A stretch of DNA of 64,000 nt, taken from positions 83,891 through 147,890 of the forward strand of contig JADFNM010000001.1 of NCBI GenBank assembly GCA_022563395.1, read 5' to 3'. A program made the translations under genes and the position numbers. The stretch comes from Patescibacteria group bacterium (lineage in GTDB: Bacteria > Patescibacteriota > Minisyncoccia > Minisyncoccales > UBA10102). Positions 1 through 64,000 of the stretch are shown here, one piece after another (the first letter of the stretch is position 1; every line of letters begins with the position of its first letter). Below the pieces are notes generated by a model. It searched no databases. It had not been told where the DNA came from and was given only the letters and a program-made list of their open reading frames with translations.

Positions 1-1
1 C

Positions 2-1072
2 ATTGCGGCAGCTCCTACTACCTCTTTGCCAGAGGCCATTGGGGGAGTAAGGAATTGGGATTATCGGTTTTCCTGGATTCGAGACTCCTCTTTTACCTTG
101 CAAGCGCTTTTTCAAATGGGATATGTGAGGGAAGCACGAGCGTATGTGGATTGGCTGTTGGATGAATGCTGCAGCTTGAGAAACTTTGACCCAAAGGATG
201 TTCAAATTATGTACGGATTGCAGGGCGAGGTGAATCTAAGAGAGGAGATTCTCCCGCATTTTGAGGGATATAGAGGTTCAAAGCCCGTGCGCATTGGCAA
301 CTCGGCACATCTTCAAAAGCAGTGGGACATTTACGGTTCCATGTTAGACACAGTCTGGCGCATCCATTTAATGGATGAGAGCTACAAGATAGAAGAGAGC
401 ACCTGGAACATTCTTCGCAAGTTTGCAAACTATGTGGTGGAGATTTGGCGTCAGCCAGATGAGGGTCTCTGGGAAGTTCGCGGAGGAAGGCAGCACTTTG
501 TGTATTCCAAGGTTATGTGCTGGGTTGCCTTGGACCGTGCAATAAAGATCGCAAGAGAATACGGCTTTGAGGGAGAGGTTGAAGTGTGGGAAAAGGAGAA
601 GGAAGCCATTTTTTCTGCAGTCATGAAACAAGGATGGTCAGAACAAAAGCAGTCCTTTGTACAGAGTTTTGGTTCTCAGGATTTAGACGCCTCTTTGCTT
701 TTAATGCCCGTAGTTGGATTTATCAACGGGAAAGACAAGAGAATGATTTCTACCATCAAAGCTATTGAGAACGAACTTTCCGTGATGAATGGGCTTCTCT
801 TGCGCTATACCGCCAAAGACGGTCTGCCAGGTAGAGAAGGCGCTTTTCTGCCAGCTTCCTTTTGGTTGATTGATGCCTTAATTTTTGCTGGTGAAAAGTC
901 GAGGGCGAGAGTATATCTTGCAAGTTTAACAAAACTGGCAAACCATGTGGGGCTGTATTCAGAAGAGATCAACCCCAAAAGTCTGGAATTCTTGGGAAAC
1001 TTTCCCCAGGCCTATACCCACATTGGCTTGATTAACAGTGCCTTTTACTTGTATAATATAAAGGATCTATGA
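2..1072 (+). CDS. Glycoside hydrolase family 15 (glucoamylase/glucodextranase-like), 5'-truncated by window edge
   Basis: The frame stays open to nt 2 (IAAAPTTSLPEAIGGVRNWDYRFSWIRDSSF...), the hallmark GH15 catalytic-domain motif. The TTG at 26 in the ORF track is probably internal. Confidence 0.8.
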   Translation: MAAAPTTSLPEAIGGVRNWDYRFSWIRDSSFTLQALFQMGYVREARAYVDWLLDECCSLRNFDPKDVQIMYGLQGEVNLREEILPHFEGYRGSKPVRIGNSAHLQKQWDIYGSMLDTVWRIHLMDESYKIEESTWNILRKFANYVVEIWRQPDEGLWEVRGGRQHFVYSKVMCWVALDRAIKIAREYGFEGEVEVWEKEKEAIFSAVMKQGWSEQKQSFVQSFGSQDLDASLLLMPVVGFINGKDKRMISTIKAIENELSVMNGLLLRYTAKDGLPGREGAFLPASFWLIDALIFAGEKSRARVYLASLTKLANHVGLYSEEINPKSLEFLGNFPQAYTHIGLINSAFYLYNIKDL

Positions 1073-2028
1073 AGTACGATCTCATCATTATTGGGTCTGG
1101 AGCGGCGGGTCTTTCTGCTGCGCTCTATGCGAGGCGCTACAAAATGGAAACCTTGGTGATTGAGGGGGAGTTTGGGGGTGAGACGGCCACTGCAGGAGCA
1201 ATTGAAAACTACCCTGGCATTCTATTCATTGATGGGTTTGATCTGGTAAAGGCAATGCAAAAGCAGGCAAAGGACATTGGAGCTGTGTTTGAAAAAGGAA
1301 AGGCAGAAAAGATCAGTTCTGATGGGAATTGTTTTACCGTTAAGGTTGGCGAAAAGGAATTTCAAGGCAACACTGTTATTCTTGCCATTGGCTCTCAGCG
1401 GCGTCACCTTGGCCTTCCCAATGAAAAGGAGTTAACCGGAAAGGGAGTGCATTACTGCGTCACGTGCGACGGCCCGGTATACAGCGGCAAAACGGTTGCC
1501 ATGGTTGGCGGGGGAGATTCTTCCGTGAAGGGAGTGAACTTTCTTTCTGAGTATGCTAAGAAAATCTATCTTATTGTCCGAGGGAAAGAAGTAATGGCAG
1601 AACCCGTGAACCTCGAGCGCATGAAAGCTCAGGGCAATAAGGTTGAGGTGTTGCTGGAAACTGAGGTTGCAGCGATTATGGGAGAAAAGTTCTTGGAGAA
1701 ACTCGTTCTTTCCAAGGAATACAAAGGATCAAGGGACCTGAAGGTGGATGGTATGTTTGTGGAAGTTGGTTTTGATCCCGACAAGACCTTTGCAGAACAG
1801 CTTGGTATTGAGTTGGATGAAAAAGGATATATGAAGGTGGATAATTTGATGAAAACAAATGTGCCGGGCGTATTTGCAGCAGGAGATACAACGAACCACT
1901 TTGGGAGATTTAAGCAGGACATTACGGCCGCAGCTCTTGGGTCGGTTGCTGCAACCTCTGCTTACGAGTATCATCAAACCCATGGAGATATCTGCGAACT
2001 GCATGGAAAGGTTCCAGATACTAAATAG
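1069..2028 (+). CDS. trxB: Thioredoxin-disulfide reductase
   Basis: N-terminal FAD motif IIGSGAAG, redox-active CVTCDG, second GGGDS NADPH motif, about 319 aa. Confidence 0.9.
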   Translation: MKYDLIIIGSGAAGLSAALYARRYKMETLVIEGEFGGETATAGAIENYPGILFIDGFDLVKAMQKQAKDIGAVFEKGKAEKISSDGNCFTVKVGEKEFQGNTVILAIGSQRRHLGLPNEKELTGKGVHYCVTCDGPVYSGKTVAMVGGGDSSVKGVNFLSEYAKKIYLIVRGKEVMAEPVNLERMKAQGNKVEVLLETEVAAIMGEKFLEKLVLSKEYKGSRDLKVDGMFVEVGFDPDKTFAEQLGIELDEKGYMKVDNLMKTNVPGVFAAGDTTNHFGRFKQDITAAALGSVAATSAYEYHQTHGDICELHGKVPDTK

Positions 2029-2049
2029 TTAAGGACACAGAGAATATAT

Positions 2050-2757
2050 ATGGTTAACAACCTTAAAGAATACAAAGAGCTGTTTTTGCCGGGTGCCATC
2101 GTGTTTGCGGCTTTGGTCATTGGAAGCTCCATTATTTACTTAGCTAATATGGGTGAAGGAAGTGTGCCAGAACGCGCAGGCTCGACCGCACAGCGAGAGA
2201 CTTCCACCAATACGGTGGATAACAACGGATCCACAGTTAACTTTACCATCGGCGTAAACGACCATATTCGGGGTAATCCCAATGCGAAAGTAACCTTGGT
2301 GGAGTTTTCGGATTTTGAGTGTCCTTTCTGTCAGCGTTTCCATCCTACGGTTCTTAGGGCTTTGTCGGAGTATGACGGAGATCTTCGCTGGGTGTACAAG
2401 CATTTTCCCTTAGACAATATTCATCCACAGGCACGTCCTGCAGCAGAAGCATCGGAATGCGTATGGGAGCAAAAGGGGGACGAGGGATTTTGGGAATTTG
2501 CAGATGCCATGTTTGAAAGCCAGAGTCGTTTGGGAAATGCGTTTTATGAAGAAGTTGCCTTAGGAATTGGGGTTAATCTTTCGCAGTTTCAAACCTGTGT
2601 TTCAGAAAGAAAGTACCAAGACAAGGTGGAGCAGGACTATCAGCAGGGAATACAGGGCGGGGTTGCAGGAACTCCAGGTTCTTTTGTGAACGGAGTGCCG
2701 GTGCGCGGGGCCATACCCTATTCTCAGTTGCAATCAATCATTGAAGCGCAACTCTGA
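2050..2757 (+). CDS. Membrane-anchored DsbA-family thiol:disulfide oxidoreductase
   Basis: N-terminal TM helix followed by a thioredoxin fold with CPFC active site (FSDFECPFCQRF). Confidence 0.8.
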   Translation: MVNNLKEYKELFLPGAIVFAALVIGSSIIYLANMGEGSVPERAGSTAQRETSTNTVDNNGSTVNFTIGVNDHIRGNPNAKVTLVEFSDFECPFCQRFHPTVLRALSEYDGDLRWVYKHFPLDNIHPQARPAAEASECVWEQKGDEGFWEFADAMFESQSRLGNAFYEEVALGIGVNLSQFQTCVSERKYQDKVEQDYQQGIQGGVAGTPGSFVNGVPVRGAIPYSQLQSIIEAQL

Positions 2758-3383
2758 TGGAAGAACAGCTATCAAAAAAAGAGAGGAAGGACTTAAGGCA
2801 CCAGGAAAAGCGCGAAGGACAAATACACGAACGAAGAATGAGAAAGACCAAAAAACTTGTTATCTGGGCAATTTCTCTTGGTGTTATTGCGGTGGCAGGG
2901 TGGTTTGGCATTCAAGCTTTGACCCCAGAACCTTTGGGCGAGGATTACTCCCGTGTAATACCTCAGGAAGGCGGAACGCATGTTCAGGAAGGAACGCGCG
3001 TTTTGTATCAGTCAAATCCACCAACATCGGGGAATCACTGGGCTACTCCTTTGCGAGACGGCATCTACGATGTAGAGAAGCCGGACGAGGCTGTAATCCA
3101 CAGCTTGGAGCATGGAAGGGTTTGGATTACCTACAAGCCCGACATTGGGCAGGAAGCCATTGCGGCTTTGAAGGACGCCGTAAAGGGGCAGTCTGGCACT
3201 ATCATGAGCCCGCGTGTAGCTAACGAGACTGACATTGCGTTGGCTGTGTGGACGAGACTCGATACGTTTAATCTTCGTGAGGACGGTACGCTTGATGCAA
3301 AGCGCGTTCGTGAGTTTATTCAACGCTATCGCAATAAAGGCCCAGAATATGTGCCTCAAAATACCGGCAAAACCTACGAATAA
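2757..3383 (+). CDS. DUF3105-like membrane-anchored protein
   Basis: Basic N-terminus plus a TM helix. Motifs NPPTSGNHW and HSLEHGRVWITY resemble DUF3105. The start overlaps the upstream stop codon. Confidence 0.6.
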   Translation: MEEQLSKKERKDLRHQEKREGQIHERRMRKTKKLVIWAISLGVIAVAGWFGIQALTPEPLGEDYSRVIPQEGGTHVQEGTRVLYQSNPPTSGNHWATPLRDGIYDVEKPDEAVIHSLEHGRVWITYKPDIGQEAIAALKDAVKGQSGTIMSPRVANETDIALAVWTRLDTFNLREDGTLDAKRVREFIQRYRNKGPEYVPQNTGKTYE

Positions 3384-3481
3384 TGAGCAGAAAGACACTG
3401 TATGTGTTGGGTTATTGAGAAACTGCTTTTTGGGTACAATTGACAAAGGTCGTTTTGTATAAGAAATAATAGAAAGTATAC

Positions 3482-3958
3482 ATGATGAATAAATACATTC
3501 TTATCGTTGGGATTGTTGCTGTAGCTGGAATCGGGTGGTATGTGTGGAGTACAGGTGCGTTCACGCAGGCTCCTGCGGACAGGGAAAGAGAAGAAGGTCT
3601 AGCAGAGATGAGTGAGCCGGAGGTGGTGAATGAGATAACAGTGAATCTTGAGGAACAGAATGGATCTGGCGAGAGCGGAATAGCAATTATCACGGAAGTG
3701 GAAACAGGAATAAGGGTTGTTTTGCGCTTGACCGGTGCGCCAGAGGGCGTAACACAGCCAGTACATATCCATGTGAATTCATGCACCGATATTGGTGGGG
3801 TTCAGTATCCTTTAGAGTTTACAGGAGATGGTTATTCTGAAACCATGCTTGAGGTTTCCATGGCTACATTGCAGGCTGGTCTGCCTTTGTCGATAAACGT
3901 GCATAAGTCAGATGAAGAAGCAAGTGTGTATGTTGCTTGTGGAGATATTGTGCTGTAA
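3482..3958 (+). CDS. Hypothetical membrane-anchored/secreted protein
   Basis: 158-aa ORF with an N-terminal TM/signal anchor. I recognised no family. Confidence 0.5.
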   Translation: MMNKYILIVGIVAVAGIGWYVWSTGAFTQAPADREREEGLAEMSEPEVVNEITVNLEEQNGSGESGIAIITEVETGIRVVLRLTGAPEGVTQPVHIHVNSCTDIGGVQYPLEFTGDGYSETMLEVSMATLQAGLPLSINVHKSDEEASVYVACGDIVL

Positions 3959-4200
3959 CTGTTAATGGAATGTATTGAAAACAGAACAAAGAGTCGTCCT
4001 TGAGGCGGCTTTTTGTAATGTTCAAGAATCGTCCCGGATTTGGATGGGGGGCTTGACTACTACTTTGGCTTTATTTAAGGTATAATAAGAACTTGAGGGG
4101 TAAACCCTCAAAACCTTGATGTTTCACTTCGTTCAACATTGAGAATGAGACGTAAAGAGAGGGAAAGGTCGTTTGGTATAACCTAACCATTATTCATAAT

Positions 4201-4368
4201 ATGGCTGATCCTACTGAGGGATACTGTGTAAAGTGTAAGGCAAAAAGAGAGATACAGGGTGCCAGAGAGGTTCCCATGAAGGGAAAGGGCGGAAAAACAC
4301 GGAGAGCTATGACAGGCACCTGCCCAAAATGCGGCACGAAGATGTTCCGAATTTTGGGGAATAAGTAA
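4201..4368 (+). CDS. Small zinc-ribbon protein, DUF5679-like (55 aa, below ORF-track cutoff)
   Basis: My translation is MADPTEGYCVKCKAKREIQGAREVPMKGKGGKTRRAMTGTCPKCGTKMFRILGNK. It has CxxC...CxxC and a GTKMFRI tail typical of DUF5679. Confidence 0.7.
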   Translation: MADPTEGYCVKCKAKREIQGAREVPMKGKGGKTRRAMTGTCPKCGTKMFRILGNK

Positions 4369-4392
4369 ACTATTAAGAAGGCTATTTTGCAA

Positions 4393-4452
4393 CCCCGCCC
4401 TCTATGCTGTCGGAGTGATAAGTAGGTCATCCAAACAGCTTAGAGGGCGGGG
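4393..4452 (+). terminator. GC-clamped long hairpin (copy 1) followed by TTTGTGTT; terminator-like repeat
   Basis: CCCCGCCCTCTA...TAGAGGGCGGGG forms a 12-bp clamp with an imperfect extension. The same element recurs at 6668-6766. Confidence 0.6.
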
Positions 4453-4463
4453 TTTGTGTTGGC

Positions 4464-5318
4464 ATGAAAGTTACTCTGATTGTTCTAGTGTTCCTGGGGG
4501 CAAGCTTTATCGCCCCAGTCCTTTGGAGCGAAGTTCTTTTTAGCCCCTCTTTGGAGCTTGCTTTCTTTGATGTTGGGCAAGGAGACGCCATATTCTTTGA
4601 AACGCCACAGGGCCACCAGGTTCTCATTGATGGAGGACCGGATGCGAAGGTTCTTTTAAGGCTTGGAGAGGTTATGCCCTTTTGGGATAAGACCATCGAT
4701 CTTGTTGTTTTAACTCATCCCGATGCAGATCATGTTGCGGGATTGGTGAATGTGCTTTTGAGCTATGAGGTTAAGAATGTTCTCTGGACCGGCAAGAGAA
4801 AGGATACCAAGGTATTTAAGGCTTTTGAGAAGGCCTTGAAAAAAGAGGGCACGCAAGAGATTCTGGCTAAAGCAGGACAAAGAATTGTGTTTGAGGGATC
4901 TGAAGCCGTGCTTGAGATTCTGTATCCAGAGCAGGGAATTGATATTCAGAAAGAAAAGAGCAACGAAACCTCTATTATTGCAAGATTAGTATATGGAGAG
5001 CACGAAGTCCTTCTTTTGGGAGACACGACAAAGAAGATAGAGAAAAGGGTGGTTAAAGCAGAAAGTGAGCTTGTAGCTGATATTCTGAAGATTGCTCATC
5101 ATGGTTCCAAAACCTCAACTGCCCGGGAGCTTTTGGGGGCGGTGGGACCTTCTACCGCGATCATTTCCGTTGGCAAGGATAATAGATTTGGACATCCACA
5201 TCCAGAAGTTCTTGCGAATTTGGCGGAATATGGTATAAAAGTACGCAGAACAGACCAAGAGGGTACTATTCTATTTTATTTCCCCCTACCTAAATTCCAT
5301 TCAGGTGGGGATAACTAA
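4464..5318 (+). CDS. ComEC/Rec2-related metallo-beta-lactamase domain protein
   Basis: N-terminal anchor, then MBL motifs LTHPDADHVAGL and AHHGSKTS as in the ComEC C-terminal domain. Confidence 0.8.
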   Translation: MKVTLIVLVFLGASFIAPVLWSEVLFSPSLELAFFDVGQGDAIFFETPQGHQVLIDGGPDAKVLLRLGEVMPFWDKTIDLVVLTHPDADHVAGLVNVLLSYEVKNVLWTGKRKDTKVFKAFEKALKKEGTQEILAKAGQRIVFEGSEAVLEILYPEQGIDIQKEKSNETSIIARLVYGEHEVLLLGDTTKKIEKRVVKAESELVADILKIAHHGSKTSTARELLGAVGPSTAIISVGKDNRFGHPHPEVLANLAEYGIKVRRTDQEGTILFYFPLPKFHSGGDN

Positions 5319-5379
5319 ATAGAATTTAAGCAAATACGATTATATTTTTATTTGTGTGTTGCCTAAATGAGATTTAGGC
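5315..5379 (+). repeat. Two X2-type hairpin units of the intergenic repeat family
   Basis: CTAAATAGAATTTAAGCAAA lies at 5315-5334 and overlaps the stop codon. GCCTAAATGAGATTTAGGC lies at 5361-5379. Confidence 0.7.
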
Positions 5380-5392
5380 AGAATGGATTATC

Positions 5393-6487
5393 ATGGAGCA
5401 ACCAAACGCAGGGAAAATTGAATTCCCGCTTTTTAAAACGAAAATCGTAGGGCTTGACCGAACATTTAATCTTACCAGCCCTCAAGAGCAAAAGGAGTAT
5501 TTTGAAGCAAAAGCAGGAGAGGAGATTGCGAAGCTTCAAAAGTACCTTTCTTTAAATACCTTCATTGCGTATTTTCTTGGTAAAAAAAATGCCGGCAAAG
5601 GAACATATTCAAAAATGTTTGCTGAACTTGTTGGCCCAGAACGTATCTCTCACGTTGCCATAGGAGACATCGTACGAGATCTAGATAGCGTTATTCAGGA
5701 TCCTGCGAGAAAGAAAGAACTCCTCACCTTTCTTGAAAAGTCTTATCGGGGATGGGTTTCTCTTGATGATATTATCTCAAGCCTTGAAAACCGGAGTACC
5801 CAATCCCTTCTTCCAACCGAACTTATTTTAGCTCTTGTAAAGAAGGAAATAGCAAAAAGAGAGAAGAAGGCGATTTTTCTTGACGGATTTCCACGTACGT
5901 TGGATCAAATTTCATATTCCTTGTTCTTTCGCGACCTGGTTGGGTACCGAGACGACCCAGACTTTTTCACCCTCATTGATGTGCCTACAAGCGTGATTGA
6001 TGAGAGAATTAAATGGCGAAGAATATGCCCCGTGGACCAAACTTCAAGAAACCTAAAACTTCTTTCAACGCTTAAGGTAGGATACAAAGAAGATACAAAA
6101 GAATTTTATCTTATCTGTGATCATCCAAATCATGGCGGCAAGGAAATTGAAATGGTACCAAAGGAGGGGGACGAGCTCGGCACAGGGCCCATCAAAGCAC
6201 GTTTAAAGATGGATGCAAAACTCATGGAGCAGGCATTCAACTTGCATGGAATTCCGAAAATCCTATTGCGAAATACCGTACCCGTAAATGCAGCACATGA
6301 ATACATTGATGATTACGAAATTACTCCGGAGTATGTGTATGAGTGGCAAGAACAAGAGCAGAAAGTAAAAGTTCTTGAGAAGCCGTGGGTGGTTAAAGAC
6401 GATAAAGGAGTTTCTTCATATAGTCTTCTGCCTCAAGCCGTAGTGGTTTCTCTCATCAAACAAATGGTTCGGGTATTGGGATTGTGA
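5393..6487 (+). CDS. Adenylate-kinase-family protein, unusually long paralogue (364 aa)
   Basis: P-loop GKKNAGKGT, IGDIVRD and LDGFPRTLDQ match adenylate kinase motifs. It has large insertions and a C-terminal extension. Confidence 0.6.
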   Translation: MEQPNAGKIEFPLFKTKIVGLDRTFNLTSPQEQKEYFEAKAGEEIAKLQKYLSLNTFIAYFLGKKNAGKGTYSKMFAELVGPERISHVAIGDIVRDLDSVIQDPARKKELLTFLEKSYRGWVSLDDIISSLENRSTQSLLPTELILALVKKEIAKREKKAIFLDGFPRTLDQISYSLFFRDLVGYRDDPDFFTLIDVPTSVIDERIKWRRICPVDQTSRNLKLLSTLKVGYKEDTKEFYLICDHPNHGGKEIEMVPKEGDELGTGPIKARLKMDAKLMEQAFNLHGIPKILLRNTVPVNAAHEYIDDYEITPEYVYEWQEQEQKVKVLEKPWVVKDDKGVSSYSLLPQAVVVSLIKQMVRVLGL

Positions 6488-6494
6488 GGTTGAT

Positions 6495-6525
6495 TTGACG
6501 AGGTCCCTTACCTCTGTGGTACAAT
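6495..6525 (+). promoter_or_regulatory. Putative promoter TTGACG-19-TGGTACAAT with no ORF downstream
   Basis: -35 at 6495-6500 and an extended -10 TGG+TACAAT at 6517-6525. The spacer is long (19 nt). Confidence 0.4.
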
Positions 6526-6667
6526 ACAAGAAGCCCCGTTCTTCTTTTAAATTTTCCGCTATATCTTTCTTAGGAAGCTGGGCAGAGTGTGACCCGTGGG
6601 TTACACCTCACCGTGGCATCCACTTAGACCTTTGTCGGAAATATTTATAGGAGAATAGGGCGTACAG

Positions 6668-6766
6668 CCCCGCCCTCTATGCTGCCGGAATGATGTCGTT
6701 GCGTTTATTGCAAAGATGAACCAGCGCAATGATAAGTAGGTCATTCAGACGGCTTAGAGGGCGGGG
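6668..6766 (+). terminator. GC-clamped long hairpin (copy 2, with 39-nt insertion) followed by TTTTGCTTT
   Basis: It has the same arms as 4393-4452. An extra 39 nt at 6695-6733 sits in the loop, flanked by AATGAT direct repeats. Confidence 0.55.
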
Positions 6767-6804
6767 TTTTGCTTTCCGATAACTTTTTTTGTTACAATAT
6801 ACCA

Positions 6805-7368
6805 ATGAACATTTTCCCCCACATCTTAAATAGGGGACTGGCCCACGTGGTAAGATTCAGCTCTATTCCCCAGCATTTTCCAGAGAGCGTGGCAGAGCAT
6901 TCCTTTTACACCGCTTACTATGTTTCCCTGCTCTGTGATATTTTGGAAAAAGCAGACATTGAGATAAACCGAGAGAAAGCAGTCACCATGGCTTTGATTC
7001 ACGACACAGAGGAGATGTTTTCAGGCGACATCCTCACTCCATTTAAGCATTATTCAAACGAGGTAAAAGAAACCATCCAAAAGGTGAACCGCGAGGTCAT
7101 CCCTCAGGTGTATGAGGGATTGCCAAAAGACATGAAAGAGAAATACATTGCCCTCTGGAATGAAGATTCAAATGGGGAGAGTATGGAGGCAAAGATAGTA
7201 AAAGTTGCAGACAGACTATCTCTACTTTCAAAGTGTGCTGAAGAGGTAAAGGTGGGAAACGGATACTTTGAGAATATTTACGAGAGCCAGTTGAAACTAC
7301 TTAAAGATTATGATGCTTCCTGGTGGCAGAAGATAAAAGAGCAGGTCCTCCCCAAGAGTGCTGCTTAA
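6805..7368 (+). CDS. HD-domain phosphohydrolase (YfbR-like 5'-deoxynucleotidase)
   Basis: ESVAEHS...LIHDTEE...VADRLS is an HD motif set. I prefer the ATG at 6805 because TGTTACAAT lies 6 nt upstream. The ORF track starts at a TTG at 6769. Confidence 0.75.
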   Translation: MNIFPHILNRGLAHVVRFSSIPQHFPESVAEHSFYTAYYVSLLCDILEKADIEINREKAVTMALIHDTEEMFSGDILTPFKHYSNEVKETIQKVNREVIPQVYEGLPKDMKEKYIALWNEDSNGESMEAKIVKVADRLSLLSKCAEEVKVGNGYFENIYESQLKLLKDYDASWWQKIKEQVLPKSAA

Positions 7369-7380
7369 ACGAGATTTAGG
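7364..7380. repeat. X2 hairpin unit CTTAAACGAGATTTAGG shared by two convergent gene ends
   Basis: It contains the TAA stop of the + gene (7366-7368) and the TAA stop of the - gene (7365-7367). Confidence 0.75.
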
Positions 7381-7658
7381 ATGCGCTGAGCTTCTTGCTT
7401 CAGGAGTGGTCCTTCGTATTCTCCACTGTGGGCAGAGCTGCCTTGGTAGGAAGGTTGTTTTTGGTCTAAATGAAGTTTAATGATTGCCTCGTCATCCGTA
7501 GTTGTGGCGTAGAGGTGAAATCGTGGGTATCTTCTGCCCGTAAGAGACCGAAAAAACCGGAGTTCACCGGTTCTGCTGTCTTGTCCGTCTGGGGCATACC
7601 TACATTTCCTCATGATATTGAGAAGGTGTTCCTTTTTAAGAGAGATTGTGAATTTCAT
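7365..7658 (-). CDS. Hypothetical conserved-looking small protein (97 aa)
   Basis: I chose the start at MKFTISLKK because the longer ORF-track start (7733) would overlap tRNA-Pro. I recognised no family. Confidence 0.45.
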   Translation of the reverse strand: MKFTISLKKEHLLNIMRKCRYAPDGQDSRTGELRFFRSLTGRRYPRFHLYATTTDDEAIIKLHLDQKQPSYQGSSAHSGEYEGPLLKQEAQRILNLV

Positions 7659-7692
7659 GTATAAACTGCTTGGCTTGATAAAATCACCCTTG

Positions 7693-7763
7693 TCGGGGAG
7701 CCGGGAATCGGACCCGGGCTGTACGCACCCCATGCGTACGTACTACCATTATACTACTCCCCG
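7693..7763 (-). tRNA. tRNA-Pro (anticodon GGG)
   Basis: Hand-folded cloverleaf: CGGGGAG/CTCCCCG acceptor, TACGC-ATGGGGT-GCGTA anticodon arm, CCGGG-TCCGATT-CCCGG T arm. No encoded CCA, and the T-loop has C at position 55. Confidence 0.8.
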
Positions 7764-7778
7764 TCATTTTTTAAGGTA

Positions 7779-7885
7779 TCCGCCTTCGGCGGACCCGGGG
7801 AAACCCTTCTTATGCCGTCGCCTCAGCGGCGACATGGCAAATTAAGGTAGGTTTCCCGCTAAAAACCACGCAGGTGGTTTTTAGC
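7779..7885. other. Cluster of three stable hairpins (possible terminator/ncRNA)
   Basis: The hairpins are TCCGCC-TTC-GGCGGA (7779-7793), a long imperfect hairpin (7798-7857) with apex GTCGCC-TCAGC-GGCGAC, and a perfect 12-bp hairpin GCTAAAAACCAC-GCAG-GTGGTTTTTAGC (7858-7885). Confidence 0.5.
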
Positions 7886-7922
7886 CCCCATGGACTTGTG
7901 CTGCCGTTGCACTATGCCCCGA

Positions 7923-8108
7923 TTATGTTTTTGCCAATGCCTTCTTGCATTTAGCACAAAGTTTCACGCGTTCTCCCGAAGCCAACTTTGCCCACTGGAG
8001 ATTGGGTTTCTGGATTCTCTTTACGGTAGGGTTGTACTTACCACGGAGCTTTACTAATCTCCAGGCAAGGTTTCTGCCTTTGCCGCACTGTGTACATCGC
8101 TGTGCCAT
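7923..8108 (-). CDS. rpmB: 50S ribosomal protein L28
   Basis: MAQRCTQCGKGRNLAWRLVKLRGKYNPTVKR... is a typical L28. Confidence 0.9.
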   Translation of the reverse strand: MAQRCTQCGKGRNLAWRLVKLRGKYNPTVKRIQKPNLQWAKLASGERVKLCAKCKKALAKT

Positions 8109-8116
8109 ATAACCAC

Positions 8117-8145
8117 AATATAGTATTTTGAAAGCTAAATGTCAA
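8117..8145 (-). promoter_or_regulatory. rpmB promoter TTGACA-17-TATATT, 8 nt before ATG
   Basis: Read on the minus strand: -35 at 8140-8145 and -10 at 8117-8122. Confidence 0.55.
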
Positions 8146-8254
8146 AATCTCTCGCTTCGCAAGATATGGCGCAGCCAGACAAATTCCAAACAAACTCAAA
8201 ATATTAAATACTAAATACTAGATACTAGATACAAAGTATGATAGAATAAGCCGT

Positions 8255-8878
8255 ATGGAATTTATATTCCTCATTGCTATCTTAATATTCTCTGTGGTAA
8301 TCCACGAAGTCTCCCACGGCGTTGTAGCCAATGCCCTAGGTGACCCCACGGCAAAGAATGCAGGAAGGCTAACCTTAAACCCCATTCCTCACTTAGATCC
8401 CATAGGTTCCATTCTCTTGCCGGGGTTTCTTATTTTAATGTCCCAGCTTGGAGGTGGGGGAATTATCTTTGGCTGGGCAAAACCGGTTCCGGTCAATCCC
8501 ATGAATCTTAAGGGGAAATATGGTTCTGCTTTGGTAAGCATAGCAGGGCCTGGTTCCAATCTTGCTATTGCCCTGATTTTTGGCTTGGCTCTGCGTTTTT
8601 TGCCTTTAGTAGAGCTCAATCCAGCTCTGGTCTTAATCTTTTCTTATATTGTCTTCTTAAACATCCTGTTGGCAATATTTAACCTCTTGCCTATTCCTCC
8701 CCTCGACGGTTCCCACGTTTTGTTTACCTTTCTGCCCCGTTCGTTTGACGCTTTGAGAATCTTTCTCTCCCGGTTTGGTCTTTTTGTCTTACTCTTTGTT
8801 ATTTTCTTTTTCTTTGGTTTTGTGTCTTATGTAGTGAACCTCATCTTTAGCCTTATTGTCGGTACCCCATTTTTCTAG
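8255..8878 (+). CDS. Peptidase M50 (site-2 protease family) membrane protein
   Basis: HEVSHG zinc motif, multiple TM segments, and NLLPIPPLDGSH. Confidence 0.8.
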   Translation: MEFIFLIAILIFSVVIHEVSHGVVANALGDPTAKNAGRLTLNPIPHLDPIGSILLPGFLILMSQLGGGGIIFGWAKPVPVNPMNLKGKYGSALVSIAGPGSNLAIALIFGLALRFLPLVELNPALVLIFSYIVFLNILLAIFNLLPIPPLDGSHVLFTFLPRSFDALRIFLSRFGLFVLLFVIFFFFGFVSYVVNLIFSLIVGTPFF

Positions 8879-8913
8879 GGAATGAGCCGTATCCTTAATT
8901 TCGTTAAGTTTTA

Positions 8914-8942
8914 TTGACAAAACATGGGAGTTTTGATAAGCT
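8914..8942 (+). promoter_or_regulatory. Putative str-operon promoter TTGACA-17-TAAGCT
   Basis: -35 at 8914-8919 and -10 at 8937-8942. It is preceded by the hairpin unit CCTTAATTTCGTTAAG at 8893-8908. Confidence 0.5.
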
Positions 8943-8963
8943 TCTGTGTGAAAATTGTTTCAT

Positions 8964-9374
8964 ATGCCAACGATTCATCAACTTATAAAGAGACCAAGAA
9001 AGAAATCCAAGGGAAAGGACAAAACACCTGCTTTAAGTTTTGGTTTTAACACAAAAAAGAACCAGCCCGTGCGGTATGCAGCTCCATATAAAAGGGGAGT
9101 ATGCCTGCGTGTGTTTACCACCACTCCAAAAAAGCCAAACTCTGCATTGCGCAAGGTTGCAAGGGTCCGTCTTTCCAACGGCATGGAGGTTACGGCCTAC
9201 ATCCCAGGCATAGGCCACAACCTTCAAGAGCACTCCGTGGTGCTGCTTCGAGGTGGAAGAGTAAAGGATCTTCCTGGAGTTCGTTACCATATTGTGCGGG
9301 GAGTCTTGGATGCAGGAAGCGTGGAAGGAAGAAAACAAGAGAGATCAAAGTACGGAACCAAGAGAGCAAAGTAA
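8964..9374 (+). CDS. rpsL: 30S ribosomal protein S12
   Basis: [14 protein letters not shown]...; ATG at 8964 inside the ORF-track ORF. Confidence 0.95.
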
Positions 9375-9417
9375 GAACCTTGCCAACGCAAGAACCTTGA
9401 TTTCTAACGAAATTAGT

Positions 9418-9885
9418 ATGCCAAGAGGAAAGTTTCAAAAAAGAGTTCCCAATCCTGACCTGAAATACAGCAATGCCACAGTGGCAAAGTTTGTGAACCA
9501 CATTATGATGCGGGGCAAGAAGGCTGTTGCAAGAAAGATTGTGTACGGTGCTTTTGATATTGTAAAAGAGAAGACCAAGAAAGATCCCGTGGAGGTGTTT
9601 GAGCGTGCCCTAGAAAATGTTGCTCCCATGATTGAAGTTCGTTCAAAAAGAGTGGGGGGAGCGACCTACCAGGTTCCCGTTCAGGTAAAAGACCACCGTA
9701 AAGAATCTTTGGCCACAAGGTGGATTATTACTGCAGCCCGTTCCAAAAAAGGGAAACCCATGCAAGAGAAGTTAGCTGAAGAACTCATGGCAGCGTATAA
9801 GCGTGAAGGGGCGGCTTTCAAGAAAAAAGAAGATACGCATCGCATGGCAGAAGCAAACAGAGCATTTGCGCACTTCGCGTGGTGA
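9418..9885 (+). CDS. rpsG: 30S ribosomal protein S7
   Basis: [19 protein letters not shown]...; internal ATG of ORF 9292-9885. Confidence 0.95.
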
Positions 9886-9989
9886 GATATGGGCGCAAGA
9901 ATCTCGCCTCGCTCCGCAGCGCCATACCCACGGCCTGCCCGATGCTACGCTCTGGCGAGACTCTTGCGCTTTTGTAATGCAAAAGCAGT

Positions 9990-12098
9990 ATGCCGAGACA
10001 ATACCCTATTGAGAGAGTGCGCGATATTGGAATAATCGCCCACATTGACGCCGGGAAAACCACCACGACCGAGCGTATTTTGTTTTACACGGGTATTTCC
10101 CACAAGATAGGGGAGGTGCATGAAGGGGCAGCTATCATGGACTGGATGGAGCAAGAGAGGGAACGCGGCATTACCATTACCGCAGCCGCCACCACGTGCT
10201 TTTGGACTCCAACCTATGTGAAAGAGAAGAACAAAGAAAAGGAGGTTCGAATCAACATTATTGATACTCCGGGCCACATTGACTTTACCGTAGAGGTACA
10301 GCGCTCCTTGCGGGTGCTGGACGGTGCCATTGTCGTGTTTGACGGAGTGGCGGGGGTGGAACCCCAGTCAGAAACGGTGTGGCGCCAAGCCGACAAATTT
10401 GAGGTTCCCCGTATGTGTTTTATCAACAAGTTAGATCGCATGGGAGCTTCTTTTGAGAAAAGCTTTGGCTCCATTGTAGAAAAACTTACGCCAAATGCTG
10501 TAGCGGTGCAGATTCCTAATGGAGAAGAGGACCAATTCTCAAAGATAATCGACTTAATTTCAATGAAGGCATACTCGTTTACGGGGGACTTTGGGGAAAC
10601 GGTCAAAGAGGAGGAAATTCCAGCAGATTTAAAAGAGAAGGCAAAAGTGTGGCGAGAAAAACTCATGGAAAAGGTAGCAGGAGAGGACGAGTCTTTAATG
10701 AATAGGTATCTTGCGGGAGAAGAAATACCGGCTCTAGATATAAAGAGAGTATTGCGCAAAGCCGCTTTGGCAAATAAGTTGATTCCCGTGTTTGTGGGTT
10801 CTTCTTTAAAAAACAAAGGTGTGCAGTTAATGCTTGACGGAGTGGTGGACTATCTGCCTTCTCCTCAAGATGTTCCTCCCATTAAAGGGATTGACCCGCG
10901 TTCCGGCCAGGAGATTGAACGCCACGCAATAGATACGGAACCCTTCTCTGCTCTTGCCTTCAAGATTGCAACCGATCCCTTTGTAGGTACCCTAACGTAT
11001 TTTCGCGTGTACTCCGGTACTTTAAAAAAGGGCTCGTATGTGTATAACGCTACGACGGGCGTCAAAGAGAGGATTTCTCGTATCTTGAGAATGCATGCGA
11101 ATGAAAGAGAAGAGGTGGAGGAGCTCTATGCGGGGGACATTGCTGCCACTGTGGGGCTTAAAAACACTTCCACGGGGCACACCTTGTCGGACGAAGCAAA
11201 CCCCATCTTGCTTGAACAGATTACCTTTCCAGAGCCTGTTATTTCGGTTCGCATTGAACCTGCCACCAAAGCTGACCAGGAGAAAATGGGCATGGCGTTA
11301 AAACGTTTGTCGGACGAAGACCCAACCTTTAGGGTTTTAACAGACCAGGAGACCAAAGAGATCATTATCTCTGGCATGGGAGAGCTGCACTTGGAAATCA
11401 TCGTAGACCGAATGAAAAGAGAGTTTAATGTTACAGCCAATGTTGGAAGACCTCAGGTTGCCTACAAGGAAACCATTAAGCAAGAAGCAGAAGCAGAAGA
11501 GAAGTATGTCAGGCAGTCTGGCGGTCGTGGGCAGTATGGTCACGTCGTTTTGAGCGTTGAGGCCAAGGAGCGGGGAGAGGGCTTTGAGTTTGTAAATAAG
11601 ATTAAGGGCGGCGCTATTCCTCAAGAATACATTCCAGCCGTAGAAAAAGGAGTAAAAGAAGCCATGGACAAGGGAGTGATAGCTGGGTATCCTGTTATTG
11701 ACTTGAAAGCAACGCTGCTTGACGGGTCTTTTCATGAGGTGGACTCTTCTGAGTTTGCCTTTAAGATTGCCGCCTCCATTGCCTTTCAGGCTGCAGCAAA
11801 GAAAGCTCATGCAGTGTTGCTGGAACCCGTAATGTCGCTTGAGGTAATAATACCCTCTAATTTTCTTGGAGACGTAATTGGAGATTTGTCAGCAAGAAGA
11901 GGAAGGATTGAAGAGACAAAAGACCGGGGAAACCTCAAGGTGATAGATGTCAAGATTCCTTTATCTGAGATGTTTGGGTATGCCACCAACGTGAGGTCCT
12001 TGACCGAAGGAAGAGGAACCTTTACCATGGAGTTCAACACGTATGAGGAGGTGCCGGGGAATATAGCAAATGAAATTATTGAAGGCAAGCGCAGATAA
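9990..12098 (+). CDS. fusA: Elongation factor G
   Basis: [20 protein letters not shown], 702 aa, str-operon position. Confidence 0.97.
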
Positions 12099-12105
12099 AA
12101 GAACT

Positions 12106-12312
12106 ATGGACTTGGAAGAATTAAAACGCATACTGCAAAAAGATAAGGGAAAGATTATCATTGTTGAAAACGGAAAGCCCGTGATGATAATTCTCCCCTA
12201 CGAAAATCAGGACTTGCATCATAGCCAAGAGGAGGCAGTTGAACCTCCTTTGGAGGAAGAAGAGATGGGGCCTGTTCCTGGGGAGTTGACAATTGACGAT
12301 TTGCCGCTATAA
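12106..12312 (+). CDS. Small acidic hypothetical protein with weak Phd/YefM-like N-terminus
   Basis: MDLEELKRILQKDKGKIIIVENGKPVMIILPYENQ followed by an acidic tail. No partner toxin gene is present. Confidence 0.4.
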   Translation: MDLEELKRILQKDKGKIIIVENGKPVMIILPYENQDLHHSQEEAVEPPLEEEEMGPVPGELTIDDLPL

Positions 12313-12429
12313 TTGGAACATTGTCAATTAACGAGCAGTAGCGAGTATAATTGGAACATTGTCAATTAACGAGCAGTAGCGAGTATAATTGGAACATTGT
12401 CAATTAACGAGCAGTAGCGAGTATAATTG
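12308..12429 (+). repeat. Perfect 38-bp tandem repeat x3 plus 8-nt partial fourth copy
   Basis: The unit TATAATTGGAACATTGTCAATTAACGAGCAGTAGCGAG starts at 12308, 12346 and 12384, with a partial copy at 12422. Copy 1 overlaps the upstream stop codon. Confidence 0.95.
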
Positions 12430-12479
12430 ATAATTGCAATACTTAAGTAATAAATAAGAATTGATCGAAGAATACACAT

Positions 12480-13673
12480 ATGGCAGAAAAGTTTGAGCGA
12501 ACAAAGCCCCACGTCAATGTTGGTACCATTGGTCACGTTGACCACGGAAAAACCACGTTGTCAGCGGCCATCCTGCATAGTTTGAAGTTGGCAGGAAAGA
12601 ACGTGACCGAGAAATCGATTGACCAGATTGACGCTGCTCCAGAAGAAAAACAGCGGGGTATTACCATTAACATCGCGCACTTGGAGTATGAGACCGACAA
12701 GCGCCACTATGCACACATTGACGCTCCAGGCCATGCAGACTATATCAAGAACATGATTACGGGAGCAGCCCAGATGGATGGCGCCATTTTGGTGGTTTCA
12801 GCTCCAGACGGCCCCATGCCTCAGACCAGAGAGCACATTCTTTTAGCCAGGCAAGTGGGAATTCCGTCTATTATTGTTTTTTTGAACAAGATTGATATGG
12901 TGGATGACCCAGAAATTGCAGATTTGGTAGAATCTGAGGTCAGAGAGCTTTTAAAAAAGTATAACTACCCAGGAGATGATGTTCCTGTAATTCGGGGTTC
13001 TGCTCTAAAGGCATTGGAGGCAACTTCCGTGGACGACGAAGCAATAAAACCCATCTTGGAACTCATGAACAAGGTGGATGAATACATTCCAGAGCCTGTT
13101 CGAGAGATAGACAAGCCATTTTTAATGGCAGTAGAAGATGTCTTTTCGATTGAAGGGCGAGGAACCGTAGCTACGGGAAGAATTGAGCGTGGCATTGTGA
13201 AGTCCAACGAAGAAGTTGAGCTGGTTGGCATTAAGCCCACCTCAAAAACCGTTGTTGTGTCTGTAGAAATGTTTAACAAGTCTTTAGATGAAGGACGAGC
13301 CGGTGATAACGTTGGTATTCTTTTGCGAGGAACCAAGAAAGAAGAGATTGAACGAGGTCAGGTGTTAGCAAAGCCAGGATCCGTAACACCCCACACCGAG
13401 TTTGAGGCCGAGGTGTATGTTTTGGCCAAAGAGGAAGGTGGAAGACACACCCCATTCTTTAAGGGGTACAAACCGCAGTTCTACTTTAGAACTACAGATG
13501 TAACCGGCGACGTTGAACTTCCAGAGGGGACCGAAATGGTAATGCCTGGAGATACCGTGAACTTTAAGGTAAAACTCTTGGTGCCAATTGCCATGGAAGA
13601 AAAGCAGAGATTTGCCATCAGGGAGGGTGGAAAGACCGTGGGAGCAGGAGTTGTGATCAAGATTCTCAACTAA
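12480..13673 (+). CDS. tuf: Elongation factor Tu
   Basis: [24 protein letters not shown], 397 aa. Confidence 0.97.
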
Positions 13674-13705
13674 CCATCCCTCGTTCCTCACGCCCCGTAC
13701 CTTTT

Positions 13706-14050
13706 ATGCCTCCGACAAAGCAAAAAGCAGAAAAACTCTTGCCATTGCAGCAAAAGCTGAGAATAAAGATCTCAGCCTACGACCATAAGGTCATTGACGC
13801 TTCCTCAAAGCAGATCATTGATACTGTTCTCAGATATGGATGCGAGGCAGTAGGTCCTGTTCCCTTGCCAACGGAAATTAAGAAGTATACGGTGAATCGC
13901 TCTTCTTTTGTGCATAAGGACTCAAGGGAACAGTTTGAGATGAGGGTGCACAAGAGAATCATAGACATTCTCAACCCCAGCCAGAAGGTGATTGAGGCCT
14001 TAACCAGTCTCAACCTTCCTGCCGGCGTTGACATCGAAATCAAAATGTAG
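13706..14050 (+). CDS. rpsJ: 30S ribosomal protein S10
   Basis: [20 protein letters not shown]...[11 protein letters not shown] is a typical S10. Confidence 0.95.
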
Positions 14051-14068
14051 CTAGAGAATTGCACTCAT

Positions 14069-14187
14069 CCTAAATGTAATTAAGGAATCCTTAGTTTCAT
14101 TTAGGAGATATGTGCAAGAATCAGTACTGCTTAAACGAGATTTAAGCAAACCAAAGAATCGCCAAACAGGCGGTTTTTTGGTAGAAT
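14069..14187 (+). repeat. Full composite intergenic repeat (palindrome A + tail + X2 + hairpin/T-tract/-10 module)
   Basis: Module A at 14069-14105, AGATATGTG at 14106-14114, CTTAAACGAGATTTAAG at 14130-14146, GGCGGTTTTTTGGTAGAAT at 14169-14187. Confidence 0.85.
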
Positions 14188-14193
14188 AAAAAT

Positions 14194-14907
14194 ATGAAGC
14201 TAGAGAACAAAACCGCATTAATAACTGGGGGTTCGCAAGGAATTGGTAAGGCTATTGCTGGGAGGTTTATTAGGGAAGGTGCAAAGGCCATAGTTTTTGA
14301 TGTTAAAAAGCCAGACTACGAGGCAGAATTTTATCAAGTCGATATACGAGAAGAAGAACAAATCAAAGCAGCTTTTGAACAAATCAAAAGTCTAGATATT
14401 CTCGTCAATAATGCTGGCGTTTACTTTGAGGAGGCGGTAGAGAGCACAACAAAGAAGCAGTTGGATGACATTGTTGATACCAACATTAAGGGGACGTATT
14501 TGATGTGCACGTATGGGATTCCGCTGATTAAGAATAGTAAGGGTACTATCATTAACATCTCTTCTGGGCTTGGGTTAGTCCCCGACCCAGCTGCTCCTGC
14601 ATATTGTGCAACGAAAGCCGCTATAACCATGCTCACAAAATGCATGGCACAGGAGTATGCTGCAGAAGGAGTAAGGATAAATGCAATTCTGCCTGGTCCA
14701 ATTGATACACCGATGTTGAGGAGTGTCTTTGCTTCTGAGAAAGAATTTGATGACTATGCGAAATCGAATCCACTAGGGAAAATTGGGAAAGTAGAGGATG
14801 TTGCAAATGTTGCAGCTTTTTTGGCATCAGACGAAGCAAGCTACGTAACTGGAAGTTTGTATACGGTTGATGGAGGAGAGTCTTCATCAAGCCTGCACTC
14901 TAAATAA
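14194..14907 (+). CDS. Short-chain dehydrogenase/reductase (FabG-like)
   Basis: TGGSQGIG cofactor motif, NNAG, and a YxxxK catalytic motif (YCATK). Confidence 0.85.
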   Translation: MKLENKTALITGGSQGIGKAIAGRFIREGAKAIVFDVKKPDYEAEFYQVDIREEEQIKAAFEQIKSLDILVNNAGVYFEEAVESTTKKQLDDIVDTNIKGTYLMCTYGIPLIKNSKGTIINISSGLGLVPDPAAPAYCATKAAITMLTKCMAQEYAAEGVRINAILPGPIDTPMLRSVFASEKEFDDYAKSNPLGKIGKVEDVANVAAFLASDEASYVTGSLYTVDGGESSSSLHSK

Positions 14908-14949
14908 AACAGGTTCTAACGTCGTCCAGTAGGGGGGGGAGCCATTATT

Positions 14950-15083
14950 GCTTAAACGAGATTTAGGCAATATTCATTTAAATGAATGGTTCCTTAATGA
15001 AATTAAGGAGATATGCGGGAAGTCATTAGTTCTTAAACGAGATTTAAGCAAACCAGGAACCGCCCACTAAGAGCGGTTTTTGG
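14950..15083 (+). repeat. Composite intergenic repeat (X2, 16-nt palindrome, half-A + tail, X2, hairpin/T-tract)
   Basis: GCTTAAACGAGATTTAGGC at 14950-14968, ATTCATTTAAATGAAT at 14972-14987, CCTTAATGAAATTAAGG+AGATATGCG at 14992-15017, X2 at 15032-15048, and a hairpin plus T5 at 15060-15081. Confidence 0.85.
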
Positions 15084-15091
15084 TTGATGTG

Positions 15092-15120
15092 TTGACAGTC
15101 TTTGAGTATTGTCATATACT
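15092..15120 (+). promoter_or_regulatory. Strong sigma70-like promoter TTGACA-17-TATACT upstream of rplC
   Basis: -35 at 15092-15097 and -10 at 15115-15120. A 106-nt leader follows. Confidence 0.6.
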
Positions 15121-15226
15121 CTATTCTATGAACGCTAAGCCAGCCTTGTGAGCGGCGGAGAGGTTGTAGCCACACTACGTCTATGTTAGATGTGCCAGGG
15201 TTACACCCTGGCGTTTTGTTGTAAAT

Positions 15227-15778
15227 ATGAAGGCAATAGTAGGAAGAAAACTGGGTATGACCCAGATATTTAAAGAGGACAAAGTCATTCCGGTGACCGT
15301 TATTGAAGCTGGCCCTGTTTCTGTTTTGCGAAAACTGACCAAAGAAAAGGATGGGTATGACGCAGTGCAGGTTGGGTTTCAGCCAAAAAAGAAGGGATAC
15401 AAGGCAGTGAAAGAGATTAAAGGAAGCCAACTTGAAGTTGGGGACCAAATGACCGTTTCTGTGTTTGAGGAAGGAGATAAGGTGAAAATCTCTGGTATTT
15501 CTAAGGGAAAGGGATTTCAAGGAGGTGTGAAGCGCCACGGATTTCACGGAAGAAAGGCCACCCACGGAGTAAAGCATGAGGAACGAACCATTGGGTCTGT
15601 TGGAAGCATGTTTCCCCAGAGAGTTATTAAAGGAAGACGCATGCCAGGGCGGATGGGAGCGGAAAAGATAACAACCAAAAACCTTCAGGTGGTGCAGGTT
15701 GATGCAGAAAAGAATCTGCTTTCTGTGAAAGGAGCTGTTCCCGGAAGACCGGGTACACTCCTTTTTATTCAAGGATAA
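15227..15778 (+). CDS. rplC: 50S ribosomal protein L3
   Basis: MKAIVGRKLGMTQIF...; S10-operon order. Confidence 0.95.
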   Translation: MKAIVGRKLGMTQIFKEDKVIPVTVIEAGPVSVLRKLTKEKDGYDAVQVGFQPKKKGYKAVKEIKGSQLEVGDQMTVSVFEEGDKVKISGISKGKGFQGGVKRHGFHGRKATHGVKHEERTIGSVGSMFPQRVIKGRRMPGRMGAEKITTKNLQVVQVDAEKNLLSVKGAVPGRPGTLLFIQG

Positions 15779-15779
15779 T

Positions 15780-16409
15780 ATGAAACAGGCATTGCTAAAC
15801 ACAAAAGGAGAAAAAGCAGGTGAGCTGGAATTGTCAGACAAGATTTTTGGGGTTGCCTGGAATCCTGACTTGGTGCACCAGGTAGTCATCATTCAGCAGG
15901 GGAACAAAAGACAAGCTTCAGCTAAGGTAAAAGACCGGGGTGAAGTGCGAGGAGGCGGAAAGAAGCCTTGGCGACAAAAAGGTACAGGAAGAGCAAGACA
16001 CGGGTCCACTCGTTCTCCCCTCTGGAGGGGGGGGGGAGTTACCCATGGCCCCACCAGCGAGCGCAACTACAAAAGAAAACTCAACACCAAGATGCGAAAG
16101 AAGGCCTTGTTTTCGGCCCTGTCAGAAAAGCTCCGAGAGAGCAAGGTTTTCTTACTCGATTCTTTCGGTATTGAGAACGCCAAGACCAAGGAGCTGATAG
16201 CGGCACTGCATAACCTTCCCCTAAACGAAAAAAGCACCTTGTTGGTGTTACCAGCAATGGAGCAAAAGGTGATTCTTGCTTCACGCAACATTCCGTACTT
16301 GAGTACGGTGCAGGCGCGAGAGTTAAACGTTTTGGACGTCATGAATGCAACGAATGTCATCTTGCCCAAGGAATCATTGAAAATACTAGAGGAAACGTTT
16401 GGGAATTAA
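15780..16409 (+). CDS. rplD: 50S ribosomal protein L4
   Basis: KPWRQKGTGRARHGS motif; operon order. Confidence 0.95.
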   Translation: MKQALLNTKGEKAGELELSDKIFGVAWNPDLVHQVVIIQQGNKRQASAKVKDRGEVRGGGKKPWRQKGTGRARHGSTRSPLWRGGGVTHGPTSERNYKRKLNTKMRKKALFSALSEKLRESKVFLLDSFGIENAKTKELIAALHNLPLNEKSTLLVLPAMEQKVILASRNIPYLSTVQARELNVLDVMNATNVILPKESLKILEETFGN

Positions 16410-16411
16410 TT

Positions 16412-16882
16412 ATGCCATTCAGCTTTTTAAAAAAGTTAAAAGAAATAAGGAAAGAATTAGACCCCAGGCGTTCTTCGACCTCTCAAAAAGGACTCCACGA
16501 GACACGTGCCCGCGCGAAACAAGCAGTTGACTCTCACCCAAAAGAACATGAAGCCGCTCCACAGTCAGCTCCTGTTATAAAAAAGAAGGTAAAGAGGGCA
16601 CCTTCTTTCCCAAGTGTTTTGTTGAATCCACACATCACAGAAAAGGCAACCTTGCTGGGGGAGAAGGGGCAGTATGTGTTTCGGGTTCAACCACAGGCAA
16701 CAAAAGACGCAGTGAAACAGTCGGTGGAAGCGCTGTATGGAGTTGCGGTTCGAAACGTTCGCTTGATAAAGAAGCCAGCAAAGAAGATTCGTATTGGCCG
16801 AAGAGAAGGCGTAAAACAAGGATTGAAAAAGGCAGTGGTTCAACTAAAAGCAGGAGAAAGCATTGAAGTTATTTCAAGATAG
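16412..16882 (+). CDS. rplW: 50S ribosomal protein L23 with about 60-aa basic N-terminal extension
   Basis: The C-terminal part (LLNPHITEKATLL...YVFRV) is L23; operon order. Confidence 0.9.
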   Translation: MPFSFLKKLKEIRKELDPRRSSTSQKGLHETRARAKQAVDSHPKEHEAAPQSAPVIKKKVKRAPSFPSVLLNPHITEKATLLGEKGQYVFRVQPQATKDAVKQSVEALYGVAVRNVRLIKKPAKKIRIGRREGVKQGLKKAVVQLKAGESIEVISR

Positions 16883-16883
16883 T

Positions 16884-17666
16884 ATGCCAAAGGTTTCAAA
16901 GAAACGACCAGAAAAAGCATTGCTGAGGTATCTTAGTAAAAGTGGAGGGAGGAACAACAGGGGCAGGATCACCGTGTGGCACAGAGGAGGAGGGGTAAAA
17001 CGTCTCTATCGTGTAGTTGACTTTGCACAGGGGCATCTTAACATGCCCGGCAAAGTTGTTGCCATTGAATACGATCCCAACCGCAATGCGCGACTTGCCT
17101 TGCTGGAGTATGAAAATGGGGAGCGCTCTTACGTCTTGGCTCCGCATGAGCTCAAAGAGGGTGACGAGATTGTGACAAAAGACAAGACTGAGATACGAAC
17201 CGGAAATAGAATGCGCATTGGCAATATTCCCGTTGGAACCATGGTGTACAATGTGGAGTTAAGCCCTGACCGAGGCGGAAAGCTTGTGCGTGGAGCGGGG
17301 GCCGCAGCTCAGGTACTTTCGCATGATGCAGGGTATACCCACTTGGCACTGCCATCCACGGAAGTAAGGAGGATTCCTTCAAAAAGTTTTGCTTCAGTGG
17401 GTATGGTTTCCAATCCAGAATACCGATACCAAAAGGTAAAAAATGCAGGCTCAAACCGCCTGAAAGGAAAACGCCCCAAGGTTAGAGGAACCGCGATGAA
17501 CCCTGTGGATCATCCCCACGGGGGAGGTGAGGGAAGGACCGGAAGGGGAATGAAGCATCCCAAAACCCCCTGGGGAAAGCCTGCCTTGGGAGTGAAAACC
17601 AGAAAGAAGAAATGGTCAGACAAGCTTATTGTACAGCGGAGGAAAAAGAAAAAGCGAAAGAAATAA
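16884..17666 (+). CDS. rplB: 50S ribosomal protein L2
   Basis: [16 protein letters not shown] and HPHGGGEG motifs. The ATG at 16884 follows the rplW stop. Confidence 0.95.
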
Positions 17667-17671
17667 AAACC

Positions 17672-17992
17672 ATGGCACGATCACTCAAGAAGGGCCCATA
17701 CATTGACGAAAATCTTCAAAATCGGTTAAAAAACCGAAAACTGGGAGACAAGACCGTTTTAAAAACCTGGTCTAGGAGAGCCACCATTACTCCAGAAATG
17801 GTTGGGTTCATCTTTGGCGTGCATACGGGAAAAGACTTTGTGCAAGTTGTGGTACATGAAGAGATGGTGGGCCATAAACTGGGTGAGTTTGCAGCAACCA
17901 CGAAATTTTCCCGTCATGGTGGAAGGATGCAAAAAGAAATAGAGCAAAAGGCGGCAACGGGCGCTGCTCCGGCCGCAGCAGAGAAGAAGTAA
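17672..17992 (+). CDS. rpsS: 30S ribosomal protein S19 (C-terminal Ala/Lys tail)
   Basis: [12 protein letters not shown]...; internal ATG of ORF 17612-17992. Confidence 0.93.
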
Positions 17993-17993
17993 C

Positions 17994-18485
17994 ATGAAAG
18001 CAACGGCAAAACTGAGGTATTTAAGAATGGCACCTCGCAAGGTTCGCATGGCGGTTGACCTCATTCGGGGAAAGAAGGTTGTGGAAGCGCAACGCCTGCT
18101 TCAATTTGCCGCAAAACATTCTGCATTGCCGGTGTTAAAAACGCTAAACTCAGCTATTGCTTCCGCAAAGAACAATTTTGAGGCGGACGTGGCCAATTTA
18201 TATATCTCCCATATTGCGGTAAACGAGGGACCAAAGTTAAAGCGATACCGCCCAAGGGCGCGGGGACAGGCCTACGAGATCCAGAAGAAGACTTCCCATC
18301 TTACCATTGTGGTAGATGAGATTGAGCAGGGTAAGACAAAGAAAGCCCTGCCTAAATCTCGTTTAGGAACTCCTAACCGAGATTTAGGCAAAACTGCAAA
18401 GCCAAGTTTTCGGCCAGTGCAGGAAACCGCAAAGCAAAAGGAACCGAGAGGAATGCAGAGAATGTTTAGAAGAAAAAGTATCTAA
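17994..18485 (+). CDS. rplV: 50S ribosomal protein L22 with about 50-aa C-terminal extension
   Basis: MKATAKLRYLRMAPRKVR...; the extension contains repeat units. Confidence 0.92.
   Translation: MKATAKLRYLRMAPRKVRMAVDLIRGKKVVEAQRLLQFAAKHSALPVLKTLNSAIASAKNNFEADVANLYISHIAVNEGPKLKRYRPRARGQAYEIQKKTSHLTIVVDEIEQGKTKKALPKSRLGTPNRDLGKTAKPSFRPVQETAKQKEPRGMQRMFRRKSI
18351..18389 (+). repeat. Two X2-type repeat units inside the rplV coding sequence
   Basis: CCTAAATCTCGTTTAGG at 18351-18367 and CCTAACCGAGATTTAGGC at 18372-18389. Translated in frame they read LPKSRLGTPNRDLGK. Confidence 0.8.
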
Positions 18486-18487
18486 CC

Positions 18488-19120
18488 ATGACACATAAAG
18501 TACATCCCAAAATCTTTCGCATCAGGGAAACCAAGGACTGGCTTTCTCGTTGGGTTGACAAGAGATTGTATGCTAAAACCCTAGAGGAGGATTTTCGCAT
18601 TCGAGAGTTCTTGCAAAAGAAACTGAAAGATGCTTCTTTGGAATCCATTGAGATTGAGCGGGCGGCTTCGCGCATCACGGTCATTATCAATTCAGGGAGA
18701 CCAGGATTGATCATTGGAAGGGGAGGGTCTGGTATTGAGATTGTGAAAAAGGCGCTGCAAAAGCTTGTTGGAGTAAAAGACATTCGCTTGGAGATTCGAG
18801 AAATCAAGAACCCCTTAGAGTCAGCTACTCTGATAGCCCAGAACATTGCCCAGCAGTTAGAAAAGAGAATGCCGCACCGCAGGGTCTTAAAGCAGATCAT
18901 GCAAAAGATTATGGCAAACAAAGAAATTCAGGGAGCTAAATTGGAGGTGGCGGGACGTTTGGGTGGAGCGGATATTGCCAGGCGAGAAGGATTAAAAGAG
19001 GGTCGCTTGCCTTTGCAGACCATGCGTTCTGTAGTAGATTATGCCTTAGTGGAGGCTAGAACCACGTATGGCACTATTGGGGTGAAGGTATGGCTGTACA
19101 AAGGAGAAAAATTTGACTAA
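18488..19120 (+). CDS. rpsC: 30S ribosomal protein S3
   Basis: [10 protein letters not shown]..., KH domain GRGGSGIE; operon order. Confidence 0.95.
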
Positions 19121-19121
19121 T

Positions 19122-19535
19122 ATGTTGACACCAAAGAAGGTAAAACACAGAAAGTGGATGAAAGGACGAAGCAAAGGGTTGGCAAACCGAGGTACCGAAC
19201 TTTCCTTTGGCAGCTATGGTTTGAAATCCCAGGGAACCCAGTGGATACCCTCTCGTCAAATAGAGGCTGCACGGCGAGCAATCATTAGGTACCTGCGCAA
19301 GGGAGGAAAGATGTGGATTCGCATTTTCCCAGACAAGCCCATCACAAGAAAAGGAGCCGAAACCCCCATGGGAGGCGGCAAGGGAGGTGTGGATCACTAT
19401 GTTTTTCCTATAAAGCCTGGCAGGATTATCTTTGAGATTGAAGGTATTACAGAAGACATGGCAAGGGAGGCGCTGCGCAAGGCCGCAGCAAAGCTGTCTG
19501 TTAAGACAAGTGTTGTCACAAGGGAGAAATCATGA
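19122..19535 (+). CDS. rplP: 50S ribosomal protein L16
   Basis: [16 protein letters not shown]...; I prefer the ATG at 19122 over the TTG at 19113. Confidence 0.93.
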
Positions 19536-19720
19536 AATTGGTTGAGCTGAGAAAAAAGACCGAAACGGAGCTGCTGGATATGAACAGGAACCTGAAAGAA
19601 AAGGGACGGGATCTTCGCTTTCAGTTGGCAGCAGGCAAGGTAAAGAATGTGCGGGAAATCCGTTTGACCAAAAAGAGCATAGCCCAGGTACAAACGATAT
19701 TACAAGAAAAGAAACGCTAA
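19532..19720 (+). CDS. rpmC: 50S ribosomal protein L29
   Basis: 62 aa, coiled basic protein, operon order. Confidence 0.9.
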
Positions 19721-19721
19721 C

Positions 19722-19958
19722 ATGCCAAAAAGACAATTAACCGGCATTGTGGTTTCAGACAAGATGCAAAAGACTCGCGTGGTTCAGGTTGAGAGGTTAA
19801 AAACCCACCCAAAATACAAGAGGAGATACCGTTCTCATGAGAAGTATAAAGCGCATGATGAACAAAGCGAGTACCACACAGGCGATAAAGTGATTATTGA
19901 GGAGATGCGACCAATGAGCAAGGACAAGAGATGGAACATCGTGAAACGTGTAGTGTGA
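19722..19958 (+). CDS. rpsQ: 30S ribosomal protein S17
   Basis: LTGIVVSDKMQKTRVVQVER...; operon order. Confidence 0.93.
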   Translation: MPKRQLTGIVVSDKMQKTRVVQVERLKTHPKYKRRYRSHEKYKAHDEQSEYHTGDKVIIEEMRPMSKDKRWNIVKRVV

Positions 19959-20012
19959 AACCTGAAACGTGTAGTAATTTTTACGTTTCATGTTTCATGT
20001 TTTAGGAATAAC

Positions 20013-20381
20013 ATGATTCAACCGCAGACAAATTTAAAAGTAGCTGACAATACGGGAGCAAAGCTCATCCAGTGTTTTCGTGTGTTGGGTGGTACCAGGA
20101 GACGGTATGCTGAAATTGGCGATGTCATCGTGGCAGCGGTCAAGGAAGCTGAACCTCGGCGCCAGGTGAAAAAGCACGACGTGGTAAAGGCAGTTGTGGT
20201 GAGACAGAGAAAGCCCTATCGGAGAAGTGACGGCTCCTATATCTCTTTTGACGAGAACGCAGCAGTGATTTTGGAAAAAGACAAGGAACCAATGGGAGGA
20301 AGAATGTTTGGTCCTTTTCCCCGGGAGATTCGAGAAAGGGGATACACGAAGATAGCAGCATTAGCCCCAGAACTCATATAG
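20013..20381 (+). CDS. rplN: 50S ribosomal protein L14
   Basis: [17 protein letters not shown]... Confidence 0.96.
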
Positions 20382-20458
20382 CGCTGCGCGATATATTAAT
20401 CGTATTTTCTCAGAATTTTATTCAACACATTGCTAAAATTTCTTAAAAATACTCTACT

Positions 20459-20764
20459 ATGAAACTCAAGAAAGGTGATACCGTTCAGGTTATGTCGGGA
20501 AAAGAAAAGGGAAAGCGTGGCAAGATTTCACGGGTGTATCCAGAAGACTTTCTTTTGGTGGTAGAGGGAGTGAACATTAAGAAGCGGCACCGCAAGCCAA
20601 CCAAATCAGGGGAAAAAGGACAAACCATAGAAAAGCAGAATCCCATTCCTTCAAGCAAGGTACAACTGGTGTGTTCAAAGTGCAGCAAGGCAGTACGCAT
20701 TGGCTACAGGGTGGAAGGGAAGACCAAGATTAGGATATGTAAGAAATGTGGCGCAGAAGTCTAA
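20459..20764 (+). CDS. rplX: 50S ribosomal protein L24
   Basis: KKGDTVQVMSGKEKGKRGKI KOW motif; carries a C-terminal CxxC..CxxC. Confidence 0.92.
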   Translation: MKLKKGDTVQVMSGKEKGKRGKISRVYPEDFLLVVEGVNIKKRHRKPTKSGEKGQTIEKQNPIPSSKVQLVCSKCSKAVRIGYRVEGKTKIRICKKCGAEV

Positions 20765-20767
20765 ACC

Positions 20768-21328
20768 ATGGAAAACATGAAAAGGCGATACGAAAAAGTA
20801 GTAATTCCCGAAATGGTAAAACGCTTCGGATACAAAAATGTTATGGCAGCTCCGCGTATTGAAAAGGTGGTGCTCAATTCTTCTTTTGGGAAGCTGGCTT
20901 CTGCAAAGACCAGTGAGGAGGCAGGGAAGATTGGAAAAGCCATTGCAGAGGATATGGGCCAGATTGCAGGACAAAAGCCCGTACAGACCCGCGCCAAAAA
21001 ATCCATTGCAACCTTCAAGCTGAGACAAGGAGCTCCCATTGGGGTGAAAGTAACTTTACGGGGGCAAAGGATGTATGATTTTCTAGGCCGGCTCGTTCAC
21101 GTTGTACTGCCGCGCTCCCGCGACTTTCAGGGGTTAAAGACCTCCTTTGTCGATAACCATGGCAATTTGAGCATTGGCATTACAGAGCATTTGTTTTTTC
21201 CCGAGATTTCCCTGGAAAAGTCAAAGATTCCCTTTAGCCTGGAGGTTACAATCCCTACGACGGCAAAGACCAAAGAGGAAGGGCTGGAATTATTCAAGTT
21301 GTTAGGATTCCCAATGCAAACGGAATGA
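20768..21328 (+). CDS. rplE: 50S ribosomal protein L5
   Basis: Operon order; LRGQRMYDFLGRL, GNLSIGI. Confidence 0.94.
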   Translation: MENMKRRYEKVVIPEMVKRFGYKNVMAAPRIEKVVLNSSFGKLASAKTSEEAGKIGKAIAEDMGQIAGQKPVQTRAKKSIATFKLRQGAPIGVKVTLRGQRMYDFLGRLVHVVLPRSRDFQGLKTSFVDNHGNLSIGITEHLFFPEISLEKSKIPFSLEVTIPTTAKTKEEGLELFKLLGFPMQTE

Positions 21329-21409
21329 TATATAATCGTCAAATTTCTGAAGGACACCTTAAAGTTTTTGGAGGTTGAACACCTTTTTACCAAAAAGGGG
21401 TCCACATGT

Positions 21410-21595
21410 ATGGCAAAAAAGTCACAGATTGAAAGAGCAAAAAAGAAGCCAAAGTTTGCCTCGCGCGTTGTGAGAAGATGTTTTCGATGTGGAAGAAAGA
21501 GAGGATTCATGCGAGACTTTGGGCTTTGTCGAATTTGTTTTCGGGAAATGGCGAACAAAGGATTAATACCTGGTATAACGAAATCTTCATGGTAG
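21410..21595 (+). CDS. rpsN: 30S ribosomal protein S14 type Z (zinc-binding, 61 aa)
   Basis: [16 protein letters not shown]...[10 protein letters not shown]...CRICFRE; internal ATG of the ORF-track ORF. Confidence 0.92.
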
Positions 21596-21978
21596 ACCCT
21601 ATAGCAGACATGATTAATAGAATAAAGAATGCTCAAGCTGTCAAAAAGGAAACGGTTGAGGTTCCCTTTTCTAAGATCCGTTTTGAGATTGGAAAGATTT
21701 TGGAGCGCACAGGCTTTTTGAAAAAAGTGGAGTTAAAGACCAAAAGAAGCAAGCGGCCTATTGAACTGACCCTGCAATACAAAGAGGGGATGCCGGTAAT
21801 CTCTGACGTGAAGCGTATATCAAAACCAGGGAAGCGCATGTATGCGACAGCGTCCCAACTCACAAAGATTGCACGCAGGAGAGGTATTGTTATCGTTTCT
21901 ACCTCCAAGGGATTGATGACCGCGGGGGAAGCACGGGCGCAAGGTCTCGGAGGAGAATTACTTTGTGAAATATTATGA
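21589..21978 (+). CDS. rpsH: 30S ribosomal protein S8
   Basis: [16 protein letters not shown]...; overlaps the rpsN stop (ATGGTAG). Confidence 0.94.
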
Positions 21979-22541
21979 GCAGGATAGGAAAAAAACCAAT
22001 TGAAATACCGTCTGGAGTTGAGGTTATTTTAGAAAACCACACAGCTAAGGTGAAAGGCGCTAAAGGAGAGCTTAACTATGCTTTGCATCCAGACGTTGCA
22101 GTGAAAATGGAGGATAGCCAGATTGTAGTTTCCCTGAATGCCGGGCTTTCAAAAAAGCGTGCAAACCAAGCAAAGAGCCTGTGGGGATTGACTCGGACAC
22201 TTCTTTTTAACATGATATGGGGCGTATCTGAAGGATACCAAAAGAAACTTGAGATAGAAGGAACTGGATATAGGGCTGCTGTAGAGGGTGACTCTCTAAA
22301 CCTTTCTCTTGGTTTTTCCCACGCGGTAAACTTAAAGATTCCAGAAGGGCTTTCTTGCGAAGTTCAAAAGAACGTCATTATTGTTTCTGGCATCAGCAAA
22401 GAACGGGTGGGTGAATTTGCCGCCCACATTCGAAGATTGCGTCCCGTGGAGCCATACAAGGGTAAGGGCATTAGATACGAAGGCGAGGTTGTGCGCAGAA
22501 AAGTAGGAAAGAAGGCAGCCGGTGTAACCGGAGCCGCATAA
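21975..22541 (+). CDS. rplF: 50S ribosomal protein L6
   Basis: [17 protein letters not shown]... Confidence 0.95.
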
Positions 22542-22546
22542 GGATT

Positions 22547-22897
22547 ATGGTAAAGATTACAGCAAAGGAGCGGAGAAAAGCCCGGCATCGTCGCATCAGG
22601 ACGAGGATACAGGGAACAAAAGAGCGTCCCCGGCTTGTGGTTTCTCGTTCCAATCAGCATCTGTATGCCCAGTTGGTGGATGATGAAACGGGAAATGTGC
22701 TCGCTGCGGTTTCTGATTTGAAAGCCAAGGGAAAAATGTCAGGAGTGAAGCTTGCCAAGTCAGTAGGAAAGGCCATAGCTAAGAAAGCTCAAGGCCAAGG
22801 AGTTTCAAAGGCGGTGTTTGATCGGGGAGGGTATAAGTATCACGGAAGCGTTAAAGCATTGGCGGAAGGTGCAAGAGAAGGAGGATTACAATTTTAG
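22547..22897 (+). CDS. rplR: 50S ribosomal protein L18
   Basis: [30 protein letters not shown]... Confidence 0.95.
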
Positions 22898-22914
22898 ACC
22901 CCACGACTATTAAT

Positions 22915-23463
22915 ATGCCAGGAAAACAACGAAGACAGCCTCAGAGAAGGCAGCCGCGAGAGAAATCCGAGTTTGATTCAAAACTCGTGGATTTAGCTCG
23001 CGTTGTGCGTGTGTCAGCTGGCGGGAGGAGATTCCGTTTCCGTGCTGTGGTGGTGGCCGGAGACAAGAAATCTCGGGTTGGAGTTGGCGTTGCAAAGGGA
23101 GGTGATGTTGCCCAGGCAGTGGAAAAGGCAACCCGCAAAGCGACAAAGAACCTGGTGCATGTCCCAATTGTAGAGGAGACCATACCCCATGAGGTAGAAG
23201 GCCATTTTGGAGCTTCCCACATTCTGTTAAAGCCCCAGCGAAAGGGACGAGGACTAGTTGCAGGAGGGGTGACAAGAATTATTGCAGAGAAGGCCGGTAT
23301 CAAGAACATTTCTGCAAAGACCATTTCAAAGAGCAGAAATAAGTTAAACAATGCTTTAGCAACCCTAGCTGCTATAAGAAAGCTTAAGGTAAGGGAAGTA
23401 AATGAACCCAAGGTTGCAGAGGAAGCTGAAAACGAGAAACCAGAACAAGAAACTGCAAAATAA
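22915..23463 (+). CDS. rpsE: 30S ribosomal protein S5 (acidic C-terminal tail)
   Basis: VVRVSAGGRRFRFRAVVVAGD...; operon order. Confidence 0.94.
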   Translation: MPGKQRRQPQRRQPREKSEFDSKLVDLARVVRVSAGGRRFRFRAVVVAGDKKSRVGVGVAKGGDVAQAVEKATRKATKNLVHVPIVEETIPHEVEGHFGASHILLKPQRKGRGLVAGGVTRIIAEKAGIKNISAKTISKSRNKLNNALATLAAIRKLKVREVNEPKVAEEAENEKPEQETAK

Positions 23464-23519
23464 GAACCTGCAAAGCAGAACCTTGCTGCAGGAGAACCTT
23501 AATTGTAAGCGAAATTAGT

Positions 23520-23951
23520 ATGCAGATGCACACACTTACGCCAAAACACAAGAGACCTCAAAAAAGGCGCATTGGCAGGGGCGGCAAGCGCGGTACCTAT
23601 TCTGGCAGGGGCATGAAAGGGCAGAAGGCAAGAGCGGGAAACCGGCCAGCACCCGTTGTCAGAGAACTATTAAAGCGCTATCCTAAACTCAAGGGATACC
23701 GCAGAGTAAAGCGGCAGAGAAAACCCCAGTCGGTTTCTTTGGCTGTTATTGAAAAGAAGTTTTCAAAAGATGAGGTGGTTTCCCCAAAGGCCCTGGTTGC
23801 AAAAGGGCTGATTAAGCAACAAAAGAGCGGTACCCCAAAAGTAAAGATTGTGGGATTGGGCAAACTCAAGAGCGTGCTCACAATCCAAGGCTGCATCCTT
23901 TCTGCTGGCGCAAAAAAAGCCATTGAAAAGAGTGGTGGGAAAATCACATGA
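23520..23951 (+). CDS. rplO: 50S ribosomal protein L15
   Basis: RIGRGGKRGTYSGRGMKGQKAR... It follows rpsE directly, with no L30 gene between. Confidence 0.93.
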   Translation: MQMHTLTPKHKRPQKRRIGRGGKRGTYSGRGMKGQKARAGNRPAPVVRELLKRYPKLKGYRRVKRQRKPQSVSLAVIEKKFSKDEVVSPKALVAKGLIKQQKSGTPKVKIVGLGKLKSVLTIQGCILSAGAKKAIEKSGGKIT

Positions 23952-25228
23952 CCTGGTTTCGCAACATTATTCGTACATTCCAGATCCCAGACTTAAGAAA
24001 GAAAATCCTGTTTGTTCTGGGCGTGTTTGTCCTGTTCCGCCTCATGGCAAACATTCCTATGCCCGGCATTGAGACCGAGCGTATCCAGCAGTTCTTTGCA
24101 AACAACCAGCTGTTCGGGCTCTTAAACCTCTTTACCGGGGGAGCTTTAGACAGTTTATCTATTGTTATGCTGGGACTTGGCCCCTACATTACAGCTGTCA
24201 TTATCATGCAGTTATTAACCATGATTGTTCCGGCTCTAGAGCGAATGTATAAGGAAGAAGGGGAGGCGGGAAGGCAGAGGTTTAACCAGTACGGACGATA
24301 CTTGGCAATACCCTTTGCCTTGCTGCAGGGATACGGATTTTTGACCCTGCTGACCCAACAACAGGTCATTGACCGCCTGAGTCCGGAAATCTTGGTTACG
24401 TCGCTGGTAACGATTACGGCAGGGACAATACTTTTAATGTGGCTTGGAGAGCTCATTACAGAGAAAGGCATTGGGAACGGAGTGTCACTCCTCATTTTTG
24501 CGGGTATTATTACAGGATTTCCTGCCTCAATCAGGCAGCTGTCGCTTGCTTATGACCCAACCCGACTCCCAGCCTATATTGCCTTTTTCGTCATGGCGAT
24601 TGTGATTATTGCAGGGGTAGTGTTTATCACGGAGGCGCGAAGAAACATTTCAGTTTCCTATGCAAAGCGGATTAGAGGAAACAAGATGTATGGCGGGGTT
24701 TCAACATATCTGCCCTTGCAGGTGAACCCGGCAGGAGTTATCCCTATCATCTTTGCCTTGTCTCTGTTGACTCTTCCTGGCATACTAGCCTCTTTTCTTG
24801 TGGGAATTGGAGGTGTCGTTGGAGGTATTGCAAACGCCATTCAGAATTTTTTGGTAAACCAATTGGCATATGGCATTCTTTTCTTTTCGCTTGTGGTGAT
24901 GTTTACTTTTTTCTATACTGCAGTAACCTTTGATCCAAAATCAATTTCTACAAACTTGCAAAAGATGGGGGGTTTTATACCGGGAGTGCGCCCTGGCGCC
25001 TCCACTGCCCATTTTCTCTCTTTTATCTTAAACCGCATTTTGCTTATTGGCGCCGTGTTCTTGGGAACCATTGCGGTCTTGCCCTCTATTGTGCAATGGG
25101 TAACAGGCATTGGCGCGTTTCAATTCTTATTGGGAGGAACCGCCCTCCTCATTGTGGTTTCCGTGGTTTTAGAAACCATGCGCCAGATACGCGCCCAGCT
25201 TCAAATGAGAGAGTATGATACCTTCTAA
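23948..25228 (+). CDS. secY: Preprotein translocase subunit SecY
   Basis: 426 aa, 10 TM segments, GIGNGVSLLIFAGI motif; spc-operon position. Confidence 0.96.
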   Translation: MTWFRNIIRTFQIPDLRKKILFVLGVFVLFRLMANIPMPGIETERIQQFFANNQLFGLLNLFTGGALDSLSIVMLGLGPYITAVIIMQLLTMIVPALERMYKEEGEAGRQRFNQYGRYLAIPFALLQGYGFLTLLTQQQVIDRLSPEILVTSLVTITAGTILLMWLGELITEKGIGNGVSLLIFAGIITGFPASIRQLSLAYDPTRLPAYIAFFVMAIVIIAGVVFITEARRNISVSYAKRIRGNKMYGGVSTYLPLQVNPAGVIPIIFALSLLTLPGILASFLVGIGGVVGGIANAIQNFLVNQLAYGILFFSLVVMFTFFYTAVTFDPKSISTNLQKMGGFIPGVRPGASTAHFLSFILNRILLIGAVFLGTIAVLPSIVQWVTGIGAFQFLLGGTALLIVVSVVLETMRQIRAQLQMREYDTF

Positions 25229-25808
25229 ACGTTTTCCCATAGTTATTATCTTAGGGAAATCGGGATCTGGAAAAGGAACTCAGGCAAAGCTTCTTTCTGA
25301 TAAAACTGGATTCCACATTGTGAGCTCTGGCAAGCTGCTCCGCTCTCGGATAAAAAAGAAAGACTTTCTCGGCAAGAAACTACGCAAGATTATCTATGGT
25401 GGAGGCCTCGCTCCTTCGCCCCTTATCTTTCACCTATGGCTTCACGAGTTTGAGCGTTTGCTTCCACAGCGCAAGATCAAAGGCCTTATCTTTGAAGGAA
25501 GTCCGAGAAAGCTGTATGAGGCATTCCTTTTAGACGAAGTGCTGGAGTTCTACAGTGCCAACAAGAATATGCGTGTTGTGCACATTCAGCTTTCAAACAA
25601 GGAAGCGAGAAAAAGATTGCACAAGCGCGGGCGTGTCGATGATGAGCTCAACGAAGTTAATAAGCGTCTCCGTTGGTTCAAGATTGAGGTAACCCCGACT
25701 GTAAAACACTATCGCATGGAGAAAATACTTGTTGAAGTGAACGGTGAGCAGTCAGTCGAGAAAGTTCACCAGGAGATTATGCGAAAGCTGAAGACCTTTT
25801 TGATGTGA
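25215..25808 (+). CDS. adk: Adenylate kinase
   Basis: GKSGSGKGTQ P-loop; operon position after secY. Confidence 0.88.
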   Translation: MIPSKRFPIVIILGKSGSGKGTQAKLLSDKTGFHIVSSGKLLRSRIKKKDFLGKKLRKIIYGGGLAPSPLIFHLWLHEFERLLPQRKIKGLIFEGSPRKLYEAFLLDEVLEFYSANKNMRVVHIQLSNKEARKRLHKRGRVDDELNEVNKRLRWFKIEVTPTVKHYRMEKILVEVNGEQSVEKVHQEIMRKLKTFLM

Positions 25809-26548
25809 TTGTCGTTAAATCAAAACAAGATATTCGAGAGATGCGGGATGGAGGTGCAATCCTCGCCCGCATTTTAGATAGGGTTGCCACTGCGGTGAAT
25901 CCTGGAGTGACAACCAAGGAGCTGGATGCTGTAACCAGAAAGCTCATCTTGGGGGCTGAAGCTGAGACTGCGTTTTTAGGATATCAAGGGTTTCCTGGGG
26001 TTGTGTGCACTGCAGTGAATGAAGAAGGAGTGCATGTTCCGCCTTCTCAAAGAAAGCTCCGAGAGGGAGACATCCTTACCTTAGACATGGGCCTTAAATG
26101 GAAGGGGTGGTATTTGGATATGGCCCGCACCCTTCCTGTCGGAGAGGTTAATCAAGAAAAACAGCACTTGATTAAGGTTACCAAAAAGGCCTTGAATCTT
26201 GGTATTACAAAAGCGCGAGTGGGGGATCGCTTAGGTGATATTGCAAGCACCATCCAAGAGTATGTTGAAAGCAATGGGTATAATGTGGTGCGCGAGCTTT
26301 GCGGGCACGGCATTGGCAGGGAACTTCACGAAGATCCCAAGGTATTAAACTATGGTAAAGCTCATACCGGCAAAAAGCTAAAGGAAGGCATGGTTATTGC
26401 TATTGAGCCCATGGTAACGGTGGGAGATTGGAAGCTGGTCTTGGCAAAAGATGGCCATAGCTATAACACCAAAGATGGTTCTCTGTTTTGCCATTTTGAA
26501 GATACTATTGCCATTACCAGAAGAGGACCTGTGGTGCTCACAAGGTAG
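25805..26548 (+). CDS. map: Type I methionine aminopeptidase
   Basis: LCGHGIGRELHEDP and the metal-ligand pattern. It starts with GTG overlapping the adk stop. Confidence 0.92.
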   Translation: MIVVKSKQDIREMRDGGAILARILDRVATAVNPGVTTKELDAVTRKLILGAEAETAFLGYQGFPGVVCTAVNEEGVHVPPSQRKLREGDILTLDMGLKWKGWYLDMARTLPVGEVNQEKQHLIKVTKKALNLGITKARVGDRLGDIASTIQEYVESNGYNVVRELCGHGIGRELHEDPKVLNYGKAHTGKKLKEGMVIAIEPMVTVGDWKLVLAKDGHSYNTKDGSLFCHFEDTIAITRRGPVVLTR

Positions 26549-26569
26549 AATCTGGTACAATAGGGCAAT

Positions 26570-27013
26570 ATGCAAGAAGCCTTGTTCACCTTTCTTGTTG
26601 CAGCTTCTCCGGTTGTAGAACTACGGGGGGCTATTCCCTTGGCTTTACTCGTCTATGAATTGCCTCTTTGGCAGGCTTTTTTCTTGTCTGTTGCAGGGAA
26701 TATGGTTCCGGTGCTTCTTTTGCCTTTTCTTGGAGCTTTGAGCGGTGAACTTTCGCGTCGCTTTTCCATCTTTGAGCGATATTTTACCTGGTTGTTCTCT
26801 AAAACAAGTAGGAACAAAAAGAGGATGTTTGAGATATTCCGGGATTTTGCCCTTGTGGTGTTTGTGGCAATTCCCTTGCCGTTCACCGGGGCTTGGACCG
26901 CCGTGGTGGCGGCGTTCGTGTTTGGGATTCCGTTTCGCCGGGCATTCCCTCTTATCCTGTTTGGGGTTATAATGGCCGCGATCATTGTGTCTCTACTGAC
27001 AACGCTATGGTAG
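26570..27013 (+). CDS. Small membrane protein, COG2426 / small multidrug export-like
   Basis: VELRGAIPLAL motif and 4 TM helices. Confidence 0.6.
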   Translation: MQEALFTFLVAASPVVELRGAIPLALLVYELPLWQAFFLSVAGNMVPVLLLPFLGALSGELSRRFSIFERYFTWLFSKTSRNKKRMFEIFRDFALVVFVAIPLPFTGAWTAVVAAFVFGIPFRRAFPLILFGVIMAAIIVSLLTTLW

Positions 27014-27115
27014 TATTAAAGGTAGCGGCCATTTTGTCCCCATAGTTAGTAAGGATTAGGGGACAATAATAGCTGGAGTTGTGGTAAGTATGATTACACT
27101 TGGTATACCAAAGCT

Positions 27116-27796
27116 ATGAAACCCATCATCATTGCAAACTGGAAAATGAATCCAGGTACTCTCAGGCAGGCAAAAACCTTGTTTTCTGCTGCACAGAAGG
27201 CAGCAAGATCAGGAAAGGTAGAAGTTGTGGTGTGTCCTCCTTATCCCTATCTTGCGGCCCTGCGCCAGATGACAAAAAAAGTTGCCCTGGGGGCTCAGAA
27301 TTGTTCCTGGGAGGACAAAGGTCCTCTCACGGGAGAGGTTTCCGCAAAGCAGCTCAAGGATATTGGATGCAGGTATGTCATTATAGGACATTCAGAACGA
27401 AAGAAGTACTTAGCTGAAACGTTGGGCATGACACGAGCGAAAGTCCAAGCTGCTTTAAGAGCGGGATTGAGTGTTATCTTGTGCGTTGAGAATGCGAGAG
27501 AGCTTCAGATGATAATGAAAAAAACCAAGAGTTTTAAAAACATTCTGGTGGTGTTTGAGCCGTCTTCTGCAATCAGCACGCAGGGAGGTACGCGTGTTAC
27601 GCCAGAAGATATTGCAAACATGGTTCAGACAATGAAAAAGGTGGCAGGAAGAAACGTTCCCGTATTGTACGGAGGGAGCGTGGATGCAAAAACCATCCGG
27701 CATATTCTCTTGCTGGGAAAGGTGCAGGGAGCTTTGGTGGGAGCTGCTTCCTTGGAGCCAAAGGAATTTGCCACCCTTGTCAAAAATGCGCTTTAA
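27116..27796 (+). CDS. tpiA: Triosephosphate isomerase
   Basis: IIANWKMN, IIGHSERK, YGGSV motifs. Confidence 0.92.
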   Translation: MKPIIIANWKMNPGTLRQAKTLFSAAQKAARSGKVEVVVCPPYPYLAALRQMTKKVALGAQNCSWEDKGPLTGEVSAKQLKDIGCRYVIIGHSERKKYLAETLGMTRAKVQAALRAGLSVILCVENARELQMIMKKTKSFKNILVVFEPSSAISTQGGTRVTPEDIANMVQTMKKVAGRNVPVLYGGSVDAKTIRHILLLGKVQGALVGAASLEPKEFATLVKNAL

Positions 27797-27814
27797 GAGT
27801 ATACTGGGTAGATT

Positions 27815-28327
27815 ATGGATGTTATATCTCAAGGAACATTTTACAACCCCACAAAAGGCCAAATGGATTTACAAGGGGTTCTCAGAGAACTTATAGGGTA
27901 TCTCAAGGAAAAACCAGAACGCTCCTATGAAATTATTGTAGGATGCGATTCTTCTGCTGTGGAAGAGCCCACCTTTCCCGTGGTTATTGTTGTCTTGCGC
28001 AAAAAGGAAGGAGGCAGGTTCTTTTTAACCAAAGTGAGATACCCCGCACCCCGCAAGTTCTACAACATCCATGACCGGATTTTAGAAGAGGTGCTCTTGT
28101 CTTGTCAGCTTGCTTTGTGGTTGAGAGAGAACTTTGCTCTTAAAGCAGAAAAAGAAGATCTTAAGGTGCCCTATGAGCTTCAGTACATTCATGCTGATGT
28201 GGGAGAAAACGGTGTAACCAGAGACATGATTAAGGAGGTGACAGGACTCATTCGGGGCAATGGATTTACTCCAATGATAAAGCCCCGATCCTTTGCTGCC
28301 TCTAGTGTAGCTGACCGCTTTTCCTAA
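27815..28327 (+). CDS. YkuK/DUF458-like RNase H-fold protein
   Basis: IIVGCDSS... and IHADVGENGVT resemble DUF458 motifs. Confidence 0.55.
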   Translation: MDVISQGTFYNPTKGQMDLQGVLRELIGYLKEKPERSYEIIVGCDSSAVEEPTFPVVIVVLRKKEGGRFFLTKVRYPAPRKFYNIHDRILEEVLLSCQLALWLRENFALKAEKEDLKVPYELQYIHADVGENGVTRDMIKEVTGLIRGNGFTPMIKPRSFAASSVADRFS

Positions 28328-28331
28328 CATT

Positions 28332-28409
28332 GCCTAAATCTCATTTAAGCAATATCAATAGTGCCTAAATGAAATTAAGGATTCCTTAATTTCATTTAGG
28401 AGATATTCG
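28332..28409 (+). repeat. Intergenic repeat: reversed X2 unit + 37-nt palindrome A + tail
   Basis: GCCTAAATCTCATTTAAGC at 28332-28350, module A at 28364-28400, AGATATTCG at 28401-28409. Confidence 0.85.
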
Positions 28410-28419
28410 CTTTCGCCAT

Positions 28420-29106
28420 ATGGCTTCGCTCAAGCGCAACAGCAGTATTCTTGATTACCAGGAGTTTGTACGGCAGGTGTACGGTTTAAACAACGACCGC
28501 TACTTTAGCACTACAGACATTCTTACCCAGGTGCAGCGCTTTTGCATGCGCGGCCTTAAGGGAATCCGCAAGGGCGAGAGACAAAAGACAACACTCAATT
28601 TTTTGATTGCCCTCTGCTGGTTTATGTCTTTAATGAATCAGTTGCATATTGATCTCGCAGCTGCAACTTGGCAAAGGTTTCCCAGCCTCTGTTCATACTG
28701 CGGGAGTTGTCCGTGTGTTTGCAAAAAACAGAAGGTAAAGAAACGAAAAAGGGTTATAGCAAGAAACGGCAAGAAGCCAAAAACCATTGCAGAGTTTCAG
28801 CGCATGTTCTCTGTTATTTATCCTAAAGAGAGTAGAACCCTTGAACATGCGGGTATCCATCTGGGAGAGGAAATGGGGGAGCTGGCCGAAGCAGTGTTGG
28901 CATACCGAGGGGGAAGGAATGAAGAGGACTTTGAAAAAGTAGCTGAAGAGGGCGCAGATTTTCTTTCCTGCCTGTTTGGTGTATGTAATTCATGGGATAT
29001 TGAGGTTGCAAAGGAGCTTGCAGCAATGTTTCCTGAGAACTGCCATGTGTGCAAAAAGGCTCCATGCGAGTGTAGTTTTCAGTCCATCACCGATTTTAAG
29101 TCCTAA
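28420..29106 (+). CDS. MazG-like NTP pyrophosphohydrolase-domain protein with Cys knuckles
   Basis: HLGEEMGELAEAV...EEGADFL has MazG-type EExxE/D spacing. It carries CSYCGSCPCVC and CHVCKKAPCEC motifs. Confidence 0.55.
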   Translation: MASLKRNSSILDYQEFVRQVYGLNNDRYFSTTDILTQVQRFCMRGLKGIRKGERQKTTLNFLIALCWFMSLMNQLHIDLAAATWQRFPSLCSYCGSCPCVCKKQKVKKRKRVIARNGKKPKTIAEFQRMFSVIYPKESRTLEHAGIHLGEEMGELAEAVLAYRGGRNEEDFEKVAEEGADFLSCLFGVCNSWDIEVAKELAAMFPENCHVCKKAPCECSFQSITDFKS

Positions 29107-29145
29107 AAAGTTATTCACATTGACGAAAAATCTTAGCCAATAATT

Positions 29146-29263
29146 CCTTAATGAAATTAAGGATTCCTAAATTTCATTAAGGAGATATGCGAAGAACCAT
29201 TAGCTCCTAAACGAGATTTAAGCAAGCCAAAGAATCGCTAGGAAGGCGGTTTTTTGATAGGAT
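29146..29263 (+). repeat. Full composite intergenic repeat
   Basis: An A variant at 29146-29182, AGATATGCG at 29183-29191, CCTAAACGAGATTTAAG at 29206-29222, GGCGGTTTTTTGATAGGAT at 29245-29263. Confidence 0.85.
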
Positions 29264-29270
29264 AGAGTGG

Positions 29271-31109
29271 ATGAGTAAAGAGAATAAGAAAGTTGAGTTC
29301 CCATTATTAGTATATGACGGAGATTGCACATTTTGTCGCGCATGGGTTGATTACTGGAAAAGTTTAACAGGAGATAGAGTTGCATATGCTCCTTTTCAAG
29401 AGGTAGCAGAACAGTTTCCAACAATCCCCCTCAAGGAATTTAAAAATTCGGTTCAGCTCATTACTCCAAAAGGAAAGATATACAGTGGAGCTCATGGGGT
29501 ATTTCGTACCTTGGCCTTGGGTAAGGCAGTAAAGTGGCTGCTTTTTATGTATCTTAGGGTTCCTGGTTTTGCATTCTTTTCTGAACTCTTTTACAGGATT
29601 ATTGCACGTCACCGCGGTCTTGCCTATTTTTTAACGAAAGTTTTTTGGGGAAAGCAGCTTATCCGTCCCTCATACATTCTTGTTCGGTGGCTCTTTTTTA
29701 GACTCTTCGGAGTCGTTTACCTTACTGCATTTATCTCGCTCTTCCTGCAGTTGTCGGGTCTTGTGGGGAGCAATGGCATTTTGCCTGCCAGCAATTTTTT
29801 GGAGGTACTGATAGATAATCTGGGACCCAAAGCCTTTTGGTTTTTTCCTACGGTAGCCTGGTTGAATGTAAGCGATCTATTTTTGCACCTGGTAGCCCTT
29901 GTGGGCGCAGTTTTATCACTCCTTCTTATCTTTGGGATAACCCGTACTCGTCTGTTGGCTGCCCTCTGGTTTTTGTATTTATCTCTTTTTACAGTTGGGC
30001 AGGTCTTTTTGTCATTTCAGTGGGATATTTTACTTTTGGAGGTAGGGTTCTTGGCCATACTCTTGACCCTGTCTCAAAATGTTATCTGGCTGTTTCGTTG
30101 GCTGTTGTTTAAATTTATCCTGATGTCTGGCGCAGTCAAGCTCTTAAGCGGGGATATTATCTGGAGAAATTTTACTGCCCTCAATTTTCATTATCAAACA
30201 CAACCCCTCCCAACTCCTTTTGCCTGGTATATGCACCAGCTCCCAGAATGGTTTCAAAAGTTTTCCGTTGGTTTTACGTTTTTTGTGGAACTTGGGATTG
30301 TGTTTTTGATTTTTGCACCCCGTCGCCTCAGACTCGTTGCAGCCTTTTTTATCGCAGGCAGCCAAGTCTTGATACTTTTGACCGGAAACTACACCTTCTT
30401 TAACTTCCTCACCATTATTCTTTGTGTGTTTTTACTTGACGACGCTTTTCTCAGCCGTATCTCTCCAAAGAAGTTTGCAGAAAGAATTGTCAAACGTTTT
30501 TCTCCACGAATCATACCGGGCCCCGGACAAGTTGCTTTAGCAACCATTGCCTTTGTCCTTGTGTTCTTCAGTATTCTTCAGATGACCCTCATGTTTTCTG
30601 GTTCCTTGCCAAGCTCAGCTCAAGGTATGTTGCGCATTATGCAACCTTTTCACATTGTGAATACCTATGGGCTGTTTGCAGTCATGACTACCTCAAGGCC
30701 AGAACTCATTATTGAGGGCTCCAATGATGGAGAGCACTGGCAAGAGTATGAATTCAAGTATAAACCAGGCGATCTGAGAAAACCACCTGGCTTCGTAGCT
30801 CCTCACCAGCCTCGTTTAGATTGGCAAATGTGGTTTGCGGCATTACATGCACAAAGAGCTTTGGAAAGTGGCATAGAAGAGGGGAGGTATAATCTATGGT
30901 TTGTAAACTTTATGGTTAGGCTACTGCAAGATTCTCCGCAGGTCTTAAAACTCTTGGCCAAAAACCCCTTTCCTGAATCTCCGCCACGCTATGTAAGAGC
31001 ATTGTTGTATGAGTACCAATTCACTGATTTTGATACGAAGAAGCGAGAGGGTACGTGGTGGAAAAGGGAATTGAAAGAAATATATCTTCCTTCTTTATCA
31101 TTGCAATGA
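29271..31109 (+). CDS. Fusion protein: DCC-type thiol-disulfide oxidoreductase (DUF393) + lipase-maturation-factor (LMF) family membrane domain
   Basis: N-terminus has VYDGDCTFCRAWV (DUF393). The rest is polytopic, with HQPRLDWQMWFAAL typical of LMF. Confidence 0.7.
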   Translation: MSKENKKVEFPLLVYDGDCTFCRAWVDYWKSLTGDRVAYAPFQEVAEQFPTIPLKEFKNSVQLITPKGKIYSGAHGVFRTLALGKAVKWLLFMYLRVPGFAFFSELFYRIIARHRGLAYFLTKVFWGKQLIRPSYILVRWLFFRLFGVVYLTAFISLFLQLSGLVGSNGILPASNFLEVLIDNLGPKAFWFFPTVAWLNVSDLFLHLVALVGAVLSLLLIFGITRTRLLAALWFLYLSLFTVGQVFLSFQWDILLLEVGFLAILLTLSQNVIWLFRWLLFKFILMSGAVKLLSGDIIWRNFTALNFHYQTQPLPTPFAWYMHQLPEWFQKFSVGFTFFVELGIVFLIFAPRRLRLVAAFFIAGSQVLILLTGNYTFFNFLTIILCVFLLDDAFLSRISPKKFAERIVKRFSPRIIPGPGQVALATIAFVLVFFSILQMTLMFSGSLPSSAQGMLRIMQPFHIVNTYGLFAVMTTSRPELIIEGSNDGEHWQEYEFKYKPGDLRKPPGFVAPHQPRLDWQMWFAALHAQRALESGIEEGRYNLWFVNFMVRLLQDSPQVLKLLAKNPFPESPPRYVRALLYEYQFTDFDTKKREGTWWKRELKEIYLPSLSLQ

Positions 31110-31189
31110 TTTTCTACAAGCATTTCATTAAGGTCTGCCTGCCGCAGGCAGGAAATATGCAAGGGAATCAGTAAAAAAAGTTATTCACA

Positions 31190-31217
31190 TTGACGAGAAA
31201 GCTTGCAAGCATATGAT
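31190..31217 (+). promoter_or_regulatory. Putative promoter TTGACG-16-TATGAT
   Basis: -35 at 31190-31195 lies inside the 26-nt direct repeat; -10 at 31212-31217. Confidence 0.5.
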
Positions 31218-31382
31218 GTAAAGAAGAGTACATGCCGGGGAGTGGTCGCCCCCTGCACCTTGATATTTCTCATCTTGAGAACATGCCAAAAAAGAAAAAA
31301 GGCAAGAAGAAAAAGAAATAATATTTTTCTTGGAACAAAAAGAGAGAGCTGCAAAGTTACTCTCTTTTTGTTATTATGGTGT

Positions 31383-32114
31383 ATGAGCGGTAAACTTCGT
31401 CTTGCTCTTCTCATATCTGGGGGTGGGAGTACAACGCAAGCAATTATCCGGGCCTCAAAATCAGGACAACTTGCGGTGCAGCCCGTTTGTGTAATTGCGA
31501 GCACGAATGAAGCGGGGGGAATTAAGCTGGCTCTCAAAGAAGAGATTGCGCCAAAAGACGTTCTTGTTCTCAAACCCGAGGAGTATGTTTCCCCCGAAGC
31601 ATTTGGGGAAGCAATCCTTGCTGCGTGCAGGGCACGAGGCGTAGATATCATTGGGCAATATGGCTGGATGCCAAGAACTCCAGCGAATGTGATTGCGGCT
31701 TTTTTGGGCAGGATGATAAACCAACATCCAGGGCCGCTTGATCCTGGAAGACCTGATTTCGGCGGGAGAGGAATGTTTGGAAGGCGTGTTCATGCAGCGC
31801 GTCTCTGGTTTGTGCGTAAAACCGGGCAAGACTTCTGGACGGAAGCAACAGCTCAATTGGTCGCAGAGCAGTTTGACAAGGGAGCGCTTCTAAAAACTCA
31901 ACGACTTAAGATTCTGCCCGATGATGATCCTAAACTCCTGCAAAGGCGCCTTCTTTCAGTGGAGCATGAAGTACAGATAGCAACACTCCAGGATTTTGCT
32001 CTGGGGCAGGTCAAAGTACTCTTGCCCCGTAAGTATCCTCTTGTGCCTCCCGACAAGGAATCTCTTTTGAAAGAGGCAAAACAGATTGCATGCGCCCGCT
32101 TCCCGCATGGATAG
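31383..32114 (+). CDS. Formyltransferase-family protein (PurN-like)
   Basis: LALLISGGGSTTQAII...INQHPGPL resembles GAR transformylase. I chose the ATG at 31383, because the ORF-track N-terminus covers the leader. Confidence 0.55.
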   Translation: MSGKLRLALLISGGGSTTQAIIRASKSGQLAVQPVCVIASTNEAGGIKLALKEEIAPKDVLVLKPEEYVSPEAFGEAILAACRARGVDIIGQYGWMPRTPANVIAAFLGRMINQHPGPLDPGRPDFGGRGMFGRRVHAARLWFVRKTGQDFWTEATAQLVAEQFDKGALLKTQRLKILPDDDPKLLQRRLLSVEHEVQIATLQDFALGQVKVLLPRKYPLVPPDKESLLKEAKQIACARFPHG

Positions 32115-32159
32115 TAGAAGAAGTGACAGCGGGTGCGTTTTATGGCATAATCAAAAACC

Positions 32160-33215
32160 ATGAACAGAAAGAAAAAGAAAGTATTTGTTGCAATGTCGGG
32201 CGGTGTGGATAGTTCGGTCGCTGCGGCTCTCTTGAAAAGAGCCGGTTTTAATGTTGTTGGAATATATATGAAGTGCTGGGTAGAAGGCTTAGCCTGTACG
32301 ACACAGGAAGACGAGCGCTCAGCAAGATTGGCTGCCCAGCATCTTGGTATTTCCTTTTATGTTTGGAACTTTATTGACCAATATAAAGAAAAAGTGGTGG
32401 AGTACATGCTCAAAGGATATGAGGCAGGAGTTACCCCCAACCCGGATATTATGTGCAACCGAGAAATCAAGTTTGGCCTGTTTTTCAAAAAGACAATGGA
32501 GCTGGGAGCAGACCATGTTGCTACCGGACACTACGTGAGGGTAAAGAAAAAGAATACAGGATATGCTCTACTGAAAGGGAAGGATTCAGACAAAGATCAG
32601 TCATACTTTTTGGCCATGATAAGCCCCAAGGTATTAGAAAAGACCTTGTTTCCTATCGGTGAATACACAAAGACCCAGGTACGGGCTTTTGCAAGAAAGA
32701 TTGGACTCCCCAATGCAGAGCGCAAAGATAGTCAGGGTATATGTTTTGTGGGAAAGGTAGAGATTGGGGATTTTTTGCGTTTGCACATCCCGCAAAAAGC
32801 AGGTGTCATTGTTTCTTCTTCTGGTGAGGTCTTGGGAGAGCATGACGGCGCCCATTATTATACCTTAGGACAGCGACAGGGTCTTGGATTGGCTGGTGGG
32901 CCTTACTATGTTGCGAAAAAGGATATTGAAACCAATACCCTACAGGTAACGAGGGAAGAACAGGATATTATGACATCCGAGCTTTTGGTAAAGAATGTGA
33001 ACTGGTTTTTGCCTCTCAAGGAAAAGACTGGTATTTCGGCGAAGTTTCGTTATCGACAAGAGGATGTTTTTGTAACCATTGAAGAACTCAAAGATGGTTC
33101 AATTCGAGTAATCCCAGAAGTTCCCCAGCGAGCCATTACTCCGGGGCAATTTGCGGTGTTTTACCATGGAGAGGAGCTTTTAGGCGGTGGAGTTATCTTT
33201 ACCGAAGTGATATAG
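32160..33215 (+). CDS. mnmA: tRNA 2-thiouridine(34) synthase
   Basis: VAMSGGVDSSVAA PP-loop, 351 aa. Confidence 0.93.
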   Translation: MNRKKKKVFVAMSGGVDSSVAAALLKRAGFNVVGIYMKCWVEGLACTTQEDERSARLAAQHLGISFYVWNFIDQYKEKVVEYMLKGYEAGVTPNPDIMCNREIKFGLFFKKTMELGADHVATGHYVRVKKKNTGYALLKGKDSDKDQSYFLAMISPKVLEKTLFPIGEYTKTQVRAFARKIGLPNAERKDSQGICFVGKVEIGDFLRLHIPQKAGVIVSSSGEVLGEHDGAHYYTLGQRQGLGLAGGPYYVAKKDIETNTLQVTREEQDIMTSELLVKNVNWFLPLKEKTGISAKFRYRQEDVFVTIEELKDGSIRVIPEVPQRAITPGQFAVFYHGEELLGGGVIFTEVI

Positions 33216-33223
33216 TTTGCCAT

Positions 33224-35044
33224 ATGGGGGCAAACGAGATACGAGAAAAGTATCTGAACTTTTTTAAAGAGCGGGGGCACAGCATTATTCCCTCTTCTTC
33301 TTTAGTTCCAGAAAATGATCCCACCACCTTGTTTGTGGGTTCTGGCATGCAGCCGCTGATTCCCTACCTTTTGGGCGTAAAGCACCCCATGGGCTCTCGT
33401 CTGGTAAACTCACAAAAGAGTTTTCGGGCAGAAGACATAGAAGAGGTGGGCGACAATCGCCACACCACTTTTTTTGAGATGCTCGGGAACTGGTCGCTGG
33501 GCGACTATTTTAAGGAAGAACAGCTTTCTTGGTTTTTCTCTTTTTTAACAGATGAGATGGGCTTGGACCCTCAAAAACTCTACGTCACCGTGTTTTCTGG
33601 AGACACAGAGAACAATATTCCCAAAGACGAGGAGTCCATTGCCATTTTAAAACGCCTATTTCAAGAAAGGGGGATTGAGGCAAAGGAGGGGGAGCGCATC
33701 TTTGCCTATGGGGTCGAAAAAAACTGGTGGAGCAGATCAGGAATCCCTTCCAATATGCCAGTAGGTGAGCCGGGAGGCCCTGATTCTGAGGTTTTTTACG
33801 ACTTTGGCACTCCACATGATATAAGGTATGGCGAAAAGTGTCATCCAAACTGCGACTGTGGAAGGTTCCTTGAAATAGGGAACTCCGTATTTATGGAATA
33901 CAAAAAGAAGGACGACGGGAGTTTTGAAAAACTCAAACAGCGCAACGTAGACTTTGGCGGGGGATTGGAAAGGATTACGGCTGCAGTGAACAATGAGCCA
34001 GATGTATTCAAGGGAGATCTACTATTTCCTCTCATTCAAAAAGCAGCAGAGCTTTCTGGCAGGAGCTACGAGAAACACGTCAATTCTTTTCGCGTCATTG
34101 CAGATCATGTGAGAGGAGCTGCCTTTATGATTGGAGATGGCGTTATTCCTTCTAATACAGAGCGCGGATATATTGTTAGAAGATTGCTTCGCCGTGCAGT
34201 GCGCCACGCTGATTTAATAGGAATGGAAGAGGGAAATCTGGCCCTGTTCGTCGATCCTTTACTTGCCGCATATCAAAAAGTATACCCCGAGGTTGCAGAA
34301 CGCAGAGAAGAGATTGTGCAGCATATCCAAGAAGAGGAAAAGAGGTTTCGCATCACTCTTCAAAATGGATTGAAGGAATTTGAGAAACTTTCTGGAAACA
34401 ATATTTCTGGCAAGGAGGCTTTTGACCTCTATCAGACCTATGGATTTCCTCTCGACGTTACCCTAGAGCTTGCAAGGGAAAAAGGAGTTACGGTAGATAC
34501 TACAAGTTTTGAGCAAGAGTTTTTAAAGCATCAAGAAGTTTCCCGGACTGCAGCAGCAGGAAGGTTTAAAGGAGGTCTTGCTGATACCTCCTATGAAACA
34601 ACAAAACTTCATACCACAAACCATTTATTGCTTGCGGCTCTCCGCAAAGTACTTGGGCAAAACGTGCACCAGCGGGGAAGCAACATTACGGCAGAACGCA
34701 TCCGCCTGGATTTCTCTCATGGGCAAAAGATGACTCCAGAGGAGATACAACAGGTTGAGGATTTGACGAATGAAAAAATTCAAGAGGGTCTGGATATGGT
34801 CAGAAAAGAAATGTCAAAAGAGGAAGCAGTAAAATTGGGGGCCGAAATGGAGTTTGGGATAAAGTATGGAGATGTGGTGTCTGTGTATGTCGCACAAGAT
34901 AAAAAAGGGAATGTATTTTCCAAAGAGTTTTGTGGTGGGCCCCATGTGAAAAGTACCTCAGAGCTCGGCAAGTTTAGAGTTGTGAAGGAAGAGGCAGTCT
35001 CTGCTGGCGTGCGCCGCATCCGCGCAGTATTAGAACCTAAATGA
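33224..35044 (+). CDS. alaS: Alanine--tRNA ligase, short form (606 aa, no C-Ala/DHHA1 region)
   Basis: IREKYLNFFKERGH...FVGSGMQP, editing HxxxH (HTTNHLL) and CGGPHV. Confidence 0.92.
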   Translation: MGANEIREKYLNFFKERGHSIIPSSSLVPENDPTTLFVGSGMQPLIPYLLGVKHPMGSRLVNSQKSFRAEDIEEVGDNRHTTFFEMLGNWSLGDYFKEEQLSWFFSFLTDEMGLDPQKLYVTVFSGDTENNIPKDEESIAILKRLFQERGIEAKEGERIFAYGVEKNWWSRSGIPSNMPVGEPGGPDSEVFYDFGTPHDIRYGEKCHPNCDCGRFLEIGNSVFMEYKKKDDGSFEKLKQRNVDFGGGLERITAAVNNEPDVFKGDLLFPLIQKAAELSGRSYEKHVNSFRVIADHVRGAAFMIGDGVIPSNTERGYIVRRLLRRAVRHADLIGMEEGNLALFVDPLLAAYQKVYPEVAERREEIVQHIQEEEKRFRITLQNGLKEFEKLSGNNISGKEAFDLYQTYGFPLDVTLELAREKGVTVDTTSFEQEFLKHQEVSRTAAAGRFKGGLADTSYETTKLHTTNHLLLAALRKVLGQNVHQRGSNITAERIRLDFSHGQKMTPEEIQQVEDLTNEKIQEGLDMVRKEMSKEEAVKLGAEMEFGIKYGDVVSVYVAQDKKGNVFSKEFCGGPHVKSTSELGKFRVVKEEAVSAGVRRIRAVLEPK

Positions 35045-35141
35045 AATTAAGGAATCCTTAATTTCATTTAGGAGATATGTGGAGAACCAGTAGCTCCTAA
35101 ACGAGATTTAAGCAAACCAAAGAATCGCTAGAGGGATGGTG
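35036..35141 (+). repeat. Composite intergenic repeat overlapping the alaS stop codon
   Basis: Module A at 35036-35072 includes CCT AAA TGA of alaS. AGATATGTG at 35073-35081, X2 at 35096-35112, and a degenerate third module. Confidence 0.85.
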
Positions 35142-35148
35142 ATTACTA

Positions 35149-35177
35149 TTGATGAATTTCTCGATTTACTCTAGAAT
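35149..35177 (+). promoter_or_regulatory. Promoter TTGATG-17-TAGAAT, 6 nt before ATG 35184
   Basis: Hexamers at 35149-35154 and 35172-35177. Confidence 0.55.
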
Positions 35178-35183
35178 AGGACT

Positions 35184-36437
35184 ATGGCAAATTGGAAGAT
35201 TCAAGATATTGCCCCCCCCAAAAAGCTCAAAAAAAGGGCAGAGGAACTTTTTGATAATGAAGAACCAAAGGCGCGTAATACGCGTGAAAGAAGGCACTTG
35301 CCAGTCTGGATACTAAAGGGAGTCCTGCCGCTTTTTGTGCTCTTGGTATTTTCCTTTGGAGCCGTACACTTTTTCTTTACTACAGCTAAGGTTACCTTAT
35401 GGCCGGAAACCAGACAGATAAAGATTTTGGAACCCATTGTAGCTGAGGTGGGAAGGGAACAATTGAACAAAGAAGAGCGCATCATTCCTGCTCGCACACT
35501 GACAGAGGAGAAAAAAGCAACGCGACTGTTTCCAGCTTCCAGCAACACCATAAAGGTGAATCGCTCGTCTGGAACCATTCGGGTGTTTAACGCATACACG
35601 ACCTCTCCCTATACTTTAATCGCAAAGACCCGTTTTATATCAGAAGAGGGAAAGCTCTTTCGTACTCTCGTGCGGATTACCATACCTGGGTCTACTAACG
35701 AGGGGCCGGGATTTATCGACATTGAAGTGGTGGCAGGAGAATCCGGAGAAGAGTATAATGTTGGACCCTCAAACTTTTCAGTACCAGGGCTTTCGGGTTC
35801 CGCCGCGTTCACTGCAATCTATGCTGAATCTACAGAGTCTATGACCGGGGGGTCAGAACGTGAGGTGTCCGTTGTTTCAGAGGACGATATTGAAAAAGCA
35901 AAGCAATCTTTGATTGAAGAGCTGAAGCTAAAGGCAACCCAAGATTTACTCTCTCGCGTCCCAGGGCATATGATGGCAACCAAAGACTCAGTTTTAGTTG
36001 AGGTGACGGAAGCTGATTCCCTGGTGCAAGCTGGAGCCGAGTTAGATCAGTTCAACGTAAGTGTTTCTTTGACTGCCACTGCATACCTATTTTCGAGAGC
36101 TGATCTGGATATTCTGGTGAACGATTTTCTTTTGCATGCGCTCCAAGACGGAGAGCGCATTGCGGAGGATAAAACCGTAACCTACTTTGAGCAGATTACA
36201 GTGGATAAAGATGCGAATACAGCTGCTTTGGAGCTTGGCGTTACAGCTACAACATATCAGTATGTAGACCCAACAGAGCTTAAAATCAAGCTCAGGGGAA
36301 AGTCAAAGGATGAGGCAGAAAGTATTCTTGCGACCTACAGTGTCTTTCGCCAGACAGACCTTTCCCTATGGCCTTTTTGGATTTCCTCCTTGCCTGGCGG
36401 CGTGGATAAGCTTGAAATTCAGGTGATTGTTGACTAA
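35184..36437 (+). CDS. Hypothetical single-pass membrane protein (417 aa)
   Basis: Basic N-terminus, one TM helix, and a large extracytoplasmic domain. I recognised no family. Confidence 0.55.
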   Translation: MANWKIQDIAPPKKLKKRAEELFDNEEPKARNTRERRHLPVWILKGVLPLFVLLVFSFGAVHFFFTTAKVTLWPETRQIKILEPIVAEVGREQLNKEERIIPARTLTEEKKATRLFPASSNTIKVNRSSGTIRVFNAYTTSPYTLIAKTRFISEEGKLFRTLVRITIPGSTNEGPGFIDIEVVAGESGEEYNVGPSNFSVPGLSGSAAFTAIYAESTESMTGGSEREVSVVSEDDIEKAKQSLIEELKLKATQDLLSRVPGHMMATKDSVLVEVTEADSLVQAGAELDQFNVSVSLTATAYLFSRADLDILVNDFLLHALQDGERIAEDKTVTYFEQITVDKDANTAALELGVTATTYQYVDPTELKIKLRGKSKDEAESILATYSVFRQTDLSLWPFWISSLPGGVDKLEIQVIVD

Positions 36438-36477
36438 TAGAACTTACTTTGGTATACTCTAAACCGCAATTTCACGC

Positions 36478-36702
36478 ATGAAGAACGATAAACAGGACGA
36501 GCTTGTAATGCAGGGTGAGGTGTTGGAAACCCTTCCAAGTTTAAAGTTTAAGGTGCGCTTGGAGGATGGAAGCGAGGTATTAGCATATCTTGCAGGAAAA
36601 CTCAGGAAATTCAGGATCCGCATTTTGGCGGGCGATAAGGTTTCTGTTGAAATGAGCCCGTATGATGCCACCAAGGGGAGGATAGTCTATCGAAATAAAT
36701 AG
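36478..36702 (+). CDS. infA: Translation initiation factor IF-1
   Basis: [45 protein letters not shown]... Confidence 0.95.
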
Positions 36703-36703
36703 T

Positions 36704-36820
36704 ATGAAAGTCCGCTCAACCCTCAAAAAGATTTGCAAGGATTGCAAGATTGTAAAGCGGCAAAGAAAGCTGTATGTCATTTGCAAAACGAATCCAAAGC
36801 ATAAGCAACGCCAGGGGTGA
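36704..36820 (+). CDS. rpmJ: 50S ribosomal protein L36 (38 aa, below ORF-track cutoff)
   Basis: My translation is [38 protein letters not shown]. Confidence 0.9.
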
Positions 36821-36932
36821 AAACTCGACTGCTCGAGTTTTCACGGCTTCGCCCGGCGAGCGATGTTCCTAGAGGAACCCGCGAGACGTAGAGGCGAAGA
36901 CCGGGCTTTTAATAAGTTTTTCATTTTTCATC

Positions 36933-37322
36933 ATGCCACGACTTGCCGGAGTAAACATTCCAGACAAAAAGCAAATTAAGGTAGCCTTAACCTATATTTA
37001 TGGCATTGGTGAGGCTGCCAGCGTGAAGATTTTACAGCAAGCAAAGATCAACCCTCAAAAAGAGGCAGGAGAGTTAAAGACCGAAGAACTGAGCATACTG
37101 CGTGATATTATTGAAAAAGGATTTAAGATTGAAGGGAGTTTGCGACGTGAAGTGATGCTGAATATAAAGCGTTTAAGAGACATTGGATCTTGGAGAGGAT
37201 TGCGCCACCAAAAGCGGCTTCCGGTTCGGGGACAGCGCACCAGCACAAACACCAGGACCGTTCGTGGAAATGTGACAAAGACCGTAGGGTCTGGAAAGAA
37301 ACCAGCAGCATCTCCGACATAA
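36933..37322 (+). CDS. rpsM: 30S ribosomal protein S13
   Basis: MPRLAGVNIPDKKQIKVALTYIYGIG... Confidence 0.95.
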   Translation: MPRLAGVNIPDKKQIKVALTYIYGIGEAASVKILQQAKINPQKEAGELKTEELSILRDIIEKGFKIEGSLRREVMLNIKRLRDIGSWRGLRHQKRLPVRGQRTSTNTRTVRGNVTKTVGSGKKPAASPT

Positions 37323-37326
37323 TCTC

Positions 37327-37758
37327 ATGGGAAAGAAACGAGTCATTAAAAAAGGAGAGGGCGCGGTAGTTACAACCACCTTTACCCCAAAAGCACTAAC
37401 CAAGGGACGAAGCTTTCAAGATGGCAGGGTAAGTATTTATTCTTCCTATAACAACACCATACTTTCTTTGGCTGACACACAAGGTAATGTTGTGTTTACC
37501 ACGTCAGCTGGCGCAGTTGGGTTTAAGGGAACCAAAAAGTCCACACCCTATGCCGCTTCCAAAGTGGCAGAAACCCTAGCAGATGTTGCAAAGGCACGAG
37601 GCGTGGAACGCATTGCAATTACCTTGCGGGGGATTGGACCCGGCAGGGAATCTGCCTTAAGGTCTCTTGGGACAAAGGGTTTTGTGATTCAATCCATTCG
37701 AGACTTAACTCCAGTACCCCACAACGGTCCACGAAAAAGAAAAGTAAGACGCGTCTAG
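37327..37758 (+). CDS. rpsK: 30S ribosomal protein S11
   Basis: [15 protein letters not shown]...[13 protein letters not shown]. Confidence 0.95.
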
Positions 37759-37759
37759 T

Positions 37760-38284
37760 ATGCAAAAGGGAATAATGAGAAAACGACGGCCAAAGCCGCT
37801 GTCTGAATACGGAAGACAACTACAGGAAAAGCAGGATTTGAAAGGTCAGTATAACCTCAGAGAAAAGCAATTCAAGCGCTATGTGAAAGAGGTGTTGGGC
37901 ATGAAAGCCCATGGCGATTCTCCAGAGTTGTTTTTGCAAAAGCTAGAGCGCCGACTCGACAATGTGGTGTTTCGCTCCGGACTAGCTTCTACCAGAAAGC
38001 AGGCTCGCCAGATGGTTTCCCATGGTCATTTCTTGGTGAACGGCAGAAAGGTGGATGTCCCTTCCTTTGCGGTAAAAAAGGGCGACAGTATTTCTGTTCG
38101 TCCTTCCTCGCTGCAGCGAACCCTGTTCAAAAATGCGCTGCTGGGATTAAAAAAGTATGAAGCTCCTTCTTGGATACTGCTAGACAAAGAAAAACCAGAG
38201 ATTATCATTCAACAACTTCCCTCGCTTGCTGAAGTTGCACCCTCGGTCGAGATTCCATTAATATTTGAGTTTTACTCAAGATAA
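37760..38284 (+). CDS. rpsD: 30S ribosomal protein S4
   Basis: [12 protein letters not shown]...[31 protein letters not shown] (S4 domain). Confidence 0.93.
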
Positions 38285-38286
38285 GT

Positions 38287-39108
38287 ATGATTCCACTTTC
38301 CAAATCAACGAAGATTGTGTCGAACAAGGGGAATAAAGGCGTCTTTGAGATTGAGGCCCTGTATCCTGGATACGGGGCTACCATAGGCAACAGCTTACGG
38401 CGAGTTCTTCTCTCTTCCTTAGAAGGTGCTGCGGTTACGAATGCTAAGATAAAGGGAGCTTCTCATGAGTTTACAACGCTCCCTGGTCTTAAGGAAGATG
38501 TCTTGGGTGTTTTGCTGAGCCTAAAACAGATTCGTTTTCGAGTATTTGGAGATGGTCCGTTTTCTGCAACACTGAAAGTAAAGGGAGCACGAGAAGTAAA
38601 AGCTGGTGATTTTAAGACCCCAAGTCAGGTTGAAATTATGAACAAAGATCTGGTAATAGCCCACTTGACCGCGAGTGGAGCTGAACTGGAGATTGAGGTT
38701 CGGATTGGGAAAGGTGTGGGGTATGAGACAGCGGAAAGCCGCCGCAGGGAAAAGGAAGAAATAGGAACCATTTCTTTGGATGCCATTTACACTCCGGTAA
38801 GAAAGGTAAGCTATCGAGTAGAGCAGATGCGTGTTGGAGATCGAACCGACTTTGATCGCCTTATCCTAGAGGTTGAAACTGACGGAACATTGAATCCAGA
38901 AACTGCCCTCAAAGAGGCTTCCGCTATTTTAGCGAGACAGTTTGAGATTACAGGAGAGGGGTTGAAAGAAGAGGAGGTAATGTCAGTGGCATCAAGCACA
39001 GTAAAGCCGAAGAAGAAAAGGGCTATAAAGAAGCCCGCTACAACGAAAGTCGCCTCAGCGGTACCTCGCAAAAAAGCCGGGAAAGCTGCCGCGGGAAAGA
39101 AAAAGTAG
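38287..39108 (+). CDS. rpoA: DNA-directed RNA polymerase alpha subunit, N-terminal domain plus Lys/Ala-rich tail (no alpha-CTD)
   Basis: GYGATIGNSLRRVLLSSLEGAA... Only 273 aa, ending KPKKKRAIKKPATTKVASAVPRKKAGKAAAGKKK. Confidence 0.9.
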   Translation: MIPLSKSTKIVSNKGNKGVFEIEALYPGYGATIGNSLRRVLLSSLEGAAVTNAKIKGASHEFTTLPGLKEDVLGVLLSLKQIRFRVFGDGPFSATLKVKGAREVKAGDFKTPSQVEIMNKDLVIAHLTASGAELEIEVRIGKGVGYETAESRRREKEEIGTISLDAIYTPVRKVSYRVEQMRVGDRTDFDRLILEVETDGTLNPETALKEASAILARQFEITGEGLKEEEVMSVASSTVKPKKKRAIKKPATTKVASAVPRKKAGKAAAGKKK

Positions 39109-39109
39109 T

Positions 39110-39457
39110 ATGAAGAAAAAAATTCACAAACGTACGTTGTCTCGCAAGGCAGGACCAAGAAAAGCTCTGCAAAAAAGCCTTTTGCGTGCTTTAATATTAA
39201 ATGAGAAGATTGAAACGACCCAGGCAAAGGCAAAAGCGATTTCTCCTATGGCAGAAAAGCTTGTTACCAAGGCAAAGAAGGGTGGGTTGGCTCAAAGAAG
39301 GCAGTTAGTTGCACTCGTGGACGGTGAATCTGCGAAAAAGCTTGTTGATGTGATTGCTCCCCGATACCAGCAAAGAAAGGGCGGGTACACCCGCATTGTA
39401 AAACTTGTGCCCCGCAAATCAGACAGCGCAAAGCGTGCAATTATTGAATTTGTATAG
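39110..39457 (+). CDS. rplQ: 50S ribosomal protein L17
   Basis: Operon position; RKGGYTRIVKL. Confidence 0.92.
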   Translation: MKKKIHKRTLSRKAGPRKALQKSLLRALILNEKIETTQAKAKAISPMAEKLVTKAKKGGLAQRRQLVALVDGESAKKLVDVIAPRYQQRKGGYTRIVKLVPRKSDSAKRAIIEFV

Positions 39458-39459
39458 TC

Positions 39460-39810
39460 ATGGAACGCAAAACCTACACCATTAATGCTCAAGGGCGCCC
39501 GTTGGGACGACTGGCAGTAGAGATTGCAAACCTTCTTCGCGGAAAGCAAAAAAGCGACTTTGCCCCATACAAGGATGCGGGTGATTTTGTGACGGTCCAG
39601 AATTTCAAGCGGATTCGTTTCACCGGAAACAAACCTCAGCAAAAGCGGTATTTTCGACACTCGGGGTATTTGGGGAATTTGAAGGTAAAAACGTTAAAAG
39701 AGTTGTTTGAAAAGCAGCCTCAGGAAGTACTGCGCAAGGCAGTATGGGGTATGTTACCGACAAACAAGCTGAGAGCGCGTCAGATAAAAAGATTGAAAAT
39801 TGAGCTATAG
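39460..39810 (+). CDS. rplM: 50S ribosomal protein L13 (short, 116 aa)
   Basis: GRLAVEIANLLRGK...VWGMLPTNKL. Confidence 0.9.
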   Translation: MERKTYTINAQGRPLGRLAVEIANLLRGKQKSDFAPYKDAGDFVTVQNFKRIRFTGNKPQQKRYFRHSGYLGNLKVKTLKELFEKQPQEVLRKAVWGMLPTNKLRARQIKRLKIEL

Positions 39811-39868
39811 TAAATATGAACCATTCGCTTCTCTCAGAACCATATAATTTTCGCAAATAGCTCAAATT

Positions 39869-40384
39869 ATGGCAACAAAGACAATAAAAACAACCAAAAA
39901 ACCCGCTTCATCGGCGGTAGCACCTCATCGGTCCACCCGCCCGGTGAGGCGGAGTGCGCCAAAGAGGCGCAAACAGTCCTCAAAAAAAGATGAAGGACGA
40001 TACTGGCAAGCAACAGGGAGAAGAAAGACTGCCGTGGCACGGATAAGGATTAAAAATGCAACGAAGACCAGCTTTATTGTAAATCAAAAGCCCTTTGAGG
40101 ACTATTTTCAGGATGCGGAGTACCGCATAATTGCAAAAGAATCCTTAGATCGCGGGGCTGCGGGAAAGGCGTTTGAAGTAAGCATTCTTGTGCGAGGCGG
40201 TGGAATACGAGCACAAGCTGAGGCAGTACGCCATGCTTTAGCTCGCGCTTTAGTAGAGTGGGACGAGGGAATGCGAGATTCTATGAAAGCCCTTAAGTTT
40301 TTAACGAGGGATCCTAGAATGCGAGAGCGAAAAAAGTTTGGTTTGAAAAGAGCCCGTAGAGCTCGTCAGTGGAGAAAGAGGTAA
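39869..40384 (+). CDS. rpsI: 30S ribosomal protein S9 with about 45-aa basic N-terminal extension
   Basis: GRRKTAVARIRI...GGGIRAQAEAVRHALARAL...KKFGLKRARRARQWRKR. Confidence 0.92.
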   Translation: MATKTIKTTKKPASSAVAPHRSTRPVRRSAPKRRKQSSKKDEGRYWQATGRRKTAVARIRIKNATKTSFIVNQKPFEDYFQDAEYRIIAKESLDRGAAGKAFEVSILVRGGGIRAQAEAVRHALARALVEWDEGMRDSMKALKFLTRDPRMRERKKFGLKRARRARQWRKR

Positions 40385-40385
40385 T

Positions 40386-41786
40386 CTATCGCACCACTTT
40401 TTCAGAAACAAAGAAGGTATCTTCGCTTAAAATGTAGAGGATGCCTTTTTCGTTATTCCAAAAGAATTCATGGTCAGAAAATGTGATAAGGTCCACAACA
40501 TTGAGTCGGTCCCGAGTATCGATTTCGGCTCCTCGTATGGTTTCTCCTAAACTGAAGAGAAGATAGGAGGAGTCAATCCAGGAAAGCTGCTGTGGGGGCT
40601 CTGAGAATCTTGTGAGGAGCACCAGCTCACCGGCCTGGTGCTGGGGCTGTTCGGTTTCCTCTTTTAAAAAGAGAACCCAAAGTTCTGACTGGTTGCGGAG
40701 TGCGACCTTGGCACCTCCCGGACCCACAGCTATTTCAAGAACGGGGGAAAGAACCTCACGCCGCTCTGAGACGCTTCTTTCATGGAGAAACAGCGCTGTG
40801 TCTTCTTTTATGAGTATGGCGTCTCCGGCAATCAATAGTTCGTAGGTAGTTTCACGTTTTGGCGTAAATACTGATTCTTGAAAAACCTGTGCCTCGCTGT
40901 CTGCATCAAGGTTTTTTTGCCACAGTGTACCATCGTTATCCAGCCAAAAAACATAAGTGCTATGGCTGGTAAAGGCCACCACATTATTTGCGATGGGGAC
41001 AGCCGATTTCTGCTCTCTGTATTGAGCCATAAACAGTGCCTTTGTTGTATTAAGGAATCTGGTAAAGAGTACTTGATTTAGTGTTGCGGGGGAAAATTGT
41101 ATATTTCCTATGCCCTGGTTAAGGTACTCCAAGCTGCAGGGGGCCTTAAAGCACGGTTGGTTAGCTGAGACATTGTGGATCTCAGAAACTAGCTGTTCTC
41201 CACGAGTGCTATGAAGCAAGAAGCGGCGGGAGTCCTTTGCCCATTGGATGTCAACGATTTCATCTTTTGAGCTGGCCCCGACCATTAAGGATTCTTTCCC
41301 CCCGGTTTCTAGGTTGAGAAGGTTAAGTTGCCAGGATGTTTTGGGCTCACGCTGCAAAAGCAGTGCATACTGTTTGTTTGGCGAAACCCAGAAGCGCTCA
41401 ACCTTATCTGCGAGTTTTTGAAACGCAGGGTTCTTTTTAAACAAGAGAATATTCTTTGCTTCAGTAACCTGCTGTTCTTTTATGTCAAGGATTTTTTGCC
41501 AGGAATGATATCCTTCTTTTGTAATTTCAAGAAAGTAGCTGCCGGGGAAAAAATTCTTGGTTAGCGCGGAACCAAAAAGGAAATCAGTTCTTTTAATATG
41601 GGTTCCGTCAACAATGATATCAGCTCTCGCGGGGGCGATCTTAAAGTAGAAAGCGCCTGTTTGAGTTATTCTTTTTTGCTGTATATCAATTCGATATCCT
41701 TGAGAGTACAGAGTAAGCGAGGGAGCGAGTATCAAAAAAAGACCAAGAAGCAAAAGAAACAACAGTGTACGTTGGCGTTTGGTCAT
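40386..41786 (-). CDS. Membrane-anchored PEGA-domain protein with beta-propeller-like C-terminal region
   Basis: N-terminal TM helix; PEGA-like ARADIIVDGTHI...PGSYFLEITKEGYHSWQ. Confidence 0.6.
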   Translation of the reverse strand: MTKRQRTLLFLLLLGLFLILAPSLTLYSQGYRIDIQQKRITQTGAFYFKIAPARADIIVDGTHIKRTDFLFGSALTKNFFPGSYFLEITKEGYHSWQKILDIKEQQVTEAKNILLFKKNPAFQKLADKVERFWVSPNKQYALLLQREPKTSWQLNLLNLETGGKESLMVGASSKDEIVDIQWAKDSRRFLLHSTRGEQLVSEIHNVSANQPCFKAPCSLEYLNQGIGNIQFSPATLNQVLFTRFLNTTKALFMAQYREQKSAVPIANNVVAFTSHSTYVFWLDNDGTLWQKNLDADSEAQVFQESVFTPKRETTYELLIAGDAILIKEDTALFLHERSVSERREVLSPVLEIAVGPGGAKVALRNQSELWVLFLKEETEQPQHQAGELVLLTRFSEPPQQLSWIDSSYLLFSLGETIRGAEIDTRDRLNVVDLITFSDHEFFWNNEKGILYILSEDTFFVSEKVVR

Positions 41787-41794
41787 AATGCTCT

Positions 41795-41823
41795 ACTATA
41801 TGCCAAAAAGTGCACCTTGTTAA
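41795..41823 (-). promoter_or_regulatory. Promoter TTAACA-17-TATAGT, 8 nt before ATG (minus strand)
   Basis: Minus-strand reading: -35 at 41818-41823 and -10 at 41795-41800. Confidence 0.5.
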
Positions 41824-41907
41824 GCTTTGCCAGAAAGACTTAGGAATCCGGCATCGCAGGCGCCTTTCTTCTCTTTGTGAGATCGGCGCTTTTCTTTTAA
41901 AAGTGAA

Positions 41908-42029
41908 GTACTCCTAAACGAGATTTAGGAGTACCTAAATCTCGTTTAGGAGATATGCAAAGCAACCACATAAACTAATAGTGCCTAAATGAAATTAAGG
42001 AATCCTTAATTTCATTTAGGAGATATGCG
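41908..42029 (+). repeat. Intergenic repeat: X2 inverted pair + palindrome A + tail
   Basis: GTACTCCTAAACGAGATTTAGGAGTAC at 41908-41934, CCTAAATCTCGTTTAGG+AGATATGCA at 41934-41959, module A at 41984-42020, AGATATGCG at 42021-42029. Confidence 0.85.
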
Positions 42030-42042
42030 CGTTTTTACTCCA

Positions 42043-42071
42043 TTGCCAAAAGACCTCATTTCAGCTAGAAT
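42043..42071 (+). promoter_or_regulatory. Promoter TTGCCA-17-TAGAAT upstream of murA
   Basis: Hexamers at 42043-42048 and 42066-42071. The ATG lies 14 nt downstream. Confidence 0.55.
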
Positions 42072-42085
42072 AGGAAAGACCAACT

Positions 42086-43363
42086 ATGGAGAAATTCGTT
42101 ATTCATGGAGGGAAGCATCTTAAGGGAGAGATTGACGTTAAAGGGGCAAAGAATGCCGCCTTTCCGATTTTAGCTGCTACCATTTTAACCAAAGAAGACT
42201 GCACGATTAAAAATCTTCCCTTAATTGAGGATGTGTTTCGCATGATCGAGATTTTAGAAAGCATGAAGGCAAAGGTAGAATGGGTGGAAAAAAGATCGGT
42301 GAGGATAAACACAAAAAACTTGAATCCTGCCACCATTGACAAAAAAGCTATCTTAAAGTTCCGGGGGTCTGTGCTTTTGTACGGGCCATTGCTTACGCGA
42401 TTTGGGAAAATATATCTTCCCAAGCCTGGAGGAGACATTATTGGAGCACGGCCCATAGACACCCATTTGGATGCCTTTTCTCAGTTGGGCACTTTTGTGA
42501 AGCCGCGGCTCAAAGGATTTGAGCTGAGATTCTCTGGGAAGGCAAAAAACAAGGTGGTTGTGCTTAATGAGTTCTCGGTTACGGGCACAGAAAACCTCTT
42601 GCTCTTTTGTGCGCTGAGACCAGAGCGTATTGTTATAAAGATTGCAGACATGGATTACCAGGTGCAAGAGTTAATGCGAGTGTTGCGAAAAATGGGGGTG
42701 TGGATTAGGGTTTCTGGGTTGCATGAGATAACCATTCAAGGAAAGAAAGGATTAAAAAGGTTTTCCCATACCATTATTCCAGACCCAATTGAAGCTGCCA
42801 CCTTCATTGTCATGGCTATTGGAACACAAGGGAAAGTGCTGGTGAAAAATGTCTCCATACGGTTTCTGGAATTCTTTTTTAAAAAGCTCCATGACTTTGG
42901 TGCAAATCTTAAGATTCAAGAGCAGCGAGGAGGCATTGGCACTGTCCAGGTCTTGCCAGCTAGAAAGCTCAAAATAGATAAGATTCAGAGCTTGATTTAC
43001 CCCGGCATTCCATCTGACCTTCAGTCGGTACTGGGAGTGCTTGCTACACAAAGTAAAGGCTCCACGCTTTTGCACGATCCTTTGTATGAAGGGAGGTTAA
43101 AGTACCTTGAAGAGCTCAACAAAATGGGAGCTGAAATTTACTTTACCGACCCTCATCGGGCAATCATCAACGGTCCTACGAAGCTTCGCGGCACCGATCT
43201 TGGCACGTTTGACTTAAGAGGGGGAGCTGCCCTTATCATGGCAGCCCTAATGGCAGAAGGAAAAAGCACGATTGATAATATCTACCAGGTGGACCGGGGA
43301 TATGAGAGAATAGAAGAGCGCCTGCAAAAACTGGGAGCGGATATTAAACGCATAACGATATGA
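42086..43363 (+). CDS. murA: UDP-N-acetylglucosamine 1-carboxyvinyltransferase
   Basis: GAKNAAFPILAATIL..., 425 aa, EPSP-synthase fold pattern. Confidence 0.93.
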   Translation: MEKFVIHGGKHLKGEIDVKGAKNAAFPILAATILTKEDCTIKNLPLIEDVFRMIEILESMKAKVEWVEKRSVRINTKNLNPATIDKKAILKFRGSVLLYGPLLTRFGKIYLPKPGGDIIGARPIDTHLDAFSQLGTFVKPRLKGFELRFSGKAKNKVVVLNEFSVTGTENLLLFCALRPERIVIKIADMDYQVQELMRVLRKMGVWIRVSGLHEITIQGKKGLKRFSHTIIPDPIEAATFIVMAIGTQGKVLVKNVSIRFLEFFFKKLHDFGANLKIQEQRGGIGTVQVLPARKLKIDKIQSLIYPGIPSDLQSVLGVLATQSKGSTLLHDPLYEGRLKYLEELNKMGAEIYFTDPHRAIINGPTKLRGTDLGTFDLRGGAALIMAALMAEGKSTIDNIYQVDRGYERIEERLQKLGADIKRITI

Positions 43364-44373
43364 GTTTATTTGTTTCGAAAATTGGCATTGACCTTGGAAC
43401 CAAAAACTCCCTGGTGTTTGTGCCTCAAAAAGGCATTGTGTTAAACGAACCCTCGGTGGTTGCGGTTTCCTTGGCAGACAACAGCATCTTGGCAGTAGGG
43501 GAAGCCGCAAGAGAAATGACCGGAAGAACCCCCGATACCATTCGAGTGTATCGCCCCATGAAAGATGGGGTCATTGCAGACTACCGGGTTACGCTGGCCA
43601 TGATTCGCTATTTCTTGAAAAAAGTTATGCCAAGATATCAGTTTTTCAAGCCAGAGGTTTTAGTGTCAGTACCAGCTGGCATTACGTCTACGGAACGGCG
43701 GGCCGTGGTTGAGGCAACCACCGCAGCCGGGGCAAGGGCAACGTATATTGCAAAAGAGCCCATCTTGGCCGCCATTGGGGCCGAGATCCCCATTAACTCC
43801 ACTTCAGGGCACATGATTGTAGATATTGGAGGGGGAACCACCGAGGTTGCGGTAATTTCCCTTGGTGGCATTGTTGCTGTCTCATCTGTCAGGGTGGCAG
43901 GAGACAAAATTGACCAAGCCATTTCAGACTATATAAAACGCAAGTACAATCTTGCCATTGGAGAGAATATGGCAGAAGAGATAAAGATCAAGATTGGATG
44001 CGCGCTTGCCCTAAAACCCGAGCTCACCATTGAAGTGCGAGGCCGCGACTTAGCTCAAGGATTACCCAAGAACATCAAACTGACATCTACCGAAATCTCC
44101 CAGGCTGTACAGGAACCCCTGCAGGAAATCATCATGATTATTAAATCACTCCTGCGGGAAACTCCACCCGAACTTTCAGCTGACATCATGGACAAGGGAA
44201 TGATTATTTCTGGGGGCGGAGCATTGCTCAAAAATATTGACCAACTAGTATCTCAGACTACGGGAGTTCCGTGCTTTATTGCAGAGGATGCCTTAACCTG
44301 CGTTGCCAAGGGGACTGGAGTCGTGCTGGATAACTTGGAAGTATACAAGAGAAGCATTATGACAAAAAGATGA
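43360..44373 (+). CDS. mreB: Rod-shape/actin-like protein MreB (paralogue 1)
   Basis: IGIDLGTKNSLV, DIGGGTTEVAVISLGG, GGGALL. Confidence 0.9.
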   Translation: MSLFVSKIGIDLGTKNSLVFVPQKGIVLNEPSVVAVSLADNSILAVGEAAREMTGRTPDTIRVYRPMKDGVIADYRVTLAMIRYFLKKVMPRYQFFKPEVLVSVPAGITSTERRAVVEATTAAGARATYIAKEPILAAIGAEIPINSTSGHMIVDIGGGTTEVAVISLGGIVAVSSVRVAGDKIDQAISDYIKRKYNLAIGENMAEEIKIKIGCALALKPELTIEVRGRDLAQGLPKNIKLTSTEISQAVQEPLQEIIMIIKSLLRETPPELSADIMDKGMIISGGGALLKNIDQLVSQTTGVPCFIAEDALTCVAKGTGVVLDNLEVYKRSIMTKR

Positions 44374-45092
44374 GTAGACCCCTTGACCACCTCACATATT
44401 TAAAAACAGCTCAGGCGCAAGGGAAACTGGCTCACGCCTACCTGCTTTCTGGTAATGATACTGCAGGGAAAGAACAGGTGATTCAGGGGTTTGTAGCCTT
44501 TTTACTCGGCCCTCAAAAAGCCAAAACGCATGCTGATGTGGCAATTTTGAGTCCGGAAAAAGATGAGATTGTCATAGGACAGATACGAAAACTCAAAGAA
44601 CAGCTTAGTTTAAGTGCATGGGCCTCGCCCTACAAGATAGGGATAATCAGATCGGCTGACCGTATGAATCAAGAAGCCCAGTCTGCGTTCTTGAAACTCT
44701 TGGAGGAACCAAAAGGAAGCACCCTGCTGTTCTTGGAAGCTCAGCATTCTTCTTTGCTTTTAGATACGATTCGCTCCCGCACCCAGGAGTTGCGTCTATA
44801 CCGATTTGAAGAGCCACATGCACAAAAGACAAACCTGCTTTTCAAACTTCAAAAGAGTTCCCTTCAAGAGCGCTTTGCCTTTGCACAAAGAGAAAGCCAG
44901 GATCCCAAGGCATTATATGAAACTCTGCTTGATTTGCAACGGGAGACGCGACTTGAGCTTTTGCATCAGCTTCGTGATGGAAAAGCCGAATCATTGCGGA
45001 TTCTCCGCGTTTTTCAAGATGTCCTTTCTGCTTTGCGACAAACCCAGGTGAATAGACGCTTTGCTGCAGAGCGTATTCTTCTTGAATTGTAA
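44370..45092 (+). CDS. holB: DNA polymerase III delta' subunit-like (short, 240 aa)
   Basis: LAHAYLLSGNDTAGKE..., NQEAQSAFLKLLEEP, and an SRT motif (IRSRTQ). Confidence 0.75.
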   Translation: MSRPLDHLTYLKTAQAQGKLAHAYLLSGNDTAGKEQVIQGFVAFLLGPQKAKTHADVAILSPEKDEIVIGQIRKLKEQLSLSAWASPYKIGIIRSADRMNQEAQSAFLKLLEEPKGSTLLFLEAQHSSLLLDTIRSRTQELRLYRFEEPHAQKTNLLFKLQKSSLQERFAFAQRESQDPKALYETLLDLQRETRLELLHQLRDGKAESLRILRVFQDVLSALRQTQVNRRFAAERILLEL

Positions 45093-45112
45093 CTTGGCCC
45101 CTTTTTGCGAAA

Positions 45113-45667
45113 ATGGTTAAACAAATTCTTGAAAAAACAAAACCGGAATTAGAGAAAGCGGTTGAATTCTTTCGCCAAGAACTGGCTAAGATTCGCACAG
45201 GACAGGCAAGCCCTGCCCTGGTAGAGGACATTATGGTTGATGTCGGAGGAGTGCTTCTCCCCATAAAGCAGTTAGCTGGGATCTCTTCTCCAGAACGACG
45301 CCAGATCTTAATTCAGCCCTGGGATCCTTTGTATCTTGGCCCCATGGAAAAAGCCATTCTCAAAGGGTCTCTTGGGATTTCTCCTGTAGTTGAGGGAAAA
45401 ACCCTGCGTATCACTTTGCCCGCATTAACGCAGGAATATCGTCAAACCTTGCTTCGTCTTTTGGCTGAAAAGACAGAGCAGACAAAACAGACTCTTAGAA
45501 AATGGAGAGACGAGGCATGGGGAAAAATTCAGGAAGGTGCACGGGCAGGAGATATTCGCGAGGATGACAAGTTCAAGGGTAAAGAAGACCTGCAAAAGCT
45601 TATCGATGAATACATGCAAAAGATTGATGACCTGGTCGAAAAGAAAAAATCTGAAATAGATTTGTAA
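45113..45667 (+). CDS. frr: Ribosome recycling factor
   Basis: FRQELAKIRTGQASPALVEDI... is a typical RRF. Confidence 0.93.
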   Translation: MVKQILEKTKPELEKAVEFFRQELAKIRTGQASPALVEDIMVDVGGVLLPIKQLAGISSPERRQILIQPWDPLYLGPMEKAILKGSLGISPVVEGKTLRITLPALTQEYRQTLLRLLAEKTEQTKQTLRKWRDEAWGKIQEGARAGDIREDDKFKGKEDLQKLIDEYMQKIDDLVEKKKSEIDL

Positions 45668-45677
45668 TTGCTTTTTT

Positions 45678-46766
45678 ATGACCCTTATTATTGTTCTGGT
45701 GAGCTTTCTTGCCTTAATCATCCTTCATGAGCTGGGACATTATCTCTTTGCCAAAAAGTACGGGGTAAAAGTGGAAGAGTTTGGCATTGGGCTGCCTCCT
45801 CGATTGATTGGCAAAAAGATAGGGGAGACCCTGTATTCTTTGAATCTTCTTCCCATAGGCGCTTTTGTAAGGCTCCAAGGGGAAGAGCAAGCCGCTGGCG
45901 GCCCCCGGAGCTTTACTGCAAAACCCATATGGCAAAGGATGGTTATTGTGGCAGCTGGCGTTGTTGCCTTTTGGCTGGTAGCTGCCCTTATCTTTACTGG
46001 GCTGGCCGTGACCAGCGGGATTCCAACTGGGATTGGGGACGAAGAGGTTCAAGGAGTGGTAAATCCCAAGGTGCAGATTTTGGGCGTGGCAAAGGATTCT
46101 CCTGCAGAAAATGCTGGCATTGAGCTGGGAGATAGTATTCTTAAGATGGAAGAGCGCGATTCTGGTGTTGTAATAGAGCCCACAAAGGTAAAGGAAGTTC
46201 AGTCTTTTACCGACAGCAGCGAGGGGAAAGAAATTATTCTTACCCTGCAGCGCGGAGAGGAAACAAGAGAGGTTGCTTTGGTGCCAAGGACAGAGCCGCC
46301 TGCCAGAGAGGGCGCCATGGGGGTTGCCTTGGTGAGAACAGCATTTGTGAAGTATGCCTGGTACGAAGCTCCCTTTCGTGCCATTGAGAGAACCGCTGTG
46401 TTGACCTATGAGATTGTGCGCAACCTCGGGGGATTGCTTGTAAACCTTGTATCTGGCAAGGGAGTACCAGCGGGAGTTGAGTTTATGGGTCCGGTGGGCA
46501 TTGTTGACTTTTTGAACAAGTCTCTTTCTTTGGGCATAGCACACTTTTTGTCCTTTTTTGCAGTTTTGGCTGTTTACCTTGCCATATTCAACGCCCTTCC
46601 CATTCCCGTGGTAGACGGGGGAAAGCTGCTATTCTTGGGGATAGAAGCTATCCGAAAAAAACCTGTTTCAGAACTTTGGGAAAAAAGAGTTTCAGCAGTG
46701 GTTTTTGCCCTCTTGATAACCTTAATGATCTGGGTAACGGTTAAAGACATCACCCGTATTTTCTAG
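45678..46766 (+). CDS. rseP: RIP metalloprotease RseP/M50 with PDZ domain
   Basis: HELGHY zinc motif, PDZ (SPAENAGIELGD), and a C-terminal NALPIPVVDGG. Confidence 0.88.
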   Translation: MTLIIVLVSFLALIILHELGHYLFAKKYGVKVEEFGIGLPPRLIGKKIGETLYSLNLLPIGAFVRLQGEEQAAGGPRSFTAKPIWQRMVIVAAGVVAFWLVAALIFTGLAVTSGIPTGIGDEEVQGVVNPKVQILGVAKDSPAENAGIELGDSILKMEERDSGVVIEPTKVKEVQSFTDSSEGKEIILTLQRGEETREVALVPRTEPPAREGAMGVALVRTAFVKYAWYEAPFRAIERTAVLTYEIVRNLGGLLVNLVSGKGVPAGVEFMGPVGIVDFLNKSLSLGIAHFLSFFAVLAVYLAIFNALPIPVVDGGKLLFLGIEAIRKKPVSELWEKRVSAVVFALLITLMIWVTVKDITRIF

Positions 46767-46784
46767 GTTTAGATTTGAATAGTT

Positions 46785-46877
46785 CTTAAACGAAATTTAA
46801 GCACCCTTAATTTCATTAAGGATATATGCGTTTATCTTAAAACAAAGAATCGCAAACAGGTGGTTTTTTGGTAAAAA
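46785..46877 (+). repeat. Rearranged composite intergenic repeat
   Basis: CTTAAACGAAATTTAAGC at 46785-46802, CCTTAATTTCATTAAGG+ATATATGCG at 46805-46830, AACAAAGAATCGC...GGTGGTTTTTTGGTAAAAA ending at 46877. Confidence 0.8.
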
Positions 46878-46883
46878 GAAGAT

Positions 46884-47621
46884 ATGAGATTTGAGAAGTG
46901 GCACGGTCTTGGGAACGACTTTATTCTTTTGGATTGCCGGGTCAACGATATCCCAAATAAAAAGGCACTTGCTATCAAACTTTGTGATAGGCACTTTGGC
47001 ATTGGGGCAGACGGCCTTGTATGTATCTTACCGAGCATTGTGGCAGATTACACAATGGAGATTTTCAACCCAGACGGGAGTGAGGCTGAAATGTGCGGGA
47101 ACGCAATTCGCTGCGTTGCAAAGTTGCTCAAGAAATCTCCTGTGACTATTGAGACTTCATCTGGGATAAAAGAATGTGTTGCGCAAACGGATGGTTCAGT
47201 CAAGGTTAATATGGGAAGCCCCTTAAATATTAAAAAACAAGGCAGGTTTACAACCCTCTCTATGGGTAATCCTCATGCAGTTCTCTATGTAGACAACTTT
47301 GACTTTGATTGGAAGCAAGAAGGAGAAAAGATTGAGAACAATAGAGAGATGTTTCCAGAAAGAACAAATGTAGAGTTTGTGAAAATACTCAACGACGATA
47401 CCATCCGGGTGAAGGTATGGGAAAGGGGAGCTGGCGCAACGCTTGCATGTGGGACAGGAGCATGTGCTTCTATTGTAGCGGCTGTAATCGATAAAGGTAT
47501 TCACCGGGATGTCAACGTAGAACTACCTGGAGGAAAGCTGTTCGTGTCTTGGTCTGAATCTGGAGATGTTTACATCACAGGGCCGGCTGAGAAGGTTTTT
47601 GAAGGAGATTTGGTTTTATGA
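46884..47621 (+). CDS. dapF: Diaminopimelate epimerase (short form)
   Basis: FEKWHGLGNDFILLD, GNPH, ACGTGA catalytic Cys motifs. Confidence 0.88.
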   Translation: MRFEKWHGLGNDFILLDCRVNDIPNKKALAIKLCDRHFGIGADGLVCILPSIVADYTMEIFNPDGSEAEMCGNAIRCVAKLLKKSPVTIETSSGIKECVAQTDGSVKVNMGSPLNIKKQGRFTTLSMGNPHAVLYVDNFDFDWKQEGEKIENNREMFPERTNVEFVKILNDDTIRVKVWERGAGATLACGTGACASIVAAVIDKGIHRDVNVELPGGKLFVSWSESGDVYITGPAEKVFEGDLVL

Positions 47622-47677
47622 GAGCTAGGTTTTAACATCCCTTTAGAGGAGGGCCGGCGTCTCGCAGAGCTATTACT

Positions 47678-47765
47678 GCTTAAACGAGATTTAAGCAAAC
47701 TCACCTAAAGCGAGCGGTTCTTAAACGAAATTAAGGATTCCTTAATTTCGTTAAGGAGATATACG
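47678..47765 (+). repeat. Intergenic repeat: X2 unit + palindrome A variant + tail
   Basis: GCTTAAACGAGATTTAAGC at 47678-47696, CTTAAACGAAATTAAGGATTCCTTAATTTCGTTAAGG at 47720-47756, AGATATACG at 47757-47765. Confidence 0.85.
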
Positions 47766-47817
47766 TATAACTCTTATGGGGCTTTTCTTTTTTAAAAAAA
47801 TATGTATAGTGGAAAAT

Positions 47818-49065
47818 ATGCGGCAGTCAGAACTCTTCAGTAAAACCCAGAGGAGTCTTCCAAAAGACGAGGAAAGTACCAATGCCAAGCTCCTTTTACG
47901 CTCAGGCTTTGTGCATAAGGAAACGGCAGGAGTATACTCGTTCTTGCCTCTTGGACTTAAGGTATTGAACAACATTATTTCCATTATTCGGGAAGAGATG
48001 AATGCCATTGGGGGGCAAGAGGTCTTTTTGTCCTCGCTTCAAGGCCCTGAAGTCTGGCGCAAATCGGGAAGATGGGATGATAAGATTGTGGATGTATGGT
48101 TTAAGACCAAGCTGAAAAACGGTGGAGAGCTTGGTTTGGCAAACACACACGAGGAAGCCCTAACCGCTCTTCTTTCCCACCATGTTTCCTCGTACAAAGA
48201 TTTGCCCTTGTTGGTGTATCAATTCCAAACAAAGTTTAGGAACGAGACACGGGCAAAGAGCGGTCTCATGAGAACCCGAGAGTTTATCATGAAAGACCTT
48301 TATTCCTTTGCTCGTACCTTAAAAGAACATGAAATGCTGTATGGAAAGGTAATTGAGGCCTATAAAAAGATATTTGAACGTATTGGCATTGGAGAAAAAA
48401 CCTTGTTTACTTTTGCTTCGGGCGGAAGCTTTTCAAAATATTCTCATGAGTTTCAAACATTGTGCTCTGCGGGTGAAGATACCATTTATATATGTGGGCA
48501 CTGCAAGGTTGCAGTAAACAAGGAGATTATTAAAGAACAACCATCCTGCCCCCAGTGTGGCAATCAAGAGCTCAAAGAGGAGAGTGCAGTGGAGGTGGGC
48601 AACATCTTTGCTCTGGGCACCAAGTATGCTGAAATCTTGGGCCTTGAGTACTTAGATGAAAATGGTAAAAAAATACCCGTGGTTATGGGAAGCTATGGCA
48701 TTGGACCAGGACGCGTTATGGGCAGCGTTGTGGAACTCTTTCACGATGAGAGAGGTATGATTTGGCCCGAGTCCATAGCTCCCTTTAAGGTGCATCTTCT
48801 TTCTTTGCCTGGGGGCGAAGAAGAAAGCGATAAAGTATATAGCTCATTACAAAGAGACGGGATTAAAGTCCTATATGATGATAGGGCAAATGTATCACCC
48901 GGCGAAAAATTAGTAGATGCTGATCTCTTTGGTATTCCCTGGCGTGTCGTGGTTTCAGAAAAGACTGTTGCGGTAGATTCTGTTGAGGTAAAAAAACGAA
49001 ATGAAGAAAAAGCAGAGTTGATAAAACAAAAAGATATTGCAAAGTTTCTTGCAAAAAATACATGA
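47818..49065 (+). CDS. proS: Proline--tRNA ligase (compact, zinc-ribbon insert instead of INS domain)
   Basis: MRQSELFSKTQRSLPKDE...AGVYSFLPLG, and CGHC...CPQC. I prefer the ATG at 47818 because TATAGT lies 7 nt upstream. Confidence 0.88.
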   Translation: MRQSELFSKTQRSLPKDEESTNAKLLLRSGFVHKETAGVYSFLPLGLKVLNNIISIIREEMNAIGGQEVFLSSLQGPEVWRKSGRWDDKIVDVWFKTKLKNGGELGLANTHEEALTALLSHHVSSYKDLPLLVYQFQTKFRNETRAKSGLMRTREFIMKDLYSFARTLKEHEMLYGKVIEAYKKIFERIGIGEKTLFTFASGGSFSKYSHEFQTLCSAGEDTIYICGHCKVAVNKEIIKEQPSCPQCGNQELKEESAVEVGNIFALGTKYAEILGLEYLDENGKKIPVVMGSYGIGPGRVMGSVVELFHDERGMIWPESIAPFKVHLLSLPGGEEESDKVYSSLQRDGIKVLYDDRANVSPGEKLVDADLFGIPWRVVVSEKTVAVDSVEVKKRNEEKAELIKQKDIAKFLAKNT

Positions 49066-50123
49066 AAAAGATGCTGCGGAAGATATTGTCACATTTGGGT
49101 CAAGACATTGCCATTGATCTTGGAACGGCGAACTCGTTGGTATATGTACGGGATAGAGGCATTGTTATTCAAGAACCTTCAGTGGTTGCAGTAAACCAAA
49201 AAACCGGGCAGATTTTGGCGATTGGGAATGAGGCAAAGAACATGGTAGGGAGAACCCCATCCCACATTGTGGCAACGCGGCCTTTGGTAAAGGGAGTCAT
49301 CTCCGACTTTGAGGTAACAGAGCAAATGCTCAGGTACTTTATCAACAAAGTGGCACAAAGAAAGTTTCTGTTTTCTCCTGGCCCCCGGGTTATCATTGGC
49401 ATTCCCTTTGGTGTGACCGAGGTGGAAAAAAAGGCGGTGCGGGATGCTACCTTGCAAGCCGGAGCCCGAGAAGTCTATCTTATCGAAGAGCCCATGGCAG
49501 CTGCCATTGGATCTCGCCTTGCAGTACAAGAGGCCGGCGGCAACTTTATCGTAGACATTGGGGGAGGAACAGCTGAAGTTGCCATTATTTCTCTTGGCGG
49601 CATTGTACTTGCAAACTCTTTGCGGACCGCAGGCGACAAGTTAAATGAAGACATCATCCAATTTGCTCAGGACGAATACAAACTCCTTATCGGCGAACGT
49701 ACCGCAGAAAGTTTAAAAATAGGCATTGGCTCTGCTTACCCCTTAAAAGAAAAAAGAGAGATGCCGCTTCGGGGGCGTAACTTAGTGTCTGGGCTTCCCG
49801 AGGAAATTATGGTGTCAGATACAGTGATTCGAAAAGCAATGGAGCGCTCCGTGCGCCAGATTGTAGGGGAGATTAAAGCTGCCGTGGAGCAAACTCCTCC
49901 TGAGCTCTTAGCTGACATTATGGAAAAGGGCATCTACCTTTCTGGTGGTGGAGCTTTGCTGCGCGGTTTCGATACCTTAATTGCAAAAGAAACCAAGATT
50001 CCCACAACCACCGTAGAAGATCCTCTTACCGCCGTGGTTAGGGGTGCTGGCATGGTGCTGGAAAACCTGGATGAACTGCAAGAGGTATTGGTAGAAAGCG
50101 AAGAACTAGAACCACCCCACTAA
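49062..50123 (+). CDS. mreB: Actin-like protein MreB (paralogue 2)
   Basis: IAIDLGTANSLVYV, DIGGGTAEVAIISLGG, GGGALL. Confidence 0.9.
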   Translation: MKKMLRKILSHLGQDIAIDLGTANSLVYVRDRGIVIQEPSVVAVNQKTGQILAIGNEAKNMVGRTPSHIVATRPLVKGVISDFEVTEQMLRYFINKVAQRKFLFSPGPRVIIGIPFGVTEVEKKAVRDATLQAGAREVYLIEEPMAAAIGSRLAVQEAGGNFIVDIGGGTAEVAIISLGGIVLANSLRTAGDKLNEDIIQFAQDEYKLLIGERTAESLKIGIGSAYPLKEKREMPLRGRNLVSGLPEEIMVSDTVIRKAMERSVRQIVGEIKAAVEQTPPELLADIMEKGIYLSGGGALLRGFDTLIAKETKIPTTTVEDPLTAVVRGAGMVLENLDELQEVLVESEELEPPH

Positions 50124-50124
50124 C

Positions 50125-50424
50125 ATGATTGACAAAGAACAGGTTAAGCATATTGCAAAACTTGCCCGCCTCCAATTGAAAGAGGAAGAGGTTGCAGCAT
50201 ACCAACAGGATTTATCACAAATCCTAGATTATTTTGATATTTTAAAAGAAGTGAATACTGAAAACGTAGAACCCATGACCCACTCTATTCATCATGAAAA
50301 CATTATCCGGGAAGATGTTCCGCAAAGAGAAGACCCCGATGTTATCTTGCGTATGATGCAGTTGGTGCCAGCCATGAAAGATGGGTTCTTGAAGGTAAAA
50401 GAAATCTTGAAACGTGATGCATGA
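50125..50424 (+). CDS. gatC: Glu/Asp-tRNA amidotransferase subunit C
   Basis: VKHIAKLARLQLKEEE...; precedes gatA. Confidence 0.88.
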   Translation: MIDKEQVKHIAKLARLQLKEEEVAAYQQDLSQILDYFDILKEVNTENVEPMTHSIHHENIIREDVPQREDPDVILRMMQLVPAMKDGFLKVKEILKRDA

Positions 50425-51833
50425 AACCTGAAACATTGACTATTGATTCTGTTCAGCGGGGTCTGCAAAAGAAAGAGTTTTCTGCGATAGAGCTTGCCGA
50501 AAGTGCGCTTAAGGAAACAGAGAAACAGGAACCAAATCTGCATGCTTTTTTAACCTTGACTCCAGAGCTCGCGCGAGCTTCTGCTCAGGCAACAGATGAA
50601 AAAATTGCAAGGGGAGAAGAACTGCCGCCTCTTTCTGGCGTTCCTTGTTCGGTAAAGGATGCAATCTTGGTTCAAGGAATAAGGTGTACTGCAGGGTCCC
50701 GTATGCTCGATAACTATATTGCCCCATATGATGCTGCCGCAGTGAAGAAGATAAAGGAAGCAGGAGCTGTGATAATTGGGAAAACCAACATGGATGAGTT
50801 TGGGATGGGGGCTTCCACAGAAAACTCTGCTTTTGGAGCAACTCATAACCCCGCTGATTTAGAACGGGTTCCGGGCGGCAGTTCTGGAGGGTCTGCAGCA
50901 TCAGTGGCGAGCGGAGAAGCCATGCTTTCTTTAGGAGCAGATACCGGCGGCTCTATTCGGCTGCCAGCTTCCTTTTGTGGGGTTGTTGGATTAAAACCAA
51001 CCTATGGGGCAGTTTCAAGAGCTGGTATCATTGCCTTGGCTTCCTCGCTGGATCAAGTTGGGCCTTTTGCAAGAACCACGAGAGATGTACAAATCTTGTT
51101 TGAAGCTATCCGCGGGAAAGATCCGAATGATGCGACAAGCGTGGATATTCCAGGAGGCGGAAAAGAAATGAACGTTAAAGATCTTCGCATTGGGATCCCT
51201 AAAGAATACTTTGCAGAGGGATTGGATCTTAAAGTGGAAAAACTCATACGAGCTGCCGTGCAAAAGTTTGAGAAAGCTGGTGCAAAGATAGTAGAGCTTG
51301 AGCTCCCGCATACTCAGTATGCCTTGGCTGCCTATTACGTAATCAATATGTCTGAGGCATCAGCAAACCTGGCTCGGTATGATGGCATTCGCTATGGACT
51401 CCACCAAGAAGCTCCTGATCTGTTCCAAGAGTATCTTGACTCTCGAGGCACCGGTCTTGGAACTGAAGTGAAGCGCAGGATTATGCTGGGTACTTATGCC
51501 CTTTCTCAAGGATACTACGATGCCTATTACGTGAAAGCGCAAAAGGTGCGCTCTCTGTTAAAACAGGATTTTGATAGTGCATTTGCCAAGGTAGATGTGA
51601 TTATGGGACCAGTATCTCCGGTTCTGCCTTTCAAATTGGGTGAACGAACTCAAAACCCATTGGCAATGTATTTAGTTGATATTTATACTGTTCCCGTGAA
51701 TTTGGTGGGGCTGCCTGGAATTTCTCTCCCGGCAGGAAAGGTCGGTAATCTTCCTGTTGGGCTTCAGGTCATAGCCCCAGCATTTCAAGAAAACTTGCTC
51801 TTTTCTGTGGGCAAAACCCTTGAGAACCTGTAA
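50421..51833 (+). CDS. gatA: Glu/Asp-tRNA amidotransferase subunit A
   Basis: Amidase signature GGSSGGSAASVA, 470 aa. Confidence 0.94.
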   Translation: MKPETLTIDSVQRGLQKKEFSAIELAESALKETEKQEPNLHAFLTLTPELARASAQATDEKIARGEELPPLSGVPCSVKDAILVQGIRCTAGSRMLDNYIAPYDAAAVKKIKEAGAVIIGKTNMDEFGMGASTENSAFGATHNPADLERVPGGSSGGSAASVASGEAMLSLGADTGGSIRLPASFCGVVGLKPTYGAVSRAGIIALASSLDQVGPFARTTRDVQILFEAIRGKDPNDATSVDIPGGGKEMNVKDLRIGIPKEYFAEGLDLKVEKLIRAAVQKFEKAGAKIVELELPHTQYALAAYYVINMSEASANLARYDGIRYGLHQEAPDLFQEYLDSRGTGLGTEVKRRIMLGTYALSQGYYDAYYVKAQKVRSLLKQDFDSAFAKVDVIMGPVSPVLPFKLGERTQNPLAMYLVDIYTVPVNLVGLPGISLPAGKVGNLPVGLQVIAPAFQENLLFSVGKTLENL

Positions 51834-51844
51834 ACTGAAAGAAC

Positions 51845-52363
51845 ATGGAGGCATTGTTTGAAACACTTTCTATCGTGAATAATCCCGGGCTCCAACAGAT
51901 CCTTGTACCCTTGAGGTGGGCTCTTGGAGTTTTTGGAGTTCTTTTGCTTCTCTTTTCTGTGTTTGTGCTTTTGCGCACCATGTGGATGAAGTTTGCTTTT
52001 CTCTTTGATCTTACTGAGTTTTTTACTTTTCGGCCATATGGATTGCGCAGAGTAGTGGGGAAGTGGCAAAAGATTCAACGACGCTTGGAAACCGCAAATG
52101 AAGCAGAGTACAAGCTTGCTATTATTGAGGCAGACGGTATGTTAAACGATATTTTGCTTCGCATGAACTTTCGAGGAGAAACCCTGGGAGATCGCCTAAA
52201 GACTTTGACCACCTCAATCATCCCCAACTTAGATGATATATGGAAAGCGCACCAAACGCGAAACAATGTGGTGCATGATCCAGATTACCGATTGACCTTA
52301 GAGGAAGCACAGAGGACTCTTGAAATCTACCAAACTACCTTTACTAACCTTGACCTCATCTAA
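51845..52363 (+). CDS. Hypothetical membrane protein (172 aa)
   Basis: ORF with one or two TM helices. I recognised no family. Confidence 0.5.
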   Translation: MEALFETLSIVNNPGLQQILVPLRWALGVFGVLLLLFSVFVLLRTMWMKFAFLFDLTEFFTFRPYGLRRVVGKWQKIQRRLETANEAEYKLAIIEADGMLNDILLRMNFRGETLGDRLKTLTTSIIPNLDDIWKAHQTRNNVVHDPDYRLTLEEAQRTLEIYQTTFTNLDLI

Positions 52364-52397
52364 ACTTAGTCCTGCTAAGTTTGTATTCAACATAACC

Positions 52398-52426
52398 TTG
52401 ATTTGGTTTAGATTCTCTGGTATTGT
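52398..52426 (+). promoter_or_regulatory. tRNA-operon promoter TTGATT-17-(TGG)TATTGT
   Basis: -35 at 52398-52403 and an extended -10 at 52418-52426. Confidence 0.5.
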
Positions 52427-52522
52427 AAAACGTACGATGGCTTATGCCAGGCCTTCGCCACTCGCCTTTACCGGCTGTAGCTTTAACTGGGCTTGCCCGC
52501 AAAAGCGGCTACGGCCTGCGAA

Positions 52523-52593
52523 GGCGGGGTAGTGGAGTAGTACCATGCGAGGCCCATAACCTTGTGACGCCGGTGCAATTCCGGCCCCCGCAA
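52523..52593 (+). tRNA. Initiator-type tRNA-Met (anticodon CAT) with non-canonical loops
   Basis: The 3' half TCCGGCCCCCGCAAC is identical to the E. coli tRNA-fMet end as I recall it. It has a 1:72 G.A mismatch, anticodon loop CCCATAA, T-loop TGCAATT, and D-loop AGTAGTA without GG. Confidence 0.7.
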
Positions 52594-52600
52594 CAAGTAT

Positions 52601-52674
52601 GTCGGGGTAGTTCAGCTGGTTAGAACGCCGCACTCATAAGGCGGAGGTCGTGAGTTCGAGTCTCACCCCCGGCA
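52601..52674 (+). tRNA. tRNA with anticodon CAT (elongator Met or Ile2/lysidine)
   Basis: GTCGGGG/CCCCGGC acceptor, TAGTTCAGCTGGTTAGAAC D arm, CTCATAA loop, GTGAG-TTCGAGT-CTCAC T arm. Confidence 0.85.
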
Positions 52675-52711
52675 CAAGTAAGAAAAATGCATCCTGCCAT
52701 GGCGGGCAAAG

Positions 52712-52786
52712 GCGGGCGTAGAGGAGCCTGGAGTCCTCGTCTCCCTGTCACGGAGAAAATCGCCGGTTCGAATCCGGTCGCCCGCG
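52712..52786 (+). tRNA. tRNA-Asp (anticodon GTC)
   Basis: GCGGGCG/CGCCCGC acceptor, CTGTCAC anticodon loop, GCCGG-TTCGAAT-CCGGT T arm, discriminator G. Confidence 0.88.
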
Positions 52787-52813
52787 CCTAAAAACTTAAT
52801 CTCGCTTTGTTTT

Positions 52814-52860
52814 CCTTAGCAAAAACTAAGGGTGCTTTAATTTCATTTAGGAGATATGCG
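52814..52860 (+). repeat. Partial intergenic repeat (hairpin + right arm of A + tail)
   Basis: CCTTAGCAAAAACTAAGG at 52814-52831, CTTTAATTTCATTTAGG at 52835-52851, AGATATGCG at 52852-52860. Confidence 0.75.
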
Positions 52861-52958
52861 ATTCTTTACGGGTTTGACAAAACTTGTGTTTCTGGTAAAA
52901 GGTGGGTAGCACCCTCAAATCTCATACGAGGGTTGATACTTGTCTGAGGAGAGACATC

Positions 52959-53819
52959 ATGACAACCCGACATTTCGGAGAACTTCTGGCAGCTCGCATG
53001 GAGGCTGGATTTGCGGTCTGTGTGGGTCTCGACAGCGACCATGCACGCCTCCCTGCGGTGGCAACCGACGTAAAAAACGTCGGGTGGCGGTCAAAGGGAA
53101 AGCAGATGCACTGGTTCAACTGCCATATCGTAGACGCGGTGGCAGACCTGGTAGTGTGTTTCAAGCCTAATGTCGCCTTCTATGAGGCGCACGCGGGTGG
53201 ATTCAGTGCCCTCCGAGAAACGATCCGCTACATCCACAAGCGGTTCTCGGACATCCCGGTAATCGTGGACGGCAAGCGCACCGACATCGGCAGCACGAAC
53301 AAGGGATACGTCCAATCCTTATTTGACTACCTTGAGGCCGATGCCATCACCATCAACCCGTACTTCGGCGCCGAAGCAGTGATGCCTTTCCTGGAACGGG
53401 AAGAAAAGGGTATCTTTGTCCTTTGCAGGACGTCGAACCCAGGAGCAGGCGAGTTCCAAGACCTCATGGTAGAAGTCGACATCGGGAAGATGCCCCTCTA
53501 CCAAGTGGTAGCAAGAAGGGTGGCAAACAACTGGAATGAACGGGGCAACTGTGGGTTGGTTGTTGGAGCAACTTACCCAGAAGAGCTTGTCCGGGTACGC
53601 CAACTTGTCGGTGACGATATACCCATTCTCGTTCCCGGCGTTGGAACCCAAGGAGGAAGTGTACAGGAAGTGGTAGCTGCCGGTAAGAAGAACCTGATCA
53701 TCAACTCGAGTAGCGCTGTCATCTTTGCCTCCAACGGTTCAGATTTTTATGGCGCAGCAAGAATCGTTACCCAGGAGCTCCACGATAAGACTCAAGCGGC
53801 ACACGCTGCCATGGCCTAG
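52959..53819 (+). CDS. pyrF: Orotidine 5'-phosphate decarboxylase, type 2
   Basis: VCVGLDS, KPNVAFYE, DGKRTDIGSTN motifs. ATG at 52959 is preceded by GGAGAG. The region is noticeably GC-richer. Confidence 0.85.
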   Translation: MTTRHFGELLAARMEAGFAVCVGLDSDHARLPAVATDVKNVGWRSKGKQMHWFNCHIVDAVADLVVCFKPNVAFYEAHAGGFSALRETIRYIHKRFSDIPVIVDGKRTDIGSTNKGYVQSLFDYLEADAITINPYFGAEAVMPFLEREEKGIFVLCRTSNPGAGEFQDLMVEVDIGKMPLYQVVARRVANNWNERGNCGLVVGATYPEELVRVRQLVGDDIPILVPGVGTQGGSVQEVVAAGKKNLIINSSSAVIFASNGSDFYGAARIVTQELHDKTQAAHAAMA

Positions 53820-53830
53820 AAAGGAGAGGC

Positions 53831-54433
53831 ATGCTTACAAGAGAACTGCTTGAGTCGATGGGCGCCATCCTGTCGGGACACTTCGTGTTTGCCTCGGGGC
53901 TTCACAGCAACACATACATCAACAAGGATGCCGTGCTCGTACGACCTCGTCTGCTCAACGATGTTGCCAAAGACATCGTTGCTCACTCTGGCCCGGATAT
54001 TCAGACGGTTGTCGCTCCTGAAAAGGGCGGCATCAAGCTTGTGCATGCTGTCGCCCAGGAATTGTGCCGTCTCATGGAGTCAGAGATATTCTCCCCATAT
54101 GCTGAACGAGGGGAGAATGACCGCTTCTACTTCAAGCGAGAACACGGCAAGTTTGTGGCGGGATACCAGGTGCTTGTTGTAGAAGATGTCATCACCACCG
54201 GAACTACGGTCCGCTCAGTCATTGATGCAGTGCGCGAGCTTGGCGGTACGGTCGTGGGTGTGGGCGTTATCTGCAATCGAGGCAAGGAAACTGCGCAGAC
54301 CCTGGGAGTTCCATGGCTGTATTCCGTACTCCAGATTCCCTTGCCGAACTGGGAAGCAATTTTATGCCCCCTCTGCCTACAGAGAATGCCGGTGAATACC
54401 GAGGTGGGGCATGGGTGGAAATTTGTTGCCTAG
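53831..54433 (+). CDS. pyrE: Orotate phosphoribosyltransferase
   Basis: PRPP-binding VLVVEDVITTGTT; 200 aa. Confidence 0.85.
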   Translation: MLTRELLESMGAILSGHFVFASGLHSNTYINKDAVLVRPRLLNDVAKDIVAHSGPDIQTVVAPEKGGIKLVHAVAQELCRLMESEIFSPYAERGENDRFYFKREHGKFVAGYQVLVVEDVITTGTTVRSVIDAVRELGGTVVGVGVICNRGKETAQTLGVPWLYSVLQIPLPNWEAILCPLCLQRMPVNTEVGHGWKFVA

Positions 54434-54472
54434 ATATCATAGTAATTCCTTGGGTAAAACCTGGGATTGCAA

Positions 54473-54508
54473 GCCGCTGAACATCTGTTCAGCGGCCTTT
54501 CTTTTCTT
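54473..54508 (+). terminator. Canonical intrinsic terminator after pyrE
   Basis: GCCGCTGAAC-ATCT-GTTCAGCGGC (10-bp stem) followed by CTTTCTTTTCTT. Confidence 0.8.
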
Positions 54509-54520
54509 ATTTCAATGGTT

Positions 54521-54566
54521 CCTAAATGAAATTAAGGATGCCTTAATCTCATTTAGGAGATATGCG
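54521..54566 (+). repeat. Intergenic repeat: palindrome A + tail
   Basis: CCTAAATGAAATTAAGGATGCCTTAATCTCATTTAGG at 54521-54557, AGATATGCG at 54558-54566. Confidence 0.85.
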
Positions 54567-54595
54567 GTTCTCATATTTTTGTGGATAACTTCCTC

Positions 54596-54624
54596 TTGAT
54601 TTTAAAGGGATTTTAAGGTAAAAT
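54596..54624 (+). promoter_or_regulatory. Promoter TTGATT-17-TAAAAT, 6 nt before pheS ATG
   Basis: Hexamers at 54596-54601 and 54619-54624. Confidence 0.55.
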
Positions 54625-54630
54625 TAAGCC

Positions 54631-55677
54631 ATGGTACATAGCCTCAAAGCCCTGGAAATAACGGCAAAAAAAGACATCAACAAGGCTAAAACCCTCAAAG
54701 CATTAGATGGGGTTTTTCGTGTGTATTTAGGTAAAAAAGGCGAGCTCACCCAGTTGTTAAAATCCCTTGCAAAGCTCAAGGTAACACAAAGAAAAAAACA
54801 GGGGAAAGCAGCTAACGCGCTAAAAGAAAAGATTCAAAAGTTGGTTCAGAACAAAACACAGGAATTACAAAAGAAAGAAGCTTCTGTTGTTGAACAAGGA
54901 GAGTGGCTGGACATTACAATGCCAGGGAGAAAGATTGAGCAAGGCCATGTGCATCCTTTAACGCAAGTGCACAGAAAAGCGCAGGAGATCTTTCGTTCTA
55001 TGGGTTTTGCGGTGGCCGAAGGACCAGAAGTTGAAAGCGAATGGTATAATTTTGATGCTTTGAATATGCCTCCTGACCACCCAGCAAGAGAAATGTGGGA
55101 TACCTTCTGGTTAAAACAAAAGGAGCGCTCAAAAAACACCAAGGAAAACTTTCTTTTGAGAACCCATACCAGCCCGGTACAGATTAGGTATATGCAGCAG
55201 CATAACCCACCCTTGCGCATTATTGCACCAGGTCGTGTGTTCCGTTATGAGGCGACAGACGCAAGGCATCAGATTAACTTTTACCAACTGGAAGGGCTTA
55301 TGGTGGGAAAAGATGTTTCGGTAGCCAATTTCCGTGCCATGATCCAAGAATTTTACCAAAAGTTCTTTGGAAAAAAGATTACGGTCAGGCTCCGCCCCAG
55401 CTATTTTCCCTTTACCGAGCCCTCTTTTGAAGTAGATATGACCTGTGTGGTGTGTATAGGAAAGGGATGCAGTTCTTGCGGCCACGGTGGATTCATGGAA
55501 ATGATGGGGGCTGGTATGGTGCATCCCAACGTATTCAAGGCAGCAGGATACAACCCCAAAAACTGGCAGGGTTTTGCCTTTGGCATGGGGATAGATAGGT
55601 TGGCAATGATGAAATACAAGGTGGAGGATATTCGCCTCTTTTATACCAAAGATCTAAGATTCCTCCAGCAATTCTAG
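54631..55677 (+). CDS. pheS: Phenylalanine--tRNA ligase alpha subunit
   Basis: HPLTQV..., class II motifs (FRYE...R, GxGxGxxR: GFAFGMGIDRL). Confidence 0.94.
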   Translation: MVHSLKALEITAKKDINKAKTLKALDGVFRVYLGKKGELTQLLKSLAKLKVTQRKKQGKAANALKEKIQKLVQNKTQELQKKEASVVEQGEWLDITMPGRKIEQGHVHPLTQVHRKAQEIFRSMGFAVAEGPEVESEWYNFDALNMPPDHPAREMWDTFWLKQKERSKNTKENFLLRTHTSPVQIRYMQQHNPPLRIIAPGRVFRYEATDARHQINFYQLEGLMVGKDVSVANFRAMIQEFYQKFFGKKITVRLRPSYFPFTEPSFEVDMTCVVCIGKGCSSCGHGGFMEMMGAGMVHPNVFKAAGYNPKNWQGFAFGMGIDRLAMMKYKVEDIRLFYTKDLRFLQQF

Positions 55678-55678
55678 C

Positions 55679-57733
55679 ATGTTGTTTTCTGTAAACTGGC
55701 TCAAAGAACATATTCAAGGGCAACTTCCTGCCCCAGACAAACTGGAGCAGCTTTTGAATATGCATATTTTTGAGGTGGAAGGAAAGGAGCAAAAGAAAGG
55801 AGACTGGATATTTGATGTTGCTGTATTTACACACCGAGGAGATGCAGTTTCGCACCGCGGTTTAGCGCGTGAACTTGCGGCTCTCTTAGGCCGCCAGATG
55901 AAAAAGCTTCCTTTAAAACCCTTGAAAAAAGAAAGGGGGAGTTTGGCTCCTCTTAAAATAAAGGTTCAATCTCGCGCGGTATATCGATATTCTGCTTTGG
56001 TTTTTGAAGGGATTCGTATCAGCAAATCCCCTCAATGGCTTAGGGACCGCCTGGAATTACTGGGTATCAACTCCATTAATAATATAGTGGATGTCACCAA
56101 CTATGTCATGGCAGAGCTTGGCCAGCCCCTCCATGCTTTTGACTATGACACGCTGCGAGGTCACCAGATGATTGTTCGAGAAGCCAAAGAGGGAGAGAAG
56201 ATAGAGACCTTAGATGACCTTACCTTTACACTTTCCAAGGGAACCTTGGTTATTGAGGACAAAAATCGCTTAATTGATTTAGCTGGGATTAAAGGGGGAA
56301 AGTACAGCGGCATTAAGCGCAATACCAGGAATGTGGTACTCCAAGCAGCATCTTTTTCTGGAAAGCGCATCTACAAGACCAAAAAGCAGCTTGGGTACAC
56401 CACACCGGCAGCAGATATCTATATCCACGAACTGGATCCTAATGGCACGGTAGAGGCCTTAGAGCGTGCTGTAGAGCTTCTAAGCAAGTTAGGGAAGGTA
56501 AAGATTGTGCAGATGGTGGACGTATACCCTGAAAAGAGGATAGCAAAGAAACTCTTGTTTGACCCGACTTTATTAAAGCAATACCTTGGGGTCTCACTGC
56601 CAAAGACTGTTGTCACACAGATTTTGAAGCGCCTGGGATTTAAGGTGAAAAATCAAAGGAACAAATGGGAAGTCACCGTTCCCACATTTCGCCAGGATAT
56701 TACTTTGCCGGTAGACCTAATAGAAGAGGTGGCGCGTATGTACGGGTATGAAAAGATTGCCCCTGTCTTTCCCGTAACCTCGCTCTTGCCTTCAGTTGAA
56801 AATCCCGTTGTGCGCTTTAAAGAATGGGTACAGAACGCCTTGGTAGAGGCAGGGTTTACGGAAACATACAACTACTCTTTTATCGGGGAAAAAGACCTTG
56901 AAACATTTCAGTATGTTGCGAAAGATAGAGCAGCTCTGGTTGGGCTTCAAAACCCTTATAGTGAGGAGTACAAATACTTGCGCCAAAACCTCATAGAAAA
57001 CCTCTTGAAGGTAGCCGGAGAAAACACAAGACGTCTTGTGGGCAAAGACATTCGGGTATTTGAGCTGGGAAAGGCATTCCAAAACATAAAAGGAAAGATT
57101 GTAGAATGGCATCTTGCAACCGGTGTTCTTGCCCTATCAGAAATGAATGACCAGGTAGCATTCGCTGAAGCAAAAGGTGTGGTAGATTTTGTATTGAGCC
57201 GCCTTGGAATTGCAGGCTCTTGGTATGACAGCTTTGCCGCAACCCCATTGCACTCTCGAACCTCGCTATGGCATGAAAAGAAGGGGGCTGAAATAAAGGT
57301 TGGGCAAAAGAAGATTGGGTTTCTTGGTATTGTCGCCCCTAAAATTACAGCAAACCTGAAGCTCAAGGGAAGCTGCGCTGTTTTTTCCCTTAATATAGAA
57401 GAACTCTTGCCCTTGTTTGCGAAAGAACGTCAGTATCAAGCAATTCCTCGTTTTCCTGCGGTCTTGCGTGATCTTGCAATATTGGTTCCCCGCAGAACCA
57501 AGATAGTTGACGTCATGAATATTATGCATACTGCGGGAGCCGAGCTCCTTGAAGATATCGATCTTTTTGATATGTATGAGGGCGAGCATATCCCTGAAGG
57601 ACAAAAAAGCCTTGCCTTCCACTTAATCTACCAATCTCAACATCGAACCCTTACTGCAAAGGAGGCAGATAGCGTGCACCAAGAAATCATTTCAACCCTG
57701 GAAAAGAATCCCGCATGGGAAGTACGAAAGTAA
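55679..57733 (+). CDS. pheT: Phenylalanine--tRNA ligase beta subunit (684 aa, compact)
   Basis: It follows pheS. B3/4 and B5 region motifs and a C-terminal FDX-ACB-like end. Confidence 0.9.
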   Translation: MLFSVNWLKEHIQGQLPAPDKLEQLLNMHIFEVEGKEQKKGDWIFDVAVFTHRGDAVSHRGLARELAALLGRQMKKLPLKPLKKERGSLAPLKIKVQSRAVYRYSALVFEGIRISKSPQWLRDRLELLGINSINNIVDVTNYVMAELGQPLHAFDYDTLRGHQMIVREAKEGEKIETLDDLTFTLSKGTLVIEDKNRLIDLAGIKGGKYSGIKRNTRNVVLQAASFSGKRIYKTKKQLGYTTPAADIYIHELDPNGTVEALERAVELLSKLGKVKIVQMVDVYPEKRIAKKLLFDPTLLKQYLGVSLPKTVVTQILKRLGFKVKNQRNKWEVTVPTFRQDITLPVDLIEEVARMYGYEKIAPVFPVTSLLPSVENPVVRFKEWVQNALVEAGFTETYNYSFIGEKDLETFQYVAKDRAALVGLQNPYSEEYKYLRQNLIENLLKVAGENTRRLVGKDIRVFELGKAFQNIKGKIVEWHLATGVLALSEMNDQVAFAEAKGVVDFVLSRLGIAGSWYDSFAATPLHSRTSLWHEKKGAEIKVGQKKIGFLGIVAPKITANLKLKGSCAVFSLNIEELLPLFAKERQYQAIPRFPAVLRDLAILVPRRTKIVDVMNIMHTAGAELLEDIDLFDMYEGEHIPEGQKSLAFHLIYQSQHRTLTAKEADSVHQEIISTLEKNPAWEVRK

Positions 57734-57735
57734 GT

Positions 57736-59664
57736 ATGGCAAAAAAACAAACTAAACAATCTGAATACGAAGCAAAGGACATCGTGGTTCTGGAGGGTTT
57801 AGATCCCGTCAGAAAACGTCCTGCAATGTACATTGGCTCCACAGGTCTTGATGGACTGCACCATTTGGTGTGGGAGGTGTTGGATAACAGCATTGATGAA
57901 GCCATGGCAGGATATGCAAAAAACATTGAGATTTCCTTGCTTCCCCAAAACCGGGTACAAGTTATTGATGACGGACGGGGCATCCCCGTTGAAAAACACC
58001 CCCAAACCAAGAAATCCACCCTAGAAACCGTCATGACCATTCTGCATGCAGGGGCAAAGTTTGGGAGCAAAGCATATCAGGTTTCAGGAGGTTTACACGG
58101 AGTAGGGGTTTCTGTGGTGAACGCCCTTTCTACCTATTTGAAAGCCGAGGTATGCAGGGACGGCATCCACTACCAGCAGGAATATTCCAAAGGAAAACCA
58201 AAGAGTCAAGTTAAGAAAGTGGGCAAGTGCAGAGGGTCTGGAACCAAGATTCTTTTTGAGCCAGATAGTGAGGTTTTCAAAGAAATTAAGTTTGATACAA
58301 AACGCATTATTAATCATTTGCGGCAACAGGCCTACCTTACCTCAGCTACCAAGATCACCCTTATAGACTTAAGAGAGAAGGAAAAGGAGTCTTATTCCTT
58401 TTACTTTGAGGGGGGGGTGGCTTCCTATGTTCTGTATCTTGTCAAAGATAGAACTCCAAAACATGACACTGTTTTTTACGTGAAGGGCGAGAAAGAAGGA
58501 ATATTGGTAGAGATTGCGTTCCAATACACAGAAGAGTTTGAGATTATGGAAGAAAGTTTTGCCAATAACATCTATACCCCGGAAGGCGGAACCCATCTCA
58601 CCGGTTTTCGATCTGCCCTGACAAGAACCTTAAACGAATATGCAAAGAAGAACAATTTTCTAAAAGGAGAGGAATCTCTTACCGGAGAGGATGTGCGGGA
58701 GGGAATGACTGCGGTGATTTCAGTGAAAATCCATGATCCTCAGTTTGAGGGACAGACCAAGGCAAAACTGGGAAACCCCGAGGCAAAGAACGTGGTGGAA
58801 AGCATTACGGCAGAGGCCTTGACCGATTATCTGGAACGCAACCCCCTAGATGGGCGAGCCATCATTGAAAAATGCATTCTTTCTTCCAAAGCCAGAAAGG
58901 CAGCTAAGGCAGCTCGCCAGATCGTGTTGAGAAAAGGAATACTGGAAGGATTGGCACTGCCAGGAAAGCTTGCTGACTGTGCTTCAAGAGATCCAGAAGA
59001 GTCAGAACTCTACATTGTAGAAGGGGAGTCAGCCGGGGGTTCTACCAAGCAGGCACGAAACCGAAGATTTCAGGCAGTATTGCCCCTGCGAGGCAAAATC
59101 TTGAATGTAGAGCGCGCAAGGCTAGACAAGATATTGACTTCAAAAGAAATTCGCGCATTGGTGATTGCCTTGGGAACTGCCATTGCAGAGGATTTTGACA
59201 TTGACAAGATTCGCTATCAACGCATCATTATCATGACCGATGCTGACGTAGATGGTTCTCACATTAGAGCTTTGCTCTTAACTTTGTTCTACCGATACTT
59301 TCGTCCCATAATTGAGCGAGGATATTTATACATTGCCCAACCTCCTTTATATAGAATACAACAGGGAAAGAATGTGCAGTATGCCTTTTCTGACCAAGAG
59401 CGGGATAAAATCGTCTCCAAGCTTAAAGCACAAAAGGGAGCCCCAGCAATGAATATACAGCGATACAAGGGGTTGGGTGAAATGAATCCCGAACAGCTAT
59501 GGGAAACCACCATGAACCCTGAACGTCGTGTCCTCTTGCAGGTCACCGTGGATAACGCCAGGGAGGCAGACAAGATCTTTGACGTGCTTATGGGAGACGA
59601 GGTTGCTCCAAGAAAGAAGTTTATCCAGACCTATGCAAAGTCCGTGAAGAATCTTGACATTTAG
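57736..59664 (+). CDS. gyrB: DNA gyrase subunit B
   Basis: LEGLDPVRKRPAMYIGST, GLHHLVWEVLDNSIDE, EGESAGGS, PLRGKILNVE, IMTDADVDGSHI. Confidence 0.96.
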   Translation: MAKKQTKQSEYEAKDIVVLEGLDPVRKRPAMYIGSTGLDGLHHLVWEVLDNSIDEAMAGYAKNIEISLLPQNRVQVIDDGRGIPVEKHPQTKKSTLETVMTILHAGAKFGSKAYQVSGGLHGVGVSVVNALSTYLKAEVCRDGIHYQQEYSKGKPKSQVKKVGKCRGSGTKILFEPDSEVFKEIKFDTKRIINHLRQQAYLTSATKITLIDLREKEKESYSFYFEGGVASYVLYLVKDRTPKHDTVFYVKGEKEGILVEIAFQYTEEFEIMEESFANNIYTPEGGTHLTGFRSALTRTLNEYAKKNNFLKGEESLTGEDVREGMTAVISVKIHDPQFEGQTKAKLGNPEAKNVVESITAEALTDYLERNPLDGRAIIEKCILSSKARKAAKAARQIVLRKGILEGLALPGKLADCASRDPEESELYIVEGESAGGSTKQARNRRFQAVLPLRGKILNVERARLDKILTSKEIRALVIALGTAIAEDFDIDKIRYQRIIIMTDADVDGSHIRALLLTLFYRYFRPIIERGYLYIAQPPLYRIQQGKNVQYAFSDQERDKIVSKLKAQKGAPAMNIQRYKGLGEMNPEQLWETTMNPERRVLLQVTVDNAREADKIFDVLMGDEVAPRKKFIQTYAKSVKNLDI

Positions 59665-59682
59665 TATAGTTATAGGTATAGT
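59654..59682 (+). promoter_or_regulatory. Promoter TTGACA-17-TATAGT upstream of secE (overlaps gyrB end)
   Basis: Hexamers at 59654-59659 and 59677-59682. The ATG lies 15 nt downstream. Confidence 0.5.
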
Positions 59683-59697
59683 TTAAAACCCAAAGCA

Positions 59698-59892
59698 ATG
59701 CAAAATCCGCTTTCAAAACTTGGAACATTCCTCAAGGAATCTCATGGAGAGGCGAAAAAGGTAAACTGGCCCACTAAACAGCGTACCCTGCAAAACACTA
59801 TTTTGGTGATTATATTTTCGGTTGTTGTGGCTATATTCTTAAATACGTTTGACCTTTTGTTTAGTAATCTGCTAGAAAGGTTCATTTTGTAA
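59698..59892 (+). CDS. secE: Preprotein translocase subunit SecE
   Basis: 64 aa, KKVNWPTKQ plus a single TM helix; precedes nusG. Confidence 0.85.
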   Translation: MQNPLSKLGTFLKESHGEAKKVNWPTKQRTLQNTILVIIFSVVVAIFLNTFDLLFSNLLERFIL

Positions 59893-60437
59893 TGCCAAAA
59901 CAGCAAACAATACAAGAGCGAAATTGGTATGTTATTCACACGTACTCTGGATATGAAGACGCCGTAGCTCGTTCTCTCAAGCAAAGGATTGAATCTCTTA
60001 GCATGGAGGACAAGATATTTCAGATATTGGTTCCAAAGGAAAAAAAGATTAAGATAAAGTCAGGAAGGCGCCGAACCGTAGAAGAGAAAATCTATCCTGG
60101 ATATGTGCTGGTAGAGATGATTGTGACCGATGACTCGTGGTATGTGGTTAGAAATACCCCCAACGTTACCGGGTTCGTGGGAGCTGGAACCACCCCCATT
60201 CCCGTTTCTAAAGAGGAGATTGACTACTTAAAAGAACGCATGGGTCAAGAATCCCCACAGTACGACATTAGTGTGGCAGAGGGAGATGCGGTAAAGATTA
60301 TTGATGGCCCTTTTAAGGATTTTGACGGTAAGGTTTCAGAGATTGACCAAGAGCGGGGAAAGATAAAAGTGCTGGTAAATATGTTTGGTCGCGATACCCC
60401 CGTAGAGCTGGATTCGCTTCAGATACAGAAGTTATAA
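59892..60437 (+). CDS. nusG: Transcription termination/antitermination factor NusG
   Basis: WYVIHTYSGYE (NGN) and a KOW motif (GDAVKIIDGPFKDFDGKV). Confidence 0.94.
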   Translation: MPKQQTIQERNWYVIHTYSGYEDAVARSLKQRIESLSMEDKIFQILVPKEKKIKIKSGRRRTVEEKIYPGYVLVEMIVTDDSWYVVRNTPNVTGFVGAGTTPIPVSKEEIDYLKERMGQESPQYDISVAEGDAVKIIDGPFKDFDGKVSEIDQERGKIKVLVNMFGRDTPVELDSLQIQKL

Positions 60438-60454
60438 TTATATTTATTGGGTTT

Positions 60455-60880
60455 ATGGCAAAAAAAATAAAGGCGCAAATAAAGTTACACATTAAGGCAG
60501 GGGAGGCGACTCCCGCTCCTCCTGTTGGTCCGACGCTGGCCCCTCATGGACTGAACATAGGGGAGTTTTGCCAGAAGTTTAACGATGCTACCCGTGAAAT
60601 GAAGGGATTCAAGATCCCAGTAGATATTGTAATTTACGGAGACCGGAGCTATGACTTTACAGTCCACCAACCTCAAGCCTCAGAGCTTTTAAAACGTGCT
60701 GCAGGTATTGAGAAAGGATCTGGTCAACCCAATAAACTGAAAGTTGCAAAGATAAGTAAGACGCAACTGGAAGAGATTGCAAAACAGAAAATGCCGGATC
60801 TCAACACAGACAATCTTGAATCTGCCGTAAAAACTATTGAAGGAACCGCAAAAAGCTTAGGCATAGAAATAATCTCATAG
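60455..60880 (+). CDS. rplK: 50S ribosomal protein L11
   Basis: IKLHIKAGEATPAPPVGPTLAPHGLNI... Confidence 0.95.
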   Translation: MAKKIKAQIKLHIKAGEATPAPPVGPTLAPHGLNIGEFCQKFNDATREMKGFKIPVDIVIYGDRSYDFTVHQPQASELLKRAAGIEKGSGQPNKLKVAKISKTQLEEIAKQKMPDLNTDNLESAVKTIEGTAKSLGIEIIS

Positions 60881-60888
60881 TACGCATT

Positions 60889-61467
60889 ATGATACTGTCT
60901 GACCGAGACATTAAAAAGTCCATCCAGGAAGGGAAAATCATTATGTCCCCAGCCCCCAACTATGAAGAGCAGCTGGGGCCTTGTTCTTTGGACCTTCATT
61001 TAGGTAACGTCATGAAGGTATTTAAGACCACCTCCTATCCTTATCTGGACTTAAAGCGGGAAATCAATTTTGAAGAGTTGATGGATGAAATCACGGTAAA
61101 AGAGGGGGATCCCTTTGTGTTGCAGCCGGGAGCCTTTGCCCTGGCAATAACCAGAGAGGAGTTTACTCTCCCAGACGACATCATGGGGCGCTTGGACGGC
61201 AGGAGTTCCCTTGGACGCCTTGGCATTGTGGTGCATTCCACCGCAGCCCGTTTTGACCCAGGGTGGTCAGGAAAAGCTGTCATGGAATTGGGAAACCTTG
61301 GGCCAAGTCCGGTCATCTTGTATGAGGGCATGAGAATTTGCGCCTTAACCTTTGAAACGTTAACCTCTCCTGTTGAGGAATCCTACGCCAAAAGCAGCAA
61401 GCGAAAATACTCGCACCAACAAAAACCCCAGGCAAGCAAGATAAACAAAGAATTTAGCGAAAGTTAG
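60889..61467 (+). CDS. dcd: dCTP deaminase
   Basis: MILSDRDIKK...CSLDLHLG...GRLDGRSSLGRLGI. Confidence 0.88.
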   Translation: MILSDRDIKKSIQEGKIIMSPAPNYEEQLGPCSLDLHLGNVMKVFKTTSYPYLDLKREINFEELMDEITVKEGDPFVLQPGAFALAITREEFTLPDDIMGRLDGRSSLGRLGIVVHSTAARFDPGWSGKAVMELGNLGPSPVILYEGMRICALTFETLTSPVEESYAKSSKRKYSHQQKPQASKINKEFSES

Positions 61468-62420
61468 GTCGACTTTTTGACCTCCTCCTTTTCATACAGT
61501 CCTCCTGCCACCGTGAGTTCTCCCTTGATGGCAGGGTAGGGATCGTAGTTTTCCAATGATACAAGATCTGGATGGAAATCATCCAGCTCTTTTATTTTAG
61601 GATCCAATATAACGTGCGGGAAAGGTCTTGGTTCTCTTTTTAGTTGTTCTTTGACCTGTTCAACATGATTCTCATAAATGTGGGCATCTCCAAAAGTATG
61701 TATAAATTCACCAGGTTTCACCCCCAGGATTTGGGCTAATACTTTTGTAAGCAAAGCATAGCTTGCAATATTAAATGGGACTCCTAAAAAGAGATCAGCT
61801 GATCTCTGATAGAGTTGAAGATAGAGTTTCCCACCTTTCAAGGATATTTGATACATATTGTGGCAAATAGGAAAACGGGAAGCATCCTCTTCTTGCGCCA
61901 TTGTATAGAGGTATTCGGGGTTCCATGAGGTAACAATGGCATTCCGAGCAAAGGGGTCTTCTTTAAGCTCATCTACAATCCATTGAAGTTGGTCTATAGT
62001 ATCGCCTCGTTTGGTGGGCCATTTTCTCCACATCTCCCCATATATTCGAGGAAGTTCTCCATGTTCTTTCGCAAATTCTTGGTCCTGTGCGATTTTGGCG
62101 ATGAATTCTTCTTTGGAAAGTTCTGGAACACCCTGTTTTTGGGAGTAAATCTTGTAGGGATAATCATCCCAGATATGAACATTGTTGTCTACTAAGTATT
62201 TAATGTTGGTTTGGCCAGTCAAGAACCAATAAAGCTCATGGAGAACCCCTTTCCAGTACACTTTCTTAGTGGTTAAAAGAGGAAATCCCTCTGTAAGGTC
62301 ATAGCGGATTTGCCTGCCAAACACACTCCAGGATTTGGCTCCAGTACCCCTGTCTACGTTTTCTGTGCCTTTCTCAAGGACCTCTTTGAGCAAGTTGAGA
62401 TATTGGTATTCCGGATGCAT
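61464..62420 (-). CDS. thyA: Thymidylate synthase (ThyA)
   Basis: YLNLLKEVLEKG...DRTG-like, LPICHNMYQ (catalytic Cys), DAHIYENH. I chose the ATG at 62420 because TATAGT lies 6 nt upstream. Confidence 0.92.
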   Translation of the reverse strand: MHPEYQYLNLLKEVLEKGTENVDRGTGAKSWSVFGRQIRYDLTEGFPLLTTKKVYWKGVLHELYWFLTGQTNIKYLVDNNVHIWDDYPYKIYSQKQGVPELSKEEFIAKIAQDQEFAKEHGELPRIYGEMWRKWPTKRGDTIDQLQWIVDELKEDPFARNAIVTSWNPEYLYTMAQEEDASRFPICHNMYQISLKGGKLYLQLYQRSADLFLGVPFNIASYALLTKVLAQILGVKPGEFIHTFGDAHIYENHVEQVKEQLKREPRPFPHVILDPKIKELDDFHPDLVSLENYDPYPAIKGELTVAGGLYEKEEVKKST

Positions 62421-62426
62421 TATGAT

Positions 62427-62456
62427 ACTATAGCAGAGACAAATAATGCGGGTCAA
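62427..62456 (-). promoter_or_regulatory. thyA promoter TTGACC-18-TATAGT, 6 nt before ATG (minus strand)
   Basis: -35 at 62451-62456 abuts the repeat tail; -10 at 62427-62432. Confidence 0.5.
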
Positions 62457-62498
62457 TATCTCCTAAATGAAATTAAGAAATCCTAAATTTCGTTTAAG
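62456..62498. repeat. Intergenic repeat units in the divergent thyA/folA spacer
   Basis: ATATCT+CCTAAATGAAATTAAG at 62456-62477 is the tail plus half-A in reverse, facing thyA. CCTAAATTTCGTTTAAG at 62482-62498 faces folA. Confidence 0.75.
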
Positions 62499-62507
62499 CA
62501 ACCAACA

Positions 62508-63029
62508 ATGACAACTTTTATTATAGCAGCCCTTACTGCAGATGGCTTTATTGGGAAAGATTCTACCCACTCGCCCTTAACTTGGAGGAGCGAGGGTGAT
62601 AGGAAGTTTTTTATTGAGCGTACCAAACAAGCTGGTCTCGCCATTATGGGATTGAACACGGCAAAAACGTCAAAACGACCCCTTCCAGGTCGCCGCAATA
62701 TTATTTATGCTGACAACAAAGATCAGTTGCTTCACTGGCAAGAATATGGAGAGTGGGAAATAACCCAGGATAACCCAAAAGAGTTGCTTTCTCGTCTTAA
62801 AAAAGATGGACACAAAGAAATTGCCATCTGCGGAGGAGCTACCATCTACACCATGTTCATGGAACAGAACCTCGTGGATAAACTCTATTTGAGCATTGAG
62901 CCAGTGTTATTCGGAAAAGGCATTACCCTGTTTAACAAAGAATTAGATACAAAGCTTCAACTTAAAAACGTATCAAAATTAGGCGAGCAGACAATTTTAC
63001 TAGAATATAACGTGCTAAAACTTCGTTAA
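62508..63029 (+). CDS. folA: Dihydrofolate reductase-family protein
   Basis: IIAALTADGFIG..., GGATIY; 173 aa; divergent from thyA. Confidence 0.75.
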   Translation: MTTFIIAALTADGFIGKDSTHSPLTWRSEGDRKFFIERTKQAGLAIMGLNTAKTSKRPLPGRRNIIYADNKDQLLHWQEYGEWEITQDNPKELLSRLKKDGHKEIAICGGATIYTMFMEQNLVDKLYLSIEPVLFGKGITLFNKELDTKLQLKNVSKLGEQTILLEYNVLKLR

Positions 63030-63038
63030 ACGAATTCT

Positions 63039-63081
63039 GCTTAAATCTTGTTTAGGTGCGGATAACTAAATGAGATTTAAG
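63039..63081 (+). repeat. Two X2-type hairpin units
   Basis: GCTTAAATCTTGTTTAGG at 63039-63056 and CTAAATGAGATTTAAG at 63066-63081. Confidence 0.7.
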
Positions 63082-63096
63082 TAAAAAGGAATATCT

Positions 63097-63636
63097 ATGG
63101 TATTGGGGATTAAAGAATTACATCAATTGGTCAAAGAAAAAAATCTTGTAACCAATTTATCACAGCGAGAGCTTGAAAACCCGGAAGGCGCCGGTTTTGA
63201 TTTAAGAATAGGAGAGCTGTACGAGATTTCTGGACAGGGTTTTTTGGGCGAGACAGAGCGGGAAACTCCAAAGATGAAGCTCGTTGAAAAATACGAGGAG
63301 GGAAAAACCAATGAGATACAACTCAAGCCCCACACTTACTATCTTTTAAAAACCGTGGAGGATGTAAACATGCCGGAGAATCTCTTGGCCATTATGACGC
63401 CTCGCTCCACTCTGTTTCGCTCTGGTGTCTACATCTTTGGAGGGCAAGTTCCCCCTGGATATCAAGGGGGTCTTAACATGGGCATCTATAACTACCGAGA
63501 TACGGATTTTCGTCTTGAAATGGGGGCTCGTGTAGTACATATTATGTTTTTTGAGGTAAAAGGTGAAGGAAATCTCTATCGCGGCCAGTGGCAGGGTGGG
63601 CGGGTAACCACAGAACAAAAAGAAACTCAGGTATAA
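63097..63636 (+). CDS. dCTP deaminase/dUTPase-superfamily paralogue
   Basis: GAGFDLRIGE...MTPRSTLFRSG...GYQGGL follows the pattern of the trimeric dUTPase/Dcd fold. Preceded by AAGGA. Confidence 0.65.
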   Translation: MVLGIKELHQLVKEKNLVTNLSQRELENPEGAGFDLRIGELYEISGQGFLGETERETPKMKLVEKYEEGKTNEIQLKPHTYYLLKTVEDVNMPENLLAIMTPRSTLFRSGVYIFGGQVPPGYQGGLNMGIYNYRDTDFRLEMGARVVHIMFFEVKGEGNLYRGQWQGGRVTTEQKETQV

Positions 63637-63656
63637 AACACGAGGCCCCTGGAGTT

Positions 63657-64000
63657 TTATCTCACAGGGGCCTGTTTATCGAGTGAAACGCCAAGCGTGT
63701 TTGCAACTCGTACGAGCCACGCGAATATATCGGCGAGCTCTTCTTCCATGCCCTCCTTGCTATTTTTGTTGATCGCCTCGTCAAGCTCAAGAACTTCATC
63801 CCTGAAGTGCTGAGTCTCTTCTGCGAGGGTATGATGCGGGGGGAATACCTCCCCGAGCATTTCCTGAATCCGCCAGAGATGATTTTCTTTCGGAGGAAAC
63901 CCTGGATAGAGCTTGTACGGCGGTTTTACCTCATCATCCCAGCAGACGCAAGGGTTGCTGTGACAACGTGGGCATTGGTTGCGGTACTTCTTTCTTACCG
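63657..64000 (-). CDS. MazG-like protein with Cys knuckle, paralogue of 28420-29106; 5' end beyond window
   Basis: The frame stays open to the window edge (...CPRCHSNPCVCW...LWRIQEMLGEVFPP...EEELADIFAWL). The architecture matches the 28420 gene. Confidence 0.55.
   Translation of the reverse strand, partial: VRKKYRNQCPRCHSNPCVCWDDEVKPPYKLYPGFPPKENHLWRIQEMLGEVFPPHHTLAEETQHFRDEVLELDEAINKNSKEGMEEELADIFAWLVRVANTLGVSLDKQAPVR

Follow-up and report, generated by a model that had tools for sequence, protein, structure and literature searches.

A terminator-like hairpin within a putative extended -10 promoter recurs among Patescibacteria

Three copies of a short intergenic element with the pattern (A)AAGAA-TCGCC-N5-GGCGG-T6-G(G/A)-TAnnAT were found in the window, the 64,000-nucleotide stretch of Patescibacteria DNA that was analysed (Table 1). 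This element, called module 3 here, is probably an intrinsic terminator that lies in the upstream half of a promoter of the extended -10 type, and it is probably conserved punctuation of many Patescibacteria and not a mobile repeat specific to this genome. We infer termination, initiation and leaderless translation from the sequence anatomy, fold energies, strand asymmetry, conservation, fixed geometry and distance distributions of the element.

In the RNA, the sequence (C)CAAAGAA-UCGCC-N5-GGCGG-UUUUUU-G(G) would form a short GC-core hairpin lengthened by A:U and G.U pairs, and the hairpin, ending in a U-tract, would be the intrinsic terminator of the unit upstream. In the DNA, the same 38 bp would constitute a sigma-70-type promoter, in which the 5' arm and the first base of the loop (TCGCCA) would take the -35 position. 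The 17-bp spacer would run from the second loop base through the 3' arm and T6 to GG, the final T of T6 and the G next to it would supply the TG of the extended -10, and TAGAAT would be the -10 hexamer. With the start codon 6-7 nt past the -10, transcription would begin on the first base of the ATG or one position upstream, and the mRNA would be leaderless.

Table 1. Module 3 copies, related sites and neighbouring genes in the window
Feature	Positions	Strand	Remarks
Weak hairpin-only relative CAAAGAGTCGTCCTTGAGGCGGCTTTTTG	3987-4015	+	Past gene 3482-3958; 12.8 bits, E = 0.62, not significant
S10 gene	13706-14050	+	Upstream and co-directional; would be terminated by copy 1
Unit A pair and unit B, lineage-specific hairpin repeats	14062-14149	+	Between the S10 stop and module 3
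Copy 1, full module	14150-14187	+	ACC-AAAGAA-TCGCC-AAACA-GGCGG-T6-GG-TAGAAT; 60.4 bits; 14-bp hairpin
Core hairpin, copy 1	14159-14173	+	TCGCC, AAACA loop, GGCGG; RNA fold
TCGCCA, copy 1	14159-14164	+	Also at the -35 position; promoter scan
T6 run, copy 1	14174-14179	+	Would be terminator U-tract and part of promoter spacer
Putative extended -10, copy 1	14179-14187	+	TGG and TAGAAT; sequence and promoter scan
SDR gene	14194-14907	+	ATG 6 nt past the -10; Pfam adh_short from residue 6
Variant hairpin AAACCAGGAACCGC...GCGGTTTTTGGTT	15050-15085	+	Past the SDR gene; -18.4 kcal/mol; alignment
Near-consensus promoter	15092-15120	+	TTGACA-17 nt-TATACT; 11/12 matches; promoter scan
Copy 2	29226-29263	+	GCC-AAAGAA-TCGCT-AGGAA-GGCGG-T6-GA-TAGGAT; 47.6 bits
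DCC1-like/LMF1 fusion gene	29271-31109	+	ATG 7 nt past the copy 2 -10; DCC1-like from residue 13
Decayed fourth copy	35120-35183	+	5' arm AAGAATCGCTAG kept; 3' arm and T-run lost (GGGATGGTGATT)
Copy 3, weakened	46841-46877	+	AAC-AAAGAA-TCGC-AAACAG-GTGG-T6-GG-TAAAAA; 29.0 bits; no T at -7
dapF gene	46884-47621	+	ATG 6 nt past the copy 3 -10-like hexamer

That the three copies end in nearly identical 19-mers, as a sequence-only reading of this DNA had claimed, was confirmed by reading the sequence directly: GGCGGTTTTTTGGTAGAAT at 14169-14187, GGCGGTTTTTTGATAGGAT at 29245-29263 and GGTGGTTTTTTGGTAAAAA at 46859-46877. When up to three mismatches were allowed, the 19-mer gave exactly three matches in the window compared to 0.02 expected from 100 dinucleotide shuffles, none of which reached three matches. 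A covariance model seeded with 79 copies, 77 from other genomes plus copies 1 and 2 of the window, recovered copies 1, 2 and 3 with E = 8e-12, 7e-9 and 1e-4, respectively, and its search of the window found no full copy beyond them. GC hairpins with a T-run are common in general, but chance resemblance, or a set of ordinary unrelated terminators, is ruled out: the shuffles, the E-values of the covariance model and the conservation across genomes all contradict it, leaving that explanation a practically negligible probability. Contigs from several metagenome samples were identical across copies 2 and 3 and hence uninformative on strain variation. Only tRNAs passed the Rfam 15 gathering thresholds in the whole window, and in E-value mode the region around the module (13700-15300) gave only sub-threshold, generic terminator-like matches (IS128, 22 bits against a threshold of 80; OrzO-P, 24 against 60).

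The sense RNAs of copies 1, 2 and 3 folded at -19.5, -13.8 and -11.1 kcal/mol, respectively, with z-scores of -4.2 to -6.7, compared to -12.2, -4.1 and -0.8 kcal/mol for the antisense strands; the hairpin of copy 3 was the weakest of the three. The hairpin is thus stable only in the sense RNA and is made effectively unidirectional by two conserved G.U pairs. In other-genome copies free of selection by the search pattern, the G.U pairs, which form only in the sense RNA, outnumbered A.C pairs, the antisense-only counterpart, by 44 to 7. In the window, the GC stem-loop runs directly into T6 and the upstream unit is co-directional, the genes ahead of the three copies (S10, a 228-aa ORF and an M50 protease) all being on the + strand. 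Elsewhere, 80 of 100 hairpin-class sites lay past a co-directional ORF and several past tRNA genes. These in silico findings support the earlier proposal that the GC hairpin and T6 form an intrinsic terminator of the upstream unit; the structure is strong in the sense RNA alone. The site was not on the list given by the generic terminator scan, probably because the stem reaches into the T-run through the upstream A-tract.

Paired cells amounted to 89% of the alignment, with compensatory change at only one pair (C-G to U-A, four times). The case for the stem therefore rests on conservation and on the G.U asymmetry and not on covariation, so that a constraint at the DNA level is possible. In a promoter-only explanation, the imperfect palindrome would be read as double-stranded DNA, either as a -35-like or UP-like determinant or as the operator of a widely conserved regulator, and the RNA hairpin would be a by-product. 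Such an explanation would fit a sequence conserved with almost no covariation, a TCGCCA located exactly 17 bp from the -10, and the rigidity of the fused copies: all 32 non-ascertained ones from other genomes had a loop of 5 nt and a T-run of exactly 6, and in non-fused copies elsewhere, loop and T-run geometry varied. We nevertheless consider it distinctly unlikely. The hairpin and T-run also occur without a fused -10, directly past tRNA genes or ORFs and followed by a -35 box or by nothing promoter-like, and the two conserved wobble positions pair only in the sense RNA. Moreover, a divergent upstream gene was found at 10 of 38 hairpin-less sites versus 11 of 100 hairpin-class sites (from crude ORF calls), and the metagenome scan described below also found fused junctions with unrelated stems. 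The dual-use reading that we prefer, terminator and promoter in one element, does not fully account for the same stem sequence in stand-alone copies past tRNA genes.

On the promoter side, the promoter scan called copy 1 as TCGCCA-17 nt-TAGAAT with TG, the score being 9 of 12 matches. The sequence-only reading had proposed a TGnTAnnAT extended -10. TG is present at -15/-14 in all three copies (TGG-TAGAAT, TGA-TAGGAT and TGG-TAAAAA), with the hexamer 2 nt past the T-run, but the full hexamer pattern fails in copy 3, where TAAAAA is not TAnnAT; A at -11 and T at -7 are both present in copies 1 and 2, and copy 3 is without T at -7. TG was also present in all 77 other-genome seed copies, as in window copies 1 and 2, by construction, since the search anchor required it.

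Each of the three ATGs (14194, 29271 and 46884) is the first start codon that its ORF contains, and the starts of the SDR and fusion genes are credible because the Pfam domains begin at residues 6 and 13, respectively. The leaderless signature of GeneMarkS-2 group C is a Pribnow box 6-8 nt from the start codon (PMC6028130), and the window copies fit this distance, with 6, 7 and 6 nt between hexamer and ATG in copies 1, 2 and 3. For the SDR gene, the transcription start is predicted on the A of the ATG. No Shine-Dalgarno sequence was found upstream of the three genes, which is uninformative because this genome is without such motifs almost everywhere. Of 101 other-genome cases listed, the first start codon lay 6 nt past the -10 in 27, 7 nt in 8, 8 nt in 10 and 9 nt in 6, so that the architecture recurs with a peak at 6 nt and gives in silico support to the earlier suggestion of a leaderless mRNA whose ATG lies 6-7 nt past the -10. 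The fixed ATG distance looked for in other copies was found only in part: approximately half of the fused copies elsewhere had no start codon at 6-9 nt, with a longer leader or no ORF of at least 70 codons within 120 nt, and the module is thus not always a leaderless junction. In CPR genes generally, TAnnnT peaked at offset -12 (52 compared to a background near 12), and it was present at -14 to -11 in 31% of CPR genes compared to 8% in non-CPR loci. A transcription start-site set for N. lyticus, cited in PMC12641261, was the only one for the CPR of which mention was found.

Among the matches listed in the species-genome scan, 73 came from 70 named Patescibacteria (CPR) loci and 33 from 32 loci of other phyla. 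CGCC, the loop length and G(G/A)TAnnnT were parts that the search pattern did not specify. CGCC was present in 66 of the 73 CPR matches, CGCC with a 5-nt loop in 59, and a stem running straight into G(G/A)TAnnnT in 36, compared to 13, 2 and 0 of the 33 matches in other phyla, respectively. Module 3 was found in dozens of CPR genomes, among them Saccharibacteria, members of the Parcubacteria group and Doudnabacteria, and the sequences flanking it were unrelated. When those matches were masked, GGCGG was still the commonest 5-mer ahead of T5 (66 times), and among 262 terminator-like hairpins it was the 3' arm in 46, far ahead of the next arm with 9. An independent metagenome scan, anchored only on T6GGTAGAAT-N6-ATG and leaving the hairpin unspecified, listed 119 sites, at which the 5-mer preceding the anchor was GGCGG in 35 and GGCGA in 20. 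If the ATG began a real ORF, 56 of 87 sites had a GGCG(G/A) arm, compared to 5 of the 32 remaining sites. Module 3 is not universal in the CPR. In TM7x, the tuf terminator that has served successfully in genetic work has another stem, and the leader of the rpsJ promoter contains a Shine-Dalgarno sequence; the motif is absent from the tuf and rpsJ promoter and terminator regions used empirically in the Cell 2023 genetics paper. In the searchable full-text literature on Patescibacteria, CPR, Saccharibacteria and TM7x, no description was found of the motif or of a leaderless signature there.

Conservation of the stem sequence and orientation well past the needs of folding would also be expected of an RNA element recognised by a protein or RNase, serving as a site of binding or processing by which transcript ends are set and protected, with the U-tract and the -10 secondary. 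The hairpin often occurs with a second conserved motif (type I, 'AACAGGTTCTAACRTCGTCC...GGAGC') 36-54 nt upstream; RNAalifold gave no consensus structure for this motif, and two hand-proposed helices were nearly invariant. A recognised RNA element is nonetheless a highly improbable explanation: conservation of the stem is matched by that of T6 and the TG-TAnnnT box, fused junctions with other stems exist, the type I motif was upstream of only 26 of 146 hairpins, and no candidate protein was identified. A sequence-specific punctuation syntax common to many Patescibacteria is conceivable though unlikely. In it, the hairpin, often together with the type I motif, would be recognised by RNA polymerase or a dedicated factor, and termination would be coupled to re-initiation 20 bp downstream, the recycled polymerase making leaderless mRNAs; the arrangement would then be a group-specific grammar and not just an overlap forced by compaction.

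The sequence-only reading had taken the element for the third module of a repeat family of this genome. That assignment fails, because units A and B occur only in this genome and module 3 is conserved across CPR lineages; units A and B, absent from all 120 other-genome loci listed, including the closest relative, are an element separate from module 3. Among the matches listed, which did not include the genome of the window itself, the closest relative had 67-78% protein identity, and the best local protein matches were to a Nealsonbacteria locus and two MAGs. In a distant relative without the SDR gene, the same hairpin lies directly past S10, and the junction was therefore probably operon punctuation that existed already, not something brought by the inserted gene. 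Support for the portable junction that had also been proposed is limited: copy 2 and the decayed copy at 35120 have in common the derived changes of a CGCT stem and a TAG loop start, and this composite was therefore duplicated at least once.

The decayed copy (35120-35183) belongs to family D2, is 92% identical over 96 nt to the composite carrying copy 2, and has 24 nt inserted, with TAGAAT (35172-35177) 6 nt ahead of an ATG at 35184. This identity with its shared stem and loop variants, together with five window sites at which units A and B stand directly upstream of a module-3-type hairpin, would suit a MITE- or REP-like composite spreading in the genome, of which module 3 would be the 3' end with an outward-facing promoter. 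Yet such a composite is very unlikely. Besides the absence of units A and B from the other-genome loci, the unrelated flanks in dozens of CPR genomes and the hairpin past S10 in the distant relative, no terminal inverted repeats or target-site duplications were seen on reading the copies, and 2.9 million viral contigs gave only one match; module 3 is also without the lineage-restricted distribution of MITE- and REP-like elements. A phage origin was rejected on the same single viral match. A small-RNA gene, with the composite ending in a terminator, was also rejected, there being no promoter evidence or family match for it and units A and B not being conserved elsewhere.

Both the decayed copy and the variant hairpin past the SDR gene had been missed by the sequence-only reading. 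The variant hairpin looks like a stand-alone terminator because a -35 box and not a -10 follows it, and the near-consensus promoter located there would restart transcription for L3, L4, L23 and L2. L30 is absent between S5 and L15 in the window, which, like the best local protein matches, points to a Patescibacteria/Parcubacteria-like genome.

The ultrasmall Patescibacteria account for a large part of bacterial diversity, and their transcription and translation are almost uncharted. In the window, the module would mark the points at which the classic ribosomal operons (S10, spc and alpha) are divided into separate transcription units. If the combined terminator and promoter is real, leaderless translation would be a major mode of expression in many Patescibacteria lineages, which would matter for the annotation of gene starts in thousands of MAGs and for the reduced ribosomes of these lineages. 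The Saccharibacteria genetic systems now being built would also gain a compact part of 38 bp that insulates expression as well as driving it, and the motif could help to recognise CPR contigs and the limits of operons by sequence. That a terminator stem is invariant across phylum-level distances would point to a new recognition step.

Leaderless-mRNA promoters of GeneMarkS-2 group C are described from Actinobacteria and Deinococcus-Thermus (PMC6028130). Module 3 resembles them in having a Pribnow-type box 6-8 nt ahead of the start codon, at first genes of operons, but differs in its Patescibacteria lineage, in being of the extended -10 type and in having a putative terminator hairpin as its upstream half. 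As in extended -10 (TGn) sigma-70 promoters, TG stands one base ahead of a TAnnnT hexamer and a weak -35 is tolerated; in module 3, however, the -35 and spacer are filled by the conserved hairpin and T6, and copy 3 departs at -7. With intrinsic terminators of the bidirectional type, module 3 shares a GC-core hairpin running directly into a U run, an upstream A-tract that extends the stem, and a site past co-directional genes and tRNAs. In contrast to such terminators, its stem sequence and orientation, its loop of 5 and its T-run of 6 are nearly fixed across phylum-level lineages, the two conserved G.U pairs make it effectively unidirectional, and the U-tract goes straight into a -10 box.

Neisseria Correia elements and enterobacterial REP/BIME are short structured intergenic repeats that can supply terminators, promoters or RNA-stability determinants. 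A comparable lineage-specific repeat family, units A and B, adjoins module 3 in the window, whereas module 3 itself is present in many CPR lineages and has no evident mobile-element features. The inverted repeats of uptake sequences (Neisseria DUS and Haemophilus USS) double as terminators and have a stem sequence conserved genome-wide, but they are species-specific and occur approximately once per kb. An uptake sequence was rejected for module 3 on density, orientation and intergenic restriction: it occurs approximately three times per 64 kb, in one orientation to transcription, with none seen inside ORFs in the window, and different phyla share it.

The sequence-only reading had reported three near-identical 19-nt sequences, and its coordinates for them were found to be exact. 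At up to three mismatches the window contained exactly three matches, compared to a shuffle expectation of 0.02, and none of 100 shuffles reached three. The copies lie in spacers of 117-164 nt, each 3' of a gene on the same strand (S10, a 228-aa ORF and an M50 protease, respectively), and the ATG found 6, 7 and 6 nt downstream was the first possible start of a real gene (SDR, a DCC1-like/LMF1 fusion and dapF, respectively). The conserved unit, module 3, was longer than 19 nt and comprised (A/G)CC-AAAGAA-TCGCC-AAACA-GGCGG-TTTTTT-GG-TAGAAT, 38 nt in total. A covariance model trained on window copies 1 and 2 together with 77 copies from other genomes scored the three copies at 60.4, 47.6 and 29.0 bits, respectively, and detected no further full copy within the window. 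The TGnTAnnAT element claimed for all three was present in copies 1 and 2; copy 3 was degraded, with a shorter stem and a TAAAAA hexamer lacking the T at -7.

Positions of module 3 and of other intergenic features in the window
Feature	Position	Remark
Module 3, copy 1 (+)	14150-14187	19-mer 14169-14187
Module 3, copy 2 (+)	29226-29263	19-mer 29245-29263
Module 3, copy 3 (+)	46841-46877	19-mer 46859-46877
Decayed fourth copy	35120-35183	TAGAAT 6 nt 5' of ATG 35184
A/B repeats	14062-14149, 14939-15051, 28324-28413, 29139-29225, 35029-35115, 41910-42033, 46778-46834, 47667-47769, 52808-52864, 54514-54570, 62455-62511, 5286-5392, 63037-63095	
Variant hairpin	15050-15085	after the SDR gene
L3 operon promoter	15092-15120	near-consensus; leader ~100 nt
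L3 leader hairpin	15192-15214	12 nt before L3 ATG
Type I motif	14908-14945	begins straight after the SDR stop codon
Tandem repeats	12308-12429	between fusA and tuf
-10/AAAGGTC arrangement	3436-3460	
45-nt direct repeat	4411-4455, 6725-6769	89% identity
50-nt direct repeat	19938-19987, 50404-50453	72% identity
Genes with -10-like box 6-9 nt before start (~10)	8255, 14194, 26570, 27815, 29271, 32160, 33224, 35184, 54631, 40386(-)	

When folded as RNA, the module formed a hairpin of 12-14 bp in which the TCGCC/GGCGG core was lengthened where the A-tract paired with the T-run; in copy 1, CC additionally paired with the GG of TGG. Sense folds of copies 1, 2 and 3 gave -19.5, -13.8 and -11.1 kcal/mol, respectively (z -4.2 to -6.7), compared to -12.2, -4.1 and -0.8 kcal/mol for the antisense folds, which are weaker because two conserved G.U pairs turn into C.A mismatches. 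On the DNA, a promoter scan called TCGCCA-17 nt-TAGAAT with TG upstream. The module 3 site was not among the calls of a generic terminator scan, which was counted as a weakness; the scan probably passed over it because the stem found takes in the T-run. On the evidence, which is computational throughout, the proposed mechanism, a terminator hairpin and T6 running into an extended -10 box with the ATG 6-7 nt on, appears to be largely right.

A scan of species genomes (one genome per species) with AAGAATCGC-N4-8-GGYGGTTTTTT matched at least 120 loci. At least 70 of the loci listed were Patescibacteria (CPR) when classed by record title, namely Saccharibacteria, Parcubacteria-group phyla (Nealson-, Wildermuth-, Nomura-, Uhr- and Buchananbacteria among the matches listed), Doudnabacteria and 'Patescibacteria group'; 18 more were MAGs outside the named-CPR class. 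For features left unspecified by the pattern, 73 named-CPR hits and 33 hits in other phyla were compared among the matches listed: the tenth base was C (CGCC) in 66/73 and 13/33, CGCC was followed by a 5-nt loop in 59/73 and 2/33, and G(G/A)TAnnnT directly 3' of the T-run occurred in 36/73 and 0/33, respectively. After the ascertained hits were masked, dozens more copies remained in the same 8-kb tiles, where GGCGG was still the commonest 5-mer before T5 and formed the 3' arm of 46 of the 262 terminator-like hairpins (runner-up, 9). A metagenome collection was also scanned with TTTTTTGGTAGAAT-N6-ATG only, leaving the hairpin unspecified. The 5-mer 5' of the 119 matches was GGCGG in 35 and GGCGA in 20 (chance approximately 0.1% each), and a GGCG(G/A) arm was found at 56 of the 87 sites whose ATG opened a real ORF compared to 5 of the 32 whose ATG did not. 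At some remaining sites other GC hairpins abutted the T-run, so the fused architecture, in which the T-run passes straight into the -10 box, is the general feature, with the TCGCC/GGCGG stem as its predominant form. The module is not shared by all CPR: of the TM7x parts employed for genetics in Saccharibacteria, the tuf terminator has a different stem and the rpsJ promoter a leader that contains an SD. A viral collection yielded one hit only.

In CPR loci anchored on T5-G(G/A)-TAnnnT, the spacing between the hexamer and the first start codon of an ORF (70 codons or longer) was measured (n = 101). It showed a sharp peak at 6 nt (27 cases), with 8, 10 and 6 cases at 7, 8 and 9 nt, respectively. 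Over the full set of CPR genes preceded by non-coding DNA, TAnnnT peaked at offset -12 (52 compared to a background of approximately 12), a hexamer at -14 to -11 was present in 31% compared to 8% in non-CPR loci, and SD-like motifs were rare (13.5%). Published work (GeneMarkS-2 group C, PMC6028130) gives a Pribnow box at 6-8 nt before the start codon as the signature of leaderless transcription in bacteria. SD motifs were almost absent from gene starts in the window, even where genes inside operons are separated by 1-4 nt, so that their lack upstream of the three genes says nothing by itself.

Covariation in the stem was nearly absent: 89% of the cells pair, yet C-G to U-A swaps occurred at one pair only. 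The stem is conserved in sequence, beyond structure. Among non-ascertained copies, 44 G.U pairs, possible only in the sense strand, were found compared to 7 A.C pairs, which argues for function as sense RNA. All 32 non-ascertained fused copies had a loop of 5 nt and a T-run of exactly 6, so that the spacing between TCGCC(A) and the -10 box is exactly 17 bp, whereas stand-alone copies, which lack the fused -10, varied. The first loop base was A in 76% of copies. The same stem was kept by stand-alone copies 3' of tRNA genes. These observations lead us to prefer a twofold constraint: the 5' arm would also serve as a weak -35 box, with the 3' arm held as its complement. This constraint does not fully account for the stand-alone copies or for the invariance.

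The sequence-only reading had assigned the element to this genome's own repeat family, and this proved wrong. Units A (CCTAAATGAAATTAAGGA, occurring as perfect 18-bp inverted pairs with AGGAGATATGCG at the end) and B (CTTAAACGAGATTTAAGCAA) form lineage-specific nested hairpin repeats that occupy most of the longer intergenic spacers of the window. They were present in none of 120 fetched loci of other genomes, including the closest relative (67-78% protein identity), whereas module 3 is cross-lineage. Alignment of the five A/B-plus-hairpin composites of the window revealed a decayed fourth copy that retained the 5' arm and had lost the 3' arm and T-run. It shared with copy 2 a CGCT stem variant and a TAG loop start, with 92% identity between the two composites across 96 nt. 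At least one duplication of that composite has therefore taken place, and to this extent the idea of a portable junction stood.

The idea probably does not hold for the S10 site. In the distant relative L098 (61% S10 identity), the same conserved hairpin, as AAAGAATCGCC-GAGA-GGCGG-T6, lies directly 3' of S10, and at positions 2974-3290 (-) it is followed by a -35/-10 pair and a 65-codon ORF ahead of L3. Protein comparison and the ORF map detected no SDR homologue in L098, and thus the break after S10 probably predates the SDR insertion. The S10-L3 junction is broken at the same place in both genomes; in the window the variant hairpin is followed by a TTGACA-17-TATACT promoter for L3. It seems that genes gather at punctuation sites that were already there and do not bring the junction along. 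The L3 leader ends in a terminator-like hairpin (GTGCCAGGGTTACACCCTGGCGT followed by TTTGTTG) that may act as an attenuator, recalling the leader control of the S10 operon.

Other motifs and repeats were also observed. The type I motif, (A)AACAGGTTCTAAC(A/G)TCGTCC-N5-9-GGAGC, is common to many CPR lineages (60-90 copies in CPR loci, e.g. L119, L114, L101, L092) and also occurs upstream of many metagenome hits (L139, L147, L149, L257). Elsewhere it begins 0-140 nt past the preceding ORF, in many cases behind a terminator specific to that gene, and it precedes the conserved hairpin by 36-54 nt; it had no Rfam match and no consensus structure by RNAalifold. Where no ATG follows the fused promoter within 6-9 nt, the -10 box followed after 4-9 nt by AAAGGTC recurs (CPR loci L021, L024, L070, L101, L117, L124) and may mark a conserved 5' end, or leader, of the transcript. 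The fusA-tuf spacer holds three perfect 38-nt tandem repeats (TATAATTGGAACATTGTCAATTAACGAGCAGTAGCGAG) adjoining an upstream consensus TTGACA-16-TATAAT promoter, with a TTGTCA...TATAAT pair re-formed in each; same-population metagenome contigs (L001-L005) have two. The 45-nt repeats (CG.A.TGATAAGTAGGTCAT.CA.AC.GCTTAGAGGGCGGGGTTT) end immediately 5' of gene starts 4464 (metallo-beta-lactamase fold) and 6769 (HD domain) and could represent a leader or regulatory element common to both genes. The 50-nt repeats, with many GAAACGTG/GAAACCTG words, lie in the spacer 5' of gene 20013 and across the boundary of genes 50125-50424 and 50421-51833.

No description of a fusion into one 38-bp unit with sequence and geometry nearly fixed across phylum-level lineages was found in Rfam 15 or in full-text literature searches, nor of widespread leaderless starts in Patescibacteria in the latter. 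Module 3 hints at a common expression syntax in a group of bacteria that is very large and poorly understood, and it is directly testable. Each of its components belongs to a known kind: an A-tract intrinsic terminator, a promoter of the extended -10 type and a leaderless start.

Follow-up and report, generated by a model that had tools for sequence, protein, structure and literature searches.

The rplV locus

The window is the whole stretch of DNA analysed here, 64,000 nt from a CPR (Patescibacteria) bacterium, and all positions refer to it. Its rplV gene encodes ribosomal protein uL22 (L22) and lies between the genes for S19 (17612-17992) and S3 (18488-19120), an order that is the same in the related loci L001, L151 and L159 (L numbers denote the sequences used for comparison). 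The rplV frame is the sole long ORF at the position of the repeat described below, and only 2 nt separate its stop codon (18483-18485) from rpsC. Residues 5-107 of the product match the Pfam domain Ribosomal_L22 (E 1.7e-36; 124.9 bits, with a cut-off of 28), and 845 homologues of L22 were found among 5.8 billion proteins searched. The uL22 chains of the PDB, which depict a typical bacterial L22 of 110-120 residues, match down to E 1e-31, with the alignment reaching only to about residue 110-134. The features discussed in the text are collected in Table 1.

Two neighbouring genes have N-terminal additions. The uL23 frame (16412-16882) has an extension of about 68 residues, and the longest rpsS ORF has about 22 residues before the S19 domain. 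The true start codon is uncertain in both cases, and both additions agree with reports that several ribosomal proteins are enlarged in CPR bacteria.

Table 1. Positions of the rplV features and of two intergenic repeat doublets in the window.
Feature	Position	Strand	Description
rplV (uL22) coding sequence, 163 aa	17994..18485	+	ORF list; Pfam PF00237; flanked by rpsS and rpsC (S10-spc operon)
L22 conserved core domain (aa 5-107)	18006..18314	+	Pfam; AlphaFold pLDDT >90 over most of the core
C-terminal extension, D108-I163, 56 aa, Lys/Arg-rich	18315..18482	+	Alignment; homologue lengths; predicted disordered
REPIN-like doublet, hairpin, 42 nt/14 codons	18349..18390	+	TG + unit 1 + AACT + unit 2 + CA; palindrome perfect but for one position
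X2 unit 1, 17 nt, CCTAAATCTCGTTTAGG	18351..18367	+	P120 K S R L G125; identical to intergenic copy 41934-41950
X2 unit 2 (inverted), 17 nt, CCTAACCGAGATTTAGG	18372..18388	+	P127 N R D L G132
KPSFRP motif, conserved, 3' of the linker	18399..18416	+	K-P-x-F-R/K-P in most aligned Parcubacteria L22 and in most outgroup DNA
C-terminal motif RG.QR.FRRKSI, conserved	18447..18482	+	Followed by the stop codon at 18483-18485; alignment; 120 homologues
X1 doublet at the 3' end of an AlaRS-like gene	35036..35072	+	First unit gives the last two codons and the stop
Closest intergenic X2 doublet, 4-nt spacer, upstream of murA	41913..41950	+	Opposite unit order; -31.2 kcal/mol, z -9.9

The C-terminal extension of L22

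Since the Pfam match stops at residue 107, the C-terminal extension comprises 56 residues, and its 9 Lys and 7 Arg bear out the Lys/Arg-rich tail of about 50 residues described in an earlier note on this DNA. AlphaFold gives pLDDT values below 50 at residues 113-136 and 142-150; a confident core with a low-pLDDT tail is, for a predicted model, the usual picture of an rRNA-dependent extension. In an alignment of 37 L22 homologues, which includes sequences named as Nealsonbacteria, Wildermuthbacteria and Parcubacteria DG_72, the linker from the core to the KPxFRP motif is rich in Lys, Glu and Pro, variable in length and unalignable, and the residues F158, R159, R160 and K161 are invariant. The basic motif KPxFRP...RG..R.FRRKSI presumably contacts rRNA.

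The best 120 of the 845 homologues have 147-195 residues, with a mean of 168, and FRRKxx or FKRKxx forms the C-terminus of about 112 of them, whether or not the repeat is present. The window protein thus belongs with the long-tailed uL22 of Parcubacteria, whose extension has about 40-80 residues and closes with FRRK(S/A)x. Outgroup linkers (L004-L007, L012, L014, L071 and L072) are equal in length or longer, and their DNA contains nothing unit-like. Because these unit-free outgroups have linkers at least as long, the tail and the position of the stop codon predate the repeat doublet. The long L22 tail is a trait of the Parcubacteria lineage, older than the doublet and not made by it. A search with the tail only (31 residues, KTAKPSFRP...FRRKSI) in a representative library of 1.84 billion proteins gave no match at E <=0.001; this query is short and of low complexity, and the conservation of the tail is therefore argued from full-length alignments.

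Enlarged uL22 proteins of CPR bacteria have already been reported (PMC9297842), and extended forms are found elsewhere (Mycobacterium, 153-197 aa; Mycoplasma, 159 aa; chloroplast uL22c). Like these, the window L22 continues beyond its core with a basic C-terminal extension that probably binds rRNA. Unlike these, the Parcubacteria tail has its own KPxFRP...FRRKSI pattern; the extensions present in the PDB are unalignable with it, and a PDB sequence search gave no solved uL22 that aligns with the window tail.

A recent insertion of the repeat into this genome might be thought to have created the roughly 50-residue tail or displaced the stop codon, given that the repeat is located in the tail and that bacterial L22 is typically so much shorter. 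However, the tail, its length class and the FRRK motif are common to hundreds of repeat-free Parcubacteria L22 proteins, the doublet covers just 13-14 of the 56 tail codons, and relatives carry it as well. This explanation is refuted, and we consider it extremely improbable. Since the repeat did not give rise to the tail, the rplV stop codon was not displaced; the displacement that had been suggested as an alternative is contradicted by the nearly uniform FRRK ends described above.

A repeat doublet in the rplV reading frame

Positions 18351-18389 read CCTAAATCTCGTTTAGG-AACT-CCTAACCGAGATTTAGG-C and are in frame in rplV. The translation across the doublet is ALPKSRLGTPNRDLGK, in which 13 L22 residues are encoded and T126 sits between the residues of the two units; coordinates, sequence and translation are as first described. 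Unit 2 (repeat family D9) has one mismatch to the consensus CCTAAACGAGATTTAGG, changing K to N, and is one base off the copy at 41913. With the unit pattern arising at a background of 6e-6 per base, two adjacent units are unexpected by chance. Tryptic peptides expected from this region of the tail are LGTPNR and TAKPSFRPVQETAK.

The RNA of the doublet folds with -27.2 kcal/mol (z -7.5), which is equalled by none of 200 shuffles, and CAAAACTGCAAAG follows the hairpin. A MITE would have terminal inverted repeats and a target-site duplication; the present element is palindromic over its whole length, and the L22 sequences on either side (CTG and CAA) show no direct duplication. Of the three frames of an X2 unit, two are interrupted by TAA or TAG, whichever way the unit is oriented; the only open one (frame 1 in unit 1) is that used in L22 and gives PKSRL or PKRDL. 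The period of the doublet is 21 nt, which keeps both units in the open frame, and the whole palindrome amounts to 14 codons. The doublet has neither a T-run nor any site resembling a promoter or terminator (positions 17900-18700 were scanned for terminators), and so lacks the make-up of an intrinsic terminator or attenuator, a GC-rich stem with a T-run behind it. Rfam models at gathering thresholds match tRNAs only, with no family at the doublet.

The presence of the element in rplV could in principle be an artefact, in the form of a mis-assembly that collapsed the repeat into the gene, or else a chance resemblance of Lys, Pro and Arg codons, and the one point in favour of this is that the repeat is dispersed. 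Against it, L003, an independent assembly of the window species with three amino acid differences in the L22 core, has an identical doublet, and therefore an assembly artefact is excluded. In addition, the frame through to FRRKSI is conserved in all relatives compared. Artefact and chance are thereby refuted and retain virtually no probability.

The repeat family in the window

The two rplV units belong to a family that is otherwise extragenic. The 11-mer CCTAAATCTCG, with at most one mismatch, occurs 14 times (0.95 expected; none of 100 shuffles reaches 14), and the degenerate 17-mer C[CT]T[AT]A[AC]-N5-[GT]T[AT]A[AG]G defines 32 units in the 64-kb window, or about one unit per 2 kb. The same 17-mer has 11 matches in 1.74 Mb of related Parcubacteria loci (0.06 per 10 kb), which is about 80-fold fewer. 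Thirty of the 32 units lie outside stop-to-stop ORFs of at least 80 codons, and those inside are the L22 pair only, so the membership in an extragenic family that had been proposed for the pair is established.

The units occur as singlets or as inverted doublets, with a spacer of 3 nt for X1 and 4 nt for X2, and are scattered in groups of 1-4 without tandem arrays. X1 units outnumber X2 units. Doublets of both types fold as 17-bp hairpins (z -6.4 to -9.9). The L22 doublet and the intergenic X2 units have TG...CA flanks in common; beyond the unit, homology between the L22 flank and the 40-nt 3' flanks of intergenic X2 units is no better than with shuffles. The L22 doublet has the order TCTCG unit then CGAGA unit, reversed with respect to the only other X2 doublet with a 4-nt spacer (41913-41950).

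Some units reach into the ends of genes. At the AlaRS-like gene, the unit at 35036-35044 results in the C-terminus EPK*, compared with ES* in L154 and KT* in L155, and the TAA of an HD-domain gene is supplied by the unit at 7364-7368. In most cases an X1 doublet precedes AGATATGCG or a version of it with one base changed, which gives rise to AGGAG-N4-ATG (a Shine-Dalgarno sequence and start codon); such sites are at 28364-28409, 29146-29191, 35036-35081, 41984-42029, 54521-54566 and, inverted, 62455-62500. The AGGAG-N4-ATG often opens a mini-ORF of 7-11 codons, and the orientation of the element matches that of the downstream gene. At 62455-62500 the X1-associated motif provides the TTG start of the minus-strand thyA.

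None of the 34 window proteins scanned has a transposase domain, including Y1_Tnp (RAYT). Among viral contigs, CCTAAACGAGATTTAGG had two isolated matches, too few to indicate a phage source. Our literature search found no palindromic intergenic repeat family described in Patescibacteria.

Other features of the window

A conserved leader lies upstream of rplC (window 15090-15222; L001 7060-7180; L149 40-150). It consists of a promoter, TTGACA-17-TATACT, followed by ATGAACGCTAAGCCAGCCTTGTGAGCGGCGG and by a hairpin that carries a T-run, and may be a ribosomal-protein autoregulatory leader; it has no Rfam match at gathering thresholds. The fusA-tuf spacer (12308-12429) contains a perfect tandem repeat of three overlapping 46-nt copies with a 38-nt period (100% identical). 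The window MurA (42086-43363) is 85% identical to that of an L005-type genome (P0130) and 75% identical to that of an L001-type genome (P0139); these values conflict with the ribosomal-protein tree, where L001 is closer to the window, and the conflict suggests transfer or rate variation at murA.

Distribution of the family in related genomes

The family is dense in the window species only. L149 has a single copy, upstream of rplC, and L156 has one decayed X1 doublet between the genes for an M50 protease and ProRS (proS). Family copies are absent from L001 with L154 (the L001 genome, 42 kb), L155 (19 kb), L151 (12 kb), L152 (3.7 kb), and L005 and L006 (20 kb each). The same L22 extension, with a diverged doublet at the same codons, occurs in such family-free relatives (L001 with L154, 42 kb; L151, 12 kb), which is essentially the finding that the earlier note had itself named as telling against its reading.

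Occupancy also differs at orthologous sites. The units upstream of murA are missing from the corresponding sites in L154, L155 and L156, and those around dapF from the sites in L154 and L155. Two genes of the window are bracketed by clusters of units, and at both places relatives are without the gene: an SDR gene (14194-14907; clusters within 14069-15048) in the rpsJ-rplC interval, and dapF (46884-47621; clusters within 46785-47756) in the M50 protease-proS interval. Operators of a transcription factor are disfavoured, the units being missing at orthologous intergenic sites of close relatives; unlike conserved operators, the family fits expanding or mobile repeats of the REP/REPIN type.

L001 contains no X1 or X2 units and has a palindromic repeat of its own, TTTCGTA.ATTCGTAA..ATTCGTAATTCGTAGGA, at 2515-2550 and 10565-10600. 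One copy of this repeat lies in the 112-nt spacer directly 3' of the rplV stop codon, and the rplV 3' end is evidently a tolerated landing zone.

Age and decay of the rplV doublet

We compared the rplV DNA of nine relatives, and a recognisable version of the doublet is present at the same codons in all nine. L148 and L150 have a perfect consensus unit 2, CCTAAACGAGATTTAGG. In L152 and L068, which encode the same L22, unit 1 is CCTAAATCTCGCTTA, with one change in 15 retained bases and one codon lost, and the L001 doublet is CCTAAACCTGGTTTAGG AGTG CCTAAGCGAGACTTGG. The doublets of L149, L151 and L153 are more decayed, and that of L159 is decayed with three codons lost, but is not an empty site. 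Majority-rule and parsimony reconstruction gives an intact or near-perfect ancestral doublet, CCTAAATCTCGYTTAGG-AGCT-CCTAARCGAGATTTAGG.

A tree of the L22 core only (336 nt) did not resolve the branching (0.5-20% support), and a tree of seven proteins (858 columns) was used instead. It groups the window, L151, L001 and L152 with 92% bootstrap support, and places L005 and L006, which have unit-free linkers, outside. Ribosomal-protein identity of clade members to the window is roughly 70-100%. Because diverged versions occupy the same codons across this clade, the doublet is old; it dates to the stem of a genus-level clade, and is neither recent nor specific to this genome. Scans of genomes and metagenome contigs with L22 gave only relatives of at most 70% identity that are without the doublet, the exception being L068.

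Within the clade, mean pairwise amino acid identity reaches 0.89 in the core and 0.71-0.72 in KTAKPSFRP and at the C-terminal end, but only 0.42 in unit-1 residues and 0.62 in unit-2 residues; the doublet residues are the least conserved part of L22, which demonstrates their lack of constraint. Only the window has a strong hairpin (z is -1.0 to -3.2 in relatives); there, as in L003, 33 of 34 unit positions are retained. Because relatives show decay of both peptide and hairpin, we see no evidence of exaptation, and the doublet has the appearance of a neutral, tolerated passenger. The invasion of the rplV 3' end proposed in the earlier note is therefore upheld as regards homology and read-through, and not as regards the making of the tail or a recent, genome-specific event; its suggestion that the repeat was exapted as coding sequence is not supported.

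The intact state of the doublet in the window lineage might alternatively reflect selection on the 42-nt hairpin as a functional cis-element, acting in mRNA stability or processing, ribosome pausing or factor binding in the S10-spc transcript just upstream of rpsC. The near-complete retention of the units and the very stable hairpin in the window and L003, with relatives decayed, are in line with such a role, as is the orientation of intergenic units relative to downstream genes. Yet the hairpin and peptide are conserved in no other member of the clade, the doublet lacks any T-run, promoter-like or terminator-like site or Rfam family, and the intergenic units are unconserved at orthologous sites of relatives, contrary to operator function. 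We consider selection of this kind quite unlikely.

Origin of the doublet

With moderate confidence, we interpret the doublet as a REPIN-like X2 element that was captured in frame, long ago, by the disordered linker of an already existing uL22 tail and has since decayed neutrally. The uL22 core, a variable Lys/Pro/Glu-rich linker and the conserved basic motif existed before the repeat, and in the ancestor of the clade an inverted X2 doublet of 38-42 nt would have become part of the linker. It would have persisted because each X2 unit has one stop-free frame in each orientation, because a unit period of 21 nt (42 nt once TG and CA are counted) leaves the frame undisturbed, and because the linker is disordered and unconstrained. 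Since then it has been read as PKSRLG-T-PKRDLG, and in most lineages it has drifted by substitutions and deletions. The window lineage, which still has many copies of the family, retains the doublet almost unchanged, and gene conversion from those intergenic copies may have helped in this. We assume that the family was present at the time of capture.

No empty site was found among the relatives, that is, no orthologue alignable on both sides that is without the doublet, and the outgroup linkers are unalignable and no shorter. The direction of the change, an insertion, is therefore one that we infer, together with arrival by insertion or recombination from the family and a hairpin-based (REP/RAYT-like) mobilisation. 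The L22 linker is no longer than outgroup linkers (23-27 residues or more), which counts against capture by insertion. Also weighing against it are the lack of family copies in the sampled DNA of the deeper clade members, the lack of a RAYT or other transposase in the window, and the reversed unit order relative to 41913-41950.

This lack of a net insertion is also consistent with an origin in situ, in which the palindrome arose in the L22 linker, for example by template switching or inverted duplication, and seeded X2 or was later homogenised with it by gene conversion. The reconstruction of the doublet in the clade ancestor is compatible with such a history, since 12-42 kb from its deeper members are free of family copies, and the family is dense in the window species only, with single copies in L149 and L156; however, the sampling of relatives is small and mostly covers gene-dense ribosomal operons. 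What decides us against L22 as the source is that the intergenic X2 units share only TG...CA with L22, their flanks otherwise scoring like shuffles, and that the more numerous X1 units are without an L22 counterpart. In addition, we know of no precedent for a coding segment founding a palindromic extragenic family, which also counts against this origin. We regard it as unlikely.

A further idea is that the rplV copy serves as a long-lived master that seeds or reseeds the X2 family, or as a selected site at which a unit-recognising factor acts on the operon. We think this very unlikely. If true, it would mean that the coding constraint of an essential gene shelters a mobile or regulatory palindrome over genus-level time.

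Comparison with known repeat systems

Capture from the X2 family resembles what is known of the Rickettsia palindromic elements (RPEs; Ogata et al. 2000, 2002), which, according to the summary in PMC10969869, are about 100-150 bp long and enter ORFs often (44 times in R. conorii). Both are dispersed palindromic families with a copy translated in frame in a housekeeping ORF, where it forms an extra or replaced peptide at a place that the protein tolerates, with the downstream protein preserved. The X2 element differs in its size (38-42 nt), in having one intragenic site among 32 units in 64 kb, and in the absence of an empty-site orthologue demonstrating insertion. Because the element is much shorter and its insertion is not demonstrated, the likeness is an analogy only: RPEs may be seen as the closest functional analogue, without membership, and the X2 element is set apart by its size.

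REPs form hairpin doublets known as REPINs (Bertels and Rainey 2011, PMC3116915), and in P. fluorescens a small minority of REPs overlaps genes (14 of 1,067 16-mers; PMC3116915). The X1/X2 family shares with them a short imperfect palindromic unit that is strongly over-represented and almost wholly extragenic, inverted doublets with short spacers and long hairpins, and turnover, seen as presence or absence at orthologous sites. Unlike REPs, the X1/X2 units are shorter (17-23 nt) and AT-rich, with spacers of 3-4 nt. No RAYT (IS200/IS605-type Y1 transposase) was found among the 34 proteins scanned in the 64-kb window. Unlike REPINs, the X1 doublets point towards downstream genes and carry AGGAG-N4-ATG.

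Two other kinds of repeat were considered and set aside, the units being dispersed in groups of 1-4 in the window. These are TIGR arrays (PMC12045711), which are tandem and for which the window has no Tas gene, and integron attC sites, for which it has no integrase gene.

Implications

The rplV doublet is a new example of a known phenomenon, the absorption of a palindromic repeat in frame into a gene. Its distinguishing aspect is that the host gene encodes an essential ribosomal protein in a CPR bacterium and that the repeat has been retained over genus-level time. The understanding of uL22 is unchanged, with the conserved C-terminal motif being the part that deserves structural study. Judged by the L22 copy, the unit sequence is at least as old as the clade ancestor. 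The copy also illustrates where a coding sequence can accommodate such elements, namely in a disordered linker and with an element that has one stop-free frame and a length divisible by three. Basically, small, streamlined CPR genomes can carry a dense palindromic family of the REP/REPIN-like type.

Follow-up and report, generated by a model that had tools for sequence, protein, structure and literature searches.

Results

A gene cassette inserted between a MazG-like gene and a conserved promoter

In the window analysed here (the whole stretch of DNA under study, 64 kb in length), a cassette carrying one membrane-protein gene was inserted at the junction of a MazG-like gene and a conserved promoter, and a segment of this promoter is now found on both sides of it. 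Sequence comparison establishes that an insertion took place and in which direction, that the two copies are paralogues and that a recombinase gene is absent. Taken as a whole, it is very probable that the cassette went in by illegitimate or short-homology recombination with duplication of the promoter segment, and that the duplication was kept by selection.

The duplicated segment is seen as a direct repeat. Two copies of AAAAAGTTATTCACATTGACGA(A/G)AAA lie on the plus strand, at 29105-29130 and 31175-31200, and differ by an A/G mismatch at position 23. This pair, already reported with its one mismatch in the initial annotation, is confirmed by the search: no further copy is present in the 64-kb window with up to three mismatches allowed, and the number expected by chance is 0 (100 shuffles of the window). 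Repeat search extends the pair to 30 nt (29105-29134 and 31175-31204; 28/30 identical, spacing of 2070 nt), and the local alignment score of one junction against the other (52) was reached by 0 of 2000 shuffles. The duplicated length is thus 26 nt at minimum and up to ~33 nt. The possibility that the 26-mer is a dispersed repeat occupying many unrelated loci finds no support in the count of copies, which covers 64 kb of the ~670-kb genome.

Copy 1 (29105-29134, plus strand) begins within the stop of the MazG-like ORF (TAA, 29104-29106), with which it shares two bases, and consists of an A-tract, a DnaA-box-like 9-mer TTATTCACA (29111-29119), the -35 hexamer TTGACG at 29120-29125 and the opening 9 nt of a spacer. 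Its left flank is, by alignment, orthologous to the MazG-like 3´ end and motif of relatives. There is no usable -10 hexamer downstream, the promoter search gave no call there, and copy 1 is best described as a putative orphan upstream half-promoter. Copy 2 (31175-31204, plus strand), preceded by TAA and an A-run, comprises TTATTCACA at 31181-31189 and TTGACG at 31190-31195; in this case it is the right flank that aligns with relatives, being orthologous to their spacer, -10 hexamer and leader. Copy 2 is the predicted functional upstream half of a promoter. The pair flanks the insert and takes in the terminus of the MazG-like target gene, as attL/attR repeats of an integrase-mediated island would.

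Genes flanking the insert

The MazG-like ORF (28420-29106, plus strand, 228 aa, from the ORF list) has no match in Pfam or NCBIfam. Its homologues are named 'MazG-like family protein' or 'NTP pyrophosphatase' in source records, and a weak PDB match (E=0.38) leads to 5ie9, a nucleotide pyrophosphohydrolase. On the other side lies a PurN-like formyltransferase ORF (31383-32114, plus strand, 243 aa; Pfam PF00551, Formyl_trans_N), which scores 87 bits against TIGR00639 PurN, below the cut-off of 150. Its start had been placed at 31386; gene table and sequence give the ATG at 31383. It is an accessory gene, confined to the window, L130 and L131 and missing from L009, L102, L013, L016 and L133. It is followed by the MnmA (tRNA 2-thiouridylase) ORF (32160-33215, plus strand; Pfam PF03054, PF20259 and PF20258, and synteny), ahead of which a promoter-like element can be read from the sequence (GTGACA-17-CATAAT with TGG 5´ of the -10; 32123-32151, plus strand). 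The string TTTT(A/G)TGGCATA(A/G)T is conserved 5´ of mnmA in 6/6 aligned sequences (window, L131, L130, L009, L102, L013).

Content of the insert

All components that had been described between the two copies, namely a composite repeat, a DUF393-LMF fusion and a repeat remnant interrupted by a GC hairpin, were located. The 5´ end of the insert is formed by a composite dispersed intergenic repeat with two hairpin units (29139-29241, plus strand; families D1, D3 and D4). A stretch at 35036-35131 matches it with 92% identity, and the same module occurs at 14040-14215 and 34990-35175; with at least ten copies in the window, the hairpin repeat, in contrast to the 26-mer, is truly dispersed. Next to it, a terminator-like hairpin CGCTAGGAAGGCGG with T6 and then an extended -10-like element TGATAGGAT, which sits just 5´ of the LMF start codon, are read from the sequence (29236-29263, plus strand). 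The arrangement GGCGGTTTTTTG(G/A)TAG(A/G)AT is also found at 14175-14200, and the LMF homologue of L132, a related lineage with another gene context, is preceded by TGGTAGGAT with the same TGnTAGGAT element. The segment 29236-29263 is probably the cassette's own expression signal.

The 612-aa ORF (29271-31109, plus strand) is a fusion of DCC1-like (DUF393) and lipase-maturation-factor (LMF1) parts (Pfam PF04134, PF06762, PF25179). LMF is the one long ORF family that the insert holds, and the ORF, a single membrane-protein gene, is what the insertion brought in; the family is widespread (E<=1e-10 for 7989 of 8000 scored candidates). The 3´ end of the insert is a truncated unit of the dispersed repeat (31122-31174, plus strand), in which ATTTCATTAAGG is followed by the interrupting GC hairpin CTGCCTG-CCG-CAGGCAG (31135-31151) and then by AAATATGCAAGGGAATCAGTA. 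The unit ends in 'TA', which could overlap the target TAA as a microhomology of 2-3 nt. By its repeats and signals, the cassette looks native to this clade.

Neither transposase nor integrase was found in the insert or among its neighbour genes, which are housekeeping genes (ORF, Pfam and gene-table checks). Inverted-repeat search of 29000-31400 paired no arms between 29131-29150 and 31155-31174, that is, no terminal inverted repeats; the sole end-related inverted pair (I9, 12 nt) is a dispersed hairpin unit in direct orientation with its flanks.

Relatives with an uninterrupted junction

The proposal that the MazG-like gene was once directly followed by the promoter implies that relatives with a single copy might exist, and they do. 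Five lineages, L128, L129, L130, L009 and L133 (76%, 74%, 72%, 71% and 64% MazG-like identity to the window, respectively), have one AAA(A/G)GTTATTCACAATTGACAC right after the MazG-like stop, then a 16-nt spacer and a -10 hexamer. The leader lies 3´ of the single-copy motif wherever the contig reaches, the L129 contig stopping at the leader start. The gene order of L130 (MazG-like, motif, leader, PurN-like Formyl_trans_N, MnmA; no LMF gene) is exactly the empty site that had been predicted. A single copy is also found in L102 and in a remnant in L013. The filled state is confined to the window's lineage and L131; all contigs encoding identical proteins have the filled site, with both copies where the contig reaches. 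The single-copy state is ancestral, because L133, with only 64% MazG-like identity, has the same arrangement, and the filled state is derived. For the MazG-like gene on one side and for the leader on the other, the closest relative is the same one, L128. In L131, the nearest relative with LMF (LMF 88%, PurN-like 87% and MnmA 87% identical), whose left junction lies beyond the contig end, cassette and flanks are shared with the window, and the insertion is therefore older than the split of the two.

Both window copies carry derived states that are missing in 7/7 relatives, CACA-TTGAC (a 1-nt deletion) and G at position 6 of the -35 hexamer. Their likeness reaches past the conserved motif, as the spacer starts with A(A/G)AA(T/G)CTT in both, compared with CTGCAYTTT-like starts in relatives. 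CACATTGACGARAAKCTT is the motif variant of the window copies, and CACAATTGACAC with the CTGCAYTTT spacer, found in the relatives' copy, is in neither of them. Since these derived states are common to both copies and missing in every relative, the copies are evidently paralogues made in this lineage. Likeness of the core only would be weak evidence, because the ~20-nt core recurs at Patescibacteria promoters, and part of the likeness is that of functionally constrained sequence, the repeat core being a conserved promoter element which recurs elsewhere. Copy 1 differs at 1/26 positions, against ~4 neutral changes expected since the L131 split, a difference that is not significant (Poisson P ~0.1, by hand from divergence) and speaks neither for nor against constraint or gene conversion on copy 1.

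The same junction was hit independently in L013 (Wildermuthbacteria). There, an SDR (short-chain dehydrogenase) gene is followed by an in-frame 49-codon MazG-like 3´ fragment, motif and leader. The duplication comprises ~150 nt of the MazG-like 3´ end and has no motif at its left end; the fragment displays 68-74% DNA identity to every MazG-like gene, its own full-length neighbour included.

Promoter, DnaA-box-like 9-mer and leader

Copy 2 supplies the -35 of a sigma-70-type promoter TTGACG-16-TATGAT (31190-31217, plus strand; 10/12 consensus positions). The -35, the 16-nt spacing and the -10 (TATTAT in L128) are kept in L128, L129, L130, L009, L102, L013 and L133, and copy 2 has the spacing and conserved orthologous position of a sigma-70 promoter whereas copy 1 has not. 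The promoter that had been ascribed to the PurN-like gene is thus really present, but what it drives must be restated: it is predicted to drive first a conserved leader that lies ahead of the PurN-like gene here and before mnmA in most relatives.

The 9-mer TTATTCACA abuts the -35 hexamer in both window copies and is invariant in 6/7 module-bearing relatives (L128, L129, L130, L009, L102, L133), with one substitution in L013. The relaxed form of the DnaA-box consensus is TTATNCACA, which TTATTCACA matches in sequence at the promoter position; the consensus itself is given as TTATCCACA (PMC8203912). The 9-mer followed by a -35 and a good -10 recurs in ~20 distinct Patescibacteria-like promoter contexts, with a core of ~20-22 nt, and the same arrangement of box and -35 is found 5´ of ribonucleotide reductase genes (L122, L125) and of NrdD-like genes (L087, L112). 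The duplicated segment is, then, a candidate DnaA-box plus -35 element, not a neutral spacer.

The leader RNA is predicted by RNAfold to form two hairpins (31233-31281, plus strand), the sequence of which is conserved in relatives. Hairpin 1 (31233-31257) is GC-rich with a conserved UGGUC loop, and hairpin 2 (31267-31281) overlaps the ribosome-binding region of a predicted mini-ORF, MPKKKKGKKKKK plus stop (31283-31321, plus strand, 12 codons). AAA or AAG (Lys) stands at 10/12 codons of this ORF; MAKKKKGKKKK(K) is kept in L009, L102 and L130, and L133 has MAKKKGGKKKK. Between promoter and PurN-like gene there is also an intrinsic-terminator-like hairpin followed by TTTTTGTT (31334-31378, plus strand; inverted-repeat search, I7, and RNAfold), with 13-nt perfect arms at 31334-31346 and 31360-31372, which is conserved in L130, L009, L102 and L013. 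Folding of 31222-31378 gives -44.5 kcal/mol (z = -3.9); it shows the terminator, and the mini-ORF 3´ end pairs with the downstream U-tract in an A/U-rich helix, but a convincing antiterminator is not seen. Covariation across 4-7 sequences is weak. The module of promoter, leader, mini-ORF and terminator precedes mnmA in L009, L102, L013 and L133, and mnmA directly behind the leader module appears to be the ancestral order. Like an attenuator, the module thus combines a predicted Lys-rich short ORF with an intrinsic terminator 5´ of a gene and is kept 5´ of mnmA in relatives.

Discussion

We propose that in the ancestor the MazG-like stop directly adjoined the conserved promoter (A-tract, TTATTCACA, -35, 16-nt spacer and TATGAT), which would have driven the Lys-rich mini-ORF leader with its terminator, before mnmA or before PurN-like gene and mnmA. 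A cassette of ~2.04 kb, made up of the clade's intergenic hairpin repeat, the terminator-like hairpin, the extended -10, DCC1-LMF1 and the truncated repeat, would then have gone in ~9 nt 3´ of the -35 hexamer, with 26-33 nt, from the stop codon to the first spacer bases, left on both sides of it. Copy 1 would preserve the MazG-like stop and copy 2 would rebuild the full leader promoter. Joining probably occurred by illegitimate or short-homology recombination, without a dedicated transposase or integrase; candidate routes are a staggered break, template switching during replication or anchoring by short homology at the promoter motif. The duplication was presumably retained by selection, because not a base at the junction can be spared: the stop abuts the motif, and therefore only target-duplicating events would leave both units intact, the survivors being those that keep both MazG-like stop and promoter. 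An insertion with duplication of about 26 nt, as first suggested, is thus supported by empty sites and paralogy, its length now being given as 26 to ~33 nt.

It is possible, if rather unlikely, that the LMF cassette was imported, its former place, at a different locus or in a sibling genome, having been 5´ of another instance of the DnaA-box and -35 motif. The 26-30-nt motif, about minimal for RecA-dependent pairing, would have served as the right anchor, the left end being joined illegitimately ~9 nt past the resident -35, and copy 2 would be a hybrid of donor and resident with no de novo staggered-cut duplication. The motif does occur at unrelated promoters, even on two contigs of one Staskawiczbacteria bin (L112, L122), and an import would account for the left edge of the duplication coinciding with the motif edge. 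The clade-native repeats of the cassette speak for it as well, as does the L013 fragment, the 68-74% DNA identity and kept frame of which fit an imported segment beside a resident remnant. Divergence at fourfold-degenerate sites forms a mosaic, 0.40 at the MazG-like gene vs 0.61-0.72 in the flanks (p=0.0003). In naturally transformable bacteria, Campbell-type insertion-duplication and homology-facilitated illegitimate recombination likewise attach ectopic or foreign DNA through a short homologous patch and a microhomology joint and duplicate the anchor or target, a pattern which a 'TA' overlap on the right side of the insert would fit. On the other hand, the window holds no other motif copy at up to three mismatches, no donor locus and no donor arrangement of LMF followed by the motif was found, and the predicted footprint is the same as that of the insertion proposed above. 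The anchor is also short: to our knowledge, anchors in experimental homology-facilitated illegitimate recombination measure at least ~150 bp, against ~26-30 nt here.

Could a mobile element have left the 26-mers, be it a transposon or MITE composite through its target-site duplication, or an island with attL/attR cores whose integrase was lost or acts in trans? Direct repeats around an insert at a gene 3´ end, as in integrative islands, and copies of a dispersed repeat at both insert ends invite this reading, which is nevertheless very unlikely. As with target-site duplications of IS elements and transposons, target repeats bracket the insert and relatives have an uninterrupted one-copy site. 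Transposases, however, duplicate 2-14 bp of target, far less than the 26-33 nt seen here, and the insert has neither transposase nor terminal inverted repeats (29131-29150 vs 31155-31174); its flanking repeat units are in direct orientation, one of them truncated mid-unit, and what it carries is one membrane-protein gene of housekeeping type under a predicted promoter of its own. Nor is the duplication of any fixed length in the 2-14-bp range (26-33 nt; ~150 nt in L013). The likeness to attL/attR islands, including cis-mobilisable integrase-less elements, is closer, with repeats of tens of nucleotides at a gene 3´ end and an intact target end, but no tyrosine or serine recombinase is encoded in or near the insert, and the repeat is a promoter element that reaches beyond the gene 3´ end alone. 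Finally, the L013 event at the same junction involved other cargo, a repeat of another length (~150 nt) and no left-end motif, which argues against one site-specific enzyme at both.

A filled ancestral state, lost from relatives by recombination between the 26-mers, is highly improbable. A single empty site alone gives no direction, because deletion between direct repeats also leaves exactly one copy. Yet the single copy is found in five lineages spanning 64-76% MazG-like identity, in L102 and in the L013 remnant, against the filled site in the window's lineage and L131 only; the relatives' CACAATTGACAC and CTGCAYTTT spacer states occur in neither window copy, and the original duplication would still be needed. 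Least credible of all is convergence or chance without any duplication, each 26-mer being a separate occurrence of a widespread promoter motif: for all that the 20-nt core with a good -10 occurs in roughly 20 distinct Patescibacteria-like contexts, the shared 1-nt deletion, -35 G and lineage-specific spacer start lie outside the motif and in no relative, either copy is, on one side, orthologous to the ancestral single copy, and chance expectation is 0.

Read as a cassette insertion with duplication of a promoter segment, the locus is a well-documented yet not very unusual record of how an uncultured Patescibacteria (CPR) bacterium gained a gene. The gain is resolved to the base, metagenomes supply its ancestral empty site, and mobile-element machinery is not involved. 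It illustrates how a gene may be taken up where intergenic slack is all but absent: the promoter-bearing target is duplicated and therefore both neighbours can stay functional. Within the clade, the map-infA interval, specifically the MazG-like/mnmA junction, is marked out as a gene-flux hot spot. A bolder proposal, which we consider doubtful, is that the ~22-nt module of DnaA-box-like 9-mer and -35 acts as a portable homology patch moving promoter-proximal cassettes between loci or sibling genomes. If so, gene flux in streamlined genomes would in effect use promoter motifs as its attachment sites, and the recurrent target-duplicating insertions at the MazG-like/leader junction (LMF; the Wildermuthbacteria SDR) would be examples.

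Two by-products of this analysis are perhaps more useful than the repeat itself, the architecture of DnaA-box-like 9-mer and -35 and the Lys-codon mini-ORF leader before mnmA, the tRNA-Lys/Glu/Gln thiolase gene; both offer regulatory hypotheses for organisms with almost no known regulation. DnaA-box-containing promoters include those of E. coli dnaA and nrdAB and P. aeruginosa gidAB (PMC8203912, PMC13438810). They resemble the promoter described here in that a 9-mer matching TTATNCACA stands directly 5´ of the -35, and differ in that the latter uses the box variant TTATTCACA and serves a leader ahead of mnmA, not a gene of replication or nucleotide synthesis. The leader, of a kind for which the literature search returned no mnmA example, resembles attenuators of the trp, his and pheST type in its succession of promoter, short ORF biased towards one codon family, and intrinsic terminator before the gene, but a clear alternative antiterminator pairing was not found. 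The codons enriched in the leader are those for Lys, read by a tRNA that MnmA modifies.

Direct repeat flanking the LMF gene

The 26-mer AAAAAGTTATTCACATTGACGA(A/G)AAA occurs only twice on the plus strand of the 64-kb window, even when up to 3 mismatches are allowed: at 29105-29130 (copy 1) and at 31175-31200 (copy 2). According to a repeat finder, the similarity covers 30 nt (29105-29134 and 31175-31204), 28 of which are identical, at a spacing of 2070 nt. In the 64-kb fragment neither the 26-mer nor the 30-nt version is dispersed over many unrelated loci. None of 100 shuffled sequences contained a match, and local alignment of one junction with the other scores 52, a value reached in 0 of 2000 shuffles.

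Copy 1 starts within the TAA stop codon (29104-29106) of an ORF coding for a MazG-like protein of 228 aa. Between the copies lie a composite copy of the dispersed hairpin repeat of this genome (29139-29241), a terminator-like hairpin with T-run followed by TGATAGGAT (29236-29263), a 612-aa ORF (29271-31109) recognized by Pfam as a DCC1/DUF393-LMF1 fusion, and, at 31122-31174, a truncated repeat unit split by a GC hairpin. Copy 2 leads into a TTGACG-16-TATGAT promoter (31190-31217). All elements that the initial annotation had placed at and between the two 26-mers are thus present; the PurN-like ORF described downstream exists as well, its start coordinate being corrected to 31383. The length of the duplicated segment lies between 26 nt and about 33 nt, the upper bound comprising TAA, the 2-nt difference in the A-run and the sequence through CTT. 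The unique insert therefore amounts to about 2.04 kb (29135-31174).

Empty sites in related genomes

The insertion reading predicted that relatives should carry a single copy of the repeat, and we searched for such empty sites in contigs of MazG-like homologues at increasing distance. In five of them, designated L128, L129, L130, L009 and L133 (MazG-like identity 76%, 74%, 72%, 71% and 64%, respectively), one copy of AAA(A/G)GTTATTCACAATTGACAC stands immediately 3' of the MazG-like stop codon, followed by a 16-nt spacer and a -10 hexamer (TATGAT in four, TATTAT in L128). The complete leader behind this promoter, composed of a GC hairpin, a mini-ORF and an intrinsic terminator, is found in L130, L009 and L133; alignment of the leader reaches to the contig end, which falls after the hairpins in L128 and at the leader start in L129. 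L009 and L133 then continue with MnmA. L130 continues with Formyl_trans_N (PurN-like) and MnmA and has no LMF gene, which matches exactly the predicted succession of MazG-like gene, single motif and PurN-like gene. Because the outgroup L133 retains the single-copy arrangement, we regard the single copy as the ancestral state.

A further related contig, L102, is devoid of the MazG-like gene, and its motif and leader lie between an RNaseH-like gene and MnmA. The region L102:5353-5450 (JAUYJZ010000031.1) runs from the RNaseH-like gene through GC-rich hairpins into a short stretch alignable to the final bases of the MazG-like gene (ACCGATT...), and then directly into motif and leader. Here the MazG-like gene seems to have been deleted, with the promoter left in place.

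Common origin of the two copies

At its left junction, the window can be aligned with the relatives from the 3' end of the MazG-like gene up to and including the motif; at the right junction, the alignable part begins with the motif and extends across the leader. Compared with seven relatives, both window copies are one A short (CACATTGAC vs CACAATTGAC), both have G at position 6 of the -35 hexamer, found in none of the seven, and in both the spacer starts with A(A/G)AA(T/G)CTT, the relatives having a CTGCAYTTT-like sequence. Functional convergence does not explain the common spacer start, since it lies outside the conserved motif. These derived states mark the two copies as paralogues made in the window's lineage. 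Together with the empty sites they support the proposal that the cassette was inserted with duplication of its target, and we consider the case well resolved.

The nearest relative for both the MazG-like gene and the leader is L128, as expected if the cassette was simply inserted in an ancestor resembling L128. Import of the MazG-like gene as a foreign allele together with the cassette was rejected: the gene is not an outlier (62-80% identity for all pairs, out-of-context homologue L134 excluded), and both flanks are closest to L128.

Comparison of window positions 27975-32265 with L130 gives a mosaic of divergence. Sliding nucleotide identity of 83-95% falls to 58-72% across the MazG-like gene, and the fraction of identical fourfold sites is 22/55 for the MazG-like gene, 28/46 for the RNaseH-like gene and 77/107 for the PurN-like one (Fisher p=0.0003). 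Because synonymous divergence of the MazG-like gene from L130 is significantly above that of the flanks, recombination or allele exchange around this gene is likely to have occurred in the clade.

Age of the insertion

The closest cassette-bearing relative, L131 (LMF 88%, PurN-like 87% and MnmA 87% identical), and the window are alike in the upstream repeat module and in the first bases past the LMF stop codon; the insertion is therefore older than the split of the two. The left junction of the L131 cassette falls outside its contig. L131 has lost the repeat remnant, copy 2, promoter, leader, mini-ORF and terminator through a deletion of 243 nt with ATTA microhomology, and the gap from LMF to the PurN-like gene is only 26 nt (L131:1-1710, ERZ23499499 scaffold_3352). 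The LMF protein of L131 has 501 aa and no N-terminal DCC1 domain; a different promoter-like insert lies upstream of its gene.

Identity at fourfold-degenerate sites between the window and L131 is 74-77%. By a hand calculation from this divergence, about 4 substitutions per 26-mer are expected under neutrality and 1 is observed (Poisson P ~0.1). Since this value is not significant, we claim neither purifying selection nor gene conversion on the orphan copy 1.

Origin of the cassette and mode of insertion

The insert contains one gene. Neither genes for a transposase, integrase or other recombinase nor terminal inverted repeats were found in it, and insertion without mobile-element machinery is one reason for interest in this locus. 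The 5' end of the cassette is the standard intergenic module of the genome (hairpin repeats, terminator-like hairpin, extended -10); at the other end, a repeat unit breaks off midway, with a final TA where the target has TAA. A related lineage, L132, possesses an LMF homologue 65% identical in a different context, carries the hairpin-repeat family and has a TGnTAGGAT element upstream of its LMF gene, as in the window. We therefore regard the cassette as native to the clade and not as a distant transfer. Further LMF homologues (proteins P0123, P0124 and P0126) are 65-67% identical.

The same junction was the site of a second, independent event in L013 (Candidatus Wildermuthbacteria, MHTT01000027.1, 6001-8000), and likewise in contigs L014 and L015. 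The order in L013 is full-length MazG-like gene, SDR gene with its own promoter and terminator, MazG-like fragment, motif, leader and MnmA. The fragment (7569-7718) represents the last 49 MazG-like codons with the frame intact. Its DNA is only 68-74% identical to any MazG-like gene, the adjacent full-length one included, and its appearance is that of an imported piece fused to a resident remnant.

The two events differ in cargo and in duplication length, which argues against a site-specific enzyme, and we favour illegitimate or short-homology recombination. Selection would account for the footprint common to both events: the MazG-like stop codon abuts the conserved motif, hence no neutral base would be available for insertion, and only target-duplicating events would preserve an intact MazG-like gene along with an intact promoter. 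As to how such recombination duplicated the target, the duplication may have arisen de novo, through a staggered break or template switching during replication, or the motif of an ectopic promoter may have served as the anchor; the two origins predict an identical footprint.

DnaA-box-like promoter module

The locus is also of interest in that the duplication coincides with a conserved promoter module. The repeat forms the upstream half of the promoter, namely an A-tract, G, the DnaA-box-like 9-mer TTATTCACA (29111-29119 and 31181-31189) and, abutting the 9-mer, the -35 hexamer TTGAC(G). The consensus DnaA box, TTATCCACA (PMC8203912), accommodates this 9-mer. The 9-mer is unchanged in 6 of 7 relatives and has one substitution in L013, while spacers vary. 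The relaxed form of the DnaA box is TTATNCACA. This form is over-represented in the window (7 observed vs 1.9 expected), and among its matches there only the two repeat copies adjoin a -35 hexamer.

When public metagenomes and genomes were scanned with the 20-nt core, many of the matches were due to chance or lay in coding sequence. In about 20 distinct low-GC, Patescibacteria-like contexts the core is followed at 16-18 nt by a good -10 hexamer. The genes behind it are unrelated to the window locus and include those for ribonucleotide reductases (contigs L122 and L125) and NrdD-like proteins (L087 and L112); ribonucleotide reductase genes are classical DnaA targets (PMC8203912). The core of the repeat is a putative regulatory element recurrent across the phylum, and the joined box and -35 hexamer may be a signature of a DnaA regulon in CPR bacteria. 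In these contexts, which come from matches L017-L127, the arrangement is that of A-tract, box and TTGACA.

A scan of viral contigs for the motif, as a candidate attP site, yielded one unrelated phage fragment, L136, in which TTATTCACA boxes are clustered and none of the window genes has a homologue. The fragment codes for RusA and for both terminase subunits, small and large. Within about 160 nt it has six perfect and two near-perfect boxes (L136:3022-3179, IMGVR_UViG_3300022540_000257), and the cluster resembles a DnaA-box array.

Leader ahead of mnmA

What follows the copy-2 promoter is a leader (31222-31378), itself a point of interest, with counterparts at L009:2463-2622, L130:1170-1322, L102:5477-5614, L133:5190-5420 and L013:7740-7960. 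It consists of a GC hairpin with a conserved UGGUC loop, an RBS-covering hairpin, a lysine mini-ORF and a strong intrinsic terminator (31334-31378) with 13-nt perfect arms and a T-run. The folding z is -3.9; consensus folding of 4-7 sequences reveals little covariation. The mini-ORF MPKKKKGKKKKK (31283-31321) has 10 lysine codons out of 12. Its consensus is M(P/A)KKKKGKKKK(K), MAKKKKGKKKK(K) in L009, L102 and L130, with nearly all codons AAA/AAG.

The PurN-like gene, whose product scores 87 bits against a PurN equivalog cut-off of 150, comes only after the terminator, and mnmA behind it has its own GTGACA-17-CATAAT element. The initial annotation had assigned TTGACG-16-TATGAT to the PurN-like gene. 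The promoter itself stands at 31190-31217, and the mnmA leader intervenes between it and that gene. Because leader, mini-ORF and terminator precede both the PurN-like gene and mnmA, the promoter is predicted to serve primarily the conserved leader ahead of mnmA, the PurN-like gene of the window, L130 and L131 having been added between the terminator and mnmA. Whether the PurN-like gene is bracketed by a duplication of its own was also examined (TTATGG(T/C)(G/A)TA, upstream of this gene, vs the region upstream of mnmA); the similarity was rejected as not significant, its score being reached in 608/2000 shuffles for the window, 465/2000 for L130 and 1780/2000 for L131.

MnmA thiolates U34 of tRNA-Lys (UUU), tRNA-Glu and tRNA-Gln. 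Since MnmA modifies tRNA-Lys (UUU) and the leader codons are those of lysine, the leader could be a candidate attenuator sensing lysine-codon decoding. Folding of the leader gave no convincing antiterminator, and a literature search for a lysine-codon leader ahead of mnmA returned nothing relevant. Rfam has no family matching the leader or the repeats (whole window at gathering thresholds, 29050-31450 at E<=5); its matches are four tRNAs elsewhere in the window and chance miRNA matches on the hairpin repeat.

Genomic setting and other repeats

On contigs encoding identical proteins, the region sits in a ribosomal-protein cluster. The genes L6, L18, S5, L15, SecY, Adk and Map are followed by Sm_multidrug_ex, TIM, RNaseH-like, MazG-like, LMF, PurN-like, MnmA, AlaRS and a 417-aa protein, and then by InfA and S13. 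An LMF protein identical to that of the window (P0121) is annotated on a contig of 671 kb whose source is given as 'Patescibacteria group bacterium'; named sources of MazG-like homologues are Wildermuthbacteria, Nealsonbacteria and other Patescibacteria. The map-infA interval (window ~26500-36500) is a gene-flux hot spot within an otherwise conserved operon region. Its gene set varies among L013, L133, L009, L016 and L129: for example, PaaX_M is present in L013 and GT2, GalT and VTT in L133, and in L016 and L129 the MazG-like gene is preceded by PurS or DUF2268. Downstream of the MazG-like gene, an SDR, LMF or PurN-like gene is found, depending on the relative.

The intergenic hairpin repeat CCTAAATGAAATTAAGGAWTCCTTAATTTCATTTAGGAGATAT, with units of about 57 nt, has at least 10 copies in the 64 kb (at 14062, 28357, 29139, 35029, 41977, 46778, 47713, 52808, 54514 and 62455). 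It is often joined with a second hairpin CTCCTAAACGAGATTTAAGCAA, the terminator-like GGCGGTTTTTT and an extended -10, and the family is common to the related lineages L129, L130, L131 and L132. This repeat could function in termination or RNA processing, or be MITE-like. A tandem repeat of 38-nt period (TATAATTGGAACATTGTCAATTAACGAGCAGTAGCGAG) at 12308-12429 was read from overlapping perfect 46-nt matches at 38-nt spacing (family D8). Finally, a 45-nt direct repeat CGGAGTGATAAGTAGGTCATCCAAACAGCTTAGAGGGCGGGGTTT (family D16) occurs at 4411-4455 and 6725-6769, its copies being 89% identical and 2.3 kb apart.
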